This document shows, one piece after another, positions 1 through 56,087 of a stretch of DNA of 56,087 nucleotides. A program made the position numbers and the translations under genes. The stretch is from a virus (taxonomy: Duplodnaviria > Caudoviricetes), in the IMG/VR virus record IMGVR_UViG_3300036859_001061, positions 1 to 56,087 of that record. One strand, written 5' to 3'. Below the pieces are notes generated by a model, which ran no database searches, was not told the DNA's origin, and was given only the letters and a program-made list of their open reading frames with translations. How positions within the stretch are numbered: position 1 is the first letter of the stretch; each line of letters starts with the position of its first letter.

Positions 1-420
1 TTATGGCACCGAAGGTGACGATCCTGACGTCGTCCGGCCGATCGACGAGCGCGTCCGGGCGGGTGATCGTGTATCGCCCGTAGCCGTCGCGCACGAGGCC
101 ACGACCGCGATCGCTTCGGCCGGGTGGATCTCCACGAAGCCGTGGCCCTTGTCGAACCGGCTGATGCCGCTCACGCGGATCGTCTGCCCCTTCCGTGGCA
201 CGGCTAACGGCATCGCCGGGATGATCTCGATCACGACGGTCGCGGCGCCAGCAGCGAGCGTGAGGTGCCAATCGCCGTCCTGCTGCTTCCGCACGTAGAC
301 GACCGGCCCGCACGTCTCGATGTGCGTCCACGACGAGGCGGCGACGCGCTCGAGCGGCACGTGGTGATACGTGCGGGCGCCGTCGGCGAGCGCGAGCAGC
401 GTCAAGAGCAGCGCGATCAT
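1..420 (-). CDS. Exported hypothetical protein, possible OB-fold
   Basis: Signal-like N-terminus MIALLLTLLALA; DGDWHLTL and VEIHP motifs; ATGA overlap with upstream gene; stop at 1-3. Confidence 0.55.
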   Translation of the reverse strand: MIALLLTLLALADGARTYHHVPLERVAASSWTHIETCGPVVYVRKQQDGDWHLTLAAGAATVVIEIIPAMPLAVPRKGQTIRVSGISRFDKGHGFVEIHPAEAIAVVASCATATGDTRSPARTRSSIGRTTSGSSPSVP

Positions 421-800
421 GACGCCCTCGGCATCACCGACAGGTCGATATACACGCCGGTCCCAGCGAGATGGATCGACCAACCGAGTCGCCCGTGCGG
501 CTTCGGCTCCGGATTGCGTCGCGTGTAGTCGCAAGGGTCAGCCTGCTCATCGTTGAGCCAGAACGCCAGACGCCCGGTCAGGTCTTCTGCTTCAGCGCGA
601 ATCGCCTCAACGAGCGCCGTCGCGTCTGACACGTCGTGCGGTCGCCACGGCACGGCGATCAGATCGATGTCGCGCGCCAAGCTGCCGTGTACCGCGAGCG
701 CGTAGCCGTGTTTCCGCGCGACCGCTCGGAGCGGCGTGATCAGTCGCTCGTATTCGAAGCGCGCCGCGAGGAGCGGCAGCCGGCGCCCGCGCCTGATCAC
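417..800 (-). CDS. Phage protein with minimal nucleotidyltransferase-like motif
   Basis: GYALAVHGSLARDIDLIAVPW resembles the hGS..DxD Pol-beta-type signature. Confidence 0.55.
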   Translation of the reverse strand: MIRRGRRLPLLAARFEYERLITPLRAVARKHGYALAVHGSLARDIDLIAVPWRPHDVSDATALVEAIRAEAEDLTGRLAFWLNDEQADPCDYTRRNPEPKPHGRLGWSIHLAGTGVYIDLSVMPRAS

Positions 801-1030
801 CAGACGGCCTCGACCGCGACGAAGCCGCTCGGCTTCTTCTCTGACCAGTTGAACCCGCCGCCGGCTGCGACCTTCCAGTGATCGGCGAGCTTCGCGGCCA
901 GGTGCGCGCGCGTGCCGCGTTCGTCGGCAATCATCAGCAGCGCCCCGCGGCCCTCGACGCCGTCGAAGGCTCGAGCGATGGCCTCTCGAATTGACGGCGC
1001 CACATCGGGACGACCGAGTGTGTCGGGCAT
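797..1030 (-). CDS. Hypothetical protein
   Basis: 77-aa ORF coupled to neighbouring genes. Confidence 0.5.
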   Translation of the reverse strand: MPDTLGRPDVAPSIREAIARAFDGVEGRGALLMIADERGTRAHLAAKLADHWKVAAGGGFNWSEKKPSGFVAVEAVW

Positions 1031-1033
1031 CAG

Positions 1034-1663
1034 TTAGACTCCCGCCGGCGCCGCGCGCCGGATGTTCTCGAGCCAGCCCTCAGTGCCCCAGAGCGCGATG
1101 TACTTCGGGTCGCGCAGCGCTCTCGAATGCCGGATGTCCAAGACGGCGATGTTCGTGACGTGCGGGTCCGGCAACGCGCGCTCGGTCCGGAGCTCGTGGT
1201 CCCCGACCTGGCCGAGCCACCCCCAGAGATCGCGCCGCAGGTCGTAGAGATGCTGATGAAAGGTGATCCAGTGTTCCGCGGCCGCCAACGGCACGTCGTC
1301 GCGCGGCGGCGTGCCGACCGTCGTCAACGATCGCAGCGGGAACCCCGAGCCGGCGAGCAAGAGCGCGACGGTTCCACCGTGGCTGTGCCCGATCAGGTTG
1401 CGGTCTGCGTACGGCACGCCGCGGAGAAACCACCCGAGCGCGTCGGCGGACGCTTCCCAGTCCCGGTCCTCGCCGAACAGGCCGTCGAGCGCGGTCGACC
1501 AACGGAACGGCCGCCCGTCGACCGTGAGCAGCTCGAAGCCCTCGCGCTGCATCATCCGTCCGAAGTCGGAGTCGGCCCGCGTCCAGGAATCACGCCAGCC
1601 CCCGGTTCCAGCAATAGGCAGATACCGGACTACGCCCATGCTATACTCCGCGAGATACTTCAT
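1034..1663 (-). CDS. Alpha/beta hydrolase (esterase/lipase-like)
   Basis: Nucleophile elbow LIGHSHGG, then LTTVGTP, late His; start MKYLAEY by ATGA overlap. Confidence 0.75.
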   Translation of the reverse strand: MKYLAEYSMGVVRYLPIAGTGGWRDSWTRADSDFGRMMQREGFELLTVDGRPFRWSTALDGLFGEDRDWEASADALGWFLRGVPYADRNLIGHSHGGTVALLLAGSGFPLRSLTTVGTPPRDDVPLAAAEHWITFHQHLYDLRRDLWGWLGQVGDHELRTERALPDPHVTNIAVLDIRHSRALRDPKYIALWGTEGWLENIRRAAPAGV

Positions 1664-2301
1664 TTCGGCACGGGCGTCAGGGTGATCGGCTGCCCGAGGA
1701 CCCGGCCGCGGTAGACGGGGAACGTCACGCCGCCCGTCTTCAGCGCGTCGAGCTTCTGCAGCATGGCGTGGTGCTGGTCGACGAGCTCGAGCTGTCTGGT
1801 CTGCAGCCCCCCGAGGAAGTCCCACAACCGACGGATCATCTCGGAGTTCTCCGCGAGCGCCGCGCGCAGCTGCACGAGCAGCGGCTTCAAATCGTCGTCA
1901 GGCGGCGGCGTGGGCGGGTCGTCCTGCGGGTCGACCGCATCGATGGCGCGCGCCAGGTCGATCGCGCCCTTCGGCGACCAGCCCGGCACCCCCGCGCCTT
2001 CCGCGTCGCCGAGCACATCAATGTGCGTCCCGGTCGGCCGATGCACGAGGATGTCGCACGCGACGCGCGCACCCGTCCGCGGCTGCGGGCAGTTGTTGCC
2101 GTCCGGCTTAGCCAGCAGCGCGAAGCCTTCCGCGCGATGCTGCCACGCGACGGTGTTGACGACCGAGGCCTGCTCGAGCGGCGTCATCGGCGTCGGATAC
2201 TTCGCGCGCGCAGCCGCGACCTCGGCCTGGAGGTTCGGTTGCCCGAGCGCCGGCGCGGCGCCGAGGAACAGCACAAGGAGGAGGAACGCGAATCGTTTCA
2301 T
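1660..2301 (-). CDS. Exported lysis-module protein (signal peptide, Pro linker, coiled coil)
   Basis: MKRFAFLLLVLFLGAAPALG signal; directly downstream of endolysin. Confidence 0.6.
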   Translation of the reverse strand: MKRFAFLLLVLFLGAAPALGQPNLQAEVAAARAKYPTPMTPLEQASVVNTVAWQHRAEGFALLAKPDGNNCPQPRTGARVACDILVHRPTGTHIDVLGDAEGAGVPGWSPKGAIDLARAIDAVDPQDDPPTPPPDDDLKPLLVQLRAALAENSEMIRRLWDFLGGLQTRQLELVDQHHAMLQKLDALKTGGVTFPVYRGRVLGQPITLTPVPK

Positions 2302-2327
2302 GGAAGGCTCTCCGGGTTGCAACAGGT

Positions 2328-2858
2328 TCACGGCACAGCGAGCAGTGAGAACGTCAGCGCGCGGTTCTCCAGGCCTTCCTCGAACGTGTGGTCGACCTTC
2401 CCGCCCGGGTCGGTCGCTAGGTCGATCATCTGGAGGCGCGCGGCGATGAGCGCGTGGTGCACGAGCCACAGGTCCGACCGCTGCAGCGACGCGATCGTCG
2501 CCGCGTCCATCCGCGAGGTGCGTTGAACCCGCAGGACCCGCTGCAGCCAGCGGAGCGCCAGGCCGGGCCCCGAGTTGTACGCGTAGTCGACGAGCTGCAG
2601 CCGGAGCGGCTCGAACGTGATGACGTTCAGCCCATGGACCTTCGCGATCTGCCGCAGCTTCCACCGGACGACGTCGCGCGCCGCCTGATGCGTGAGCGTG
2701 CGCAGGTCCTGCAGCGACGCCTGCGGCCCGCAGCATTCCTGCAGGACCGTCAGCGTGATGCCGCCCCGGCCGGTCGGCTGGTCGTTCCGCGGCGGCTCCG
2801 AGTACACGTCACCTTCCCTCAAGAACACGTCGTCGATGAGCCGCTCCTCGGTGATCAC
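2328..2858 (-). CDS. Endolysin, glycoside hydrolase family 108-like
   Basis: LREGDVYSEPPRNDQPTGRGGIT resembles GH108 EGG..DPGG.T..GIT; DYAYNSGPG and WLQRVL motifs. Confidence 0.8.
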   Translation of the reverse strand: MITEERLIDDVFLREGDVYSEPPRNDQPTGRGGITLTVLQECCGPQASLQDLRTLTHQAARDVVRWKLRQIAKVHGLNVITFEPLRLQLVDYAYNSGPGLALRWLQRVLRVQRTSRMDAATIASLQRSDLWLVHHALIAARLQMIDLATDPGGKVDHTFEEGLENRALTFSLLAVP

Positions 2859-3202
2859 GGGACGATCGCTTTCAGCATCCACGGCAGGACCTTGACTAGA
2901 AATCCGATGGTGCCGGCGGCCCCCGTGAGCACGTAGCCGGCAACCTTGAGGTCCCGCCGCGTGATCGGCGCCGCGTCGCGGTCCTCAGGCGTGACGTCCC
3001 CGGCGTCGGTCCGTCGGCGTTTAAACACCTCTCGCTCGAGATTCACCAGTCGCACGCCGTGCTCGCCCGCCTGCACTTCGCCGCGGCCGACGCGCCCGTT
3101 CAAGACGTCGAGGCGCTCGTGCACGCCGCCGAAGCCGCGCATGGCCTCGGCGCTCAGTGTGTCGCGCACATCCCACAGATCCTCTTTCGTCACCACGCTC
3201 AT
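2855..3202 (-). CDS. Putative holin-like membrane protein
   Basis: Coiled-coil N-terminus plus one C-terminal hydrophobic helix; directly upstream of endolysin. Confidence 0.55.
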   Translation of the reverse strand: MSVVTKEDLWDVRDTLSAEAMRGFGGVHERLDVLNGRVGRGEVQAGEHGVRLVNLEREVFKRRRTDAGDVTPEDRDAAPITRRDLKVAGYVLTGAAGTIGFLVKVLPWMLKAIVP

Positions 3203-3474
3203 CGGGTCGGCCCTCCGGGATTCGGATCGATCGGATATAGCGTGCAGGTCGCGTCGTCCGGTCGGTAGGGCACATCCTCCGCGTGGAAGCCGCGGTAGCG
3301 GCGCGCGAGATCCGCCTGGTGCGCCGCCAGCACATCGCGCGCGCGCTGGACCCCGCGTTGGGCGCGGTCCACGATGGCGGCCGCCTCGAGCTCCGCGACG
3401 CGCACGTCGGCGAAGAGCCGCAGGGTGCGCTCGTAGTCGACAGGCGTCAGCCGGACCGGCTTCGGCGGTGTCAT
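3199..3474 (-). CDS. Hypothetical coiled-coil protein
   Basis: 91-aa ORF with ATGA overlaps at both ends. Confidence 0.6.
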   Translation of the reverse strand: MTPPKPVRLTPVDYERTLRLFADVRVAELEAAAIVDRAQRGVQRARDVLAAHQADLARRYRGFHAEDVPYRPDDATCTLYPIDPNPGGPTR

Positions 3475-4262
3475 GCGGCGGTGATCCGTTTCTGTAGGCG
3501 CGCGACCTGGCGCTGGGTCTTCGCGAGCGCCGACGCCTGTTGCCGGATCGCCCCACAGAGCGCCATCTGCAGCCGGCTCCGATTCACGAAATGGTGGCCG
3601 TCCCGGTTAAAGCTCACGAGGCGCGCCTTCTGGAGCGCGGCGCGGTTGTAGGTCATCCAGCGCTGGAACTCGGCCCGCAGTGGATCCTTGGACAGCAGCC
3701 CTTCGACCGAGGCGATGAGTTTGACGTCGTCGTAGTCATCGTACGCGGTCCAGCCCGTACCGTCCTCGTGCGAGTCGCCGTCGGAATCGAAAATAAACTT
3801 GGTCGTGCCGCCGTTGCTGATGGCAAACATATTCATGTTGGCGGTCATCGCGGCCACGCTGGTCCCGCTCTTTGTTTCACAATTGACCATCACGGCTGCG
3901 ATTGCCGTCGTGCTCCGCGACGAATCCTCCGTGGTGACCGACCCGTGAAAATACAGGGCCTGCGCGGCCTCGGTGAGCGCGCGCAGGCGGAGGCCGCCGT
4001 CGTTTGCGGCGAACTTCGCCAGGTTGGCATAGACGCTGGTCCCGATGATCGTGGTCATGCCGTGGGCGACGTCGGACGACTCGAGCGTCAGGATGGCCGC
4101 GTCGCCGGCGCCCTGATTGAGTGTGAGCCCGGTCGTCGCGGAGAACAGGGCGTCGATCCGGTCGAAGATGTCCGCGAAGAAGGCGGCGTTGAAGATCGTC
4201 CCGCTGAGACCGTCGCCGGTGTCGTCGGTGATCGTGGGGCGCACGAGCGCGGATGCAGCCAT
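3471..4262 (-). CDS. Tail fibre/spike protein, possible C-terminal chaperone coiled coil
   Basis: T/S/G/A-rich beta region then helical C-terminus; last gene of tail module. Confidence 0.6.
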   Translation of the reverse strand: MAASALVRPTITDDTGDGLSGTIFNAAFFADIFDRIDALFSATTGLTLNQGAGDAAILTLESSDVAHGMTTIIGTSVYANLAKFAANDGGLRLRALTEAAQALYFHGSVTTEDSSRSTTAIAAVMVNCETKSGTSVAAMTANMNMFAISNGGTTKFIFDSDGDSHEDGTGWTAYDDYDDVKLIASVEGLLSKDPLRAEFQRWMTYNRAALQKARLVSFNRDGHHFVNRSRLQMALCGAIRQQASALAKTQRQVARLQKRITAA

Positions 4263-4271
4263 CTCAGGTCC

Positions 4272-6185
4272 TCAGCGGATCAGCGCGCGTTCTTTGATTT
4301 CGCGCAGGGTGACAAAGAGGTCCTCGAGTGACCGGGACGCAAACTGGACGTCGGCCATCGGCTGCGGGCGGTTCGGCTCCGGGCGAATCGTCACGCTCTG
4401 TACCGTGACGGTGATCGAGAGGCCCCATTCGGCGACGGTGATCGTCAACGGACGGCGGGCGCGGAGCTTCGGGTCGCTCGACGTGCAGCTGCCGCTCGTG
4501 CGCGGGTCCTTCAGGAGCGCCAGCACCGCGGCGCCGCGTGCGCCGGCGCCCGCCAGGTTGAGCCGGCGATCCTGCACCGGGTGTTCCCGCGTCCCGTAGG
4601 TCGATTTGCTCGTCGCGTCCTCGGTGATGACCAGGATGTTGATCGCCTCGCCGACCTTGAGCGCCTGCGCGATCGCGCCGGCCCCACTCGCGGGCACGCC
4701 CGTCAGGTGCGGGATAGCCTTCACGGTCCCCGACCGCACGGTCGCCGTGAGGCTCCCGACCCCGGAGGCGGGGATCCCGGTCAACGTGCCGGACCCGCTC
4801 GAGGCCGATCGGCCCGTGTACGAGAACACCTGGCCGCCCGGCGCTTCCGCCCAGCCGGACGCCGGAAACTGCGACAGGTCCTCAACCTCGATCGCCGTCG
4901 CACCGGCCGCGACCGACGACGCGCCGTACCCCGCGGTATTGCTCGAGGGCGGCGCCGCGCCGACCGCCAGGGCGTTGATGTGCGCCGTGGCGGTCGCGAT
5001 CGCGATGTCGGTGTACTTCTTCAGCGTGCCGACCCCGCCGCCGGCGTCGGACATGTAGAGGCTCTTCAGGGTCACTTTCGGATCGGTTGGCACTGCGATG
5101 TTGAGGAAGAATTCATCTTCGGCGCCGCTGATGCTCACCGACAGGGTGTTCACGATGTTCGACTCACCGGCCGACGTCTGGTAGGTGAGCCCGACCAGGT
5201 ACGTCGCGTTGGGCGTCAGGGCCCCGCCCGTGCCCGTCGCCGAGAGGGTCGGGACCGGCGCGCTCAGGTAGCCCGTGGCGCTGCCCGCTTCGCTGCCCGC
5301 CGCGACGCCCGTGTAGGTGAGGATCTGCGCCTCGAGCTTCGCGGAGTTCGTGCCGCTCGTCGCGAACGCGGAGATGTCGTCGACGGGGATCGTCGTGCCG
5401 CCGACGGCGATCGGCGCGCGCACACTGGCCCCCAAGCCTTCGACCACGATCCGGTTCCGGACCCCTTCCGTGTCGCTGTCGTAGGTGAGCGACTGGGTGT
5501 GCGGATTGCTCGTCGTGATGGCTTCCGGTCCGACGCCGGTGGTCTCCGTGGTGTAGAGGTGCAGCTGCTTGTCGAAGTCCCAGTAGTCGTACCCGCCGAT
5601 CCGCTCGGCGAGCTGCTCGAAGGCCGCGGCGAGCGGGACCAGCGTGAACTGGATCTCATCGATCGTAGCCAGGCCGGTTTGGACGTAGGTCGTCGTCGTG
5701 AATCCGGTCGGCGCGTACGTCGACAGCAGGTCGAGCGCGATCGCCGTCGCGGTCTGGGTCGCGTAGCGTTTCGTGACCAGGATGCCCTGCAGCTGGTAGA
5801 GCCAGTCGAGGCACGTGCAGCGGTAGATGGTGCGTCCCTGATCCAGGCGCGTGAACTGCCGATTGACGCGCACGATTGTCCCGCGGAAGAGGCGGTTCGT
5901 GAGCGCGCCGGCGCCGAAGATCACTTCCTGCGCGGCCGCCGGCGTGAACCCGAAGAGGTCGATCGACAGCTGGCCAGGCTGGCCGCCGCGGGCGCGCTCG
6001 GTGACGCGCCACGTCTCCCGGTCGAAGTTGAAGTGACGGTTTGTGCCGTTGACGCTCAGGCAGAGATTGGGGCCGAAGTAGTTGGAGCGGGTAGCGCCGG
6101 CGCGCGGCGCGCGGTACAGGCCCGTGCCGCCCGCGCTGCGTGCGCGCGCATACATGAGCGCCGGCTGGCCGCCTGTGATCCCCAT
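4272..6185 (-). CDS. Tail tip/baseplate hub protein
   Basis: Follows tape measure gene (TGATG overlap); LFRGTI..CLDWL hub-like N-terminus; repeated internal beta modules (LTG[IV]PASG). Confidence 0.7.
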   Translation of the reverse strand: MGITGGQPALMYARARSAGGTGLYRAPRAGATRSNYFGPNLCLSVNGTNRHFNFDRETWRVTERARGGQPGQLSIDLFGFTPAAAQEVIFGAGALTNRLFRGTIVRVNRQFTRLDQGRTIYRCTCLDWLYQLQGILVTKRYATQTATAIALDLLSTYAPTGFTTTTYVQTGLATIDEIQFTLVPLAAAFEQLAERIGGYDYWDFDKQLHLYTTETTGVGPEAITTSNPHTQSLTYDSDTEGVRNRIVVEGLGASVRAPIAVGGTTIPVDDISAFATSGTNSAKLEAQILTYTGVAAGSEAGSATGYLSAPVPTLSATGTGGALTPNATYLVGLTYQTSAGESNIVNTLSVSISGAEDEFFLNIAVPTDPKVTLKSLYMSDAGGGVGTLKKYTDIAIATATAHINALAVGAAPPSSNTAGYGASSVAAGATAIEVEDLSQFPASGWAEAPGGQVFSYTGRSASSGSGTLTGIPASGVGSLTATVRSGTVKAIPHLTGVPASGAGAIAQALKVGEAINILVITEDATSKSTYGTREHPVQDRRLNLAGAGARGAAVLALLKDPRTSGSCTSSDPKLRARRPLTITVAEWGLSITVTVQSVTIRPEPNRPQPMADVQFASRSLEDLFVTLREIKERALIR

Positions 6186-8143
6186 CAGCCTCCGTACCGC
6201 ACGAAGAGGGGCGCGAGCTTCTGCTGCACTCGGTCGGCGAGCAGCTCGATGGCGGCCTCGTTCGAGAAGTTGGCGCCGCGGGCGTCGATCGTGACCGAGA
6301 CCGATCCATGCATCCCTCGCCCGTTCGGGATGACATCGCTGCCGCCCGGCAACCGGACCATCTCGGGGCCCCGCTCCCCAACGATCGCCATGCCGCCGCC
6401 GAAGTTCCGCACGCCCTCGGCGAATCGCGGCACGCCCCACGGTACCGGCGCGTGGCTGTCCTGGCGGTCCGCGCGCTCGCGCAGCTCGCGCGCCTTCTGC
6501 TGCTGGAAGCTGTAGTACCCGAAATAGCCGGTCCCCTGGCCCTTGCCGAGCATGTCGTTGAGGTCGTTCTCGATCTGCGCGGCGGCGCCGCGGAGCTCGG
6601 CCGACGTGCGTTGCACGAGGACGCCGATCATCGTAAAGGTCTCGGTCGCCTTTGTGCCGATGGCCTGGATGTCGTCCGTGACAACATCGCGCGTCGTGCC
6701 GCTCGACGCGATGATGGCGTTCCAGGCGGTCTGGAACGCGAACTCAGCCTCCTGCGCGAGGGTCTGGGTCTGCTCCAGCCAGAACGTCCCGCCCTCGGCC
6801 GACGCGCGGCGACCCATCTGCTCGATCTCTTGCAGCTTGGCCTGATGCGCCTGGGCGAGCGCCTCGAGCTGCGCATCCAGGCTGGCGGCCCCGCCGAGGG
6901 CGTCCACACGGCGGGCCGCGGTCGACGCGTTCATTAGTGTCAGGATTTCCATCTGCGCGGCCTGCACCGCCTCGCGCTGGCGGGCCATCTCGGCCTGCAC
7001 GGTCTTAGTGAGCTCTTTGATTTGCTCGATGCCGAACATGTGCATGTCGAAGTAGAAGTCGTGCCAGGCCTTGTCGAGCGCCTCCACATCGCGCTCGAGC
7101 TCCGCCGCCAGGCGCGCCTGTTCATCCAGGATCGCGCGCCGGGCATTGATGACGTTCATCGTCGTGTCGGGGTCGACCCGGATCTCGGGCACGCCCTTCG
7201 GCATGAGGCCCCCCGGGGCCCCCGGGCGCTTCGGCGCCTGGCCGGGCAGGTTCAGGGCCTTGGCCGTGATGTCGTCGATGACGCCCTCGAGGGCCGAGAG
7301 GTCAATCGTGCCGAACGACCCGATCGAGATCGCGATGGCCGCCAGATCCTTCAGCGCCTTCGAGTAGTCCTTGTCGGCCAGGTGGTCGAGCAGCGGGATC
7401 GCGGGCTCGAGGCCATCCGCGACCATCGTCTTGAAGCGGACGGTCAGGCCGTCGATCTTGTTGTCGAGGTCCGCGGACTTCTTCACCAGCAGCGGGTCGA
7501 TCACGCCGCCCATCTCCTCGAACTTGCGCATCGCCGCGTCGACGTTCGAGATGAGCAGCGGGAAGATCTCGCGCGCCTGGCGGCCGAAGAGATCCGACGA
7601 GACACGCATCGGATCGGCGGTCTCCCGGACCGCGTGCGAGAGCCGGATGAACGTCTCGATCGGCGCGTCGTCCTTGACGTCCTTCAGCCCGAGCTTGAGC
7701 TTGCCGAGGGCCGCGATCGCGCTCTCGTCCCCGTTGGCGAGCCGCTGGTTCAGCGCCCAGACCGCCGCCGTCACCGCGTCGATGCTGGTGCCGTTGGTCT
7801 TCGCGGCCAGGCTGAGGGTCTGCACCTCGGTCGTCGTCGCGCCGAGGCGCTTGGACATGTTCTCGATCTCGCTGCCCCAGGCGGCCGTGTTCCGGATCGC
7901 CGAGACGACCGCGGTCACCGAGACGAACTGCAGCACGCGCTTCGTGAGGAGGTCGACGTTACTGGCCTGCGCGTCGACGGCCGCCGCGTGCTTCCGGCTC
8001 GTGGCCTCCATCCGCGCGACCTCTTTGTCCATGGCGTCGGCGGACTTCTCGACGTCCTTGAACTTCTGGTCGAGCCGGTCCATCGCGGCGCGCGCCGTTT
8101 CGGCACCGCCGAGCTCGATGTCGATTTTCAGGACTTTGGCCAT
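6185..8143 (-). CDS. Tail tape measure protein
   Basis: 652-aa Ala-rich helical protein; C-terminal FAEG..GGMAIVGERGPE motif typical of tape measure proteins. Confidence 0.88.
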   Translation of the reverse strand: MAKVLKIDIELGGAETARAAMDRLDQKFKDVEKSADAMDKEVARMEATSRKHAAAVDAQASNVDLLTKRVLQFVSVTAVVSAIRNTAAWGSEIENMSKRLGATTTEVQTLSLAAKTNGTSIDAVTAAVWALNQRLANGDESAIAALGKLKLGLKDVKDDAPIETFIRLSHAVRETADPMRVSSDLFGRQAREIFPLLISNVDAAMRKFEEMGGVIDPLLVKKSADLDNKIDGLTVRFKTMVADGLEPAIPLLDHLADKDYSKALKDLAAIAISIGSFGTIDLSALEGVIDDITAKALNLPGQAPKRPGAPGGLMPKGVPEIRVDPDTTMNVINARRAILDEQARLAAELERDVEALDKAWHDFYFDMHMFGIEQIKELTKTVQAEMARQREAVQAAQMEILTLMNASTAARRVDALGGAASLDAQLEALAQAHQAKLQEIEQMGRRASAEGGTFWLEQTQTLAQEAEFAFQTAWNAIIASSGTTRDVVTDDIQAIGTKATETFTMIGVLVQRTSAELRGAAAQIENDLNDMLGKGQGTGYFGYYSFQQQKARELRERADRQDSHAPVPWGVPRFAEGVRNFGGGMAIVGERGPEMVRLPGGSDVIPNGRGMHGSVSVTIDARGANFSNEAAIELLADRVQQKLAPLFVRYGG

Positions 8144-8164
8144 AGGGTCTGGTCCGGCGGTCGC

Positions 8165-8506
8165 TCACGTCGACTTCGGCGGGTCGAGCACGCTGCGAAT
8201 CAGCTCGAGCCGCGCGACAAGGTCGAGAATCTCGGGTGCTGCCCATCCCTGGGTCAGCTCCTGGAGCAGCCATCCGGCGAGGCCCAGGTCGGCCGTCGTG
8301 CGTCCGCACAGGCGGGTATGGATGTCGAGCGCGCGGCGGTTGACCGCCCAGAGGGCATCGTCCCAGTGGGCGTGCGCGCAGCGCGCGCAGTCGAAGTGCC
8401 GGGGCTCGGCGCGAATCTCCTCGATCGAGACCGCCGCGAAGCCGCAGCACGGCGTCGTCTCCCCGTCGTCGGCGTACCATTCCAGGTACGCGCGGAGGTT
8501 AGCGAA
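8165..8506 (-). CDS. Tail assembly chaperone T-domain, probably made by frameshift
   Basis: Open frame overlapping the end of the G-like gene, no convincing own start, just upstream of tape measure gene. Confidence 0.55.
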   Translation of the reverse strand, partial: FANLRAYLEWYADDGETTPCCGFAAVSIEEIRAEPRHFDCARCAHAHWDDALWAVNRRALDIHTRLCGRTTADLGLAGWLLQELTQGWAAPEILDLVARLELIRSVLDPPKST

Positions 8507-8948
8507 AGCTTTCGGCGGCCACCTCCACCGCCTCAACGCCGAAGAGTTTCCGCGAGACCTGGATCTTCACGCGCTCGTCGAGCAGCACCTTCGTCCGGTC
8601 GGTGCACACGAGCGGCCGATCGTCCGCGGCGACGATGCCGCGCCAGGAGACAATCCCTTTCTGCATCAGCTCGTCGCTGACGGCCTGCTGGTCGACGACC
8701 TCGAAAAGCTGCCGGCCGCCGGCCGGGTTCTTCTCGAGGCGCGTGTGTTTCTTGATCACGGCGTTGTGGTCGGCGTCCGGGATCGGCTGCAGCAGGATGA
8801 TGACCGCTTCCGTGCCGTCGTCCTCGCGCATCTCCTCGCCGGTGTAGGGGTCGCGCACCACGAGCTTGACGAGCTCGGTGTTCGTTTCCCCGGTGGAGCG
8901 GACGCTATTCATCCGCAGCGCCCGCACGGTCTTCTTAGTCTCGGTCAT
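8499..8948 (-). CDS. Tail assembly chaperone (gpG-like)
   Basis: Between tail tube and tape measure genes; IVSWRGI motif. Confidence 0.7.
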   Translation of the reverse strand: MTETKKTVRALRMNSVRSTGETNTELVKLVVRDPYTGEEMREDDGTEAVIILLQPIPDADHNAVIKKHTRLEKNPAGGRQLFEVVDQQAVSDELMQKGIVSWRGIVAADDRPLVCTDRTKVLLDERVKIQVSRKLFGVEAVEVAAESFR

Positions 8949-9027
8949 CAGGTCCGGCCCTCCAGCCGGGAGGGAGTGTCTTTTTCCGTGCATAAAATGC
9001 GCAGAAACCGATACCCCCCGAGTCTGC

Positions 9028-10098
9028 CTACGCGAACGGGTTCACCGACGCGATCCCGGTGGTCGTCACCCGGATCGGCTTCGTGACGCCGGCCATCCCA
9101 GTCGGCGCCGCCGTCGTGTCGAGCGCCTCGAGCGCGATCTTTGGCTCGCCCTGCTGCACCGTCGGCAACGGCGCCGCGTACGACATCACCGCCAGGTTCG
9201 GGAGCTCGAACTTCAGCCCCCAGCTCGTCGTCGCGTCGATGAGCGGGCCGGTGAAGATCAGATCGCCCTTGTAGCGCGTCCCGTCCTTGTGCGCGGCGAA
9301 GAACGCCTTCGACGTCGCGTCGTAGCGGGCGAACGTCAGATCGAGCGTGATCTTGGGGAAGCCATTGTCGAGCGGCTGGATGATCGACGGCGAGCCGCCG
9401 ACGAACTTCACATCGATCGGCTGCTCGACGCGCAGCTTCATCGCCGTGAACTTCATGGCGTCTGACGACCCCAGGGCCCCGCCGCTCTGGGCGTTCAGCC
9501 GGATGACGCAGTCCTTGAAGAACCAGCGCCGGCCGAGCGTCGGGAAGGTCAGCGCGCTGATCTGCGTCGCCGTATTGATGGCCGAGTCGACCTTCTCCTG
9601 ATCCCCGGTGAAGAGCCAATCGACTTCCATCCGGCCCATCTCGCCGATTCGCATCTCGAAGCCGCTGAAGACCGCCCCCGGCACTTCGGCGACGTCCTGG
9701 ACCTTGTCCCGGACGATCGTGGCATAGAGCGTCGAGCGGGTCGTCGCCGGCTCGAACGTGTTGGTGTAGACAGTCGACGTGCCGATCTGCACGGGCGCGG
9801 TCCCGCCGGTCCCGAGCGCGAGGGCGAACAGAATGTTCTGCCACACGTCGTGGTAGTGCAGGAACATCGGGAGCTGGGTCTGCACCGCCTCGAGGTTGCT
9901 GACCTGGATGGCCCCGATGAAGTTGCGGGTCGCGACGTCTTCCTTCGCGATCTGCCGCTTGTTCTGAATATCGACGTCGTCGCGCAGGTAGTGCCCGTCG
10001 CCGGCGCCGACGGCCGTCGCGGTCGCCGACCCCAGGCTCCAGGACCCGGCGGTCGCGATATTGATCCCCACCTTCGTTTCGCGTGCGGTGACACCCAT
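9028..10098 (-). CDS. Major tail tube protein
   Basis: 356 aa, beta-rich, YTNTFEP motif; strong GGAG RBS; canonical position. Confidence 0.75.
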   Translation of the reverse strand: MGVTARETKVGINIATAGSWSLGSATATAVGAGDGHYLRDDVDIQNKRQIAKEDVATRNFIGAIQVSNLEAVQTQLPMFLHYHDVWQNILFALALGTGGTAPVQIGTSTVYTNTFEPATTRSTLYATIVRDKVQDVAEVPGAVFSGFEMRIGEMGRMEVDWLFTGDQEKVDSAINTATQISALTFPTLGRRWFFKDCVIRLNAQSGGALGSSDAMKFTAMKLRVEQPIDVKFVGGSPSIIQPLDNGFPKITLDLTFARYDATSKAFFAAHKDGTRYKGDLIFTGPLIDATTSWGLKFELPNLAVMSYAAPLPTVQQGEPKIALEALDTTAAPTGMAGVTKPIRVTTTGIASVNPFA

Positions 10099-10160
10099 GA
10101 TGGACTCCTACCTCCTCGTCCGGCTGCGCGCCGGCGCCGCGTGAGATCCGCCGTCGCCTG

Positions 10161-10364
10161 CTACGCGCGCGCCCAGTGATCCGGGTGCTGCGTGACGAGG
10201 TACGTCGCGAACTCCGCGTCTGATTCCTGGTAGACCCGTCCGGGTTCCAGTTGGCCATACCGGGGCGACTCCGCGTCCGGGGGGCCGACGTAGCGCAGAT
10301 CGACCGGCCCGCTGGCCGGCGCCGCGCTCGTCGTGGATGCCGCGCGTGTGTCCTTTTTCGCCAT
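10161..10364 (-). CDS. Small virion-associated hypothetical protein
   Basis: MAKKDTR start after AGGAG; LRYVGP motif. Confidence 0.5.
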   Translation of the reverse strand: MAKKDTRAASTTSAAPASGPVDLRYVGPPDAESPRYGQLEPGRVYQESDAEFATYLVTQHPDHWARA

Positions 10365-10380
10365 GCTCGTGTGTGCTCCT

Positions 10381-10809
10381 CTACGTGCTCGCGTCGAAGT
10401 CGTAGTCGGTCCGGAACGCGAAGCTCGCAATGAGCAGCTCCGTCCCCTTGGGCTGCGTTATCCGCCGAGTGTCAGCCTCGACGTTCCAGCCCTGTGTCCG
10501 CCCGTCGGCCGACAGATACCGGTAGATCTGATCGCCGAGCTGCTCCAGGGCCTCGAACTGCGCGACGCCGGCGAAGGACACGGGCTTGGCGACCCAGACC
10601 TCGAGACGATCAATCCGGACCTCCTGCTCGTTCCCCACCGAGGCCCGGCTGATGGCCCCGGCATCGCCGATCCAGTAGCTGTCCTGGATCAGACTATTCG
10701 GTTGCCGGTCGTGCGAGAAGGCCTGCTGCGCGCGCGCGAGCGATACCGGCGGCTGCTCAAGCACGAGCCGCCAGGCCGCGATGATGCTCGCCAGGTCCGT
10801 CGTCGCCAT
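10381..10809 (-). CDS. Putative tail terminator/completion protein
   Basis: 142-aa acidic protein upstream of tail tube gene. Confidence 0.5.
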   Translation of the reverse strand: MATTDLASIIAAWRLVLEQPPVSLARAQQAFSHDRQPNSLIQDSYWIGDAGAISRASVGNEQEVRIDRLEVWVAKPVSFAGVAQFEALEQLGDQIYRYLSADGRTQGWNVEADTRRITQPKGTELLIASFAFRTDYDFDAST

Positions 10810-11631
10810 CTACCCCTCGACCGCCGCCGGCGTCTCCTCGACCGTCAGCGTCACGACGTCCCGCAGCTTCGCCTCTGTCGCCGCAAGGACCTCCCGGTAC
10901 CGGGCGAAGTACTGCTCGTCGGCGATCGCCGTGAAGAGGTGGCCGCACCTGATCGACGGGTCGAGGAGGATGGGAAACCCCGCCGCGCGCACCTTCTCGC
11001 AGAAGGGCACATCCTCCGAAATCATCGGCCAGCCGTCCTCGTTCGCCCGGTACTCGAACCACGGCCGCGGGCCGAGCGCCTGGACGATGGCCAACGGAAT
11101 CAGCGCGCAGCCCATCCCTACGACCTCCTCGGCGCGCAGGCCGTCGGCGTCGACGTCGGCGTAGTCGGCGTCTACCCGGTACTGCCGATACAGCCCCGAG
11201 GCGTGCAGGCGCCCTTCGCGCAGCGCGACCGGGCCGTATGGCATCCGGCGCTGCGTGTAGAACCCGCTCACCACGGCGCCGCGCGGGATGTGCCGCAGCA
11301 GGCGCGCGAAGAGGTCGTCCGGGAAGATCATGTCGGCGTCGAGAAACACGACATGCGTGAAGCCGTCCCGCATCGCCTGCTCGAGCGCCGCGTTCCGGAG
11401 CGCGTCGACGCACGGCATCGACGTGTACCAGGCCATGTCGATCGCCGCGATGCCGAGGTCCGCCTTGACCCGCGGGATGCGGTTGCCCCACCCGAGTCCA
11501 ATGAGGCTCTGCGCGGCCTGGCGATCGACGACGCCGACGTTGTGGCAGATCGCTACGAGCACACGGGGCGCCTCGTCACTCTGAGGCACCGCGCTGACCG
11601 GACCCTCCTGGCGGACTGACGTCTCGCTCAT
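10810..11631 (-). CDS. Glycosyltransferase, GT-A/GT2-like
   Basis: THVVFLDADM (DxD), GMGCALI, SEDVPFC, CGH motifs. Confidence 0.85.
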   Translation of the reverse strand: MSETSVRQEGPVSAVPQSDEAPRVLVAICHNVGVVDRQAAQSLIGLGWGNRIPRVKADLGIAAIDMAWYTSMPCVDALRNAALEQAMRDGFTHVVFLDADMIFPDDLFARLLRHIPRGAVVSGFYTQRRMPYGPVALREGRLHASGLYRQYRVDADYADVDADGLRAEEVVGMGCALIPLAIVQALGPRPWFEYRANEDGWPMISEDVPFCEKVRAAGFPILLDPSIRCGHLFTAIADEQYFARYREVLAATEAKLRDVVTLTVEETPAAVEG

Positions 11632-12500
11632 CCGCGCCTCAACGTGATGGGGGTGTAATCTTCAAGCTCGCGCTGGTCGACGACCTCGTCGCGGTTCGTG
11701 TCGAGCGGGATGCCGCCGCCTTCCTTGAGCAACTGGAAAAGATCCAGGGCCTCCTTGCGGTAGCGGTCCGCCTTCTCCTTCCATTCCTCCGGGCGGCCGG
11801 CCCCGCGCTCGAGCCCGTTCAGGACGTAGTAGAGCGCCAGGAGGGTCGCGACCCGCTTCAGCCCGTCCGGCGCGCGGATCGGAAGGATCTGCGACGCGAG
11901 CGTCGAGCCGCTCGTGAGCGCCGCGTCGAGCGACAGCTCCACCCAGAAGTACTCGTCGGCCGTCGGCCCGAGGCGCACGCGCTGCCACGCCGACGGGATC
12001 GTCCAGGTGATCCGGCCGCTCGAGGCAAACGCGGTCGTGCCGTCGGTGGCCGCGAGCGTCGTCCAGCCCGTGCCCCCGCGATACTTCGCGGTCAACGTGC
12101 GACTCTGGGCGTTCAGCGCATCCTTCAGCTTCACCCAGATCCCGTCGAACTGGTAGTCGGCGCCGACGTAGAGCCGGTTCGCGCTGCTGGCGAAGATCGC
12201 CGTCAGGTTGACGTCGTCCTCCTCGTCGTCGACTGCGGCGCTCGTGATGTCGGCGTACGCGCCGCTGACGTAAGACAAGACGTACGCGGGGCTGTGCCGA
12301 TCGAGGATGCGATCGGCGGCGCCGCGGACCTTGGGAAACGCGCATTCGACGAGGATCTTGAGCTCGCGCTTCGCCTCGGCGCGTGCGGTCGGCCAGGTCG
12401 TCGCGCCCCACGGCGCCGGCGACGTGTTCGCGCGAGCCTGCGGCTCGATCGCCGCCAAGTCCGCGTCTGTCACGAGCGTCAGATTGGCCCAGCCACTCAT
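11628..12500 (-). CDS. Putative head-tail adaptor with inserted beta domain
   Basis: Helical N- and C-termini (KADRYRKEA) like connector proteins; position. Confidence 0.5.
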   Translation of the reverse strand: MSGWANLTLVTDADLAAIEPQARANTSPAPWGATTWPTARAEAKRELKILVECAFPKVRGAADRILDRHSPAYVLSYVSGAYADITSAAVDDEEDDVNLTAIFASSANRLYVGADYQFDGIWVKLKDALNAQSRTLTAKYRGGTGWTTLAATDGTTAFASSGRITWTIPSAWQRVRLGPTADEYFWVELSLDAALTSGSTLASQILPIRAPDGLKRVATLLALYYVLNGLERGAGRPEEWKEKADRYRKEALDLFQLLKEGGGIPLDTNRDEVVDQRELEDYTPITLRRG

Positions 12501-12504
12501 CGGG

Positions 12505-12816
12505 TTACCGCCTCACCAGGACCGTCACGGCCAGGCCGTTCGGGAAAAACACATCGAGGCTGCTCGCGTCGCGCGCCTTGAAGCGCAGCTCGTAGGGCGA
12601 CAGATCCGCGTCGAGGTCCACCGCGTCCGGGTTCCACTCGACCTGGCCGACTGCGGCCGACGTCACCGTGACATCGCCGCTCGCGTCGACCGCGGTGCCG
12701 TCCCGGTCGTAGAGCTGCGCGGTGACCGTCAAGCCGGTCAGGACCGCGGCGACCCCGTCGGCCTGCAACGTGAGGGGCACGGGCCCCGTCCAGCCCTCGA
12801 CGAGCTCGAGCGTCAT
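12505..12816 (-). CDS. Small beta-sandwich virion protein (BppU N-terminal-like)
   Basis: GQVEWNP..DL..YELRFK..VFFPN pattern. Confidence 0.5.
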   Translation of the reverse strand: MTLELVEGWTGPVPLTLQADGVAAVLTGLTVTAQLYDRDGTAVDASGDVTVTSAAVGQVEWNPDAVDLDADLSPYELRFKARDASSLDVFFPNGLAVTVLVRR

Positions 12817-13733
12817 GTCGTCGCCTCTGTGAGCACCACGCGCCGCACCGCCAGGCGGCTGAGGACTGTACGCGGCGGCAGCCGCGAGAGCACCGTGGTC
12901 AGGAGCGGCAGATCGCCGAAGACCTGCGCGCCCAGGTTCGCGCCGATCGGCGGGGCCGTCTCCCCCCAGGCGCGCACCGCGATGCGCCAGAGCCGGTCCG
13001 GCGTAATCACGACCCACGGCAGCGGCGGCAACGGTTCAGCCCCGTCCGGCACCGCGCCATTGACGGGCGCCTGGCGGCGCCGCGCCCAGAGACGGGCCGC
13101 GGCCGGCGGCAGCCACGTCACGACATCCGGGGTCGTCGCGGTCGGCGGCTCGACCGGCGCCGCGTCCTCACGCGCCCGCGTCCATGCCATACGCAGCGTC
13201 ATCCGGTCAGCGCCTATCGCCGTCACGTAGTCGGGCGCAGGCACAACCGCCGGCGCCAGCACGGTGTCCCACGCGAACACGGCCTGCGGGGCAAAGCGCC
13301 GCACGAAGTGCGGGAGCACCTCTGGGAAGGTCGAGGCCCAGCTCATCACCGGGACATCGACCTCGACGCCGAAGAGCGGCTGCGGCCGCTGGCCGGGGGT
13401 GGCCCACGAGCGCCGCCACCAGCCGCGGGGCGGCCGGTCGTTCGCCACGAGTTCCGGCACGACCGGGACTGGCGGCGCGACGAGCGGCGGTGGCGTGACA
13501 TCGTAGACGCGCGAGATCAGCGCCCGCGGCGGATCCGGCGATCGCCAGCCCGTCGGCGGATCCGGCGAGCCCTGCGCGTCCGTGGACGGCCGCACACACG
13601 CCTGCAGGCGCGCCGGCGCGAAGGCCCCGCGGAAGCGCGCGAGCTGGGGTTGCGCCAGCCACTTGTCGACCGTGATCGTCTCGGCGCCGCCGGCATCCGG
13701 CAGCATCGGCGCCGTGAGGGGCTGATACTGCAT
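12813..13733 (-). CDS. Pro/Arg/Trp-rich hypothetical protein
   Basis: Long ORF coupled to neighbours. Confidence 0.5.
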   Translation of the reverse strand: MQYQPLTAPMLPDAGGAETITVDKWLAQPQLARFRGAFAPARLQACVRPSTDAQGSPDPPTGWRSPDPPRALISRVYDVTPPPLVAPPVPVVPELVANDRPPRGWWRRSWATPGQRPQPLFGVEVDVPVMSWASTFPEVLPHFVRRFAPQAVFAWDTVLAPAVVPAPDYVTAIGADRMTLRMAWTRAREDAAPVEPPTATTPDVVTWLPPAAARLWARRRQAPVNGAVPDGAEPLPPLPWVVITPDRLWRIAVRAWGETAPPIGANLGAQVFGDLPLLTTVLSRLPPRTVLSRLAVRRVVLTEATT

Positions 13734-13735
13734 GC

Positions 13736-15025
13736 TCAGCTCGCCGCCTTCAGGCCGGTCAGCCCGGCGGGCGTCGCCTTCCACCCGGGCCGGATCGCCG
13801 GATGTGCCCCGGGCATCCACTGATCCGGTGTGGTGACCGCCGGCGTGTACCCGACATAGAGCCCCATCGCGCTAATCTGCGGGTTCGGCGTCGTGTCGGT
13901 CGACCGTACGCCGATCTGGACCGCGTCGAGAATCGCCGGCGTCCAGGCGCCCGTCGTGTCTGGGTCGGTGTAATCGACGCGCTTCAGCGTGCGCGGCGCG
14001 CCGTCGTCCTGCGTGAACCAGGTCGCCGACGCGAGCCCGATCGCCGCGCTCTCGGTTGAGAAGGCGTTGCTATAGAGCTGCTGGATGTAATTGCACGCCG
14101 CGGCCGACGCCGCGCGCACGCGGGCGAGGATGCCCGTGCAGACGATCGTGTCGGACGGCGAGATGAACGGGCTCGCTGCCGTCAGGTTGTACAGGTTGAC
14201 GCGATCGGTCGCCCCCGTACTGTTGACGAGGAGCGCGATGTACGTCGTCGCGTCATCCGGGGCGATCTCGTCGACTTGCTGATAGGCCGTCTGGCCCGTG
14301 GTGGGCCCGGTGTCCCAATCGGTGCCCTGCGTCCCGCGGTTCGTTGTCGTGCCGTCCGCGTTCGGCGTGAGCAGGATCAGGCGCTCAGCCGGCGGATAGC
14401 CGGTCTCGCTGCCACCGGTGCTGTCGTTCAGCCTGATGTCATCGAAGAACCAGTCGCCCTGCGTCTGCGCCTCCGCCGCGAGGTTCCCGCCGAAGGTGAC
14501 CGACGCCACGCCCGAGGAGATCGAACGCGCCGAGGAGGTCGCGAAGACGGTCGGCGAGTCGAGGATGTCATCAGCCGTCAGGCGCCCCTCGACGACGTGC
14601 GAGCCCGCGACAGGGCTGATGTCGGCCTTGAGGTCGATGCGGTACCACGTGTCGAGCGCGAGCACGGCCGAGGCCGAGCCGATCGTCCCGTCCTCGTCGC
14701 GGAGCTGCAACGTGCCGTCCGCGTTGAGGTCGATCGCGACACGCATCGCGCCAGCCGTGGTCGCGAACAGCATGATCCGATTGGCGGCTGAGGGACGGGT
14801 CGCGATCCGAAGGTAGACGCTGAAGAAGTACGGCCCGTTCGCGTTCGCCGCCGAGAACTGCATGCTGAACGCCTGGGCGGTCCCTGAGACGAGCGACGAG
14901 ATCCGCCCGGCGTAGGAGCCCGTGCGGACCGGAGTGGTGACGACGGTCGGCGCGCCGGTCGTCGCGGCTTCGACGCCGTCGGTCGCCGAGCCCCACTCGA
15001 ACCCGCACATCCAGAGGCGCGCCAT
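13736..15025 (-). CDS. Virion structural protein, lectin/LamG-like beta sandwich
   Basis: LDTWYRIDL and FFDDIRLND patterns; T/S/G-rich. Confidence 0.6.
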   Translation of the reverse strand: MARLWMCGFEWGSATDGVEAATTGAPTVVTTPVRTGSYAGRISSLVSGTAQAFSMQFSAANANGPYFFSVYLRIATRPSAANRIMLFATTAGAMRVAIDLNADGTLQLRDEDGTIGSASAVLALDTWYRIDLKADISPVAGSHVVEGRLTADDILDSPTVFATSSARSISSGVASVTFGGNLAAEAQTQGDWFFDDIRLNDSTGGSETGYPPAERLILLTPNADGTTTNRGTQGTDWDTGPTTGQTAYQQVDEIAPDDATTYIALLVNSTGATDRVNLYNLTAASPFISPSDTIVCTGILARVRAASAAACNYIQQLYSNAFSTESAAIGLASATWFTQDDGAPRTLKRVDYTDPDTTGAWTPAILDAVQIGVRSTDTTPNPQISAMGLYVGYTPAVTTPDQWMPGAHPAIRPGWKATPAGLTGLKAAS

Positions 15026-17365
15026 CTAGGTCGCGCCTCCGGAGGCGGGGGTGGTCAGAAGGGGAGAAACGCGCCGAGCAGATCGGCGGGCAAGACGTCG
15101 CCCGCTTGCACCACGAGGTACCGCTCGGCCCCGTCGCCGCGCGCGAGCAGCTTCCCGCGCCGGATCATCTCCGCCCGCGAGAGCGTCACCGGGAACGTCA
15201 GGCGCTTGTACGCCGTCGACGTGCGATCGAGCTGATTGCCGACCGTCGACGCCAGGTCGCCGTTCACGACGAAAAGGATCTCGGCCTGAATCAGCGGGTT
15301 CGCGACGTACGTGTAGTAGTCGCACCAGCGATCCGCGCCATCGCCCGTGCAGGCTTCGCCCTGGATCGCGGTCTCGATCGTCGTCAGCAACGCCTGATGT
15401 TGCGCCCGGGTGTCCGGGCCCGAGACGAGCCAGATGATCGTGTACTTCGTGGTTGGTTGCGCGAGCGCCGATGTCGGCGCTGCGAGCATGGCGAGTGCGA
15501 GGAGTGCTGTCGCAGTCAGCAGCTTCCGCATACGTGTCCCTCCTGGAACCCGGGGCACTCCAGCCCGCGGGGAGAGACAGTCTACGCGGAAACGGTCCAG
15601 GTGCAAGCGGCGCGGGACGAAGGTCCCGAAGGGCTCGACCGTCGGGTGCCATCGTCAGCGCGCGCCAGATCCGCGCGAGCCACGCGAGCAGTTCTGGCGC
15701 CGGCGGACTCGCGCGTTCGTACGCGCCCATGTCCCACACCCCATTCGGGCGGGGCGTATGCGCGCGGTCGAAGAGCAGCGACGTCCCGAAGGCGGCGGTG
15801 AAGGTGGCCGCCACGGTCGACATGTCGTACCCCGCGTTGATCGCGGGGCTCCCGGCCTGCAGCGTATAGTCCCGGCTCGCGGCATTCGTGAACAGGGGAT
15901 CCGCCTGGAGCGAGTTGTCGCCCACCACTGTGCCCGCGATCCAGCTCGCCACGCTCGTATAGGTGGCCCCCCAGGAGATCCCGAGGTCCGACCCGTTCTG
16001 GTAGTACAGCTCGTGACTCACTTCGGAATTCGCCCTAACGGTGGAGTTGAAGACCTCGAAATGAAACCCGCCGGCGCCAATGCCCGAGAGGTTCGAGACG
16101 ATGTTGCCGTGCTCGAGGATGACGTTCGTGGCCGAGTTGCCGCCGGACTGAATGCCGCCGGCCGAGCCCTCCACCGTGTTGTGATACAGCCGCAGCGTGC
16201 CGCCGCCGCGATCGGGGTTCAACCCGATGGCGCTCATGTTGTAGACCACGTTGCCGATCCACCACGAGCCCGGATACGTCCCCACGTCCTGCACATTCGT
16301 CGAGACGATGCCATAGACGGCGTTGTACAGCAGATTGTTGATGATCCACGCGTTGTACGGCCCATCACCGGTCGTCGGCCCGTAGTGGATGACGACCAGC
16401 GCGCCCTCGGCTGAATCCACGTCGAGCTGATCGTGCAGCGTATTCTCGCTGATGATGAAGTTGTGGACCTCTTTCAGGTCGATCGCGTTCTCGCGGTTAT
16501 CATGGATGTTGTTCCCGCCGACATAGAAATCGTGCGTGGTGTGATTCGCGTCGTGCCCGTTCCCGAGACCGTCGCCCCCGCAGTGGTACACCTCGTTCGC
16601 CAGGTACCAGGTGAACGTGTGATTGCTCGAGACCCCGAGGCAGTGCAGATCGCTGTTGATGTCGGTCGGCTGAGTCCAGTCGCCGAGGTCGTGCACGAGG
16701 TTCCGGAAGACGACCGCGTAGGAGGAACTGGCCGGGCAGATCCCGCAGCCGGCCAGGTCGACGGTCGTGTTTGTCCCGACGACCTCGGAATCTCGGAAGA
16801 CGACATGGTCGCCGCTGAGTAGCACCATGTCTTGATCGCCGTTCGTTAGTTTGACGTTTTCAACAATGCTGTATGACCCCGACTGGACGAGCGAGCGCGT
16901 GCCGTTCGTGTTGATCGTGATGCGGCCCGCATACGTCGGGCCACGCAGCACGACCGGATTCGCCGCCGTGCCGGTGCCGCCGACCGTGTAGTTCGCGGAG
17001 AGCGTGTAGGGGCCCCCACGCACCTGCACGACGGTCCCCGCCGCCGCCGAACTGATCGTCGGGAGGTTGCAGCGCGGCACGCTCGGCGTCCCGTTGCCCG
17101 CGTCCGAGCAATTGCCGGCCGTGCTATCCACCCAATGGGTGTAGTAGTCGGTGTCCCCGAACAGGTTCGCGACCGTCTCGTTGACGCCGAACGGTGGCGC
17201 GGGGATGCCGGTGTACGACGACGCGGCCGACGTCGTGCTGGTCCCGCTCAGGCGCGTGCCGGAAATGAACTGCCGCCGCCGCGCCACCGCGGGGGTCGTC
17301 GCGTCAGCCGTCATCGTCAGCACGGTCCCGATCACGAGTGCGAGCGTGACGAACGCGCGCGTCAT
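15026..17365 (-). CDS. Right-handed beta-helix (pectate-lyase-like) protein, putative depolymerase
   Basis: N/D/G-rich parallel beta-helix repeats; DPLFTN..DYTLQAGSPAINAG..WDMGAYE terminal motif near 15720; frame stays open to 15026. Confidence 0.75.
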   Translation of the reverse strand: MTRAFVTLALVIGTVLTMTADATTPAVARRRQFISGTRLSGTSTTSAASSYTGIPAPPFGVNETVANLFGDTDYYTHWVDSTAGNCSDAGNGTPSVPRCNLPTISSAAAGTVVQVRGGPYTLSANYTVGGTGTAANPVVLRGPTYAGRITINTNGTRSLVQSGSYSIVENVKLTNGDQDMVLLSGDHVVFRDSEVVGTNTTVDLAGCGICPASSSYAVVFRNLVHDLGDWTQPTDINSDLHCLGVSSNHTFTWYLANEVYHCGGDGLGNGHDANHTTHDFYVGGNNIHDNRENAIDLKEVHNFIISENTLHDQLDVDSAEGALVVIHYGPTTGDGPYNAWIINNLLYNAVYGIVSTNVQDVGTYPGSWWIGNVVYNMSAIGLNPDRGGGTLRLYHNTVEGSAGGIQSGGNSATNVILEHGNIVSNLSGIGAGGFHFEVFNSTVRANSEVSHELYYQNGSDLGISWGATYTSVASWIAGTVVGDNSLQADPLFTNAASRDYTLQAGSPAINAGYDMSTVAATFTAAFGTSLLFDRAHTPRPNGVWDMGAYERASPPAPELLAWLARIWRALTMAPDGRALRDLRPAPLAPGPFPRRLSLPAGWSAPGSRRDTYAEAADCDSTPRTRHARSADIGARATNHEVHDHLARLGPGHPGATSGVADDDRDRDPGRSLHGRWRGSLVRLLHVRREPADSGRDPFRRERRPGVDGRQSARSHVDGVQAPDVPGDALAGGDDPAREAARARRRGRAVPRGASGRRLARRSARRVSPLLTTPASGGAT
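15055..15531 (-). CDS. Exported hypothetical protein
   Basis: GGAGG RBS; signal peptide MRKLLTATALLALAMLAAPTSALA. Confidence 0.6.
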   Translation of the reverse strand: MRKLLTATALLALAMLAAPTSALAQPTTKYTIIWLVSGPDTRAQHQALLTTIETAIQGEACTGDGADRWCDYYTYVANPLIQAEILFVVNGDLASTVGNQLDRTSTAYKRLTFPVTLSRAEMIRRGKLLARGDGAERYLVVQAGDVLPADLLGAFLPF

Positions 17366-17670
17366 GTGCACAGCCCCGCGATCTGGCGCCGGAAGCGATC
17401 GCGCGCTTCCATGCGCTCCATCTGCTGTTCCCACGGGGTGCAGCGGCCATCCGCGTGACAGCGCAGGCAGACGGGCGCCTGACAGCGGCCGCACCAGGCG
17501 CCGGCGTGCTCGATGGGCGGCTGGTGCGTGCGCAGCTCGAGGTAGACCGTCGGACCGAACCCGGGCTTCACGAAGACGATGGCACAGCAGTGCGCGCACG
17601 TGATCGAGTCGCGCTCGAGGGTTGGCGCCTCCGGATCGACGCCGATCAGATACCCGTGGGGATGGAGCAT
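17362..17670 (-). CDS. Cys-rich zinc-finger protein
   Basis: TCAHCC, WCGRC, VCLRC motifs. Confidence 0.65.
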   Translation of the reverse strand: MLHPHGYLIGVDPEAPTLERDSITCAHCCAIVFVKPGFGPTVYLELRTHQPPIEHAGAWCGRCQAPVCLRCHADGRCTPWEQQMERMEARDRFRRQIAGLCT

Positions 17671-17687
17671 CGGTTGCCTGGGTCGCC

Positions 17688-17879
17688 TTACTTGTCGCCG
17701 CGCGCGGCGCGGGCCAGCGCCTGCCGTTCGCCGTTGATCTGGTCCTTGGTCATGGCCGTCACCCGCGTGACGACTTTCTTCATCGTGAGGGCGACGTGCT
17801 CCTTCGCGGCGGCCGCGCTGGGGGCATGGACGTCCGCGGTGGACTTGTCTTTGAACGTGACGCGGAAGACGGTGCTCAT
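17688..17879 (-). CDS. Small hypothetical protein
   Basis: MSTVFRVTF start after GAGGAG. Confidence 0.55.
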   Translation of the reverse strand: MSTVFRVTFKDKSTADVHAPSAAAAKEHVALTMKKVVTRVTAMTKDQINGERQALARAARGDK

Positions 17880-17995
17880 AGGAGACTCCTCGTGAACGAA
17901 TGACTGCCGACTTGGGTGTGCGCGGCGGCTCGCTCTGCGCCGCCGCGCCTCCTCTTCGCGCCACGCCGGCAGGCACGGCATGGCGAACACCGGTC

Positions 17996-18454
17996 CTACT
18001 GCTCTTCGACGTGGGCGACCGCGCTGACCGCGGGCGTGCCAGTCGAGATCGTGTCCGTCTGGAGCCCGAAGCCGTTCGACGCCGTCGCCGGCGTGACGAT
18101 CATCTTGTTCTCCGAGAGGGCCGACCACGTATAGGTCGCGCGCTGATTGACGGGCAGCGTGAGCATGTTCGTGGCCGCGGTGTAGGTCGGCTCCACGGTA
18201 TGGTTCTCGCCGGCGTCGGACTCGGTCGCGGCATCGGCCGGATCGAGCGGCTGCGGCGTGACCGCCGTGGAGGTCCCGGCCGCGGTGCAGCGCGTGACGG
18301 TCCATTCCAGCGTCGCATCGGCGGGCGTCGCCGAGGCGCCGATGACGAGCTGATAGAGCTTCAGCCGACGCGGCCGGGTCGCATCGGCGACCCAGGATCC
18401 GACGGAGGCGGTCGTCGACGACGTCCGGTTCATTTCTGCGGCGTAATTGGCCAT
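17996..18454 (-). CDS. Putative virion structural protein
   Basis: Thr/Ala-rich 152 aa; GAGGAG RBS. Confidence 0.6.
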   Translation of the reverse strand: MANYAAEMNRTSSTTASVGSWVADATRPRRLKLYQLVIGASATPADATLEWTVTRCTAAGTSTAVTPQPLDPADAATESDAGENHTVEPTYTAATNMLTLPVNQRATYTWSALSENKMIVTPATASNGFGLQTDTISTGTPAVSAVAHVEEQ

Positions 18455-18579
18455 GGCGCGTATCTCCTCTGAGCAAACCAAGTCGAAACTGTTCAGAGGC
18501 GCGTCCACGCCCGAACCGGTGACGGCCGCGCGGTGCCCCTCCAGGCCCGCGCGACACCGAGTGCCTTCCCGCCGACAGG

Positions 18580-19164
18580 CTACGGCGCGATATACCCCGA
18601 GACGATGAACGTTTTCGATCCCACGGCGGCGTGCATCCAACACAGCTCGTTATTCGCGGTGACCTTGAGCGGCGTCCGGAAATGCCCCTCGACCGGCGCG
18701 AATGCCAGGTTGTAGGCGGACCAGAGCGTCGTCGTGCCGGTCCCGCACGTGCCGCCGGTCCCGAACTTCACCGACAGGTACTGATCAGCTGTCACCGTCG
18801 CAATGACGCTTGCGCTCGCGGAGATGTCCGTCACGTAGAGCGAGAGCGCCGCCCCTGGCGCCGCGCACGGCGATCCGAAGGCCGTCAAGATGGTCGCGCT
18901 GTTATTGGCGATGGCGCATCGGAATCGCTTCGGATGATCCTGCGTGACCGCGAGCAGGCCCTCCGGTGTGAACAGCGCGCGCCGGACTCCGCCGGCGGCC
19001 GCGGCGCTCGGCGAGGTGCCATCCGTCCAGGTGGAGCCGCCGAGGACGACCGACTGCTCGGCCTGCGCGTTGGCGCGCGTGCCTGCGGCCAGCGAGAGCA
19101 GCAGGCCAACGGCGGCACAGAGGACGAAGGTGACGGAGATCGCGAGCGCGCGGAAGCGACTCAT
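18580..19164 (-). CDS. Hypothetical protein with N-terminal signal/TM segment
   Basis: MSRFRALAISVTFVLCAAVGLLLSLAAG; beta-rich C-terminal domain. Confidence 0.6.
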   Translation of the reverse strand: MSRFRALAISVTFVLCAAVGLLLSLAAGTRANAQAEQSVVLGGSTWTDGTSPSAAAAGGVRRALFTPEGLLAVTQDHPKRFRCAIANNSATILTAFGSPCAAPGAALSLYVTDISASASVIATVTADQYLSVKFGTGGTCGTGTTTLWSAYNLAFAPVEGHFRTPLKVTANNELCWMHAAVGSKTFIVSGYIAP

Positions 19165-19985
19165 CGGGCATCCTCCCAGTACGGCCGGAATGGTTTGCGT
19201 GCCACGAGCACGCCTTCGATGTGGCTGCGGCCCTCGCGCTGCCGCGTCTGCGTATCGGTGTCGGCGACGAGGCGCCAGCGCAGGAGCTGCAGGTCACACG
19301 GCGGTCGGTAGTCCGGAATCGCCGTCTGCTCCGCGGGGATCCGATACGAGTCCTGATTCAGATACAGGAAGCAGAATTCGCCGATCGCGCGGCTGTGGGT
19401 CGGGTCGCCCCAGCACCACTGGCTCGTGTAGTAGGGCGAGAGAAACTGCAGCCGCCCGCCCGACTTCAACACGCGGTAGACCTCGCCCCAGAACTGGAAC
19501 CACCCGGCGAGCTCCCCCTGGCGGCCGATGTGCTCGAGCACGTGGCTCGCGATCATCAGGTCGACGCTGTCGTCCGGGAGCGCGATCGCGTCCGCGCCGA
19601 GCGTGGCGGTGAGGTGCGCGCCGGCGTGCGCCATGCCGTCCAAGTTCACGAGGCGAATCGGCGGCCGCACCTCATCGCCCGCGGCGGTGAAGCACGTGAT
19701 CGGCGGCAGCTGCTCGAGGCGCTGCTTGCGGCCGCATCCGAGGTGCAGGACGACGAACTCGGGCAGGTCGGTGTCGCGGGCCTCGTCGTAACGCTGCCCT
19801 GGCAGATCCGGCGCCAGGTCGGCGAGCGCGGCCTCCCGCGCGTCGCGCTCGAGCAGCGGCCGGCACGCGGGCGGGATCAGGGGGCCCTGCGGGAATGACG
19901 GCCGCACCTTGTCGGACTCCTGCTTTTCTGACTCGTAGCCATGCAGGGCTAGCGCCGCGTCAACGGTGGCGTTCTTCTCATTCAC
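19161..19985 (-). CDS. Class I SAM-dependent methyltransferase
   Basis: VLHLGCG motif I, SVDLMIASHVLEH, YRVLKSGG, WGDPTH. Confidence 0.85.
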   Translation of the reverse strand: MNEKNATVDAALALHGYESEKQESDKVRPSFPQGPLIPPACRPLLERDAREAALADLAPDLPGQRYDEARDTDLPEFVVLHLGCGRKQRLEQLPPITCFTAAGDEVRPPIRLVNLDGMAHAGAHLTATLGADAIALPDDSVDLMIASHVLEHIGRQGELAGWFQFWGEVYRVLKSGGRLQFLSPYYTSQWCWGDPTHSRAIGEFCFLYLNQDSYRIPAEQTAIPDYRPPCDLQLLRWRLVADTDTQTRQREGRSHIEGVLVARKPFRPYWEDAR

Positions 19986-20782
19986 CGCCGGATCCCCGCA
20001 ATCTCACGCGCCCGCTGCGCGCTACCGAGCGACGCCGGCTGCCGTCCGCTCGGCGGAATCGTCACGAGCTCGATGACGTAGCCCCGCTGCAGGGTCTCGT
20101 TCGCCTCGCGCGGGTCCGGCGAACTCCGGACGGCGACGAAGGGCCGCGTGCAGCACGGGCAGACGAAGGGCATCCCGGCGCGGAGCTCTGGGATGCGATC
20201 GCAATGCGCCTGGAGCTGCGCCGGCGACTGCGCCGTGAGGACTGCGCGCACGCCGGCGTTGGCGTCTTCGCGGTCGCGCAGCTCGACGAGGTCCTTGAGG
20301 CGCACCGGGCGATAGGCGTCGGCGGTCCGCCCGGTCTTCTCGCCGATCGCGATCCCGCGCTCGAGCCGGTAGATGGGCGCGGCGCAGCTCACGCAGATGA
20401 CGATGGAGCCCGCCGGATACCCCGCATGGTTCCCCGCCGGCGACGCCGCGATCGAGTCCTGGACGGACCGCCGCGTCGAGAGGCCGGTCGCGCTCGAGCG
20501 CACGAGGGAGGTGAGTGTGTCCATGAGTCCTGCTTCGCCTGCCGATCCGCTGCCGCGGCACACGGGACAGGCCCGGCGCCGGAGAAACTTACCTGTCACG
20601 ATCCGCCCCGCGCCGCCGCAGTGCCGGCACAAGTGCCCGAGGATCCCGCCGTGGCGGAGCAGCCCGAGCGCGAGCGCCCACCAGAATCCCGGGTGCCAGT
20701 ACCGGATCGTCAGGTCCTGGCGGAGATGCCCGGCGAGCCAGCGGTGCCGATGTCGGCCACGTCGGGCCCGCCGCGAGAGCAC
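19982..20782 (-). CDS. Zinc-finger protein (DnaJ-type CxxCxGxG plus zinc ribbon); alternative start 20524
   Basis: CRHCGGAG, CPVCRGSG, CVSC, CPCC. Confidence 0.5.
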   Translation of the reverse strand: MLSRRARRGRHRHRWLAGHLRQDLTIRYWHPGFWWALALGLLRHGGILGHLCRHCGGAGRIVTGKFLRRRACPVCRGSGSAGEAGLMDTLTSLVRSSATGLSTRRSVQDSIAASPAGNHAGYPAGSIVICVSCAAPIYRLERGIAIGEKTGRTADAYRPVRLKDLVELRDREDANAGVRAVLTAQSPAQLQAHCDRIPELRAGMPFVCPCCTRPFVAVRSSPDPREANETLQRGYVIELVTIPPSGRQPASLGSAQRAREIAGIRR

Positions 20783-20785
20783 GGG

Positions 20786-21007
20786 CTACGCCGGCGAAAA
20801 ATCCAGGTAATGCACGCTCCCGATCGGCAACTGGGCGAGCGCCGCAGGATTGTCGACGAACATCTCGAGTCGACCCGTCGGCGTCGCCTGCGCGAAGCGT
20901 CGGTCTTCCTCGATCGTCGCGTCGTACTCCGCCTGCAGCACGACCGTGCGGGCGGTCGGGTGCCTGTGCTGGCGAATCTCCGTCACCGTGAACTTGGCTC
21001 GCACCAT
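20786..21007 (-). CDS. Conserved small phage protein
   Basis: MVRAKF..FAQATPTG.LEMFVDNPAA..YLDF pattern recurrent in phages. Confidence 0.7.
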   Translation of the reverse strand: MVRAKFTVTEIRQHRHPTARTVVLQAEYDATIEEDRRFAQATPTGRLEMFVDNPAALAQLPIGSVHYLDFSPA

Positions 21008-21009
21008 AC

Positions 21010-21834
21010 TCAGCGCTCTCCTCCCGTGATGGCGTACTCCGCGACGTGCTCCCCGCTCGGATAATCGATCCCTTCCGGGATGCCGCGGACGATCGTGCGC
21101 TTGGCGACGAGGGCCCGCTCTGCCGGCGGCTGCTCGAGCATCGCCTGCGTCTGCTTCAACAGGTAGCTGTCGTTCCAGTGCGCGTCGATGACCTGCTGGG
21201 CCACGTGGCCGCAGCGCAGGTCCCAGTCGCACCAGATCGAGAACCCGAGCGCGCGCGCCTGTTCGCAGAACCACATGTCTTCCGAGATCGTGAAGTCATG
21301 CGGCGGCTCGATCGCGCGCTGGTAGCGGAACCAATTGTGCCCGCGCGCGGCCTCGATGGCGACCAGGACGTCTCGGCGAATCAGCAGCGCGCCGGCGCCG
21401 CACGCATGGATCTCGAAGACCCCGCGCCCGAAGTGCACCGTCCGATAGACGTGCGCGCCTGGCGCGATGCGGTCCTCCATGAAGGCGCACGCGACGAACG
21501 GCGGCTTCTTGATGTGGTACCGGGCCGTCACGACGGGCTGCTCGATGAACAGCAGGCGCTCGACGAGGTCCGCCGGATGGACCATGTCGCAGTCGAAGAA
21601 CAGCAGGTAGTCGCAGTCGGCCGTGAGCGCCCCGGCGCAGATCTCGTTCCGCGCCGTGTCGGTCGGAAAGCGCTGCGACCGAATCCAGGTGAACGCGTCG
21701 ATCCGGAGATGCGCCGGCAGGGCCTTGTTGACCTCGCCGCCCTCGAGGCGCCGGATGAGCGTGATGAACGCGTCCCAGAACACATTCGGGACCGGGAAGT
21801 CGTTCGAGGTGATCGTGCCGATCGCGAGCTTCAT
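21010..21834 (-). CDS. Glycosyltransferase, GT-A/GT2-like
   Basis: ARNEIC, YLLFFDCDM, GAGALLIRRDV, SEDMWFC, CGH. Confidence 0.85.
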   Translation of the reverse strand: MKLAIGTITSNDFPVPNVFWDAFITLIRRLEGGEVNKALPAHLRIDAFTWIRSQRFPTDTARNEICAGALTADCDYLLFFDCDMVHPADLVERLLFIEQPVVTARYHIKKPPFVACAFMEDRIAPGAHVYRTVHFGRGVFEIHACGAGALLIRRDVLVAIEAARGHNWFRYQRAIEPPHDFTISEDMWFCEQARALGFSIWCDWDLRCGHVAQQVIDAHWNDSYLLKQTQAMLEQPPAERALVAKRTIVRGIPEGIDYPSGEHVAEYAITGGER

Positions 21835-22511
21835 ACCGGCACCTCCGCGGCGGCCGGCGTCGGCTTCGGCGCCCCGACGGCTTTCCGCGCCGCCTTCTTC
21901 CGCTGGCGTCCGGCCAGGCTGTTCTTCGCCACACGCGGGAGCGCGGGCGCCGGCGCGGCGGGGGCCGGCGTCGGCGTCGGGGCTGGCGTCGGGAGCCTGA
22001 CTGTGCCGCCCGCCGCAATGTGCTGGAGATGGGCGGGCAGCTCGAACCCCGGGTCGTTGCGCGTGGCGCGGATGACGTCCCGGACGGCCTCCGACCCGAG
22101 CTTCTCGACCAGGTCCCGCAGATCGTCGGACTGCGCGCGGTCGCGGCGCGACTGGGACGCGAGGTACAGCTGCGGATTCCAGGGGGTTGCGCCCACCATC
22201 CGGTTGCGCAGCATGATGAAGTCGCGCGGCTCGTGGCCGGCCTGGCGCAGCAGCTGCACGACCACCTTGTTGCCGAGCGCCCCCGGATTCGCGAGGGTGA
22301 CGTACTCGAAGCCTTTCTTCAGCCAGTCCTGGTGCCGCCGGACGGGCAATCCGCCGGTCAGGTCCCAGCGCGGCACGCCATGGTCGTCGAGCGCGTGTTC
22401 GCCGGTGTCGTCGAGGATGGGCCGCCGATAGATCGCGTGGATGTCGATCTTGTCGTGGTTGATCCACTCCGGGTTGAACGGAACGGCTTTGAATTCTGCG
22501 GGTTGTGCCAT
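21831..22511 (-). CDS. Hypothetical protein with Pro/Lys-rich tail
   Basis: 226-aa ORF in head operon. Confidence 0.6.
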   Translation of the reverse strand: MAQPAEFKAVPFNPEWINHDKIDIHAIYRRPILDDTGEHALDDHGVPRWDLTGGLPVRRHQDWLKKGFEYVTLANPGALGNKVVVQLLRQAGHEPRDFIMLRNRMVGATPWNPQLYLASQSRRDRAQSDDLRDLVEKLGSEAVRDVIRATRNDPGFELPAHLQHIAAGGTVRLPTPAPTPTPAPAAPAPALPRVAKNSLAGRQRKKAARKAVGAPKPTPAAAEVPV

Positions 22512-22575
22512 GGTGCGTTATGCCCCTCCGGGCCTGGCCTGGACGCGCCGCTCCGCGGCGTGCGTCCGGACCGTG

Positions 22576-22881
22576 TTACTTCTGTGCCTTCCCCTTCGGT
22601 GTCGCCTTCCGCGTCGCCTGGGCCTTCCGCGTCGCCTTGGGCGCAGCTGCCGCGGCCGCCGCGGGCTGCTCGAGCGCCTCCGTCTTCCCGACCCGACCGA
22701 TGACCTGGTCGCCCACGTCGGCGTACCCGGTGCGCAGGCCGCGGATGTCCGCGAGCAGCGTCTTGTCGGCCACCCCGAGGAGCGGCTTCACGTACTGCCG
22801 ATCGACCGCCACGATGGCGTGCGCGTACGCGTCCTTGGCTGCCTCGATGCGTTTGAGCGCCTCGTCGAACTGTGGATGCAT
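22576..22881 (-). CDS. Hypothetical protein with Ala/Lys-rich tail
   Basis: 101-aa ORF after capsid gene, AGGAG upstream. Confidence 0.6.
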   Translation of the reverse strand: MHPQFDEALKRIEAAKDAYAHAIVAVDRQYVKPLLGVADKTLLADIRGLRTGYADVGDQVIGRVGKTEALEQPAAAAAAAPKATRKAQATRKATPKGKAQK

Positions 22882-22922
22882 CGTTCCTGCTCCTGGTCTG
22901 TCGAACCCCCGTGCATGGGAAC

Positions 22923-22950
22923 GCGGGACCGAACCCCAGCTCGGTCCCGC
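22923..22950 (-). terminator. Stem-loop downstream of capsid gene (terminator or mRNA stabiliser)
   Basis: GCGGGACCGA-8 nt-TCGGTCCCGC perfect 10-bp stem; no strong U tract. Confidence 0.4.
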
Positions 22951-22978
22951 GCCTTGCCCCCCATCACGCCGGCGCCGA

Positions 22979-24007
22979 TTACGCCGTCGAGTTCGAGTAG
23001 AGAAACACGCCGGCGCCGCCGCGGCCGCTCGTGGTTGCGCCTCCGCGGTACTCGGCCTCCCCCCACACGCCGACCTTATGGAGCTCGGTCAGCCGGGCGG
23101 ACTCGTCGCGCTGCGCCGCCAGGGCGCCGTCGAGCGATCCCTTCTGCCCCAGCCCGATCGCCGAGGGGTGCATGATGCAGCCCGCATGCACTGTGCTCGC
23201 GGAGACGGTCGCGGTGCCGACGTTATTGGTCATGAACATCGTCACGCCGTAGACGTTGCCGACGACGCCCGTGGCGACGATCTCCTGGCCCTGCGCGCCG
23301 TAGACCGACGCGTCGTCGAGCGCCGGCAGGAGGTGCCCCCACTGCCGCGGATTCAGCGCGCAGATGCGCGGCTGCTCCGGGATGTTGTTCGTGTTGAGGA
23401 TGCGCACGCCGTCAAGGAAGAGCGTGGTCGTCAGTGCTCCGGTGTTCGAGCCCGTCGAGGAGTCGAACGCGGAGAAGAGCGCTGCGATGTCCGCGTCCTG
23501 CAGCCGCTGCATCGCTTCGGCTGCCATGGTGCCCGCGATACCGCCCTCCGACGAGGCCTTGGCGCGAATCGCGTCCGGCGGATCCGCGATGTCGTCGACG
23601 GTCGCGCCGATCGCGAGGTCTTTGACGTCGAATCGGATCTGGTGCTCGGAGACCGTCACATCGACCGAGCCCGAGGTGTCGATCGTCGCGGTCGTGGTGA
23701 AGTCGGTCGCCTCGGCGATCGCCGCGGCATCGACCAGGTCGTAAATCGGGAACCGCGCGACGAGCGTCTCCTCGCCGGTGATGTCCTTGAATGCCACGAA
23801 GTCGGACAAGCCGAGCCGTGCGGCGAAGTACAGCACCGACTTGGCGTAGGCCGCCTGTCGGATGACTTCCGTGAGGGTGGTCGAGGTGGTGACCGCCATC
23901 CCGAAGAAAATCGGACCATCGAGCGGCCCGCGGGGCAGGATGGCAACGAGCACCAGCGCGGCGAGCAGCGCCAGCGTCTTGATGAGTCGAATGGGTCGGG
24001 TCTGCAT
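22979..24007 (-). CDS. Major capsid protein (HK97-fold likely)
   Basis: Follows scaffold; FPIY..AAAIAEATD, DADIAALF, GVVGNVYGVTMFMTNNV, HPSAIG patterns. Confidence 0.8.
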   Translation of the reverse strand: MQTRPIRLIKTLALLAALVLVAILPRGPLDGPIFFGMAVTTSTTLTEVIRQAAYAKSVLYFAARLGLSDFVAFKDITGEETLVARFPIYDLVDAAAIAEATDFTTTATIDTSGSVDVTVSEHQIRFDVKDLAIGATVDDIADPPDAIRAKASSEGGIAGTMAAEAMQRLQDADIAALFSAFDSSTGSNTGALTTTLFLDGVRILNTNNIPEQPRICALNPRQWGHLLPALDDASVYGAQGQEIVATGVVGNVYGVTMFMTNNVGTATVSASTVHAGCIMHPSAIGLGQKGSLDGALAAQRDESARLTELHKVGVWGEAEYRGGATTSGRGGAGVFLYSNSTA

Positions 24008-24050
24008 GGTTCGTGTTCTCCGTGTTGGAAGCCGGCTCCCAATCTGGGCT

Positions 24051-25019
24051 CTACTTCGTCGCTTTCGCGATCCGACTGAACCCGCGGCCCATCTGCAGGC
24101 CGCCGCCGCCGATCTCCTCGAGCTGCTTGCGCACCTGTGGGTCACGCGCCTGCTCGGGGGTAATGCGGCGACTCAGATCGATCTTCGTTGTGTCCCCGAG
24201 GACCCCGTCGCCGCGAGCTCCGCTCCCGGCCTTTCCGCTTCCACGGAGGATGTGGTCCTTCTCCGGCAGGCTGGCGATGAGGCCTTCGACGGCCTCATTG
24301 AACGGGGCCGGATGCCCGCTCTTGCTGTTGCGCACGATGTTGCCGCTCGCGTCGCGCGTGATGAGGACCCGCTTTTTGCCTATCTCCCCACCAAAGTCGT
24401 ATTCCTCGTACTTCACGTACGAGCCGAGCTGGCGGACCGCCATCTCGCCCACGAGCACGGTCTTCGAGCCGTCCCCGCCGCCGAAGTAATCGGTCTCGGC
24501 CAGGATTGCGCGGCGCACCTCGCCCTCGGCGATGTCGCGCTCGAACTGGGCCAGGCGCTGGTCGCGCTCGGTGATCTCCATCTCGTGCTTCTTCAGGAGG
24601 TCGCTGCGGAGCGCGTCCCACTCGCCGGCCTTCTTCTTCCGGTCCTCTTCGGCCGTCGCCTGGGCCGCCTTCAGCGTGTCGTATTCCTTGCGCTGCTCGG
24701 GCGTCATCTGCGTCTTCTCGAGCTCGGCGAGGCGCGCGAGGCTACGCTTGGTCTCGTCGCGCGTGGCGAACGCCGCGGCCGCACCGGATTCCCTCTTCCA
24801 GTAGAGGCGGTAGTACTTCGATGGGTCGGATACCTTAAGCTCGTCGGTCAGCGGAACGTCGTCGCCCTCGCCGCCGCCTCCGCCGCCGCCCCCCGGGGTG
24901 TCCAGGAGCGGCATCGGGATCAGAAAGGCGTTGAAGCGTCGACGCACGCGCTCCCGCGTGTGTCCGGTGCTCAGTGGCGCGGCTGCTGACCATCCCCATC
25001 CGGGGCGAAAACGATGCAT
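24051..25019 (-). CDS. Capsid scaffolding protein
   Basis: Charged coiled coil, poly-Gly near N-terminus, GSGARG near C-terminus; directly upstream of capsid gene. Confidence 0.7.
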   Translation of the reverse strand: MHRFRPGWGWSAAAPLSTGHTRERVRRRFNAFLIPMPLLDTPGGGGGGGGEGDDVPLTDELKVSDPSKYYRLYWKRESGAAAAFATRDETKRSLARLAELEKTQMTPEQRKEYDTLKAAQATAEEDRKKKAGEWDALRSDLLKKHEMEITERDQRLAQFERDIAEGEVRRAILAETDYFGGGDGSKTVLVGEMAVRQLGSYVKYEEYDFGGEIGKKRVLITRDASGNIVRNSKSGHPAPFNEAVEGLIASLPEKDHILRGSGKAGSGARGDGVLGDTTKIDLSRRITPEQARDPQVRKQLEEIGGGGLQMGRGFSRIAKATK

Positions 25020-25074
25020 GGTGTCTCCCTACTGCAACCCTGCTCATGAGCAAGGGCACGCTGCGACTAGGCAG

Positions 25075-25557
25075 CTAGAGGCGGTCGATTCTCCGATCGG
25101 CCTCGTCCTCGACGAATTGCAGAATGCGCTCTTCGTCCTCATCCGACAGACCGAAGAAATCGCGGATCACGCCGTGGTTCCCCTCAACGTGAAAGAACGC
25201 CTTGTCCGCGGCGCCGACCGATCGCGATCGCTGAATAAACGTGTTCCCCGACGCGCGCCCGCCCTGGCTGCGGAAGCTGATCTCGCACGACCGTTCGGTC
25301 ACGGCCACCGGCCCCATGTCGTTCAGCATCCGCCCCGACACGGTGAGGTCCGCGCGGCTGTGGCCGAGTGCCTTCGTCTTCTGCTTCGCGTAGCCCTCAG
25401 ACAGCGGACGGAACGGTCGACCCTCGAAGTCGATGCCCTGCTCGGTGCGTGTCCGGATCTGCGCGACGGCGAAGTCGGCGATCTCGCGCATCAGGCTCTC
25501 CCCGTCAGGCAGCAGCTCGCGGAGGTCGCCAAAGTTGCGCGTGACGGTGATGCCCAT
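25075..25557 (-). CDS. Virion morphogenesis protein (Mu gpG/tail S-like)
   Basis: GRPFRPLSEGYAKQK, DLTVSGRML, RDFFGLS. Confidence 0.75.
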   Translation of the reverse strand: MGITVTRNFGDLRELLPDGESLMREIADFAVAQIRTRTEQGIDFEGRPFRPLSEGYAKQKTKALGHSRADLTVSGRMLNDMGPVAVTERSCEISFRSQGGRASGNTFIQRSRSVGAADKAFFHVEGNHGVIRDFFGLSDEDEERILQFVEDEADRRIDRL

Positions 25558-25703
25558 TTACTTTGCCTGCACAACGTTGCCGGTCGAGAGGGCGCACATC
25601 ACGGCTGCGCAGATGGCGCGCAGCACGAGCTGAAACCGCGCGGTGCACTCGCCCGCCGCCGGGTACTGGTGGGGTAGCGTCGTGGTCGTCAGCACGAGCT
25701 GTT

Positions 25704-26573
25704 TCATGCGGCCTTCTCCATGTCGTCGAAGATTTCCTGCACGTGCGGCGCGCGCTCGCCCGTCTTTGCCAGCTCGAGCAGCTCCGCGTCGAGCTTCGAC
25801 ACCCGCTTCGGCTGGTGCCGGCAATTGAATCCCCCGCCCGTCAGGAGCGGGTTCGGCAGCTGCCCGTTGTCGGCCGTCTCGAGTGCCTCCCGCGTGAACA
25901 CCTTCCCGGCGCGCGCGCGGCAGAACGGCCGTGTCTTCGTGTCGAGCGGGCCGGCGTAGTAGAACAGCTCGTCCGCCTCCCCGGTCGCGTGCAGCTGATC
26001 GACCTGGCGCGAGTAGATCGAAATGGCCGTGTCGTAGAGCGTGCGCGCGCGGCCGAGGCTCGTGTCGAACGTGTCGGCGACGTCGTCCACCAGGTGCGAG
26101 ACCGGCCGCAACCCCATCGTCCCGTCGAGCGCGACCCGCTGCAGCTGCCCCGCCAGGTCCGCCTCGAGGCGCATCAGCTCATCGAAGCGCACGGTCTTGA
26201 ACGCCGCGATCGCCGAGAGGTCCGTCTTCGACAGGTCCACTGCGGCCTGGGCGATGGAGTTCCCGCGGAGCACCAGGCGCGTGAGCTCGTCGAGCGGGCC
26301 ATCGGTCAGCGTCTCGGCGACAGCCGCGAAGCCAGACTCCTCGAGCGCGCGCAGCAGGTCGCGCCGCAGCCCAAGCACGCGCCCAAGGCTCGCCTTCGTG
26401 GCGACGAGTCGCCCGTCCTTCTCGCGGAGCTCCCGGAGGAGCTGCCGGACGCGCGCGTTGGCGAGCTTGAGCACGTCGCCCATCTCGCGCGCGAACCGGG
26501 CGTTGAGCGTCTCGATGAGCGAGGCCTCGCGCGCCGCCTGCAGCTCGAGCCGTTCGGTCTTCGTCGTGGCCAT
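25704..26573 (-). CDS. Minor head protein (SPP1 gp7/Mu gpF-like)
   Basis: YAGPLDTKTRPFC and GGFNCRH motifs. Confidence 0.8.
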   Translation of the reverse strand: MATTKTERLELQAAREASLIETLNARFAREMGDVLKLANARVRQLLRELREKDGRLVATKASLGRVLGLRRDLLRALEESGFAAVAETLTDGPLDELTRLVLRGNSIAQAAVDLSKTDLSAIAAFKTVRFDELMRLEADLAGQLQRVALDGTMGLRPVSHLVDDVADTFDTSLGRARTLYDTAISIYSRQVDQLHATGEADELFYYAGPLDTKTRPFCRARAGKVFTREALETADNGQLPNPLLTGGGFNCRHQPKRVSKLDAELLELAKTGERAPHVQEIFDDMEKAA

Positions 26574-26575
26574 GG

Positions 26576-26860
26576 TCAGTGCGTCGTCAGCCGTTTGCGC
26601 GTCCAGCGTCGCGTGTGCCCGAAGTGCCAGAAGTGACACCAGCGACACTGGTAAATCCCGAGCTGGTCGTTCCGGCGCGGATGGTCGCGCGACGTGATCC
26701 GAATCTCGGCGACGACCGCGTCGGCGTGCGCGCGCGTCGGATGCCGGACCTTGCCGCGGCACTGCTGCGTGCCCGGCCCGCGCGGCGTCGGCTTCCCGAG
26801 GTCGATCCCCGAATCGCGGAACGCCTGCCGAAGCTGCTCGAGCGTGCGCCAGCGCCGCAT
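26576..26860 (-). CDS. Small Cys/His zinc-binding protein
   Basis: CRGKVRH..YQCRWCHFWH. Confidence 0.55.
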   Translation of the reverse strand: MRRWRTLEQLRQAFRDSGIDLGKPTPRGPGTQQCRGKVRHPTRAHADAVVAEIRITSRDHPRRNDQLGIYQCRWCHFWHFGHTRRWTRKRLTTH

Positions 26861-26864
26861 GGCA

Positions 26865-27041
26865 TCAGCGCTCGGGCCCCACGAATCCCAGCGGGCGCAC
26901 GAGCGCGCGCCCGTCCGGGAGATACAGCACCGGCGTGCGCTCGAAGTCGACGCTCGGGCTCTCCGCGTCATCACCCTGCCGCGGCTTCTCGCCGTAGGAC
27001 ACCGGCACGTATTCGGAGGCGCGCACGATCACACGCCTCAT
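26865..27041 (-). CDS. Small hypothetical protein
   Basis: ATGA overlap with portal stop. Confidence 0.4.
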   Translation of the reverse strand: MRRVIVRASEYVPVSYGEKPRQGDDAESPSVDFERTPVLYLPDGRALVRPLGFVGPER

Positions 27042-28675
27042 GCGGCCACCGGCTCTGGCTTGTTCTTGTCGTCCGGCGTCGGCGTGGGCGGTTTCTTCCC
27101 GCCCGGCACCAGGCGCTCGACCGAGCCTGCCAGCCGTTCCTGTGCGTCCGCCATCGCCTGCTCGCGCTGCGCGACCTGCGCATCGATGGCGTCGTGAATC
27201 GTCTGCTTGAGGTCGGCCGGGAGGTCCGGTGCGAGCTGATCGACGACGCGCTTCTTCGCGTAGTGCTCGAAGTCGACGCCGAGGTCGAGCGCGATCGCCT
27301 TCGCCCACTTCTCGAGCTCCTGCAGGAGGTCGGCGATGAAGAACTCGCGCGGGTAGCTGATGGTGACGTTCGCCTTGTCGAAGGCCTCGTCGGCCCGGGC
27401 CTCGGGGAACCGCCAGCGGAACCAGTGCCGCACCATCTCCAGCTCGACGCGCTGCAGCTCGGCGCCGAGGTTCGCCAGCATCTCGTTCAGCTCGGTGTGC
27501 TGCAAGCGGATCGCGTCGGCGGACTGCGCGTCGGCCGAGTCCATTTCCCAGCGCACGTGCGCGGCGCGGTAGATCTCGCGGATCAGGAAGTCGACGAGCT
27601 TGCCGATCGCCTCGAGCACGCCCATGTCGGCGGTGACGTAGCTCGCCTCGCCCTGCACGACGATCGCGCGGGTCGTCCCGATGTCGTTCCCGAGCTGCTT
27701 CTTCGCGCGGGTGACCGCATCGTCCCCGGCCTTGTCCCCGACGGGCACCGACACGACCAGCACCGAGAACGCCTGATCGCGGGCGACCTCATCCTGCTCG
27801 CTGCAGCGGTTGTACAGCGCCCGGTACACGTTCGGGTCGCCGAGCAGCGACATGCCGAGGAACGGGTGCTCGGCCGAGGGCTCCGGACGGATGACACTGA
27901 GCGGCACCAGGCCCAGCGCGCCTGAGCCCGGGACCGACGCCGCGAGCACCTCCCCGGTGCTGGTGAAGCGCGCCCAGCCGTCCCGGTCCCAGAGCAGGTA
28001 CTGCGTCGCCGCGTCCCCGGTCAGGACCTCGTCAGTGATGGCCGTGGGGCTGGCTCCCTCGAGCAGTTTTACGCCAACGAGCTCACCAGCCTTGAGACGC
28101 CAGTCGAGGATCGACGGGGCCGGGAAGAGGGAAGCGATGATCTGCCCCCGGTCATCCGCGAGGCTCGGCCCGCTGGGCGCGTCGGTCGTCTTGTCGACCA
28201 GACAGCCGGTATGGCCGGAAGCCAGGGCGAGCCGAGCCCCGCGTTTCATGAAGTCGTCGATCGGCGTGCGCGCCCCGTCCACGTTCTTCCACCAGGCTTC
28301 GAGCTCGGGCAGCCCCTGGGCCTCCCGTTTCACGCCCTCGCGGAAGACGTGGCGGACGTAGATGTTGATCAGCGACTGGGCGAAGTTGTGATAGCGCGCC
28401 ATGGTCTGGCGCTCGGCAAACTCCGCCGGTTTCTCGTTCGCGTACTGCCAGAGGTACTCCCCCGAGCGGAACCCGCCGTGTCCCTCGAAGGCGTCGAGCA
28501 GGATGCGCCAGCCGGCCGCCAGGTCGGCGTGCAGGGGATGGACTTGCCGCAAAAGCTGCGTGCGGGCGTCGTCATCGCCCGCGGCCATGACGGCGGCCGT
28601 GAGATGGTTCGCGCCAGACGACACGACGGTCGCCAGGGCGGCAGACGTGCGGGACTTTGTGCGGCGCTTGGCCAA
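27038..28675 (-). CDS. Portal protein
   Basis: 545 aa after terminase; YHNFAQSLI, SILDWR, SADAIR, VTISYPREF patterns. Confidence 0.85.
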   Translation of the reverse strand: MAKRRTKSRTSAALATVVSSGANHLTAAVMAAGDDDARTQLLRQVHPLHADLAAGWRILLDAFEGHGGFRSGEYLWQYANEKPAEFAERQTMARYHNFAQSLINIYVRHVFREGVKREAQGLPELEAWWKNVDGARTPIDDFMKRGARLALASGHTGCLVDKTTDAPSGPSLADDRGQIIASLFPAPSILDWRLKAGELVGVKLLEGASPTAITDEVLTGDAATQYLLWDRDGWARFTSTGEVLAASVPGSGALGLVPLSVIRPEPSAEHPFLGMSLLGDPNVYRALYNRCSEQDEVARDQAFSVLVVSVPVGDKAGDDAVTRAKKQLGNDIGTTRAIVVQGEASYVTADMGVLEAIGKLVDFLIREIYRAAHVRWEMDSADAQSADAIRLQHTELNEMLANLGAELQRVELEMVRHWFRWRFPEARADEAFDKANVTISYPREFFIADLLQELEKWAKAIALDLGVDFEHYAKKRVVDQLAPDLPADLKQTIHDAIDAQVAQREQAMADAQERLAGSVERLVPGGKKPPTPTPDDKNKPEPVAA

Positions 28676-28690
28676 GGGGGAAACGTGACG

Positions 28691-28733
28691 ATGATGGACG
28701 CAGATCCGCGTGCTGACAATTTTCCGGTGACAA
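28691..28733 (-). promoter_or_regulatory. Putative sigma70-type promoter upstream of portal
   Basis: Minus strand TTGTCA-17 bp-CATCAT; second TTGTCA 14 bp upstream. Confidence 0.4.
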
Positions 28734-28739
28734 AAAGCG

Positions 28740-28973
28740 TCAGTGCGCGCGGCGTTTCAGGGCCTGGTCGAGCAGCTGCCGGGCGAGTTTGCCGGGTGTG
28801 ACGCCGCGATGTTGCGCTTCCTGGATCAGCCGATCGTGCAGCTCGGCGTTCATCCGGATCGAGAGTTCGGACGGGTCGACGAGCTCCGGTGGGCGGCCGC
28901 GGCGGGGCTTGCCGGACGCGGGCTCACGACTCGGCCCCTTATGCACCTGGTGTGGAGGCTTGGGGTCCATCAT
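28740..28973 (-). CDS. Ribbon-helix-helix DNA-binding protein
   Basis: RRGRPP then LSIRMNAELHDRLIQEAQHRGVTPGKLARQLL. Confidence 0.7.
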   Translation of the reverse strand: MMDPKPPHQVHKGPSREPASGKPRRGRPPELVDPSELSIRMNAELHDRLIQEAQHRGVTPGKLARQLLDQALKRRAH

Positions 28974-30628
28974 CGGCGCCCCCCTCGGAGCTCCGGCGGC
29001 AACACGAACGCCGGATCCTGCAGCCGCTTGATCGCCTCGACGGCGTCGGGCCCGTGCTTGGCGACGAGCTGCTCGAGCGCGAGATACTCGTCGGCTTTCC
29101 GCTCGCGCGTCTGCTTGCGCGCTTCCGCCGCGGCGGCCTCCGGATCGAGCACGGGCGTCGGGCCATCGGTCGCGCGTATCGTCGCGACGACTTCCCCCTT
29201 ACCCTTCGCGAGCTTGTTGAAGGCGCCCGCCGCGGCGTCGATCTGGTCCATGAACTTGGCGTCCTTTTGGTAGGCGTGCGCCTCCCGCAAGAACCCTTCG
29301 TTCCAGCGCCCCCGCACGAGCTTCACGTTGCCAGCTTCGGCCTGCGCGGAGAGCGGCCCGGCACGCTCGACTTTCTCGCCCGTGACCTTGTCTGCGCGAA
29401 TGGTGTAGCCGGCCAGGTTGCTGATGGTGTTCTCGGCGCTTTCCTTGCCGCCGCTGCCAGGCTCTTGCTCGACCCACACGTTGACCCCGACGCCGTCGAA
29501 CTCGGCGGTCTGCCGGATGACGCGCTCGCGGTTGTGCGCGGACCACTGCCCGGTGATGACGTCTTCGAGGTAGAAGAGGCCGTCGACCTCGGCGATGAGC
29601 ACGCCGGACGTGCGCTTCCCTCCACCCTCGGTGCCGGCCTTGTCCCAGTAGCGCGTGCGCCGGGCGCGCTTGGGCGAGGCGGCGACGATCGAGAACCACG
29701 CGCGGTTGAACACCTTGCCGGCGGTCGCCTTCACGTTCCAGTTGCCCCCGAGCAGCCGCTCGCGCTCGACGTAGGGCAGGGCCAGCAGGTTCGCCCGATA
29801 GCTGGGGTCTTTCTTCTGGAGGATCTTGTTGTCGGCGAGCGTGCCCGGGATGAACGTGAGCGACTTCGGCTGCAGGTCCGGGATGCTGGCGAAGCGGCGG
29901 TGCAACTGCTCGGCGCTGTCGGCCCAATGGAGCTCCTCGTTGAGCCGGACGAACCAGCGTATCTTGCCCGCGCGCGCCGGAATCGGCAGGCCGGTCTCCT
30001 GGTCAATCCACCAGGCAATCAGGCGATTGAGCCAGCCGCCGGTCGGGTCGTCGTCGGGGACCGGGTTGCACGTGGCGAGGATATAGGGCTTCACCCCGCA
30101 GACTGAGCGGTTGCGGGAGAGCATGTACCAGAACTGAATCTCCTCGAACGACTCGAGCTGGTCGAACCCGATACACGCGATCTGCGACCCGTCCCAGCTG
30201 AACCGGTCCTTCGCGTGCTGCATGTGCGCGAGCTTCACGGACATGCCCTGAGGAAACTCCCAGCGCAGATCGGTGAGGTTCGAGTCGGCGCCGAAGAGCG
30301 GGTAGATCTTCTCGCTCTCGTCCCAGATGCCGCCCTCGGATTTGAGCTGGGTCGTCTCGCGGCGGAAGAGGACTGCGCCGAAGCCTGGATTGTCCTTGTG
30401 CTTCAGCGGGTTGATCAGGAGACCGAAGGTCTTCCCCACGCCGGCGGCGCCGCCCGCGATGGTGATGTCGGCGCGGCTGTTGACGAACTGCTCCTGCGGG
30501 CCAGGCTGTGGGGTGATGCCGACGTCCTCGACGTCGAGCGGCGGCGGGTCGGGTTGGAAGGCCTCGAGCAGGCGATCGCACGCCTGGTCCCACGCGGTCG
30601 GCTGGCGGAGGGCTACACTGAGGCTCAC
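28970..30628 (-). CDS. terL: Terminase large subunit
   Basis: PQPGPQ, Walker A GGAAGVGKT, IGFDQL, ATCNP, nuclease RYWDKA, EQEPGSGGK, DQIDA. Confidence 0.95.
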   Translation of the reverse strand: MSLSVALRQPTAWDQACDRLLEAFQPDPPPLDVEDVGITPQPGPQEQFVNSRADITIAGGAAGVGKTFGLLINPLKHKDNPGFGAVLFRRETTQLKSEGGIWDESEKIYPLFGADSNLTDLRWEFPQGMSVKLAHMQHAKDRFSWDGSQIACIGFDQLESFEEIQFWYMLSRNRSVCGVKPYILATCNPVPDDDPTGGWLNRLIAWWIDQETGLPIPARAGKIRWFVRLNEELHWADSAEQLHRRFASIPDLQPKSLTFIPGTLADNKILQKKDPSYRANLLALPYVERERLLGGNWNVKATAGKVFNRAWFSIVAASPKRARRTRYWDKAGTEGGGKRTSGVLIAEVDGLFYLEDVITGQWSAHNRERVIRQTAEFDGVGVNVWVEQEPGSGGKESAENTISNLAGYTIRADKVTGEKVERAGPLSAQAEAGNVKLVRGRWNEGFLREAHAYQKDAKFMDQIDAAAGAFNKLAKGKGEVVATIRATDGPTPVLDPEAAAAEARKQTRERKADEYLALEQLVAKHGPDAVEAIKRLQDPAFVLPPELRGGRR

Positions 30629-30822
30629 GACGTCGGCGGCCCCAACCGCGCACGCGCTTCGGCTTCAAACTGCGCGGTGTCCTTCAACAACCCCGGACAT
30701 GGCGCGCCGGCGCTACACGCGCACACGCTCGGCCACGGGCGATCCGGATGGTTCTCACAGACCCAGCCCTCGTCGCAGCCCGGGCACTGGTGAACGACAT
30801 TCCAGGGGGCGATGTGATTCAC
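30625..30822 (-). CDS. Small Cys-rich protein
   Basis: CPGCDEGWVCENHPDRPW..CAC..PCP; GTGA overlaps. Confidence 0.55.
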   Translation of the reverse strand: MNHIAPWNVVHQCPGCDEGWVCENHPDRPWPSVCACSAGAPCPGLLKDTAQFEAEARARLGPPTS

Positions 30823-31421
30823 GCCTCCGCCTCGTTCGGCTTCAACAGCTTCCGGAGGTCCGCGAAGATGTTGGCCAGCGCGGTCCGGTCCCTGACGTGG
30901 CGCTTGACGCTGTCGCTCACGTAGGCGACGAGCATCATCACCCGGTCGACGCTCACCATCGCGTGCATGTCCTTCATCCGCTTCGACTCCGTGTCCACCA
31001 GCTTCCGGCGCTGCTCGATTAACACGTCGAGCTGTGGCCCCAGGCTGTCGATGGTCGCCTGCGAGCCTTTCTCCTTCGCCTTCCCGAGCCGCGCGAGCAG
31101 TTCCCCAATGCGCGCGTCCGTGAACGCGACCTCCGAGTCGAGCTTGAGCAGGTCCGGGTCCGCGAGCGCCCGCTCGTAGTGCGCGCTGAGGCCCTTGAGC
31201 TCCTTCAGCAGCTTCGAATACCGGCCGTGGCGGAAGTTGTGGTGCGCCGGCCCGATGGCGGCGAATCCGTTGTGCATGCGGCAGCGCCCGTTCGGGCCGA
31301 GGCCTTTCGAGGTTTTGCAGATGCCGCCCCGTTTGTTCCGCCCGCCACACGTCCGGACGGCGGGCAGGACTTCGGCATGGGCTGCCGTTCCATGCATGGG
31401 CTTTCCCACGGCCTTCGTCAC
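30819..31421 (-). CDS. Putative terminase small subunit (HGGxSTG-like N-terminus)
   Basis: CGGRNKRGGIC..GRCRMHNG..NFRHGRYS plus helical C-terminus, upstream of terL. Confidence 0.7.
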   Translation of the reverse strand: MTKAVGKPMHGTAAHAEVLPAVRTCGGRNKRGGICKTSKGLGPNGRCRMHNGFAAIGPAHHNFRHGRYSKLLKELKGLSAHYERALADPDLLKLDSEVAFTDARIGELLARLGKAKEKGSQATIDSLGPQLDVLIEQRRKLVDTESKRMKDMHAMVSVDRVMMLVAYVSDSVKRHVRDRTALANIFADLRKLLKPNEAEA

Positions 31422-31711
31422 GCGTTGATCCCGATGACGCGATTGGCGCTGGGAATGGGCGGCGACTTCGATAGCCGCATCCGCTCGGCGTGCGCCCTGA
31501 AGTCCGCGTCGGGCTTCGTCCACCAGGAGTCACCGCGTTGCGCGGGCGCGGCTAATTGCCGCAGGGCAGGATTGTAGGGGCGGCCGGCCTGGCGCCGGCT
31601 GAAGCCTTCCTCGGCCTCGGTCAGCGGCTCGGGACGATCGACGACGAAGCGGCCGTGTGTGGCTTCGAGGTCGTCGAGCAGCTCGAGATCGCCGGCGGGG
31701 CCCACGCGCAT
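31418..31711 (-). CDS. Hypothetical protein
   Basis: 97-aa coupled ORF. Confidence 0.45.
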   Translation of the reverse strand: MRVGPAGDLELLDDLEATHGRFVVDRPEPLTEAEEGFSRRQAGRPYNPALRQLAAPAQRGDSWWTKPDADFRAHAERMRLSKSPPIPSANRVIGINA

Positions 31712-31712
31712 G

Positions 31713-32234
31713 TCATCGGCCTCCGCCTCGGGCTCGCGCGTCGTGGTCGAGGCGACGTCGGGCGTCGGGCAGAGACTCGCCTCGGCGGGGCCGTGCGTCC
31801 TCCTCCGAGTCGGCGGCCGGCGGCTGCGCCGCCGCGCGCCCTGAGCCCTTCGTCACCGGCAGGCTGTAGCGTCGGCTATTGGTGACCCCCGTCGCCTGCA
31901 CGCGCCCCGCGCGCACCAGCCGTCCGATCGTGTAGCGCAGCTGCTTCTTCGTGATGCCGCAGGCATCGGCCAGAGACCCAGCGCTCAGAGGGATGGCGTT
32001 CGCGGCGAGCTCACGGCAAATGCGATAGTTGAGGTTGTGCCCGACCACGTGGTCGGCGGGAACGCGCTCGGTTGCCGGCATCATCGCCGACGGCTCGCCG
32101 AGCGGTCCCTCTCCTTGGGTGAGCAGGCGGAGCAGTCCGCATTTCGTGTCGTGCGCGCGCTGCATTTCTGTCTGCAGCGCGTCGAGATGCGCATCGAGCT
32201 CGGCCACCGCGGCGCGGATGACGTGCGTGTCCAT
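31713..32234 (-). CDS. Winged-helix DNA-binding protein; contains partial protospacer
   Basis: LSAGSLADACGITKKQLRYTIGRLVRAGRVQATG..RRYSL. Confidence 0.65.
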   Translation of the reverse strand: MDTHVIRAAVAELDAHLDALQTEMQRAHDTKCGLLRLLTQGEGPLGEPSAMMPATERVPADHVVGHNLNYRICRELAANAIPLSAGSLADACGITKKQLRYTIGRLVRAGRVQATGVTNSRRYSLPVTKGSGRAAAQPPAADSEEDARPRRGESLPDARRRLDHDARARGGGR

Positions 32235-32430
32235 TTTGTTGGTCTCGGGAACGGGACTGAGTGTGGAAGTGTGCCGGTGACCTGTAAAGGCTGAGATCTG
32301 TCCATCGGCTCGAACGGCTCGATCGGCTACGTGTGTCTCTTCCTCCGTGCGGTCTCCCGCCCGTGGCGAGATGAGCCTTTCCTTGGCGTTTTTGCGGATC
32401 CGCGTTTCAAGAGGGCGACGACGAGGTCCA

Positions 32431-32664
32431 TCAGTTGGTCCCTGTCCGCAAGGTCGGTATCCGGCTCCACTTGATCCGCTTTAGGAAATCGAGGAAGTCC
32501 TCCTCATGGACCCGGTACGAGGCGCGCTTCCCCGAGCCCGCGACGTTCTCCGCCTTGAGCCGCCCGTCCCGAATCTCCACCCAGACGTAATCGGTGCTCA
32601 CCCCCATGATGTCGGCGCACTCACGCGTCGTCAGCGGCCGACGCGGCGGCGGTGTGTCGCTCAC
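32431..32664 (-). CDS. Excisionase-like HTH protein
   Basis: LTTRECADIMGVSTDYVWVEIRDGRLKA..YRV. Confidence 0.75.
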   Translation of the reverse strand: MSDTPPPRRPLTTRECADIMGVSTDYVWVEIRDGRLKAENVAGSGKRASYRVHEEDFLDFLKRIKWSRIPTLRTGTN

Positions 32665-32888
32665 CCGCGCTCTCCCGCCTCGGCCGCCGCCGAGGCCTGC
32701 GCCGTCCGCACCTCGCGCGCCGCGCGCCGCACCCGCGACCGGACCCGGAGGCGCGCGCCGGCGAGCGCCGCGCACTCCAGCGCCCGCCCGCTGTAGTGGG
32801 CGAGGAGCCGACGCTGGGTCTCGCGCTCGGCGCGCAGCACCGGGGTGAAGTCGATCGTCGGGATGTCGATCATGGGGTGGCCTCGCAT
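32661..32888 (-). CDS. Hypothetical protein
   Basis: Coupled small ORF. Confidence 0.4.
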   Translation of the reverse strand: MRGHPMIDIPTIDFTPVLRAERETQRRLLAHYSGRALECAALAGARLRVRSRVRRAAREVRTAQASAAAEAGERG

Positions 32889-32889
32889 C

Positions 32890-33099
32890 TCAGTTCGGAA
32901 TCACAATCGAGGACGCGTGAGCCAGGAGATGGCGCGCCATCTCGCGGGCCTCGGCGTCGCTCAGCACGATCCAGTCGACGGGCCGCTGGAAGCGGAGCAC
33001 GACGTGGCCGTCGCGGCGGCCGACGGCGAACGCCATGCCGCCGTCGACTTTGCGGGTCGGGGGTTTCAACAGCCAGGCGTCTTTTGGGTCGGTGGGCAT
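32890..33099 (-). CDS. Hypothetical protein
   Basis: AAAGGAG RBS; 69 aa; first gene after the array. Confidence 0.6.
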   Translation of the reverse strand: MPTDPKDAWLLKPPTRKVDGGMAFAVGRRDGHVVLRFQRPVDWIVLSDAEAREMARHLLAHASSIVIPN

Positions 33100-33143
33100 A
33101 CTCAGTCTCCCTTTCTGTCTTCGTCAGCCGGCCCAGATGACAG

Positions 33144-33611
33144 CCCGCAGTGACCGAATCGGCGATCAGGCACTTCGAGGCTGGCAAGCGCTCGGTTGCC
33201 GGCGTCATCGCCGGCCCCGCAGTGATCACGCGTCGAATTGATCACTTCGGGGTCATGGTCGTGTCGCTTGCAATCCACATCGTGTGCCCGCAGTGATCTC
33301 GCGTCGAATTGATCACTTCGGGGCGCGGTAGTAGACGACCCCTTTCGCAACCTTCGTCACCCCGCAGTGATCACGCGTCGAATTGATCACTTCGGGGTCA
33401 TCGCGTAGGACACTTCCGTGTCGAACTGCTGCCCGCAGTGATCACGCGTCGAATTGATCACTTCGGGGCGACGTCGCGGCCCCCCTGCAAACCGCCGCCT
33501 ACGACCCGCAGTGATCACGCGTCGAATTGATCACTTCGGGTTCTTCTCCGCGGAGGACGCGCATTGGAAAAGCTGCCCGCAGTGATCACGCGTCGAATTG
33601 ATCACTTCGGG
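33144..33611 (-). CRISPR. CRISPR array: six 36-bp repeats, one degenerate trailer repeat, six spacers of 35-38 bp
   Basis: Plus-strand repeat CCCGCAGTGATCACGCGTCGAATTGATCACTTCGGG at 33216, 33287 (1 mismatch), 33361, 33432, 33505, 33576; degenerate copy 33144-33180; unique spacers; minus orientation inferred from degenerate end and upstream gene. Confidence 0.95.
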
Positions 33612-33729
33612 GGCGGTGCCCACAAGTGGGCGGATCCCCGACACTTACCCCGCGTCCCGCGAGCGCCTCCGGGACGTACGGTCCCGGCGCCCACCCGCGC
33701 TTGAGCCTGGCGGTGGCTCACAACTCGCA

Positions 33730-34983
33730 TCATGCTGATACCTCTCGACTTCCCTCCACCGCGAGCGATCCCGGCGGATCTGGCGGGATCTGACCGCTCG
33801 CGTACACCCACGCCAACCCGTGATTTTCGCAGGTCGTCTGCAGCCGCATCCGGAGCGCCTGCCAGGGGAACGGCGCACAGAACGTGTCCGTGCTGTCGTC
33901 GTACGTGACGGCCTCCACGCGCTCGCGCTGCGCGAGACGCACGACGTCCGCCGCGATCTGCGCGAGCCAGGTCCTGAGCTGGTCACGGCTGCGATCGGCC
34001 ATGCGCGCGAGCTTGACCCGCATCCCGGCCGCCTCCGAGGCGCGGAAGCGCCGCGAGACGCCCAGGTCCGCCGCCAGTCGCTCGCGGCGGACCGTGTAGC
34101 CACGGATGGCGCGACGGACCTGATCGCCAGAGATCGTCCCCACGATCCCGCGACCAGCGACCCGCAACACCAGCAGATCCGAGGCGCCAGTCTCCACCAC
34201 CAATCGGCAGCCGGGCGTGACGGACGCGGCCGTCTCGCGAGGGAACCACCCCACGAGCTTCAGCATCGGCTTGACGTCCCGATCCCCGCTCCGATGGTCG
34301 CCCGGCCGTCGCGTGACCCGCAGCAGCGCGCCCGCCCCGATCGCCCAGGACGACGTCTGGAGATGCCGCGCACGGGCCCGCTGGCCGTGGCCCACATAGA
34401 CCCGCAGCCGCCACCAGCGATCCCCCAGCCGCACCCGCACCACCGTGATCCCGTCGGCCGTCGTCGGCTCCAGCGCGAGGCCTTGATCATGGAGCGGCGC
34501 CGGCACCGGATACCGATACGTCGCCAGACTGCGCGCCCGCGTCCAGATCAGCTCGTACCGCTGCGCGCGATAGGTCTGCTCGACCTGCCGGATCAGCGAG
34601 GTCACATTGATCGGCGCCAGCGCGGGAAACAGGGCGCGGATCTCTGGGTAGAGATACACCTTCGGCATCGGTCCCAGCTTCCCATCCGTGGGGCCACGCC
34701 GCACGTCGCGCGCGTAGAGCTCCGTCGCGATCCAGTTGGCACACCGCGTCGTCTCCGCCCACGCGTCACGCAGCGCCGCGCCGAACTCCGGCCACGTCGC
34801 ATCCAGCGGGCGGGTGATCGCGAGCGTGACGGCGCGGCGTACATACTGCCGATCGAGACAATCACCGCACGTCGGATCAGGCGTGCGCTTCCACCCGATC
34901 GGGAGCCGCGTCTCGGCCTTCACCGCCTGGGTCCGTCCGCATCCACACAAGACCGTGCGTGCCAGGTCCTCGGCGTTACCCAC
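33730..34983 (-). CDS. Compact TnpB/Cas12-like CRISPR-associated protein, RuvC apparently inactive (about 417 aa)
   Basis: Ends 118 bp from the array; C-half follows TnpB order: RuvC-I-like RLVVETG, basic bridge helix, AADVVRLAQRERVEAVTYDD (RuvC-II-like), FPWQALRMRLQTTCENHGL; no RuvC-III or zinc finger after it; N-terminal CxC..CxxC; GTG start overlaps upstream stop. Confidence 0.7.
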   Translation of the reverse strand: MGNAEDLARTVLCGCGRTQAVKAETRLPIGWKRTPDPTCGDCLDRQYVRRAVTLAITRPLDATWPEFGAALRDAWAETTRCANWIATELYARDVRRGPTDGKLGPMPKVYLYPEIRALFPALAPINVTSLIRQVEQTYRAQRYELIWTRARSLATYRYPVPAPLHDQGLALEPTTADGITVVRVRLGDRWWRLRVYVGHGQRARARHLQTSSWAIGAGALLRVTRRPGDHRSGDRDVKPMLKLVGWFPRETAASVTPGCRLVVETGASDLLVLRVAGRGIVGTISGDQVRRAIRGYTVRRERLAADLGVSRRFRASEAAGMRVKLARMADRSRDQLRTWLAQIAADVVRLAQRERVEAVTYDDSTDTFCAPFPWQALRMRLQTTCENHGLAWVYASGQIPPDPPGSLAVEGSREVSA

Positions 34984-35188
34984 GGCCCCTCGCTTCCCAG
35001 GCCTTGTAGACGCGCTCGTACTCCGGACCTGGCGCCTGCCCGTCGAGCGCATAGACCCGGATGAACGTCCAGAGCGCGATCCGGTGCGGAATGTGCCAGG
35101 CGATGAACATCGGAAACCCCTCATCGCGGAACCACTGCCACCAGGCGCGGGGGCCCCACCCGCGCGTCCATAGCCTCCACATGGTCAC
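34976..35188 (-). CDS. Small Trp-rich hypothetical protein
   Basis: 70 aa, coupled to both neighbours. Confidence 0.55.
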   Translation of the reverse strand: MTMWRLWTRGWGPRAWWQWFRDEGFPMFIAWHIPHRIALWTFIRVYALDGQAPGPEYERVYKAWEARGRG

Positions 35189-35484
35189 TCCCCCTTTTTT
35201 AAAGACTCGCCGCTCGGTCTGGTCAACACCCCCGCCGCGCCGCGCTTGAAGTCCTCAGCCGCCGGGCAGCTTTTCCAATGCGCGTCCTCCGCGGAGAAGA
35301 ATGCGATAACCCGGTTCGTCTCGGGGTCCAGCGCCGACTTCCGCGGCACGGCACCGGCGTTCATCGGCATCTTCTTCCCGCGCCGGGTCTCGTACCAGTC
35401 GATCGCCGCCCCGCACCCCCGGCAGCGGCCGCCGACCGAGCGCGAGTCCTCGTAGAGTCGAATGAGCGTCCCGTCCCAACTCAC
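35185..35484 (-). CDS. Small zinc-binding phage protein; contains perfect protospacer
   Basis: CRGCGAAIDW..GKKMPMN..HWKSCP. Confidence 0.7.
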   Translation of the reverse strand: MSWDGTLIRLYEDSRSVGGRCRGCGAAIDWYETRRGKKMPMNAGAVPRKSALDPETNRVIAFFSAEDAHWKSCPAAEDFKRGAAGVLTRPSGESLKKGE

Positions 35485-35720
35485 GATTGCCCTCCTGGTG
35501 TCTCGTCGCGCCGCAGGTACTGGTAGACCGTCGCCGGCGCCGCGAGGAGCCCCAGCTTGCCGCCGAGCATTCGCCCGATCGCGCGTTTGCCGAGCAGGGC
35601 CTGCGAGACGAGCGCCGCGCTGCAGCCCACTTGCCGCGCGAAGGCCTCCGCGGACCCGGCGGCGTCGATCGCCCGCACGAGCAGCTCGCGGGCGTCGGCC
35701 TCCGTGAGCCAGGTGGTCAT
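35481..35720 (-). CDS. Cro-like HTH protein
   Basis: AGSAEAFARQVGCSAALVSQALLGKR. Confidence 0.7.
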   Translation of the reverse strand: MTTWLTEADARELLVRAIDAAGSAEAFARQVGCSAALVSQALLGKRAIGRMLGGKLGLLAAPATVYQYLRRDETPGGQS

Positions 35721-37312
35721 CGCTTCTTCCCGGCCTTCGCCTTCGCCGCGGGCTTCGACTCCGCGGCGGCCGGCGCCGGCGGCGCGTGCGTCGCGAGGAT
35801 CGCGGCCAGGCCGATGTCGAGCCCGAATCGCTTCAGCCGGCCAGGCACCTCACGCCGGCCCCAGTACTCGTTGTCGACGCCGCGCAGCGCCTGGCCCAGC
35901 GCCAGGACGCGGAGGGTTTCGTCGGCGTTCTTCGGCGGCCGGTTCAGTAGCCGCTGACTGTCCGCCTTCGCGTCGCGGGCCTCGGCGAGCGCCAGCTTGA
36001 TCAGCGTCGGCACCGGGGCGGCCTTCACCTGCGCGAGGATGGCGGCCTCGATCTCGGGGACCGCCTTCTTCCACTGGCGGCGCTCCTCGGCGTCCTGCTT
36101 CTCCTTCGCTTTCAGCTCCGCCTCCGTACGCGCGACCGCATTCGCCTCGTTGCGCGCGGCCTGCTTCCCCTTGCCGGACGCGCGGAGATTGGCGCTGTGC
36201 TCCTTCTGCTTGACGACCGCGGCGAAGTGGACGCGACAGCGATCGCGCGCGACGCAAACCCGCAGCGTGTCGCCCTGGCCGGGGCCCGCGACGACGACGC
36301 CGAGCACGGAGTGTTCGCAGGTCTTCGACTTCGCCTGCCCGTCGGCGCGCTCCCACGACTGCGACCCGTAGGTGCGTTCCTCGGCGCGCGCGTCGTCGGC
36401 GACGCGGTATTCGTGCGTGATCGCGATGACCTTCCGGCCGCGGCCCGGCTGCCCCGCGGCGGCGTCGACCTGGGCGGCCGTGGCCTCGAAGACGAGCGGC
36501 TGCGCCGTCGCCGCGTGCGCGACGTCGAACCGGACATGTCGCTGAATCCAGCCGTCGAACTCCCGGATCGAGACCGGTTTGACGTCGTCGTACTTGCCCG
36601 CTCTCTTTTCCTCGTCGGCGGTGAGAAAGTTGCGGCTGTGATCGGATGCCCACAGTCCGCCGACCGCGCCGACGCGCCCCACGCTCGAGTCTGGATCGAT
36701 CGCCCGCTCCTGGTCTGCCGGCTTCAGCCGCGACAGCAAGATCGCGTGCCCCACCGTGAACCGGTTCGCCTCCAGCAGCCGCTTCGCCTCCGGAATCAGG
36801 TCGTTCAGCTTCAGGCGGTCCCACACGTAGCCGACTGACATCCCGATCCGGGTCGCGATGGTCTCGGCGCTGTGCTTCGTCGGATTGCTGTCGATCAGGC
36901 GCCGGTAGCCGACGGCCTCTTCGAGCGGCGTCAGATCCTTGCGGTGGATGTTCTCCTCGAGCTGCGTCTCGAGGACCTGGGCGTCGGTGTAGGCACGGAC
37001 GATCGCCGGCACCTGGACCAGGCCCGCGAGCTTCGACGCGCGGTACCGGCATTCGCCGGCGACGATCTCGAAGAGCTTCGGGTGCTGCGCGGCCTTCTCG
37101 GGGTGCCGCCCGATCGCGCGGAGGCCGTCGAGCGGCCGCACGACGATCGGCTGGATGAGCCCCTTCTCCCGGATGCTGCCGGCGAGCTCGGCGAGGTACG
37201 CGTCGTCGAAGTGTGTGCGCGGGTTCGTCTTCGACGGGACGATGACCGCGGTCGGAAGGTGCTGGAAGGGCGCCTCGGTCTCCGCCGGCGGCGCCGCGGC
37301 TGCTGTCGTCAT
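35717..37312 (-). CDS. ParB/Spo0J-family protein
   Basis: NPRTHFD, LAGSIREKGLIQPIVVRP, IVAGECRYRA, ENIHRKDLTPLEEA, HTH. Confidence 0.9.
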   Translation of the reverse strand: MTTAAAAPPAETEAPFQHLPTAVIVPSKTNPRTHFDDAYLAELAGSIREKGLIQPIVVRPLDGLRAIGRHPEKAAQHPKLFEIVAGECRYRASKLAGLVQVPAIVRAYTDAQVLETQLEENIHRKDLTPLEEAVGYRRLIDSNPTKHSAETIATRIGMSVGYVWDRLKLNDLIPEAKRLLEANRFTVGHAILLSRLKPADQERAIDPDSSVGRVGAVGGLWASDHSRNFLTADEEKRAGKYDDVKPVSIREFDGWIQRHVRFDVAHAATAQPLVFEATAAQVDAAAGQPGRGRKVIAITHEYRVADDARAEERTYGSQSWERADGQAKSKTCEHSVLGVVVAGPGQGDTLRVCVARDRCRVHFAAVVKQKEHSANLRASGKGKQAARNEANAVARTEAELKAKEKQDAEERRQWKKAVPEIEAAILAQVKAAPVPTLIKLALAEARDAKADSQRLLNRPPKNADETLRVLALGQALRGVDNEYWGRREVPGRLKRFGLDIGLAAILATHAPPAPAAAESKPAAKAKAGKKR

Positions 37313-37355
37313 GCTGCTGTCGCTTTCTGCCGGCGTCCGCCGGCGTCACACGGGT

Positions 37356-38546
37356 CTAGAAGTCGGCCTTCAGCGCCAGGTCGGTGGGGACCCCTTCGGC
37401 GTCGACCGTGGGGGTCTGCCCTTTCTTCCCCTTGGCCTTGCCCTTCGCCGGGTAGTGGTGGTCGGGGCCGGCCTTCTTCGGCTTGCCCTTGCAATCGGTC
37501 CCGACGAGCGTGCCGATCTCGTAGTAGTTCGCGTCGTCCCCGCCCGCGATGAGCACGACGTCGCACTGCGTGCACGCCTGGTCCGCGCTATCACGGCCAG
37601 GGCCGGCGACGTGTCCCCTGCCGAGGACCGATGGCCGCTCGGGGACCGCTACCTCGACGACGTCGATCCCGGACGCCTGCTCATCCCGGTCCGTGACGAC
37701 CGCTTCTGCCCAGGTCATCACGGCGTTGCGCTCGTCCGGAGTCCACGCGCGGACGGTGTCGAGCGTGACGCTGATCTGCACGTCGTCGAGCGCGTCGACC
37801 GTTGGCTGCAACTGCTCGAGCTCGAGGGCCTCGAACACCTCGTCGAGATGCGCGGTGCTATCGCGCGGTGTCGTCGGCAGACCCTCGCGGCACACGATGC
37901 ACGTCTCGCCGGGATGCTGCTCCTCCCACACACAGAGCACGAGGTTGGTCCCCTGCGGATGCTCGGCGTCGGCCGCGGTGCGCCGGGCGATCTCGTGCAG
38001 GCGATCTTGCTCGCGCTCCTGGAGCGTTTCGATCAACACGCTCAGCTCGGCGTGCCCCTCGTCGAGCGCACCCTTCGCCTTCTTCCGGCGCTCGTCGGCG
38101 TCGTTGAACTTCGCCTCCAGAATCGCGACGGTCTTCTGCTTCTCGAAGATCTCGTGCAGCGCGCCCTCGTAATTGAACGGCGGCGCGGGGAACGGGAGCC
38201 GCGGCGTCTCGGCGACCTGCGCGGCGACCTGGGTGATGGCGTCCTCGGCCGACTGCCGTTCGTCCGCGATCACGAGCTCGCCGTGCCCATTCGGACAGAG
38301 CGGCCGCCCGTACTCCCCGATGCCGAGCGCCTGGTCGCTATCGACGAGCGTGAAGCCCGCGCGCGAGGGCAGCATCCGGAAGTGCACGCCGAAGTCGCAC
38401 GTCTGGCAGCGGCCCATGTGCATGACGGGATCCGGCGAGGGGGTCGAAATCACCGCCTCGCTATCAGGCGTATCAGACCCATTAGCCCTATCAGCCCTAT
38501 CAGGGGTCTCACGGTCGACCACGGTGTCCGCCGCATCAGTCGTCAT
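37356..38546 (-). CDS. Hypothetical protein with Cys pairs and coiled coil
   Basis: Long ORF, ATGA overlap start. Confidence 0.6.
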   Translation of the reverse strand: MTTDAADTVVDRETPDRADRANGSDTPDSEAVISTPSPDPVMHMGRCQTCDFGVHFRMLPSRAGFTLVDSDQALGIGEYGRPLCPNGHGELVIADERQSAEDAITQVAAQVAETPRLPFPAPPFNYEGALHEIFEKQKTVAILEAKFNDADERRKKAKGALDEGHAELSVLIETLQEREQDRLHEIARRTAADAEHPQGTNLVLCVWEEQHPGETCIVCREGLPTTPRDSTAHLDEVFEALELEQLQPTVDALDDVQISVTLDTVRAWTPDERNAVMTWAEAVVTDRDEQASGIDVVEVAVPERPSVLGRGHVAGPGRDSADQACTQCDVVLIAGGDDANYYEIGTLVGTDCKGKPKKAGPDHHYPAKGKAKGKKGQTPTVDAEGVPTDLALKADF

Positions 38547-38779
38547 GCTTCCTCCAGTATCGCGCCCAGGCCGAGCGCGATCTCTACCGCACCAGGGGCG
38601 AGCGAGACCATCTCGCTGTCGCCCGGATCGAGCAGCCGTCGCGCTTCCTGGCGCGTCGCCAGTCGCAGAAAATCCACGTAGGTCCCGTGCATCGCGTCGG
38701 CGTTCGTGATCCGCACCTCGCGCGGCTCGACGAGGTCCAGATGCACCGTGCAGCGGCCGCGGAACATCATGCGATCCAA
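38543..38779 (-). CDS. Hypothetical protein
   Basis: 78-aa coupled ORF. Confidence 0.45.
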   Translation of the reverse strand: MDRMMFRGRCTVHLDLVEPREVRITNADAMHGTYVDFLRLATRQEARRLLDPGDSEMVSLAPGAVEIALGLGAILEEA

Positions 38780-38806
38780 TCTCCATAGGCGATCCGGGTG
38801 TCTGGC

Positions 38807-39476
38807 CTACCCACGACGGTGCGGCTCCAGATTGCGCGCCGAATACGCCTCGACCGCGGGTCCGTGGATGTGTGCCGCTCCGCACGGGCACCTCAGGAGT
38901 CGCCACTCGCCCGAGGGGTGAGACTTCCAAACCTCATCCGTCGGTTCCCCGTGCACCGCGTGCGCTGCGCGCCAAGCCTCCGTGGTCATCGTTCGCAGCT
39001 CGAGCTGTCGGCCGAAGTCACATCCGCTCATGCGCGCACCGCTTTCCTGGTCCGGTAGTACGCGAACGAATGCGTCGACGGCTGCGCAATATGGTCCCAA
39101 ATCTCCCCGCTCGAGGGCGTCGAGCTGCCGCCGCACGCATCACACAGCGGCACCTCTGGACCGACGCGCCGAACCCGTCGCGGTGGATCGCGAAATTGCC
39201 TTCGGCGTCCCTCCCGCAGAATGCGCACTTCTCCGCAGGTTGTGCTCATGCGCCCCTCCGGAAGCCGAGCCGCCGCTGAAAGTCCGCGATCTGTCGGCGG
39301 CCCTCCGCGCGGAACTGGTCGCGCTGCAGATCGCGCGCCTCCCGTTCCGAGAGCGGCATCGACGCCCAGCCGTGCCGGATGTCGGCGATCACCTCGGCGC
39401 CGGCGAGCAGCGCGCCGACGGCGACGACGAACGCGATCGCCAGAAACTCCGGCGGGATGTCAGCCCAGAAGTGCAC
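38807..39476 (-). CDS. Three small coupled ORFs (38807-39031, 39028-39249, 39246-39476; the last has a TM helix)
   Basis: Successive ATGA overlaps. Confidence 0.45.
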
Positions 39477-40005
39477 GCGGCTCCTCCGGTGCGGCGTCCC
39501 GCACGCAAATCTCTACGCGCGGGAACTCGCCCGCCGCGCAGTACCGTTTCCGGGCGACGACGTCGGTGACCTGCGCGTCGTCGTTCCACACCACTCGGCT
39601 GAGCGCATCTTTGACAACGCGAAGGCATTTATCGGTGTCAGGGCGCGTGATGTGGGGCACCGGCACGCCGGCGTACTTGCGAATCAGGAACTTCTTCGGT
39701 CGCGGCAGGTAGAACGTCACCGCGAGCGCGACGGCGCCGGCGAAATGCAGGCCGCGGTGTTCCGCGCGTCCGAGCTCCAGCGCCGCGCAGTTGGCGATCG
39801 TCGTCTGCCAGCTCTTCGCCTTCGGGTTGTCGTTCGTGACGATCGCGCGCGGCTTCCCGCCGCCTTTCGGGGTGATGACGAACGAGCGCGCTGAGCCTTT
39901 CGTCTGCGCGAGGCCGACGACGACGAATCGCAGCTCACGTGGGAGCGTGTGCCAGGTGACGAGTGGGCGCGACGGTGCCGCGCGATCGAACAAATCAGTC
40001 GTCAT
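39460..40005 (-). CDS. rusA: RusA-family Holliday junction resolvase
   Basis: AQTKGS, FYLPRPK, RPDTDKCLRVVKDALSRVVWNDDAQV. Confidence 0.9.
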   Translation of the reverse strand: MTTDLFDRAAPSRPLVTWHTLPRELRFVVVGLAQTKGSARSFVITPKGGGKPRAIVTNDNPKAKSWQTTIANCAALELGRAEHRGLHFAGAVALAVTFYLPRPKKFLIRKYAGVPVPHITRPDTDKCLRVVKDALSRVVWNDDAQVTDVVARKRYCAAGEFPRVEICVRDAAPEEPRALLG

Positions 40006-40723
40006 CGCGCCCCCGGAACGGCAGCCGCTGATCGGCGCACTGGATGTAGGCGATCGTCGCCCGCCCCGCGATCCGCGATGGCAGCCGGTCGTCGCCCAGG
40101 AACTCCCCGAGCGTCTGCGGCCGGTTGGGATCGTGGGCCTTGAATTTCGGGTCACGTCCCAGGCCGAGGTTCGACGTCCAGATCGTGCGCAGCCCGCGAT
40201 CGCTGCGCTCCTCGTACACGGTGTAGAGCGTCCGGTTGCTGTAATCGGACGCCTTCTCGACGCCGAGGTCGTCGAGCACCAGCAGCCCGACCGAGAACAG
40301 CCGGTCACAGAACCGGCGTTCCTCTGCGCGGTCCTCGGCCGACTTGTCGCTGCCGAACATCAGCTGTAGGTCGAGCAACAGCTTCGGCACGCGGATAAAA
40401 AGCCCGCTGCCGCGGCTGGCCAGGTAGTACTCGTTCAGGACCGTACACCCCAGGCGCGACTTGCCCGAGCCGATCGGGCCGGCGAGGAAGAGATCGCCCG
40501 TGTCGGCCGCTAGGAGCGTCTTCGCCGAGGCGAGCGCCGTCTTATTGCCGGGCATCGGGCGATAGTTCCCGAGGCGCGCGTCGCGGAACTCGAGCGGCAC
40601 GCCGTCGGCGTACGGTTGGCGCTTCGCCTTGACACAGTCGCAGGGCACGACGCCGCGCTGGCCCTCAACCTGGCGCCAGTGGGTGCCGTCGCAGAGGGCG
40701 CAGACGGCGTCAGTCGTCGGCAT
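39995..40723 (-). CDS. DnaC-like helicase loader AAA+ ATPase
   Basis: CALC..CDC zinc site, GPIGSGKS, LLVLDDLG, TIWTSN, RLPSRI. Confidence 0.9.
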   Translation of the reverse strand: MPTTDAVCALCDGTHWRQVEGQRGVVPCDCVKAKRQPYADGVPLEFRDARLGNYRPMPGNKTALASAKTLLAADTGDLFLAGPIGSGKSRLGCTVLNEYYLASRGSGLFIRVPKLLLDLQLMFGSDKSAEDRAEERRFCDRLFSVGLLVLDDLGVEKASDYSNRTLYTVYEERSDRGLRTIWTSNLGLGRDPKFKAHDPNRPQTLGEFLGDDRLPSRIAGRATIAYIQCADQRLPFRGRDDD

Positions 40724-41651
40724 GGTCGAGTCCTCGCGTGAGTCCGGCGTACTTGTCGACGTCGGCCGGGGTGTTGGAATGGCGGACCGCGGCCTTCCGT
40801 GGGCCGGCCGCCGGCGCGGCGACGACAGACCCTGGAAACTGCCGCCGCACAAACCCGTCGAAGTGCGCCTCCCAAAACTTCACTGCTTGCCCGATCACCG
40901 CTTCAGGCGCCAAGGCCCCGATCACCTCGAGGTAGAACGCGCGGAGGACCTGGTCTGGGTCCGACGTTACCCCCGCGAGCGCCTCGCTGAACTGCTGGTG
41001 TATAAACGCCGGGACACAGGAGCCGCCAGGTCCGCAGGTCGCGTGATGCCGATGCTGCGTGCTGACGAGCGAGGGGATCGCGCCGCGTGCGGCGCCGCTC
41101 TCTCTCTGGGGAGAGGGAGAGGGAGAGGGAGAGGGAGAGGGAGAGGGAGAGGGAGTGCGATCAACTCCCGTCTGGCAGATCGGAGTTGCTGAACTGCCAG
41201 ATCGAAGTTGATGATCAACTCCGATCTGCCTGTCTGAAGTTGGCGGACGATGGCCGCCGTTCGGCGCCGTTCGGCGCCGTTTGACTGACGGTGCAACTCG
41301 TTGCTGCCGCTCCACTTCTCGCTTGTGTCGCTTCGCCACGTAGTCCGGCGCGTGGTGCCAGAGATCGTGAATGCGATAGCGTGCGGTCCCGTTCAGATCA
41401 TCCTCCACCGGTTCGATAAAGCCGTGTCCCTCTGGTGATCCCGCTTCCGACAAGGCGCGCGCGAGCGAGCCGTGGTCCCCGGTCCACCCCACGACCGCCT
41501 CGATGTCCTCCGCGGTCCCGACGTAGTCATCACCACATTCGTACGCCGACTCCCAGAGCAGCTCGAGCGCGCCACGCGCCAGGAGTGGCGAATTCAACGC
41601 CCGCGCGAGGCGCCGGAACTTCCGATGCGTGGTCAGCCCGGGGCGTGCCAT
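40710..41651 (-). CDS. Phage replication initiator / replisome organiser
   Basis: [22 protein letters not shown], (PS)n linker; upstream of DnaC-like gene; internal iteron-like repeats. Confidence 0.75.
41109..41155 (+). repeat. (GGGAGA)x7.8 microsatellite encoding a Pro-Ser linker
   Basis: Read directly from sequence. Confidence 0.9.
41162..41228. promoter_or_regulatory. Iteron-like repeats, putative phage origin
   Basis: Four 13-mers CAGA(TC/CG)G(G/A)AGTTG at 41162 (rev), 41176, 41198, 41216 (rev). Confidence 0.6.
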
Positions 41652-41657
41652 CAGCCC

Positions 41658-42449
41658 CTATCTGTGAGCCGAAATGTTCGTCGTCGTCGGGAGCTCGCGC
41701 ACGACCGCGAGCACAAATTCCGAGAGCGCCGGAAAGAAGGCGTCAGCCTTCGTGGAGGCGCGCGAGGAATTTTTTGCGTCCCAGGCGGCCCTGGCGTCCC
41801 AGGCGGCCCTGGCGGCCCTGGCGTCCCAGGCGGCCCTGGCGTCCCAGACGGCCCAGGCGGCCCAGGCGGCCCAGGCGGCCCTGGCGGACCAGGCGGCCCA
41901 GGCGGCCCTGGCGGACCAGGCGGCCCAGGCGGCCGCCTCCCGTTGGTCGGCGGTCGCCTGGGCACCGGTCGCGATCTCGTCGTCGAAGCCCGCAATCACC
42001 CCGTCAATGTGTCCGCGGATCTTGTCGTCATCGGTCGCGTAGCGCACGCCGAACGTCTCGTCCGCGAGCGACCAGCGCAGGATGCGCGCGAGGACGATGT
42101 CGTCGATCACGGCCCCGACCGGGATCGCCTCCGCCAGTCGCCGCGGCCACGTCTTCGAGAGGTCGTCCGGGAGCGATTCGAAGATATGGTCTTCGAGGTA
42201 CGCGAACCAGAGCGGCAACCCAAGCTCGGCTTCATAGCGGCCGTGATCGCCGGTCCGCTCGGCGCTCGCCGGGCCAACCTTGCCTTGCAGCACGTTGAGC
42301 GAGTGCAGGGCACAGCCGATCGCGCAGCCCCTGAACATGCCGTTCATTTGACCGTAGGTGCCCTTGATTAGCGCGTCTTGGTCCTCGTGTTTGGTGATCT
42401 CCGCGAGGAAGTCGGCCTTGAGCTGTTCGTTCCCGAGGTACGTCTGCAT
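41658..42449 (-). CDS. Phage protein with AAW/SAR/DAR tripeptide repeats
   Basis: [15 protein letters not shown]-terminal domain; 9-bp-unit tandem repeat about 41780-41935. Confidence 0.75.
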
Positions 42450-42594
42450 TCTCCTCTCCTCTCGTCATCCGCATCGGAGCCCGGGCGTGCGCGCTAGGTC
42501 CGCCCTTCACGGAACACGCGGCGCCCGTGCCTGTGGTCAACCGTGTCGGCGCGCTCTCAGGGACGCCCGGACTCCGAACTTGTGTGTTGAAAAA

Positions 42595-42780
42595 CTAGAA
42601 GCCCGTCTCGTCGTCGTCGAACTCATCCCGCTCGTCACCTGCTGTCGTCTCGCCGGCTGCGACCAGCGCGGCCTCCGGCGGCAGCTGCACAGCCATCAAC
42701 GGTCGCGGTTGCGACGATTCGACGGCCGCGAGCGCCGCCTCCTTCGTGCACGGCGTTATCGCGTAGATCGAGCCGTGAAA
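42595..42780 (-). pseudogene. Orphan 3' gene fragment
   Basis: Frame reads GSIYAITPCTKEAALAA..DEFDDDETGF-stop, but an in-frame stop and no start lie just upstream. Confidence 0.35.
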
Positions 42781-42891
42781 TCTGTGGACGTCTCTCCGCC
42801 CTGCCCTCCTGTTTCATAAGCGCGTGGTTTCAAGGAGCACGCACCGCCCCGGGATCGCATCGCCCTGCGAAGGGCTCCCGGTTGGAACTCG

Positions 42892-43140
42892 TCAGATCCG
42901 CGTGTAGCCGCCCTCGAACGCATCCGCCGGGCTGAACGATTTGTAGCCGTCCTGGTAGACGACGTAGTAGCCGCCAGCCTGCGGGTTGTGCTTCCGCACG
43001 TATTCCGCATCCACACGGAACGGTACGTAGCCGAGATCCGCTGGCACAATCGTGGTCCCACCATCCATCCGGTAGCTGCACTGGGCCGTCCGCCCGACGA
43101 GGGACGGTGTCGCTGTCGGAGTTGTTTGTGCGTCACTCAT
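42892..43140 (-). CDS. Conserved small phage protein
   Basis: GGYYVVYQDGYKSFSPADAFEGGY motif. Confidence 0.7.
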   Translation of the reverse strand: MSDAQTTPTATPSLVGRTAQCSYRMDGGTTIVPADLGYVPFRVDAEYVRKHNPQAGGYYVVYQDGYKSFSPADAFEGGYTRI

Positions 43141-43153
43141 CTCGTGTAGCCCT

Positions 43154-43357
43154 CTAGGGCGATGCCGCCGCCCTCGTCTCCCCTGTCCGCTGTGCGTGCG
43201 CGATCGCCGTCTGCACGATGTCGTCGACGCTCTTCGCGCGGTCCCAGAGCAGCAGGATGTCGTCGCCGCCGAAGTACTCCGGGTCGAGGCCCGCCTGGGC
43301 GCAGCCGCGACGCACTGCCGCGACGTCAGCCGCCGTGATCGCCCGTTGGCGTCTCAC
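43154..43357 (-). CDS. Hypothetical protein
   Basis: GTGA overlap with ATPase stop. Confidence 0.45.
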   Translation of the reverse strand: MRRQRAITAADVAAVRRGCAQAGLDPEYFGGDDILLLWDRAKSVDDIVQTAIAHAQRTGETRAAASP

Positions 43358-45219
43358 GCGCACACCGCCTGCTCGACGCGCGCGAGCGTGCTCACGCCGT
43401 CGACCTTCGTCACACGCACCCAGGTCCAGCCCTCGATCGCCGGCGGCTCAAAGTCGTCGTCCTTCGTGGCCGCGGCCACGACCTGGACGCTCCCGCGCAG
43501 GCTGAGGAGTTCCCCGAGCAGCGCGCGGTTCGGGCCATCGAGGAGATCCACCTGATCGATCGCCACGCAGTGGAAGCCGGTCGCCTCCGCGATCGCGAGC
43601 TGCAGCGCGATGCCGACGCGCAGCCGTTCGGACGTCGAGAGGAGCGCCGCCGACAGGCCGTTCACGACGACGCGCCACGGCTCGGCCTCGATCTGGAGCC
43701 GATAGCCGAACCGCTCGAGCGCCTGATTGATGGCCGCCTCGAACTGTCCCAGCGCCGCGGTCAGTGCCTGGACGCGCGCGCCGTTGGGGCCGAAGACCTC
43801 GGTGAGCCGCTCGGCCTCGGCGAGCTCGCGCGAGGCGGCGAGCTGCTGCGCCTTCACCGCCGCGTGGCGGGCCGCCTGGGCCGCGATGTCGCGGGCGGCC
43901 TGCAGGACCTCCTCGCCTTTCGCGATGCGCCCCTGCACGGTTTGGAGCTCGGGGGAGGGTGCCGTGTCGGCCGGGCACGCGTCCCGATCCGCCTGGAGTC
44001 GGGCTAGGGTGCGCTCGAGGTCGGCGAGATCGCTTGTCTGGGTCGCGCGCTGCACCTGGACGCGCTGCAGGCGATCGAGGCGGTCAATGAGGGCCTGGCT
44101 GTCCGCCGCGCGCAGGCGGGCCTTCTCAACGGCCTGCTGCGCCTCGTCGACGGTCGCGGTCAGCGTGTCGATCTGGGCCTGGAGCGTCGCGAGCTCCGCG
44201 CTGAAGTACTTCGCCGGGGTCTTGCAGGGGATGGTGCCGTCCAGCACGCAGCCGCGGTCCGGGCTGTGCTCGGCGAGGGCGACATGCGTGTCCGCGAGCA
44301 GCGTCAAGCGGCCGGCGGCATCGACGAGCGCCACGCGCGCGTGATTCGCCGCGTCGTCCGCGTCCTCGTCGGTGACGATCGCGACCCGTTCCTGCAGCTC
44401 GAGGATGGCATCGGCGAGATCGACCTTCGCCCCGTCGAGGGCGGGCACCGTCGCCGTCTCGGTGATCGTGTGCTGCGTGCGCGCGATCGCGGTCTCGACG
44501 TGCGTGATCTGTTTGTCGAGCTCGCCGCGGCGGCCCGTGGCTTCCGAGGCGGCCGCGAGCAACGTCTTCTCCTCGGCCCGCAGGGTCGCCAGGCGCGCCT
44601 CGATGGCCGGGACGTCGGGGAGCTCACCCGCTGGCGCCGGCGGCAGCGTGAGGGCCGCAAGGGCCGCCTTACGCGTCCGGCGCACCTCGAACCAGTGCTT
44701 GTACCGTGCGTCGACCTGGCCGAGCGTGAGGGTCTCGTCGCCGACCGGGACGCGCACGTCGAGGACGTCGAGCAGGAGATGCTTCGCCTCGGCGTGGTGG
44801 AGCGCCAGGAAGGCATCGGTCTGCAGGCACGCGTCCACGATCGCGGGCGTGACGCCGAGCCGTTCGAAGAGCACCCCCGCCTGCGTCTCCTTCGGCCCGA
44901 CGGCGCCGTCGAGGCTCAGTTTCTGCGCGGTCGGCGTTTGCGCCCGGACGACGACGAGCGGCGCGCCGTCGGCATCGGCGATCTGGACGCCGACGCGCAT
45001 CTGCCCGCTCGCGTCGGTCGCGCGCAGGAGCGTGTGGCTGCCGACGCCGCGCGCATCAGTCCCGCGGCAGTGCCCGGTGAACGCCCACTGGAGCGCGTCG
45101 ATGATGGTGCTCTTCGAGGCACCGTTGCGGCCGATCACGAACGTGACCGGCGTGTCGAACACCAGGGTCGCCGTCGCGATCGACCGGAAGTTCTCGAGCT
45201 GCAGTTGTGGAATGCGCAC
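43354..45219 (-). CDS. SMC/Rad50(SbcC)-like ATPase
   Basis: LQLENFRS, Walker A GRNGASKST, long coiled coil, signature LSTSE, Walker B-like VAIDQVDLLD. Confidence 0.88.
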   Translation of the reverse strand: MRIPQLQLENFRSIATATLVFDTPVTFVIGRNGASKSTIIDALQWAFTGHCRGTDARGVGSHTLLRATDASGQMRVGVQIADADGAPLVVVRAQTPTAQKLSLDGAVGPKETQAGVLFERLGVTPAIVDACLQTDAFLALHHAEAKHLLLDVLDVRVPVGDETLTLGQVDARYKHWFEVRRTRKAALAALTLPPAPAGELPDVPAIEARLATLRAEEKTLLAAASEATGRRGELDKQITHVETAIARTQHTITETATVPALDGAKVDLADAILELQERVAIVTDEDADDAANHARVALVDAAGRLTLLADTHVALAEHSPDRGCVLDGTIPCKTPAKYFSAELATLQAQIDTLTATVDEAQQAVEKARLRAADSQALIDRLDRLQRVQVQRATQTSDLADLERTLARLQADRDACPADTAPSPELQTVQGRIAKGEEVLQAARDIAAQAARHAAVKAQQLAASRELAEAERLTEVFGPNGARVQALTAALGQFEAAINQALERFGYRLQIEAEPWRVVVNGLSAALLSTSERLRVGIALQLAIAEATGFHCVAIDQVDLLDGPNRALLGELLSLRGSVQVVAAATKDDDFEPPAIEGWTWVRVTKVDGVSTLARVEQAVCA

Positions 45220-45224
45220 GGGTC

Positions 45225-46337
45225 TTAAGCCTCCCCTTCGATCAGCTCGTCGTCGGTGACGTCGCCGACCTTTTTTGCGGTGAACTTTGTGCCGTGGGTG
45301 ATCGTGGCGAGTGCCTCGAGGTCGGGCCGCACATGCGCGAACCGTTTGGTCGTCAGGTAGGTCCGGAGCGCGCTCTTGCTGACCGAGAACGTGGGCGTCA
45401 CGCCCTGGTCGATGAGGATCTGCATGACGGCCGCGATCGGGAACGTCGTCACGGCTGACGGCCGATGCGCCCACTCGCGGCCACCGATGGTGACTGGCCC
45501 CTCGCCGGCGCACCAGGCTTCGAGCGCTTTCCGCCGCGCCGTCGCGGCTTGCTGCAGCACCAGGAGCTGCCCCGCAATGCGCTGCGCATCCTCAGCCGAG
45601 CTGATGCGCACGGGCGCGAGGCGCGCGTCGTTGACGACGGGGCACTCCAGGCGGCAGAACCCGCAATGCTGGCCGGGCACCGCCGGCCACGCGTTCTCGG
45701 CATGCGCCCGCTCGATCTGCTGTCGGGTGATCGCGAGCTCCGCGTCGACCTGGTCGAGATCGGCCGTATCGAACGTGGCCGACGCGCTGAAGCCCCAGCG
45801 TACGAAATCGAACCGGATTCGGTACTTGGCGAAGCCTGGATACAGCCGGCGGGCGGAGGCCGCGTAGAAACGGCCCTGCAGTTCGTGGCGGGCCTGCGCA
45901 TCCGAGAACCCGATCCAGTACGTTTTGAAGTCAGGAATCTCCAGGAGGTCGTCGTACGCATAGAGCAGGTCCGGCGTCCAGGTGTAGCCCAGGCTGTCGA
46001 CCTGTTGCTCCTCGGCCGAGAGATAGGCGTCCAGATCGAGCTCGAAGTCTGGGGCCCACCGCTGCCAGAACAGATCCCCGACTTCCGGCAACAGGTGCGC
46101 GGGCGTCCGTTCCTCGACCATCCCCTCGGCGAAGGCCTGCTCTGCAAGCTGCAGGTCTTCGCGCTGGCGCGTCTGCCAGAGCGCGTGGATGTAGCGCCGC
46201 GCGGCGGCATGAAAGGCGCGCCCCCGGATCGCCTCGTCGGAATCGTCCGGCACACCATCGACGTAGATCTGGCGATACCGAAACGGACACGAGAAACTCT
46301 CCAAGGCGCTGCGACGCAGGACAAGAGCGTTGGACAT
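45225..46337 (-). CDS. PD-(D/E)XK exonuclease (RecB/AddB/Cas4-like)
   Basis: SCPFRY, GRAFH, TPDLL..IPDFKT, QGRFY, HCGFCRLEC. Confidence 0.85.
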   Translation of the reverse strand: MSNALVLRRSALESFSCPFRYRQIYVDGVPDDSDEAIRGRAFHAAARRYIHALWQTRQREDLQLAEQAFAEGMVEERTPAHLLPEVGDLFWQRWAPDFELDLDAYLSAEEQQVDSLGYTWTPDLLYAYDDLLEIPDFKTYWIGFSDAQARHELQGRFYAASARRLYPGFAKYRIRFDFVRWGFSASATFDTADLDQVDAELAITRQQIERAHAENAWPAVPGQHCGFCRLECPVVNDARLAPVRISSAEDAQRIAGQLLVLQQAATARRKALEAWCAGEGPVTIGGREWAHRPSAVTTFPIAAVMQILIDQGVTPTFSVSKSALRTYLTTKRFAHVRPDLEALATITHGTKFTAKKVGDVTDDELIEGEA

Positions 46338-46350
46338 CGTCGTCGTCCGC

Positions 46351-47481
46351 CTAGAAGCTGAACTTGCTGGGGCCGCCTGCGGGCGGTCGCGGTGCGGGCG
46401 TCGTGCTGGAAGTCGCCGCCGGAACCTCGGCCACCGGAGACGCCGGCGCCTGGCCCACGTCGGGTCTTGTGCCCTGGGGGGGAGCCGGCGCATCCGGATC
46501 GGCCTTCTGGGCCTCGAGCATCCCGCCGAGGATCTCGAGGAGCTTGTCAGGGTGCCCCTTGAACGCACGGAGCTGCACGAGGCGCTGCGCGCGGTTCATC
46601 TTCAGGGCGTCGAAGTACTCAGTCGCCTTGGTCGCGACGTCGCCGAGCGCCTTCATCTCGTCGACCAGCGGATCGCTCTGCGGGACTGTGCCGGCCGGCG
46701 GGAACGCGTCCTCGATCGTCGTGTCCCCGTCCTTGATGGCGGTCGCGAGGCCTTTCAGCGTGGCCAGGTGATCGAGGGTGATGTCTTCGACGCCGCGGAG
46801 CTCGAGGAGCGCGAAGACCCGCGCGGGCTCGATGCCCATCTTCTGGAAGTACTCGATCATTTTCGCGCGCTTCGCACCGAGCGTCTCCGCCTTGCCGACG
46901 GCGACCTCTCGGCACTTCAGGTAGATCTGGCGCGTGTAGCTTTGCGGGATGACCTGGAACAGCGCGTTCCTAGTCGCGATGGCGATCGCGGCGTTGGCGG
47001 TGGTCGCGATCATGTCGTCGTTGTAGCGGCCGCCGTCGCGATTCGTGATCCGGCGCCGCACTTCGACCGCGCGCGCGACGTTGGTCTGCAGGTCCCAGGC
47101 GCCGCCGTACGCGGTGAGGAACCGATCACCCTCTTCGACGATGCGCCCAACGATGCGCAGATGGCCCCAGGCCGAGGACACGATCTCCGCGAGCCGGACG
47201 GACGGCCCTTCGATCGGCTTGTCGCTCCCCTTCCGCTTCGGCAGCGTGTAGAAACACGAGGCGGCCGTCTCCTCGTCGATCGTCGCCATCGAGAGCGCCT
47301 GCTCCTGGAAGGTCTTGATCGACCGCGGGAAGCGCCTGGCCGTGACGATCTGGATGTCGATCTCGCCGCGGGTCTGCTGCTCGAGCATCCCGCCGGCGCT
47401 GGCCGGCATCACCTCATCGGGCTCCAGCGCTGGGGCTGCGTCGTTCACCGCCGGTCGCATGCCCTGTCGTCCGTTCGCCAT
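46351..47481 (-). CDS. Phage recombination protein, putative ssDNA-annealing
   Basis: EIDIQIVTARRFPRS, IEGPSVRLAE, ATRNALFQVIP; adjacent to exonuclease. Confidence 0.6.
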   Translation of the reverse strand: MANGRQGMRPAVNDAAPALEPDEVMPASAGGMLEQQTRGEIDIQIVTARRFPRSIKTFQEQALSMATIDEETAASCFYTLPKRKGSDKPIEGPSVRLAEIVSSAWGHLRIVGRIVEEGDRFLTAYGGAWDLQTNVARAVEVRRRITNRDGGRYNDDMIATTANAAIAIATRNALFQVIPQSYTRQIYLKCREVAVGKAETLGAKRAKMIEYFQKMGIEPARVFALLELRGVEDITLDHLATLKGLATAIKDGDTTIEDAFPPAGTVPQSDPLVDEMKALGDVATKATEYFDALKMNRAQRLVQLRAFKGHPDKLLEILGGMLEAQKADPDAPAPPQGTRPDVGQAPASPVAEVPAATSSTTPAPRPPAGGPSKFSF

Positions 47482-47633
47482 CGTCTCGTCTCCTCGTGAT
47501 CGCCCATCCAGGCGTCACGCGTCCGCACTCCACGCACTTCAACCGGAGCACACCCGGCGCTCCGTAATCCCGCCGTCCGTCGTGGTGCCCGACCCAGCAC
47601 GCGAGCCGCGCCGGGAGCCAGCGCCACATGCAG

Positions 47634-48137
47634 TCAGGCGGTCGGGTCGACTTCCAGGTTCACCGCGGCCGCGAGCTCGACGAGCTGCGCGATCGCGTGC
47701 TGAATCCGGACCGTCAGTGCCGCCGCTTCCGCGCGCGTCTTCCGGCCGTCGGCCTCCGCCGTCTTCGCCTCCCCCGCCACGTCGCCGATCGCCTCGAACA
47801 CGTCCGCCAGGGCGAGCAGCGTCTCGCGCCGGCTGCCGACCAGCGGCACCCGATAGATACCGAATCCGCAGGCCTCGGCGTGCCACCGCAACAGCGCCGG
47901 GTTCCGGCTCGCCTGGTAGAGCGCCGGCGCGATCGCGAGCTGGATGTTGTGGGTGTCGTCGTGCGGCGAGAGGCACGAGCGCAGGTACGCCTCGGAGCGC
48001 CCTGGCACGGCCGCCGCGGCGAGCCGCGCGATCTCGGTGCGCGTTTTCTCGCTGTGCGAGGCCAGGCAATCGACGGCGTCCTCGTACGTCGCGAGCGAGC
48101 ACCGGTCTCCGAAGCGGCAGGTCGGCGTCGGCGTCAT
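47634..48137 (-). CDS. CII-like phage regulatory protein
   Basis: N-terminal HTH-like segment; C-terminal ADGRKTRAEAA helix pattern; position after cro. Confidence 0.55.
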   Translation of the reverse strand: MTPTPTCRFGDRCSLATYEDAVDCLASHSEKTRTEIARLAAAAVPGRSEAYLRSCLSPHDDTHNIQLAIAPALYQASRNPALLRWHAEACGFGIYRVPLVGSRRETLLALADVFEAIGDVAGEAKTAEADGRKTRAEAAALTVRIQHAIAQLVELAAAVNLEVDPTA

Positions 48138-48472
48138 CGCGGCCCGCCTTCGCGAACACCTTCGCCGGCAGGTTTTCGTGGCACCGCGCGGAGCCTGGCC
48201 GTAGGCTTGCGGGCGTTATGGATGAGCACGTGCCCTTCGCGGATGTAGTGGATGACGACCGCGCGGCTCCAGCGCCGGCGCCGGTCGATCTTGAACGTTT
48301 CCGGAATCGGGAACGTGCCCGCGCGGATCATCCGCTTGAGGGTGCGGACGGAGGACTTCAGCTCGCGCGCGACCTCGTCGATGAAGAGCACCTCGTCGCC
48401 CTGCTGCGCCGTGTGCGGCGGCTCCGCCGTCGATACCGCTGTGCCCGTGCGGAGCTCGCGCTCGCCGTTCAC
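48134..48472 (-). CDS. AlpA/excisionase-like HTH protein
   Basis: LFIDEVARELKSSVRTLKRMIRAGTFPIP..RRWSR. Confidence 0.75.
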   Translation of the reverse strand: MNGERELRTGTAVSTAEPPHTAQQGDEVLFIDEVARELKSSVRTLKRMIRAGTFPIPETFKIDRRRRWSRAVVIHYIREGHVLIHNARKPTARLRAVPRKPAGEGVREGGPR

Positions 48473-48726
48473 GAGGCGACCTCTTGGCGCGCGGGAAACA
48501 GGTCTTCGATTTGAACGCCGAAGAACATGGCCAGGCTGCGCGACGTTTCGAGCGTCAGGTCGGTCGACTTCCCGGTCTCGATCGCGCTGAGGTAGGGCTG
48601 ACTGATGGGTACTTCGCGGGCGACCTGGATCTGGGTGAGGCCAGCCAGCTCCCGCGCGCGACGCACTTTGTTCGCGCCGTCGAGCGGCTCATGACGCAGA
48701 AGGTCGATTTGCTCAGATGTCAGCAT
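48469..48726 (-). CDS. Cro-like XRE repressor
   Basis: ARELAGLTQIQVAREVPISQPYLSAIETGK. Confidence 0.85.
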   Translation of the reverse strand: MLTSEQIDLLRHEPLDGANKVRRARELAGLTQIQVAREVPISQPYLSAIETGKSTDLTLETSRSLAMFFGVQIEDLFPARQEVAS

Positions 48727-48732
48727 CGCGTC

Positions 48733-48851
48733 AGGAAATATAGCGTTAGGGCATATTCCTGTCAACGCTTTTTATCTTGTTTTTACATATTCCTATAATG
48801 GCTTTAGACAGTATCGTTTACAGGAATATCAGCGAGGGTTATGCTTCCGAC
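48733..48851. promoter_or_regulatory. Divergent cI/cro promoters with operator repeats
   Basis: Minus: TTGACA(48765-48760)-17-TATATT; plus: TTTACA(48817-48822)-17-TATGCT; AGGAATAT/ATATTCCT at 48753, 48787, 48822. Confidence 0.8.
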
Positions 48852-49385
48852 GTGGCGCGCATCGGAGACAACCTCAAGCGGCTTCGGCTCCTGGCTGATC
48901 TCACGCAGGCAGAGTTGGCGGCGGCGGCCGGATTGAAGCAGGGCGATATTTCGAAGTGGGAAAAGAACAAGGCCGCGCCCACGGCGGGCAACCTGCTCCG
49001 GCTGGCGGTCGGACTGGGACTCCCAGTCGATATGCTACTGAAGACGATCAACCCCGACTACGATCAGGCGCGCGCGCGTGCGGTGCCCGCACAGTCCGCA
49101 CAGCCGGAAAAATCCGGTGTACAAGTGGACCTTCACACCCTGGGAGGGTCACCCCATGCCGGATCGGACAGAGAGCACCCTGCGAATCATCTACCGGAAT
49201 CCGCTCGACGCCATCTCACACAGATCGAGATGCTCCACGCGCTCTATCAAGCGGCAACCACCGTCAAGGACGTCGCTGACGCCATCGCTGGGGGATCTGA
49301 TCTACCAGCTCAAAACACTCGACCCCACGGCCATTCAGGCGTTAGAAACGTTCGTGCGAAGCGAACTCGCAAAGCACGCCCATGA
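48852..49385 (+). CDS. CI-like XRE repressor
   Basis: IGDNLKRLRLLADLTQAELAAAAGLKQGDISKWEKN; divergent from cro. Confidence 0.85.
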   Translation: MARIGDNLKRLRLLADLTQAELAAAAGLKQGDISKWEKNKAAPTAGNLLRLAVGLGLPVDMLLKTINPDYDQARARAVPAQSAQPEKSGVQVDLHTLGGSPHAGSDREHPANHLPESARRHLTQIEMLHALYQAATTVKDVADAIAGGSDLPAQNTRPHGHSGVRNVRAKRTRKARP

Positions 49386-49896
49386 AGTCAGAGCCTCCTG
49401 CGACCCCACCGCGCCGATCGCGCCCAGGCGCCCGCGCCGCCGGCACGAGCCCGCAGGCGGCTGGCGCGGCCGCTGAACGCCGTAGCGGCGTCGGTCCGAC
49501 GCCAGGCTGGAAGGGCACCCTCGGCGCGCGCACGCGATTCGCCAACCCGCGCGCGCCCTCGGTGCCCGCCACGCTCGACATTACGGCCGAGGAGTACTAC
49601 GCCGCGGCGACCCTCATGGGGCTGCTCGCGTCCCAGGCCGACGAGCCGAATAAAAAATGGGTGCGCGACTGGTCGTTTTGCATGGGTGACCTAATGGCCG
49701 TCGAGGCTCGGCGCCGGCGGCGGGTCAGGCGATGAAGATCGACCTCGAGGAGATCCGCGCGCGCCTGGTCGAGCGCCAGAGCCTGCGCGTCGAGCGCCAG
49801 GCCACGCTCCGCGATCGGGGCGTGACGCTGCTCGAGCCGAAGCGGCGGCCGCGGCTACGCGAGCTCGCCGCGCGAATCCTGCCGTGGCGGCGGTGA
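49382..49896 (+). CDS. Two small coupled ORFs (49382-49735, 49732-49896)
   Basis: ATGA overlaps downstream of cI; YYAAATLMGLLAS motif in the first. Confidence 0.5.
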
Positions 49897-49956
49897 AGGG
49901 CTAAGGGGTGGGGGGGAGCGCCGATGGAGCCACTAGCAGTAGTGTGGCGATTTTCC

Positions 49957-49986
49957 TTGAACTTTATACGTGCAAGCACGTATCAT
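49957..49986 (+). promoter_or_regulatory. Promoter with palindromic operator
   Basis: TTGAAC-18-TATCAT; ATACGTGC-AA-GCACGTAT at 49966-49983. Confidence 0.65.
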
Positions 49987-50042
49987 CTGTATATCGACGG
50001 CGCGGGCAATCCGGCCCCCGCCCTTCCACCGGAGAGAGACCG

Positions 50043-51158
50043 ATGGCCACCACCTACACTGTGACCTTTTCCCGCGCCGGGGACAATCGCATCATCGGCG
50101 TCTATCGCGATTATGCCAGCGCCACCCGCGCGGCCCGCGCCGCGGGCGCGATCATCCCACGCACCCGTCCCTGCCTCGACGTCGGACTCGATGTGCGCGG
50201 GCACCAGCACGACGATGCGTATGGTATCTGGATTGAGCCGGCCGACGAGGCCGGCCGATGATTTGCACCAGAGGAGAGAGACCGATGGCACAGACACAGA
50301 CCCTCACCGCCGCGACCGACGAGCAGATGGCCACCATTCGCGCCAGGCGCGTGGATGACGTCGCCCGCGAGATGATGACCAGCGGTGTGACCCTCTCGTG
50401 GGCCCAGGCCGACGACCTCGGCGACGAGGCGACGGACTGGATCAGCTCGCGGCTCGGGCTCCGCGCAGAGACCACCGACCGCGGCATCACCTACCGCCCG
50501 GCAGAGGAGGACTGAGCCCATGACGACCTATCGACACGCAGACGCACAGGCAAACCGTCAGCACAATGACCATTGGATCGGCCACTATGAGTGCGGCGCG
50601 TGCGGGGCCATGGTGCCTCAGATCACTATCATCGATGATGACGGGGACAGGTTGTATCTCTGTCCTGACTGCGTCGACCATCGCGCCGCTGAGACCGAGG
50701 AGGAGGACTGAGCCATGACGACCACCATCTACCGCATCGATGTCGCCCATGTGGAGGACCGTGCGCGCCGCGCGGGTCCTGAGGTGTGTAACGACTACGG
50801 TGTCGAGATGACGCCGTATGAGTGGGAGCGCCACGTCACGTGGAAGAGACACCATCGACGGTATCGGACTCGACGAGGCGCGGCGCGTGCGGCAGCGCGT
50901 ATCTACGACGACCGGTACCCCTACGGCGAGGTGCGCGCGGTCACTCGCGTCATCGAGGAGCCATAGTAGATGGACAACCGAGACGCGAAAGTCATCGCGA
51001 CGGTCGCATGTCCGCGTTGCGGCGCGAGCGCGGGTCATCCCTGCCGCAACCCGATCCCGCATCAGGCGCACCGTGGCGCAGACGATCACCGAGATCAGCC
51101 GATGCGACCCCACAGCGAACGCCGTGTGGCGTGGGTCGATCACAAGAGAGGACTGTAG
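50043..51158 (+). CDS. Five small early genes (50043-50261, 50285-50515, 50520-50711, 50715-50966, 50970-51158)
   Basis: Most have a clear GGAG RBS; two carry Cys zinc motifs (CGAC..CPDC; CPRCGA..PC). Confidence 0.65.
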
Positions 51159-51214
51159 ATGACACAGAATCCACATGTGGTGGCCGCCGGCTGGACGACC
51201 GGAGACGCGATCTA

Positions 51215-51481
51215 ATGGCGACCTACGTCATCCGCGGCGTCGATCCCGATCTCATCGGCGCCGCCAAAACGAAGGCGCGCGCCCGTGGCGAACGCCTCGA
51301 CGCGGTGCTCATCGAGACGATCCGGGCGTACGCCGAGGGACAGACCGCAGCGGCACAGCTCGCCGCCGCTGGCGGACGAGCCCGGGCCGACAAAATGACA
51401 CGGACGGAACGCTCAGAGTCTGCGCGCCGGGCGGTCGAAGCGCGGTGGGCGAAAGCTGCCGCGCGGAGCAAGGACGACTAG
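51215..51481 (+). CDS. Ribbon-helix-helix protein
   Basis: MATYVIRGVDPDL..AKTKARARG..LIETIRAYA; C-terminal GGRARADKMT..RSESARRAVEARW. Confidence 0.65.
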   Translation: MATYVIRGVDPDLIGAAKTKARARGERLDAVLIETIRAYAEGQTAAAQLAAAGGRARADKMTRTERSESARRAVEARWAKAAARSKDD

Positions 51482-52681
51482 ATGCCGCGGAAGGGCAAGC
51501 GCCGGCGGATCGCGAAGAGCGTCTATGCGGACGGGTCCGGCTGGTCGGCCGTCGCGCGTGCCGGCGACCTCGTGCGGGAACAGCGCTATGAGCCAGGCAC
51601 GTCCATGAAAACGATCCGGAGCTGGCAGCGCGATACCGAGCGCGAGCTCCGGAAGCTCCTCGGCACGCCGACCGGCGAGCGGCGCCTGACGCTGACCCAG
51701 GATATCGAGACCTACCTCACGGAAAAGACGATGGCGTCGATCGCCGATCGCGAGCGGGACCTGCGCGCGTGGATTCCCTGGTTCGGGCATCGCCGGCGCC
51801 ACACGCTGCGGACGCGCGAGCTGGACGCGCAGCTCCGGCGCTGGCGCGTGCTGGACAGGCTCTCGGCCTCGTCGGTGAATCATCGCCGCGATGCACTGTC
51901 GGATCTCTTCACCGTCCTCGATGGCCCGGAGGCCACGAACCCGGTGAAGGGCTGCATCTGGTGTGCCCGGGCGAAGCCGATCCCGCAAGCGATCGACCGG
52001 GCGCGGATCCAGCGCGTCCTCGAGGCGATGGATCCGGACCGAAAGACACGCTGGCGTCTCAGCCTTATGCACTGGACGGGGATGCGGCCGTCGCAGATGG
52101 GACGGCTCGCGGGGCCCGAGGACTTCCACATTGGCACCCGCGCGTTCGAACTCGAGATCCATGGCGCGCCGCGGCGCGTGCCGGCGGTCCTGGTGCCGTC
52201 GGGCAAGGGCGGCGACCCGGTCATGTTCCCGCTCACCGCGGAGGGCGAAGCGGTCGCGCGTGCGTTTCTCCGGACCGATGCCTTTTGGCGGCCGCCCGCG
52301 CGGCAGCCCGGCGCGCCACCAAAGACGCCGCGCGTGACCTGGTCGTGCCCGAGCGCCTACAAACGCATCGTGGCGGCGGCGACGAAGATCGGCGAGCGGC
52401 CGTTCACGGTCTACACGATCAAGCACTCCTTCGCCACGGCGCTCCGCCGCACCGGCACGGACCTGGCCGACATCCAGGACATGCTCGGGCACGCCGACAT
52501 CGCGAGCACGAGGATTTACGCGCCGGCGGTCAACGCGAAGCACGTCGAGGCGCTCGACCGGTTGCGGCGCGACGACGCCCGCAGGTATGATCACCCAGGG
52601 GCCACGAAACCAACGTCGTCTCCCCAGGCCGCGCCGGTTTCCGTGGCACCCGAGCGTGGCACCAAAGATGATGCCGCGTAA
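51482..52681 (+). CDS. int: Tyrosine recombinase (phage integrase)
   Basis: TGMRPSQ, GKGG, YTIKHSFAT, IQDMLGHAD, TRIYA. Confidence 0.92.
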   Translation: MPRKGKRRRIAKSVYADGSGWSAVARAGDLVREQRYEPGTSMKTIRSWQRDTERELRKLLGTPTGERRLTLTQDIETYLTEKTMASIADRERDLRAWIPWFGHRRRHTLRTRELDAQLRRWRVLDRLSASSVNHRRDALSDLFTVLDGPEATNPVKGCIWCARAKPIPQAIDRARIQRVLEAMDPDRKTRWRLSLMHWTGMRPSQMGRLAGPEDFHIGTRAFELEIHGAPRRVPAVLVPSGKGGDPVMFPLTAEGEAVARAFLRTDAFWRPPARQPGAPPKTPRVTWSCPSAYKRIVAAATKIGERPFTVYTIKHSFATALRRTGTDLADIQDMLGHADIASTRIYAPAVNAKHVEALDRLRRDDARRYDHPGATKPTSSPQAAPVSVAPERGTKDDAA

Positions 52682-52700
52682 GTCGTTGAGCCGGTTATGT

Positions 52701-52777
52701 GCGCCCGTAGCTCAGCTGGATAGAGCGCCGGGCTTCGAACCCGTAGGTCGGGGGTTCAAATCCCTCCGGGCGCACCA
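52701..52777 (+). tRNA. tRNA-Arg (anticodon TCG)
   Basis: Acceptor GCGCCCG/CGGGCGC, D loop AGCTGGATA, anticodon loop CTTCGAA, T loop TTCAAAT, encoded CCA. Confidence 0.93.
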
Positions 52778-53460
52778 ACCCTTTCGCGTAGCCCGCTGAG
52801 CGCCTTCCAAAAGGCGCTCATATTCCAACTCTCCGGTGTCCTCCGGTCCGATTCCTTCGGTCCCGGTCCGGTCTCCCTGCGGAATGAAGGACGGCCGGTC
52901 CGCTGTACCGATGACGATGCCGCTGAAGAGCTTGTCAAAGCGGGTCGGACCGCTGAAGTCGTAGCCCGCGCCATCCTGCCGGGGTGTGAACGTCAGCCGA
53001 CCTTGCAGAACGCGCTGGAGCACCGTCTTGCCCTGTGTCGGAGAGCCGCGAAGGCGCAAGCGCCATTCGGACAATCGACTGGCGATGACGGCTGGCGCGA
53101 GACGCGGAATGGGACGCAGGTTTCGCAATTCCACGTCAATGGCGCGCCGTCGTCCTTCCAGGTCCCGCACCTTCGTGACGAGGGAATCCAACTGACCGCC
53201 GCTCGCGATGGCGGCGACGAGTCGTTCAATCTGCTTCGCAAGGTTCGAGGCTTCGACTTCAAGAGTCGTCCGCTGGTCCGCTGCCTCCTCACGTTCGCTG
53301 AGCAGGATGACGTGCTCAAGCGTCTCAGGCGTAATGTGCTCTTCGACCGCCTGAAGCACGGCCTCGTTCATCTCCGAGACCGGCATCCGAAGCTTGTTCG
53401 TGCAGGTTCCGTTGGTTCGCCGCCGATGACAGATATATTCCGGGACACGACCGCGTTTCC
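52712..53460 (-). pseudogene. C-terminal fragment of a large serine recombinase
   Basis: YICHRRRTNGTCTN zinc ribbon plus coiled coil; catalytic N-terminus absent; frame reads antisense into the tRNA. Confidence 0.7.
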
Positions 53461-53865
53461 GAACCCGGCCGGGACCGCCGCGCGGCTCCCGGCCGGGACC
53501 CTTCCGACCTCCGGCCAACCCTCCGGCCCGTAGAATCATCCGACGACCGAGCTGGCCCTTACCCTGAGCCGGGTGCCGGTCGTCACGCTACGCTGGCGCT
53601 ACGCGGTCGGCCGACCGTGCCCGCCCTCCGACGGTCGGCAAGGCGGACCCGGAGACGGCAAATCCTCCGGCTCAACACATTCCGGCCCCCTCGGTTCAGC
53701 GCTCTGAGGGAGCCGACCATTCCCTTCGGAATTGTGCCGGAATCAGAGGGCAGCGTCCCGTGGGCGCGCCGCTCAGAAAGTGATCCATTCGCCGCTCGGA
53801 AAGTGATCCACCTGAGGGTCTGATCGCGGCTTGCCGAAACGCGGGGTTTCGGGTCCGCTGGGAGG

Positions 53866-55350
53866 ATGCTCAGGATGGACCAGGTACATGTCATTCGCCA
53901 CCAGGTGTTGGTGGAGGGCCGGTCACAGCGGCAGGTGGCCAAAGCCTTCGGGATGTCGCGGCTGACGGTGCGGAAGTACGTCGGCGAGGCGGCGCCGCGG
54001 CCGAAGGAAACGGGGCCGCGGGCACGGCCGGTCTGGGACAAGGTCGCGGGACGGGTCGAGGCGGTGCTCACCGCGTCGGCGCAGTGGACGGGCGGCAAGC
54101 AGCGGCTGACGGCCACACGGTTGCACGCGCTGCTGGTGGCCGAGGGGCACACCGTCGGCGTGACCGTCGTCAAAGACGCGCTCGCGGAATGGAAGCGGCA
54201 GCGGCGCGAGGTCTTCGTGCCGCTCACGTATCGCCCGGGCGATCTGGCGGAGGTCGATTTCTTCGAGGTGCTCGTCGACGTCGACGGCGTCCGTCGGAAG
54301 GCGTGGCTCTTCCTGATGCGCCTGATGTACTCCGGTCGCGACTTCGCGTGGATCTACGCGCGGCAGGATCAGATCAGTTTTCTCGACGGCCACGTCCGCG
54401 CCTTTGCGCACTTCGACGGCGTGCCGGCGCGTGTCGCCTACGACAATCTGCGTGCCGCGGTCGTGCGGATCCTGGTCGGCGGCGCGCGGACGTTGACGCC
54501 GCGATTCGCGGCGCTCGCATCGCACTACCTGGTCGAAGCGTGCTTCTGTCGGCCCGGCGAGGGCCATGATAAGGGCGGCGTCGAGGCCCGCGGCAAAGCG
54601 ATCCGCCAGCAAGCACTCGTGCCCATTCCGAGCGGGCCGACGCTCGCGGGGATCAATGCGGCACTGCTGGCGCAGATGGATGCGCGGCTCGACACCACGC
54701 GCGATGCCGCCGGGCAGACCATCGCGGCGCGCTTCGCCGAGGAGCAGCAGCAGTTTCGACTCGCGCCGACACCGTTTGCGCCGGAGTCGACGACGCTGGC
54801 CACCGTGACACCGCGCGCGTTAGTGCGGCTCGAGGGCGCGGTGTACTCGGTGTGGACGCGCTGGGCCGGCCTCGACCTGGTGGTTCGCATCGGGGCCAGC
54901 ACGGTGACGATCGTCGGCCGCGACGGCACGCACGTGCAGCACCCGCGGAAGCGCTTCGGCGAGCGCTCGATTGACTATCGGCATTACCTGACGGAGCTCG
55001 CGCGCAAGCCGCAGGCGGTGCGGCAGGTGCTCCCCGATCTCGTGCGCGATCTCGGCGCCCCGTTTCCGGCGATCTGGGATCAGCTCCACATCGCGTATGG
55101 GCCGCGCGAAGCCGCGCGGCTCTTCGCCAAAGTCCTCGGCCAGCTCGAAACTCAGGGCGCCACGGTCCTCGTGCCCGCGCTGATCGCGGCACTCGCGACA
55201 GGGACGCCACTGTTGCTCGCGCTCACGCCGGCGCGGCGCTCCCTCGATCGCCTCGCGCCGGACGCCGTGCCCGCGCCGCTCCGCGCGATCGACGTCGGCA
55301 GTGGCTGTGCTGCCGACTATGACGCGTGGCTCGGCGAGGTGGCGGGATGA
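53866..55350 (+). CDS. istA: IS21 transposase IstA
   Basis: N-terminal HTH, AEVDF, YDNL, KGGVE (DDE). Confidence 0.93.
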   Translation: MLRMDQVHVIRHQVLVEGRSQRQVAKAFGMSRLTVRKYVGEAAPRPKETGPRARPVWDKVAGRVEAVLTASAQWTGGKQRLTATRLHALLVAEGHTVGVTVVKDALAEWKRQRREVFVPLTYRPGDLAEVDFFEVLVDVDGVRRKAWLFLMRLMYSGRDFAWIYARQDQISFLDGHVRAFAHFDGVPARVAYDNLRAAVVRILVGGARTLTPRFAALASHYLVEACFCRPGEGHDKGGVEARGKAIRQQALVPIPSGPTLAGINAALLAQMDARLDTTRDAAGQTIAARFAEEQQQFRLAPTPFAPESTTLATVTPRALVRLEGAVYSVWTRWAGLDLVVRIGASTVTIVGRDGTHVQHPRKRFGERSIDYRHYLTELARKPQAVRQVLPDLVRDLGAPFPAIWDQLHIAYGPREAARLFAKVLGQLETQGATVLVPALIAALATGTPLLLALTPARRSLDRLAPDAVPAPLRAIDVGSGCAADYDAWLGEVAG

Positions 55351-55960
55351 GCGCGGCCCTGATTCGCGATCTGGTCGTCGCACAGACGCGTGGCCTCAAG
55401 CTCCCCGGCATCGCACGCACGTTTGAAGGGCTCGCCCGGCCAGCGCGCGATGCCCACTGGCCGCACGAAGACTATCTGCACGAGGTCCTGAGTGCCGAGC
55501 AAGCCTCGCGGCATGAGTCCGTCATTCGGCAGCGGCTCCACGAAGCCCGCTTCCCCGAGGTGCAGACGCTCGACACTTTTGATTTCACCGCGGCGGAGGG
55601 CGTGAGCGCGACCCCGATCCACACGCTGGCCCGTGGCGCATGGGTCACCGCACCGGAGAATCTGATTTTCGCGGGCCCGATCGGGACCGGTAAGACGCAT
55701 CTGGCGATCGCGCTCGGCGTGGAAGCGACGAAGCAGAAACGACGCGTGCTCTTCACCCGCGCGGCCGATCTGGTGCGGCAGCTGATCGAAGCGCGCGACG
55801 CCAGAGAGCTCACGCGCCTCCAGCAGCGGCTCCTGCGCGTCGACGTCCTGATCGTCGACGAGCTGGGCTTCGTGCCGTTCGATCGCACGGGCGGCGAGCT
55901 GCTCTTCAATCTGCTCACCGATCGCGATGAGCGCCGCGCCATCGTCGTGACGACGAATCG
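55347..55960 (+). pseudogene. istB: IS21 helper ATPase IstB, 3' end replaced
   Basis: My translation from the ATG at 55347: ARFP..TLDTFDF, GPIGTGKTHL, LIVDELGFVPF, VTTN, then unrelated sequence. Confidence 0.8.
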
Positions 55961-56087
55961 CTTATGCAGTGCACTGCATAATCGATTTAATGCGGAGTCG
56001 CGTGTTATGCGGGGCCTCCTTCAAGGAGACCCCGCCTCGGCGTTACTTTTGGGAGGTTGTACTCCGCATAACGGAGCGAGCGGCCAA
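55961..56087. mobile_element. End of a further element inserted in istB (RIT-like?)
   Basis: Perfect palindrome TTATGCAGTGCACTGCATAA at 55962-55981 and further TTATGCGG/CCGCATAA motifs. Confidence 0.45.

Follow-up and report, generated by a model that had tools for sequence, protein, structure and literature searches.

Spacer S0, the last unit of a CRISPR array carried by a temperate soil phage, matches a winged-helix gene of the same phage at 30 of 35 positions, and on balance we favor the explanation that S0 is an old, drifted spacer with little remaining activity on the resident site, and so a guide that has escaped or become a fossil, not a tuned one. The window, by which we mean the whole stretch of DNA that was analyzed, is a record of 56,087 bases that is a provirus according to IMG/VR and 77% complete by the CheckV estimate; its G+C content is 65-72% and nearly all of its genes are on the minus strand. 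The array and its match are organized as follows.

33144..33612, minus strand: CRISPR array with six repeats of 37 nt, a seventh, degenerate copy and six spacers, S5 being the first and S0 the last
33181..33215, minus strand: spacer S0 at the trailer end, read as the 3' part of a crRNA
33216..33252, minus strand: perfect repeat (0 mismatches), transcribed just before S0, to whose crRNA it would contribute the 5' handle
33144..33180, minus strand: terminal repeat in degenerate form, agreeing with the consensus at 22/37 positions but conserved at its two ends
33613..33729, minus strand: predicted scaffold (tracr-like) RNA region, conserved and structured, that separates the effector gene from the first repeat
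32057..32091, minus strand: S0-like resident site (30/35), nt 144-178 and codons 48-60 of the winged-helix (wHTH) gene 31713-32234

S0 is a bona fide CRISPR spacer of the array at 33144-33612. The six 37-nt repeats have 0-1 mismatches each, and the length of S0, 35 nt, is within the 34-37 nt range of the array spacers. S0 is bordered on one side by a perfect repeat and on the other by the degenerate one, and it is last in the order of transcription, which agrees with its designation as the trailer spacer in the preliminary description of this DNA. RNA folding predicts that the perfect repeat at 33216-33252 forms the repeat hairpin. In the degenerate repeat at 33144-33180 the first 10 positions are identical to the consensus and the last 10 agree at nine, and the array of the closest relative possessing one, L013, also terminates in a degenerate repeat. 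It is from the trailer position and the adjoining degenerate repeat, with its 22/37 identity, that we infer the age of S0, presumably the oldest of the six spacers.

The direction of transcription is indicated by the order of the components. A GUCGGGG element of the scaffold is predicted to pair with the 5' end of the repeat, and an alignment of 20 scaffold loci contains compensatory changes in 16 of the 17 predicted pairs, including the helix formed between the scaffold and the repeat 5' end. The same order is constant in the relatives: the gene, then approximately 130-150 nt of conserved non-coding sequence, then an array or a single repeat-guide unit. Repeats are found downstream of the effector gene in nine of 11 viral loci (seven regular arrays and two irregular), the other two ending with their contigs at the gene or at most 129 nt from it, and many chromosomal loci, mainly from Acidobacteriota MAGs, possess the scaffold with a single repeat and guide. 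The order of gene, scaffold and array therefore points to transcription on the strand of the gene, the minus strand of the window, with S5 first and S0 last. Transcription of the array from the plus strand is countered by the family-wide order and by the conserved 3' ends of the repeats; when S0 is read in that opposite direction, position 2 is still mismatched. The predicted S0 crRNA is sense to the winged-helix mRNA and would pair with the plus strand, which is the template strand of the gene. A scan of 31400-35800 for sigma-70 promoters and terminators gave nothing useful. Neither Cas1 (PF01867) nor Cas2 (PF09827) has a match in the record (77% complete), in a search to which control genomes responded.

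Direct alignment of 33181-33215 with 32057-32091 bears out the match that had been claimed for S0, with 30/35 identical nucleotides on the same strand and an exact core of 16 nt. Repeat detection over the window recovered the pair independently, as 35 nt at 89% identity in a register shifted by 2 nt. When S0 was shuffled 1000 times the best match in the window averaged 22.6 and was at most 27, a score of at least 30 being reached in 0/1000; real 35-mers of the window compared with the rest of the window reach 30 in 2/1000, and the best window matches of the remaining spacers are 21-26 of 34-37. The likeness is limited to the spacer plus 2 nt, the flanking 20 nt on each side agreeing at 5/20 and 6/20. 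An end of the likeness at the spacer borders is expected of a spacer and its protospacer and not of a local duplication, and in our favored explanation the 30/35 match is a true spacer-protospacer homology. Segmental duplication was rejected because the likeness halts at the repeat borders. The coding likeness also stands: the reverse strand of S0 reads PAMTPATERLP, compared with SAMMPATERVP at residues 49-59 of the gene product. Numbered from the repeat, the mismatches fall at guide positions 2, 12, 29, 31 and 34, and they correspond to three amino acid changes and one synonymous codon change. The five differences have no bias toward synonymous sites and so do not indicate whether the drift was on the spacer side or on the gene side.

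The protein that would use the guide is encoded immediately upstream of the scaffold.

33730..34983, minus strand: Cas12f-like effector, predicted nuclease-dead, 417 aa, with a GTG start at 34983

Its database form is 397 aa, compared with 417 aa from the GTG. Profile searches assign the effector to no Pfam or PHROG family, and its 45 homologues, of approximately 400 aa, have no recorded Pfam domain. An effector fragment from a relative, L012, has 76% identity to it. A structure model based on an alignment of 35 homologues (mean pLDDT 88.6) has as its best Foldseek match AsCas12f (8j12_A; E 4.2e-19, TM 0.62), with further matches to other Cas12f proteins and the solved natural dCas12f 9n9c (E 2.3e-14), and then to Cas12k, TnpB and Cas12m. 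The family profile matches SpCas12f1 (9i8y_A) at E 6.2e-9; sequence identity to solved Cas12f proteins is 12-16%. The effector shares with Cas12f a size of approximately 400 aa, an N-terminal zinc finger and the topology of the WED, REC and RuvC core. In profile alignments to SpCas12f1, OsCas12f and AsCas12f, from which the catalytic columns were read, the RuvC-I Asp (GxDxG) aligns to a variable column (A, T, Q, E, S, I, R, H, V or G) that precedes a near-invariant Thr, and the RuvC-II Glu aligns to the variable first residue of a YxD motif in the effector family; the effector of this phage has Glu at the RuvC-I position and Asp at the RuvC-II position. The Cas12f alignment ends at approximately residue 377-380 of 422-500 and the family proteins stop soon after, approximately 25 residues past the next strand, where Cas12f continues for 40-120 residues. 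The missing C-terminal part we take to be the zinc finger (TNB) together with the third catalytic Asp (RuvC-III). Because the RuvC-I Asp and RuvC-II Glu columns are not conserved and the tail with the zinc finger and RuvC-III is absent, the effector is predicted to be an RNA-guided DNA binder without nuclease activity. With a Cas12f-like DNA binder, DNA and not RNA is the expected target of S0, and the preference for DNA over RNA targeting in the preliminary description thus gains from the Foldseek and profile matches of the neighboring effector, a predicted DNA binder.

The gene that contains the S0-like site, and the module that follows it, are the following.

31713..32234, minus strand: wHTH gene with the S0-like site (Pfam HTH_20, E 2.3e-8)
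28970..30628, minus strand: terminase large subunit (Pfam Terminase_6N/6C; phrog_979, E 3.6e-136), which marks the packaging module

In the wHTH product an N-terminal helix is followed by a hypervariable, Pro/Ala-rich linker, in which the site lies, and by the winged HTH (HTH_20). The site is 144-178 nt into the gene, which is the first gene after a gap of 196 nt. Downstream on the minus strand are two small genes, the terminase large subunit and the portal gene, confirming that a winged-helix gene stands upstream of the packaging genes; upstream are replication and recombination genes, a ParB-like gene, a CII-like regulator and an integrase. The presence of the integrase and the CII-like regulator indicates that the phage is temperate, and the array and effector gene are located at the junction of the early (replication) and packaging modules. 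Full HMMER found 12 homologues of the wHTH target protein, all distant, the best having 45% identity, and a word-based search over 5.8 billion proteins retrieved nothing but the protein itself. When six homologues were aligned, the site region was a hypervariable linker full of indels, and nothing like the S0 peptide was found in the linker of the aligned homologues. On conservation in relatives, one of the checks suggested in the preliminary description, distant homologues exist, but their linker is unalignable and the spacer-like peptide is absent from it. A hypervariable linker with indels would fit drift on the gene side.

The other self-match of the array concerns its first spacer.

33542..33575, minus strand: spacer S5, the first spacer, adjoining the scaffold, with a perfect self-match
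35267..35300, plus strand: S5 target, within a 99-aa zinc-ribbon-like gene at 35185-35484 (minus strand)

S5 is the perfect reverse complement of 35267-35300, which is approximately 285 nt upstream of the effector start; the identity (39/39) also takes in 4 nt of the repeat end and 1 nt beyond, and the two self-targets bracket the array, as had been described. The earlier claim that S0 and S5 address opposite strands relative to the mRNAs is likewise correct, the S0 guide pairing with the template strand and the S5 guide with the coding strand of its own target gene. Self-matches recur in the effector family. The first spacer of L009 matches perfectly on the RBS and ATG of a capsid-like gene in its own contig, the first spacer of L106 also has a perfect self-match, and the fifth spacer of L004 has one at a point 40 nt inside a methyltransferase-like gene. 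In L011 it is the sibling L009 that the first spacer matches, at 45/45, the L011 contig ending before the homologous place. Including this window, the clear matches are perfect in five of six, and in four of these five it is the first spacer that is involved. Among 23 spacer-like units, a count that covers the five relatives with whole records examined, two have a self-match with at least 80% identity; both are perfect and none is imperfect. S0 is the only decayed self-match observed in the effector family. To judge from these sequences, the predicted dead effector is tolerant of perfect self-guides; with such an effector and the perfect self-guides of the relatives, the S0 mismatches would not be needed to spare the genome.

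When 12 neighbor proteins from the window were compared by tblastn with the loci containing the effector, 0/12 had a match in any locus; it is because none of these neighbor genes recurs at other effector loci that the cassette appears to move between unrelated phages. The flanks of the five perfect pairs (CGGG, GACG, ACCG, AGAC and GTGC), which come from different orthologues, have no common motif. The flank of the S0 site is AGCC, compared with CGGG for S5, the sole perfect pair of this orthologue, and the base adjoining the site is C at the S0-like site and G at the S5 target. Spacers S1-S4 have no match in the 56-kb record (77% complete), their 16- or 20-nt guides scoring no higher than shuffles.

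For S0 as a guide, what matters is where the mismatches lie. In the dCas12f study (PMC13472631), the characterized homologues have guides of 14-16 nt in which the TAM-proximal seed region matters most, and the target search demanded six perfect seed positions. By this seed rule, which comes from the homologues described there, the seed pairing of S0 at the resident site is imperfect, positions 2 and 12 being mismatched; the 16-nt core of perfect pairing is at guide positions 13-28, on the distal side. A 16-nt S0 guide would pair at 14/16 with the resident site, a score equalled by three unrelated sites in the phage and by 25% of shuffled guides. A 20-nt guide would pair at 18/20, which is unique in the phage and is reached by 0/200 shuffles. 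Folding prediction places guide nt 1-18 of S0 in a 7-bp G-C hairpin, the full 35 nt folding at -15.7 kcal/mol (z -2.6), and both of the seed-side differences from the gene convert G-U pairs of this hairpin into G-C pairs. By the seed rules established for Cas12f and dCas12f, the S0 guide is unlikely to bind the resident site efficiently.

A better non-self match for S0 was sought and was not found in IMG/VR, JGI metagenome contigs, GenBank phages or plasmids. The 26-nt core pattern of S0 is absent from IMG/VR viral contigs and from JGI metagenome contigs, and BLASTN of the array against GenBank phages gave for S0 only a 27-nt match to part of it (92.6%, E 0.6), located in the tape-measure gene of a Microbacterium phage and at chance level; plasmids gave nothing on S0. 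Both the core-pattern scan and BLASTN require exact or nearly exact matches, and records near the window may be omitted from their results. The phage is present in two soil runs (X1 and X2), whose contigs do not differ from the window at S0 or at the site, a check of alleles that rests on contigs, which drop rare variants; a third soil run (X3) gave short weak pieces only, including 52 nt over 32053-32104 with six differences and four gaps. No RNA data set was listed among those that hold the phage. Self-derived spacers are common in the family and the site is fast-evolving, and for these reasons the phage's own lineage is no less likely than a foreign relative to have been the source. The preliminary description had offered, as one alternative, an old spacer from the homologue of a related phage: the age is supported by the trailer-end position, but the different-phage source is not, no better match having been found in the collections searched.

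According to our favored explanation, S0 would have been copied from a stretch of the wHTH gene, the donor being an ancestor of this phage or else a very close relative; five substitutions, within a fast-evolving protein linker, would then have come to separate the spacer from the gene, and the crRNA of S0 would now bind 32057-32091 inefficiently. Some points count against a fossil. If the guide is at least 20 nt, the site is perfect at positions 13-28 and unique; the S0 guide would pair with the template strand, close to where the packaging operon begins; and the repeat before S0 is perfect, its crRNA should still be made, and the keeping of a useless unit needs explaining. With dCas12a it is pairing in the template-strand orientation that blocks elongation best, and this orientation is common to three of the five perfect guides. 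We nevertheless think it unlikely that S0 is the tuned regulatory guide of the preliminary description's other alternative, whose crRNA would bind 32057-32091 weakly, by partial pairing, together with the dead Cas12f-like protein, and would act as a leaky template-strand roadblock at the entry of the packaging (late) operon, complementing S5. An effector predicted to bind DNA without nuclease activity, a temperate phage with the cassette between its replication and packaging genes, a template-strand site 144-178 nt into the first gene past the 196-nt gap, the perfect guides of relatives at late-gene starts such as the capsid-like RBS and ATG of L009, and the uniqueness in the genome of the 18/20 and 30/35 matches would all suit such a guide. 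What disfavors it is the broken seed, with its mismatch at position 2 and another at 12, the confinement of the guide 5' end in a hairpin, and the fact that a dead nuclease gives no reason to detune, all other self-guides of the family being perfect; moreover, the partial match is not conserved in relatives (none imperfect among the 23 units) and at 16 nt the site is no better than chance sites. Somewhat less credible still is a reading in which the array is the phage's own programmable controller of gene expression, where S5 would regulate its own cassette and S0 would throttle entry to the packaging operon; in such a reading the deliberately incomplete template-strand pairing of S0 would throttle and not shut, within a lysis-lysogeny element rewritable by spacer turnover. 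A CreTA-like module was rejected for the broken seed, the coding-region site and the predicted dead effector, and an RNA anti-CRISPR decoy for the array having its own effector and scaffold.

It could also be that S0 perfectly targets co-circulating close relatives and silences the late operon of a superinfecting relative, the resident allele being the immune version, shielded by its seed mismatches; we regard this proposal as rather unlikely. One cross-phage perfect match, the 45/45 match of the L011 first spacer to L009, is in its favor, although this could be a self-match, as the L011 contig ends early, and the failure of S1-S4 to match the 56-kb record (77% complete) would imply that the array is not purely self-derived. 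Arrays borne by viruses and aimed at related ones are known, as reported by Medvedeva and colleagues in 2019. Against the proposal stand the absence of the S0 core from IMG/VR and JGI metagenome contigs, and the results from GenBank phages (only the 27-nt, 92.6%, E 0.6 match) and plasmids (nothing on S0). The contigs of the two phage-holding soil runs contain the resident allele only, insofar as contigs, which drop rare variants, can register another, and the target protein has no homologue closer than one of 45% identity, which cannot be aligned in the linker. That there is no spacer-target relation, the likeness having arisen by chance in GC-rich sequence or being left over from a local duplication without CRISPR function, is very improbable indeed: the genome is 68% G+C and has many GC-rich near-repeats, but 0/1000 shuffles reached 30/35 (maximum 27), the other spacers score 21-26, and the likeness starts and stops at repeat borders, which a duplication would ignore. 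The drifted, largely inert spacer is thus the reading that we retain.

Our interest is less in S0 than in the system to which it belongs. The dCas12f proteins and the nuclease-dead relatives of TnpB have only recently been recognized as natural RNA-guided transcription factors, and the present system extends the dCas12f/TldR kind of regulator to temperate phages, whose CRISPR arrays have spacers matching genes of the carrier. Perfect own-gene spacers in this and several unrelated phages suggest that the arrays are used for control of self or of siblings. A search of a paper library listed no paper on phage-borne dCas12f arrays with self-matching spacers. S0 is the one place where the history of such a guide is readable, in that guides persist after their pairing decays, and it is a natural test of the mismatch tolerance of the effector. 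If the site is bound after all, this would bring a new principle into the regulation of phage late genes, namely control graded by partial pairing.

Among known systems, the natural nuclease-dead Cas12f, dCas12f (Hoffmann et al., Nature 2026, PMC13472631), is one point of comparison. The phage effector resembles the dCas12f of that paper in its Cas12f fold, in a C-terminal truncation with which part of the RuvC site is lost, and in a scaffold guide RNA with a 3' guide; dCas12f performs RNA-guided DNA binding for gene regulation, and the phage effector is likewise predicted to be an RNA-guided DNA binder. A separate dCas12f cluster mentioned in PMC13472631 adjoins CRISPR arrays, and its guides may repress efflux genes. 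The system described here differs from that account in its carrier, a temperate phage, its relatives occurring in other phages and Acidobacteriota MAGs, and in having a multi-spacer array with a separate conserved scaffold and spacers that match the phage's own genes. It differs also from the dCas12f-sigmaE association, no match to a sigma factor (rpoE, sigma-E) having been found among 18 neighbor proteins; HTH genes are nearby. With the type V-F Cas12f (Cas14) systems it shares the best structural and profile matches, an array-adjoining RNA that pairs with the repeat, and a crRNA of repeat followed by spacer. In contrast to those systems, the RuvC residues are not conserved, the TNB and RuvC-III are missing, there is no Cas1 or Cas2 match in the record, and perfect self-targets are tolerated.

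The TldRs are TnpB-derived nuclease-dead repressors, some of them prophage-encoded, and phage-encoded TldRs regulate flagellin expression, according to two preprints (bioRxiv 10.1101/2023.11.30.569447 and 10.1101/2025.07.22.666180). The phage effector is similar to these TldRs in being a nuclease-dead (here by prediction) RuvC-family protein borne by a mobile element and having a 3' guide, the TldR being a programmable transcription factor; it is dissimilar in that here there is a CRISPR array of several spacers, with matches to the phage itself. A TldR has one fixed omega-RNA guide, and the flagellin gene that it regulates is that of the host. Partial-match guides are known from CreA/CreT and CreR with Cascade and from the Cas9 tracr-L/scaRNA; they have an intact seed and promoter targets and they avoid cutting by an active nuclease. 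As with CreA/CreR and scaRNA/tracr-L, in S0 a degenerate repeat adjoins a spacer-like unit whose complementarity to a gene carried by the same element is incomplete; unlike in those cases, the S0 seed is broken, the effector is predicted to be dead, and the site falls within a coding region, at nt 144-178. The virus-borne mini-CRISPR arrays, which rely on a host effector and match other viruses, are comparable as arrays of a virus without adaptation genes, whose spacers resemble genes of the same virus group. The phage array differs from them in possessing its own effector and in having clear matches to self.

Perfect matches to a carrier's own genome, or to that of a sibling phage, recur in the arrays of the Cas12f-like effector family, where we found five such pairs among the window and the loci holding relatives of its effector.

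Perfect self or sibling matches in arrays of the effector family
Window: first spacer S5, 33542-33575 (minus strand), matching 35267-35300 in the same record
L004: fifth spacer, 2472-2509, matching 5245-5282 in the same locus
L009: first spacer, 1492-1533, matching 10192-10233 in the same locus
L011: first spacer, 8227-8270, matching 9547-9590 in the sibling phage L009
L106: first spacer, 11277-11313, matching 3573-3609 in the same locus

The matching spacer is the first of its array in four of the five pairs, and the first spacer is the unit physically joined to the scaffold RNA. This pattern suggests that the first array unit serves the phage as a single guide of natural origin, aimed at the carrier's own genes. 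The alternative first spacers of the sibling phages L009 and L011, at 42 and 44 nt, respectively, stand in arrays whose remaining spacers are 36 nt; the two share their six opening bases, and CG lies directly before the target of each.

Array layout varies among the relatives. The closest relative with an array, L013, carries the scaffold and array twice (5351-5881 and 8743-9128), the second set lying 3.4 kb downstream and having no effector gene of its own, and one spacer is common to both arrays. There is no regular array in L008 (11290-12520) or L010 (11300-12650). Downstream of the effector gene, both instead have an irregular mini-repeat field in which the final ~12 nt of the repeat, without the rest of it, occur dozens of times at intervals of 10-30 nt.

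Between the gene targeted by S5 and the effector gene, the window holds a 70-aa tryptophan-rich ORF (34976-35188), high in third-position G+C, whose stop codon overlaps the GTG start of the effector gene; the ORF gave no family hit. The largest gap of the neighborhood, 196 noncoding nt upstream of the winged-helix gene (32235-32430), is a candidate location for the late promoter; a sigma-70 promoter scan found nothing in it. Beyond the integrase (51482-52681), the record closes on its right side with an IS21-like pair (53866-56087); one member is a transposase (phrog_1157, E 6.9e-61), the other an IstB/DnaC-like ATPase truncated by the record end.

In the public assemblies of both soil runs holding this phage, contigs break within the array and around the S5 target (window 33244, 33583, and 35263-35292). 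The 34-nt sequence that occurs twice divides the assembly graph at these places.

L030 (5340-5385) and L059 (3437-3480), both chromosomal single-guide loci but each from another sample, have guides that are identical over their first 15 nt and diverge thereafter, which fits an effective guide of ~15-16 nt in the Cas12f-like effector family.

Follow-up and report, generated by a model that had tools for sequence, protein, structure and literature searches.

A perfect self-matching first spacer in a putatively nuclease-dead Cas12f-like CRISPR module of a soil provirus

A precedent for binding-only type V interference is Cas12m2, which silences mobile elements by DNA binding (PMC10442227). The dCas12f-sigmaE activators (PMC13472631; PDB 9n9c, 9n9m) combine, as far as the accessible text describes them, a dead, truncated Cas12f-like protein with a structured guide RNA, as does the locus presented here. 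The same source, again in its accessible part, outlines a CRISPR-associated nuclease-dead Cas12f cluster which likewise has a Cas12f fold and a C-terminal truncation removing part of RuvC, together with arrays nearby and a structured gRNA region upstream detected by covariance, the same as found here; some of its members lie beside RND efflux genes, comparable to the RND pump gene that we found ~76 nt upstream of the effector in 8 loci of relatives (PMC13472631). The dead-effector CRISPR module described below is related to these known nuclease-dead type V systems, and its first spacer perfectly matches the phage that carries it.

The window, meaning the whole stretch of DNA analysed, consists of 56,087 nucleotides of a Caudoviricetes record (IMGVR_UViG_3300036859_001061). 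The record is classed as a provirus and its integrase adjoins a tRNA-Arg gene, in agreement with the integrated prophage proposed in a preliminary description of this DNA. The CRISPR module is positioned between the replication/partition genes and the packaging genes, and the features are as follows (coordinates, strand, description).

28970-30628, minus: terminase large subunit; packaging/late genes follow the CRISPR module on the same strand
32056-32091, minus: second, imperfect self-match (31/36) in the HTH_20 gene 31713-32234 (minus); guide sense-oriented; 5' flank ...GAGCC
33144-33611, minus: CRISPR array; six hairpin repeats of 36 nt, with a degenerate one at the terminal end, and six spacers (35-38 nt)
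33180-33215, minus: oldest spacer, adjoining the degenerate repeat; imperfect self-match
33541-33575, minus: leader-/scaffold-proximal spacer, 35 nt, perfect self-match
33612-33729, minus: region of a structured, tracr-like scaffold RNA, joined to the first repeat on its upstream side; its UCGGGG segment is predicted to pair with the first repeat's 5' end
33730-34983, minus: 417-aa Cas12f-fold effector; N-terminal CxC..CxxC; RuvC motifs lost or truncated
34976-35188, minus: 70-aa ORF between target gene and effector; start and stop overlap both neighbours
35185-35484, minus: target gene, 99-aa Zn-ribbon protein (C21xxC24 ... H69xxxC73) of the conserved small phage protein family phrog_5984; weak DUF6083
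35267-35301, plus: self-target (protospacer); plus strand equals the crRNA guide; 5' flank ...GCCGCCGGG, with G at -1 and CGGG equal to the repeat 3' end
35481-35720, minus: 79-aa HTH protein; overlaps with ParB on its upstream side and with the target gene on its downstream side, as in an operon
35717-37312, minus: ParB-like protein (ParB_N, HTH_ParB) with which the run of overlapping genes starts upstream
51482-52777, plus: tyrosine integrase (51482-52681) and tRNA-Arg (52701-52777); lysogeny/attachment end

The repeats start at 33216, 33287, 33361, 33432, 33505 and 33576; all but one are identical, the exception differing at a single nucleotide. A degenerate seventh repeat at 33144-33179 agrees in 21/36 positions and is in register, and because it lies at the low coordinates, the trailer is placed there and the leader beside the effector, which makes 33541-33575 the leader-proximal spacer, as the preliminary description had proposed. 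The array is on the effector's strand with its first repeat 118 nt past the effector stop codon, and the array-after-effector layout is also found in at least 16 distinct arrays of relatives. The intervening scaffold of 118 nt is conserved in 35 loci, and RNAalifold predicted 29 pairs from the 35-sequence alignment, 22 of them with compensatory changes; the predicted pairing of the anti-repeat with the repeat 5' end joins alignment columns 87-92 with 119-125. Since the scaffold is joined to the first repeat, the self-matching first spacer is the scaffold-proximal, single-guide-like one. A search of Rfam returned a single match, Bp1_684, whose 21.6 bits fall short of the gathering score of 44.

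The effector matches the PADLOC Cas12f profile (E 1.7e-6, profile positions 4-304 of 399), and its AF2 model (pLDDT 87.6) retrieved 71 PDB chains at E<=0.001 in Foldseek, topped by AsCas12f, OsCas12f, SpCas12f1, dCas12f, Cas12k and TnpB. The best match was AsCas12f (8j12_A, E 2.1e-17), with dCas12f (9n9c_A) at E 1.5e-13; the effector family profile found SpCas12f1 in the PDB at E 1.5e-7 and did not find the dCas12f chains. The protein thus has the Cas12f/TnpB fold with its WED-REC-RuvC architecture, but lacks an intact RuvC D-E-D triad. In RuvC-I a conserved acidic residue is present in 0/29 aligned relatives, where T265 is invariant; the column of the motif I Asp holds E264 in the window effector and R, A, T, Q, S, I and others in the relatives. 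The motif II Glu position is Y361, and the chain ends ~50 aa after it, before the Zn finger and RuvC-III. The single acid E264, occurring in this one protein, cannot make a triad. Nearly all of the best 150 relatives from a search without length filter are ~380-450 aa long. The family comprises ~780 clusters at 50% identity. Judging from these residues, the effector, which would bind DNA, almost certainly does not cut it, which upholds an earlier claim, and a non-cutting effector would be the reason why a perfect self-match can persist in a provirus.

The self-match itself is exact: 33541-33575 (plus) is the reverse complement of 35267-35301 (minus) in 35/35 positions, no third copy exists in the window at <=3 mismatches, and none of 100 dinucleotide shuffles contained two matches of the spacer. 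The identity reaches 4 nt (CGGG) into the repeat 3' end to give 39 contiguous nucleotides, and by composition the chance of a flank equal to the repeat end is ~0.013. The protospacer lies within ORF 35185-35484 (minus), codons FFSAEDAHWKS, and covers residues 62-73 of the target protein including the invariant H69. It is 284 nt from the effector start (at 34983), the target gene being the second upstream of the effector, and with a minus-strand array the crRNA equals the plus strand at the target and would pair with the coding strand and the mRNA. Match, distance (given as ~280 bp), gene and antisense geometry had all been described correctly. A model of the target protein (pLDDT 81.4) had no PDB match at E<=0.001. 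Among 96 loci of relatives the target gene has no homologue and hence no spacer co-varies with this site; the co-variation suggested in the preliminary description was found in another form, as shown below for two relatives whose first spacers each match their own phage. A Pfam scan of four upstream and three downstream neighbours of the module gave ParB and HTH domains only and no sigma factor gene. Neither terminator-like nor sigma-70-like sites (0 and 0) were found in a scan of 32800-37600. By eye, a TTGACC-N17-TTTAAA element that was not called by the scan can be seen between target and effector, at ~35226-35198 on the minus strand.

The oldest spacer, 33180-33215, also has a counterpart in the window, which was absent from the preliminary description: a same-strand match of 31/36 at 32056-32091, with mismatches at guide positions 2, 12, 29, 31 and 34, where the best background score of any spacer is 26. 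A match of this kind would be expected if the spacer had been directed at a relative, or if it were a self-spacer that has since decayed. Spacers 1-4 have no exact sub-match longer than 11 nt in the window (background mean 11.2, maximum 14), and a natural target for them was not found in the window, the viral contigs, the IMG/VR terminase relatives or the Acidobacteriota genomes. A single-protein scan of the viral contig set found no relative of the effector, tblastn of the effector against 50,697 phage records gave no match, and neither the 35-nt target nor 24-nt parts taken from two other spacers had an exact match in the viral contig set (0 each). The IMG/VR relatives identified by terminase (80 loci kept of 344) are at most 60% identical, carry neither the effector nor the target gene, and show only chance-level spacer matches of 15-17 nt. 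Across 401 Acidobacteriota genomes the array gave chance-level matches only (best per-genome E 2.4e-4), and none holds an array with the same repeat.

Self-matches recur in relatives that carry the effector family. The phages L094 and L041, from a second lineage unrelated to that of the window, are 99.7% identical over 11.3 kb, have spacers 2-4 in common and differ essentially only in the first spacer. That of L094 (42 nt) equals L094:10192-10233, a stretch that spans RBS and ATG of the gene for the major head protein, and that of L041 (44 nt) equals L041:19333-19376, inside the head maturation protease gene; both protospacers are present in each of the two phages. These self-targets are in head genes ~8 kb downstream of the effector and their guides are sense-oriented. 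Antisense action of the crRNA at the RNA level, on the mRNA of the target gene, is possible at the window but was dropped as a general explanation because of this orientation. In L081, spacers 3 and 4 have perfect matches in other contigs of the same MAG, in HTH genes, one of them beside an integrase-like ORF; these matches are read as lying in further mobile elements of the host genome. In total, 4/16 distinct multi-spacer arrays perfectly match co-resident DNA, and in 3/3 phage cases the self-match is the first spacer (chance ~1/6 x 1/4 x 1/4 if position were random). All three phage self-targets have G at -1, whereas the two L081 targets have T or C there with T-rich flanks (ccttt, cttc), unlike the window's site, so that G at -1 is not general in the family.

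Not every relative shows such a match. No self-match was found in the complete relative phage genome L091/G403 (direct terminal repeats, 100% complete), in the partial records L092, L090 and L093, or among 85 non-window spacer segments of 15 loci; L041, L090, L093/L039, L094 and L095 were excluded from this 15-locus pass by consensus repeats of <30 nt, and the positives came from a whole-record search. Self-targeting is thus not a constant of the system. Some chromosomal relatives carry one repeat and a conserved guide of 13-15 nt, and these fixed guides have no match of >=12 nt inside their own loci. In three loci, 11/13 matches to them lie in an outer-membrane-factor gene ~6 kb upstream, but ~0.5 such matches per locus are expected by chance, which leaves a lead only; one fixed guide has one extra exact 15-mer in genome G001, a single data point. 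No sigma-like cluster is among the 12 largest conserved neighbour clusters of the relatives.

With a probability of about one half, we favour the reading that a binding-only CRISPR module takes spacers from co-resident phage DNA, tolerates them and represses phages of its own kind. In this view a soil bacterium's provirus carries a three-part type V module made of a RuvC-dead Cas12f-fold protein, a repeat-fused scaffold RNA and a short array. DNA of a like phage would have been the source of the first spacer, which entered the array at its leader end and has persisted there since the effector can do no more than bind. With this guide the effector would open an R-loop at 35267-35301, both in the resident phage and in any incoming copy, and work as a CRISPRi-type repressor; the outcome would be sequence-programmed immunity or silencing against phages of the same kind, with self-binding in the lysogen harmless or useful. 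We infer all three of binding at the site, repression of transcription and benefit to the phage or lysogen. An extra immunity layer against related phages, already raised in the preliminary description, is plausible. G at -1 would fit, by analogy, the minimal 5'-G TAM of dCas12f, as given in the accessible part of its description (PMC13472631). For DNase-dead Cas12a, the available excerpt names pairing with the non-template strand as the less effective orientation (PMC5460296), and by the same kind of analogy the non-template pairing of the crRNA would count against repression here. That near-identical phages differ in their first spacer agrees with rapid turnover at least as well as with a guide fixed for regulation.

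That the match could be a chimera of two strains, one with the spacer and the other with an intact target, was considered, since the contig is metagenome-derived and a 35-nt inverted repeat breaks de Bruijn unitigs, as at 35263-35292. Contigs of two soil metagenome runs (2 studies; one of the two runs may be the sample behind the window's own assembly) nevertheless cover all four spacer/target junctions, namely repeat-to-spacer (33511-33570), spacer-to-repeat (33550-33601), flank-to-protospacer (to 35292) and protospacer-to-flank (from 35263 or 35272). Both contexts occur at the depth of the neighbouring genome (~40 in one run, ~12-21 in the other) with no variant letters listed. The duplication is real and not an assembly artefact, a chimera being very improbable, although contigs drop rare variants, so that a minor allele may exist. 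Run X2 has no cover over 33161-33311, and no RNA dataset is listed among the public runs that contain this DNA. A reading that we regard as possible though rather doubtful is that of a tolerated by-product, in which a host adaptation module acting in trans samples abundant replicating phage DNA and near-neutral or mildly costly self-spacers enter at the leader end and are then lost or decay, without function. It would account for the leader-proximal position in all three phages and for the first spacers that differ between 99.7%-identical phages, which imply fast turnover; the older positions of the three self-matching phage arrays lack a perfect self-match, and the match of the oldest window spacer has decayed to 31/36, guide position 2 being among its mismatches. 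The targets are scattered over a Zn-ribbon gene, a protease gene and a capsid start in both orientations, and a complete relative is free of any self-match. Cas1 (PF01867) was found in none of the three phage records searched (G000, G403, G405), a point against the favoured reading, which does not account for how the spacers are acquired, while one Cas1 gene lies elsewhere in the host MAG G408. On the other hand, neutral self-spacers should also survive intact at older positions, and costly ones that are soon removed would have to be acquired at a very high rate for each of the three sampled alleles to contain one. It is moreover the first spacer that is physically joined to a conserved scaffold, the expected position of a functional guide, and spacer and target are both at full genome depth in the two soil runs.

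The preliminary description had favoured a roadblock, i.e. a dedicated negative feedback in which the guide blocks RNA polymerase upstream of the effector and limits the effector, the array and the downstream genes. The target does sit in an overlapping gene run (ParB, HTH, Zn-ribbon, 70-aa ORF, effector), after which scaffold and array come in the same orientation, the scan placed no terminator or sigma-70 promoter inside it, and guide-RNA self-repression is known for Cas9 tracr-L and cr-like mini-arrays from what the available text reports (10.1101/2023.03.03.530964). We nonetheless consider it unlikely, as the polymerase would run into the guide-distal end first, the pairing of the crRNA is with the non-template strand, the element seen by eye would escape the block, and the known autoregulatory guides in the same partial source are partial promoter matches rather than full matches to coding DNA (10.1101/2023.03.03.530964). 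The target gene is also unlinked to the effector in the 96 relative loci, and since the L094 and L041 targets lie ~8 kb downstream, effector feedback cannot be the general logic. Quite unlikely, too, is a silent spacer, where the site stays unbound because a TAM is missing or because the CGGG flank, equal to the repeat 3' end, marks it as array-like, and the match would be without effect. T-rich PAMs are the general rule among Cas12f nucleases, and the flanks of the L081 targets, unlike that of the window, are T-rich. The flank could indeed mark the site as array-like and not a valid target, yet the G at -1 is common to the other two phage self-targets and agrees with the TAM of dCas12f. Discrimination of flank against repeat is a trait of type III systems and is not known from type V.

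Perfect self-targeting spacers are usually taken as lethal accidents, whereas here array, target and a putatively dead effector coexist, all of them intact, at full depth in two soil samples, and another temperate phage likewise has self-matches in the first slot, though with different guides. Should the guides be active, these phages own a programmable repressor which is re-aimed at phage genes by the phages or their hosts. Lysogeny control, and immunity between related phages, would thereby gain a new layer, and there would be natural evidence of CRISPR adaptation feeding a purely regulatory effector. If they are inert, the case still shows nuclease loss lifting the penalty on self-derived spacers. 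We tentatively go one step further and suggest, as a speculative extension, that the dead-Cas12f CRISPRi module of temperate phages in soil Acidobacteriota-like hosts keeps sampling its own genome into the scaffold-proximal slot, creating a heritable, re-programmable RNA-guided lock on phage genes that silences resident and incoming copies, including repressor-insensitive mutants; it would be a self-directed CRISPR interference for lysogeny control, not destruction. Selection on the lysogen may favour such a self-lock, since a cell whose prophage is "grounded" escapes lysis. In practical terms, the family would offer, judging by its motifs, a 400-aa binding-only Cas12f scaffold with a natural single-guide architecture.

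Compared with the nearest known systems, the window family may be the same clade as the cluster in Extended Data Fig. 1 of PMC13472631, and the branch may already be named, for example as a V-U subtype, in PMC10691335. The published example of the cluster, as far as the available text goes, is chromosomal, from a Chitinophagaceae MAG, with a guide against an efflux promoter, whereas the window module is phage-borne and precedes the packaging genes, and its first spacer is a full-length perfect copy of its own coding DNA, unlike that example (PMC13472631). The dCas12f-sigmaE systems, in the same partial account, have an operonic sigmaE (rpoE) partner and a fixed guide, while the window has no sigma gene and a multi-spacer array. 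Cas12m (type V-M) is likewise a small type V effector with arrays that binds and silences mobile elements without cutting, by the accessible part of its description (PMC10442227). In that account Cas12m2 is larger (516-604 residues in the matched PDB chains) and keeps an HDD RuvC pocket, against 417 aa and a truncated RuvC here (PMC10442227). The fold match to Cas12m2 is also much weaker (8hhm_A, E 2.4e-6, against 2e-17 for Cas12f), and Cas12m uses crRNA only where the window family has a tracr-like scaffold. The window effector may work like Cas12m without being a member of type V-M.

TldR is similar in being a prophage-encoded nuclease-dead TnpB/Cas12 relative for RNA-guided repression, but it uses a single fixed omega-RNA guide against a host promoter (fliC, oppF/opp and csrA loci), where the window has an array with turnover whose target is the phage's own coding DNA (10.1101/2023.11.30.569447; 10.64898/2026.09.22.753285). 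The Cas9 tracr-L and cr-like mini-arrays are similar in that a guide at the locus edge sends the effector to its own locus without cleavage. Their match to cas promoters is partial (11 bp for tracr-L; ~11-16 nt) and the effector nuclease-active in the available text (10.1101/2023.03.03.530964), while here a predicted dead effector goes with a match over all 35 nt, within the coding sequence of a cargo-like phage gene. A further comparison is offered by mini-arrays borne by viruses. Medvedeva and colleagues reportedly described, in 2019, such arrays with spacers matching related viruses, leading to superinfection exclusion. The mini-arrays have no effector, borrow the host's active Cas machinery and avoid perfect self-matches, whereas the window phage has its own dead effector and a self-match. 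In nuclease-active systems, self-targeting spacers are lethal unless the system or the target is degraded. Self-spacers known from autoimmunity lie at the leader end and look like recent accidents, which is similar here, and the array, repeats, effector ORF and target of the window are all intact, presumably because nothing is cut.

The first spacer of the array and its target inside the window are reverse complements with 35/35 identity, and they lie among the following features.

28970-30628, minus strand: terminase large subunit (phrog_979, E 3.6e-136)
33144-33611, minus strand: CRISPR array
33541-33575, minus strand: first spacer
33612-33729, minus strand: scaffold RNA
33730-34983, minus strand: effector, 417 aa
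35185-35484, minus strand: target gene
35267-35301: protospacer
51482-52681, plus strand: tyrosine integrase (E 3e-11)
52701-52777, plus-strand module: tRNA-Arg, 3′ of the integrase

No third copy of the 35-nt sequence was found in the window with up to 3 mismatches allowed, and two matches were reached in 0/100 dinucleotide shuffles. With a repeat finder the match grows to 44 nt at 95% identity through an added CGGG, the same four bases that close the repeat at its 3′ end. The array holds six 36-nt repeats, five identical and one with a single change, and a degenerate seventh in register at 33144-33179 (21/36). This decayed repeat marks the trailer end, which places the leader on the effector side and makes the self-matching spacer leader-proximal. 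The exact self-match of the preliminary description stands. The oldest spacer, not listed there, matches 32056-32091 on the same strand at 31/36, against a best background score of 26 for spacers anywhere in the window. Within the protospacer, 35284-35293 is a perfect 10-bp palindrome, CTCCGCGGAG (12/14 counting the arms), which could be a protein-binding site, the probability of its arising by chance being not negligible.

The same description had named an assembly artefact as one outcome that would undo this match, and the contigs uphold the duplication. The region is present in two soil metagenome runs from two studies, whose contigs over 31500-36000 show no listed difference from the window at array or target, and contig pieces span repeat to spacer, spacer to repeat, left flank to target and target to right flank. 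Unitigs break at 35263-35292, as expected because the 35-nt sequence occurs twice. Depth in the two runs is 38.5 and 18-21 in the spacer context and about 40 and 10-13 in the target context, equal to the neighbouring genome in each; these values come from contigs, in which rare variants are lost, and the window may itself stem from one of the runs, so a minor allele may exist. A chimera of two strains is unlikely, given that both contexts stand at full neighbouring depth, with no listed differences, in both runs.

The window is a single 56,087-bp contig making up the whole assembly, classed as a provirus and 77% complete; between its start and about 48.5 kb nearly all genes are minus-strand. 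Ahead of the CRISPR module lie a CII-like regulator, a PD-(D/E)XK nuclease, an SMC-like ATPase, an IstB/DnaC-like protein and ParB; after it come the large terminase and then the structural genes. Successive overlaps of 4-8 nt join ParB to a 79-aa HTH protein, this to the target gene (99 aa), then a 70-aa ORF and finally the effector. Beyond the tRNA-Arg, an rve/Mu-type transposase gene (53866-55350) probably lies outside the provirus, in DNA of the host or of another mobile element. The target-gene product belongs to an ~80-aa phage protein family (51 database matches including the query's own entry; homologues 47-74% identical) with invariant C21, C24, H69 and C73, and the protospacer spans its conserved FF(A/S)(A/S)xD(A/S)HW stretch; its model has no structural look-alike among solved structures. 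The place of the gene just before the late genes is suggestive. An approximately 15-residue C-terminal extension of the protein, missing in 15 of the 16 aligned homologues, has in its coding DNA both the overlap with the next ORF and a promoter-like element, TTGACC-17 nt-TTTAAA, at about 35198-35226 on the minus strand. Spotted by eye (a scan tool made no call), the element stands downstream of the target at a distance of 41 nt, adjoining the 70-aa ORF's ribosome-binding site (GGGGGAG), and is a possible internal promoter for effector and array.

Pfam, NCBIfam and PHROG searches with the effector returned no family. It aligns with positions 4-304 of the 399 in PADLOC's Cas12f profile (E 1.7e-6), and its family profile with SpCas12f1 (E 1.5e-7) and OsCas12f (E 4.4e-6). 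A confident structure model built from 29 relatives (pLDDT 87.6) matches Cas12f first (8j12_A, E 2.1e-17), then dCas12f (9n9c_A, E 1.5e-13), Cas12k, TnpB and Cas12m. The motif I Asp column, adjoined by an invariant Thr265, is unconserved in the family, with Glu in the window protein and, among other residues, Arg, Ala, Thr, Gln, Ser or Ile in relatives; Tyr361 is aligned to the motif II Glu, and the family stops about 50 residues later, reaching neither the Zn finger nor motif III. The array starts 118 nt past the effector stop codon with the scaffold between, so close that no split C-terminal half is encoded there. Relatives number 780 clusters at E<=0.001 among 1.84 billion representatives searched with no length filter, and the best 150 of these are nearly all 380-450 aa long. 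From sequence and model we conclude that the effector, a lone Glu264 in the window protein noted, would be a DNA binder that does not cut, which bears out the earlier proposal.

A conserved ~120-nt stretch from the effector stop codon to the first repeat was found by motif search in 45 of 97 loci, the window included. RNAalifold on 35 distinct loci predicted 29 pairs, 22 with compensatory changes, including a helix between a scaffold segment (UCGGGG in the window) and the 5′ end of the first repeat, together with the inner hairpin of the repeat. This pairing fixes the transcribed strand, and with the scaffold fused to the first repeat, the first spacer is physically joined to the scaffold as in a natural single guide. 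In the same alignment the anti-repeat segment tracks the repeat 5′ end from locus to locus. Rfam gave no family for the scaffold, only a sub-threshold Bp1_684 match.

We collected 96 loci of effector relatives (79 metagenome, 10 genome and 7 viral), and all 10 genome matches are titled Acidobacteriota MAGs. A spacer co-varying with this very site, the check proposed in the preliminary description, was not recovered, none of the 96 loci containing homologues of the window's neighbouring genes, target gene included. Whole-record searches gave three further loci with perfect matches to co-resident DNA. In L094 (record G405) the 42-nt first spacer matches 10192-10233, a stretch that takes in both the ribosome-binding site and the start codon for the major head protein, and in L041 the 44-nt first spacer matches 19333-19376 within the head maturation protease gene. 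These temperate, integrase-bearing phages have 99.7% identity across 11.3 kb and the same spacers 2-4, the first spacer being essentially their only difference; both target sites are present in each genome, and effector and array lie directly upstream of terminase, portal and head genes, as in the window. Their first spacers (L094:1492-1533, L041:11276-11319) share an initial CGTGCA and are longer than the 36-nt spacers 2 and 3. In the third locus, L081 (MAG G408), spacers 3 and 4 (3066-3101 and 3138-3172) perfectly match HTH/Xre-like genes on two other contigs in 36-nt matches (L198:3001-3036 and L199:3001-3035). One of these targets adjoins an integrase-like ORF and a PD-(D/E)XK-like gene, and contig C11 of the MAG carries a second copy of the array, 91% identical. 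Altogether, 4 of 16 distinct multi-spacer arrays perfectly match co-resident DNA, through the first spacer in 3/3 phage cases; no self-match was found in L091/G403, a complete relative phage with terminal repeats, or in three partial records.

Of the relatives' arrays, that of L093 (= L039), at about 11290-12700, is unusual: the recurring unit is just the 3′ part of the repeat (GGTCACTTCGGG-like), found every 30-35 nt and separated by short guides, and the whole resembles an array of half repeats. L040 has two arrays (4429-5200 and 5443-5767), the second inverted and with one spacer common with L038, and L001 has arrays at 5480-5880 and 8872-9052, the second 3 kb off and sharing one spacer with the first. 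Spacers 1 and 3 of L035, 94% alike over 32 nt, look as if they sampled two variants of one target.

Chromosomal relatives have just one repeat with a conserved guide of 13-15 nt after it, and the guides fall into three groups (L006, L007, L009, L080, L083, L086; L020, L022, L033, L082, L087; L084, L088). In eight loci with this arrangement, a gene for an RND efflux pump precedes the effector by ~76 nt. PMC13472631 mentions Cas12f homologues that are dead and truncated, lie close to CRISPR arrays and have covarying gRNA regions, with a guide aimed at the promoter of an RND efflux gene; because of these eight loci, those homologues and the present family probably overlap. Candidate 11/13 guide targets occur in an outer-membrane-factor gene ~6 kb upstream (L006:3903, L083:4607, L086:2247; chance expectation ~0.5 such matches per locus), guide position 5 co-varying in two loci. 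The 15-nt guide of L082 has one more exact copy in its 8-Mb genome (G001:C1:2682491-2682505, locus L099); this copy lies antisense within a large ORF resembling an outer-membrane receptor, and its 5′ flank reads CATGTTG.

On the guide-identical strand, the window, L094 and L041 all have G immediately 5′ of the target, the base with which the repeat also ends. This fits the minimal 5′-G TAM given for dCas12f in PMC13472631. The flanks at both L081 targets are T-rich, which makes a 5′-G TAM tentative for the effector. The guide pairs with the non-template strand in the window and with the template strand in L094 and L041. For DNase-dead Cas12a within genes the template strand is the effective one, according to PMC5460296; by analogy, the window site would be in the weaker orientation for blocking elongation and the L094 and L041 head-gene sites in the stronger. 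A feedback roadblock on the effector, the array and downstream genes, as the preliminary description suggested, is the weakest reading, with the window guide unfavourably oriented, the by-eye promoter-like element between target and effector, and the L094 and L041 targets downstream of the effector. The interpretation in that description is supported in part, in that a self-spacer is kept alongside an effector predicted not to cut.

That the spacer is genuinely self-derived, and retained because the effector is predicted to be unable to cut, is well supported. Three observations speak for a module that would act by binding DNA from its own kind of phage: the first-slot position next to the scaffold, the recurrence in a second lineage with alternative guides and the L081 matches to other integrated elements. 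Such binding may give immunity to phages that are related or repressor-insensitive, may silence the resident prophage, or may do both. A by-product of adaptation, taken from the phage's own DNA and tolerated, would account equally well for a further set of observations: turnover of first spacers is fast, a complete relative lacks a self-match, target positions are scattered and the oldest spacer has decayed.

A full-text literature search, supplements and figures excluded, returned no phage-borne dead-Cas12f array whose first spacer perfectly matches its own phage. Inactivated Cas12f and V-U branches are listed in PMC10691335. Among the nearest known systems are Cas12m, with interference by binding only (PMC10442227), TldR, with prophage-borne RNA-guided repression (10.1101/2023.11.30.569447; 10.64898/2026.09.22.753285), and tracr-L and cr-like mini-arrays, with self-regulation through partial matches (10.1101/2023.03.03.530964).
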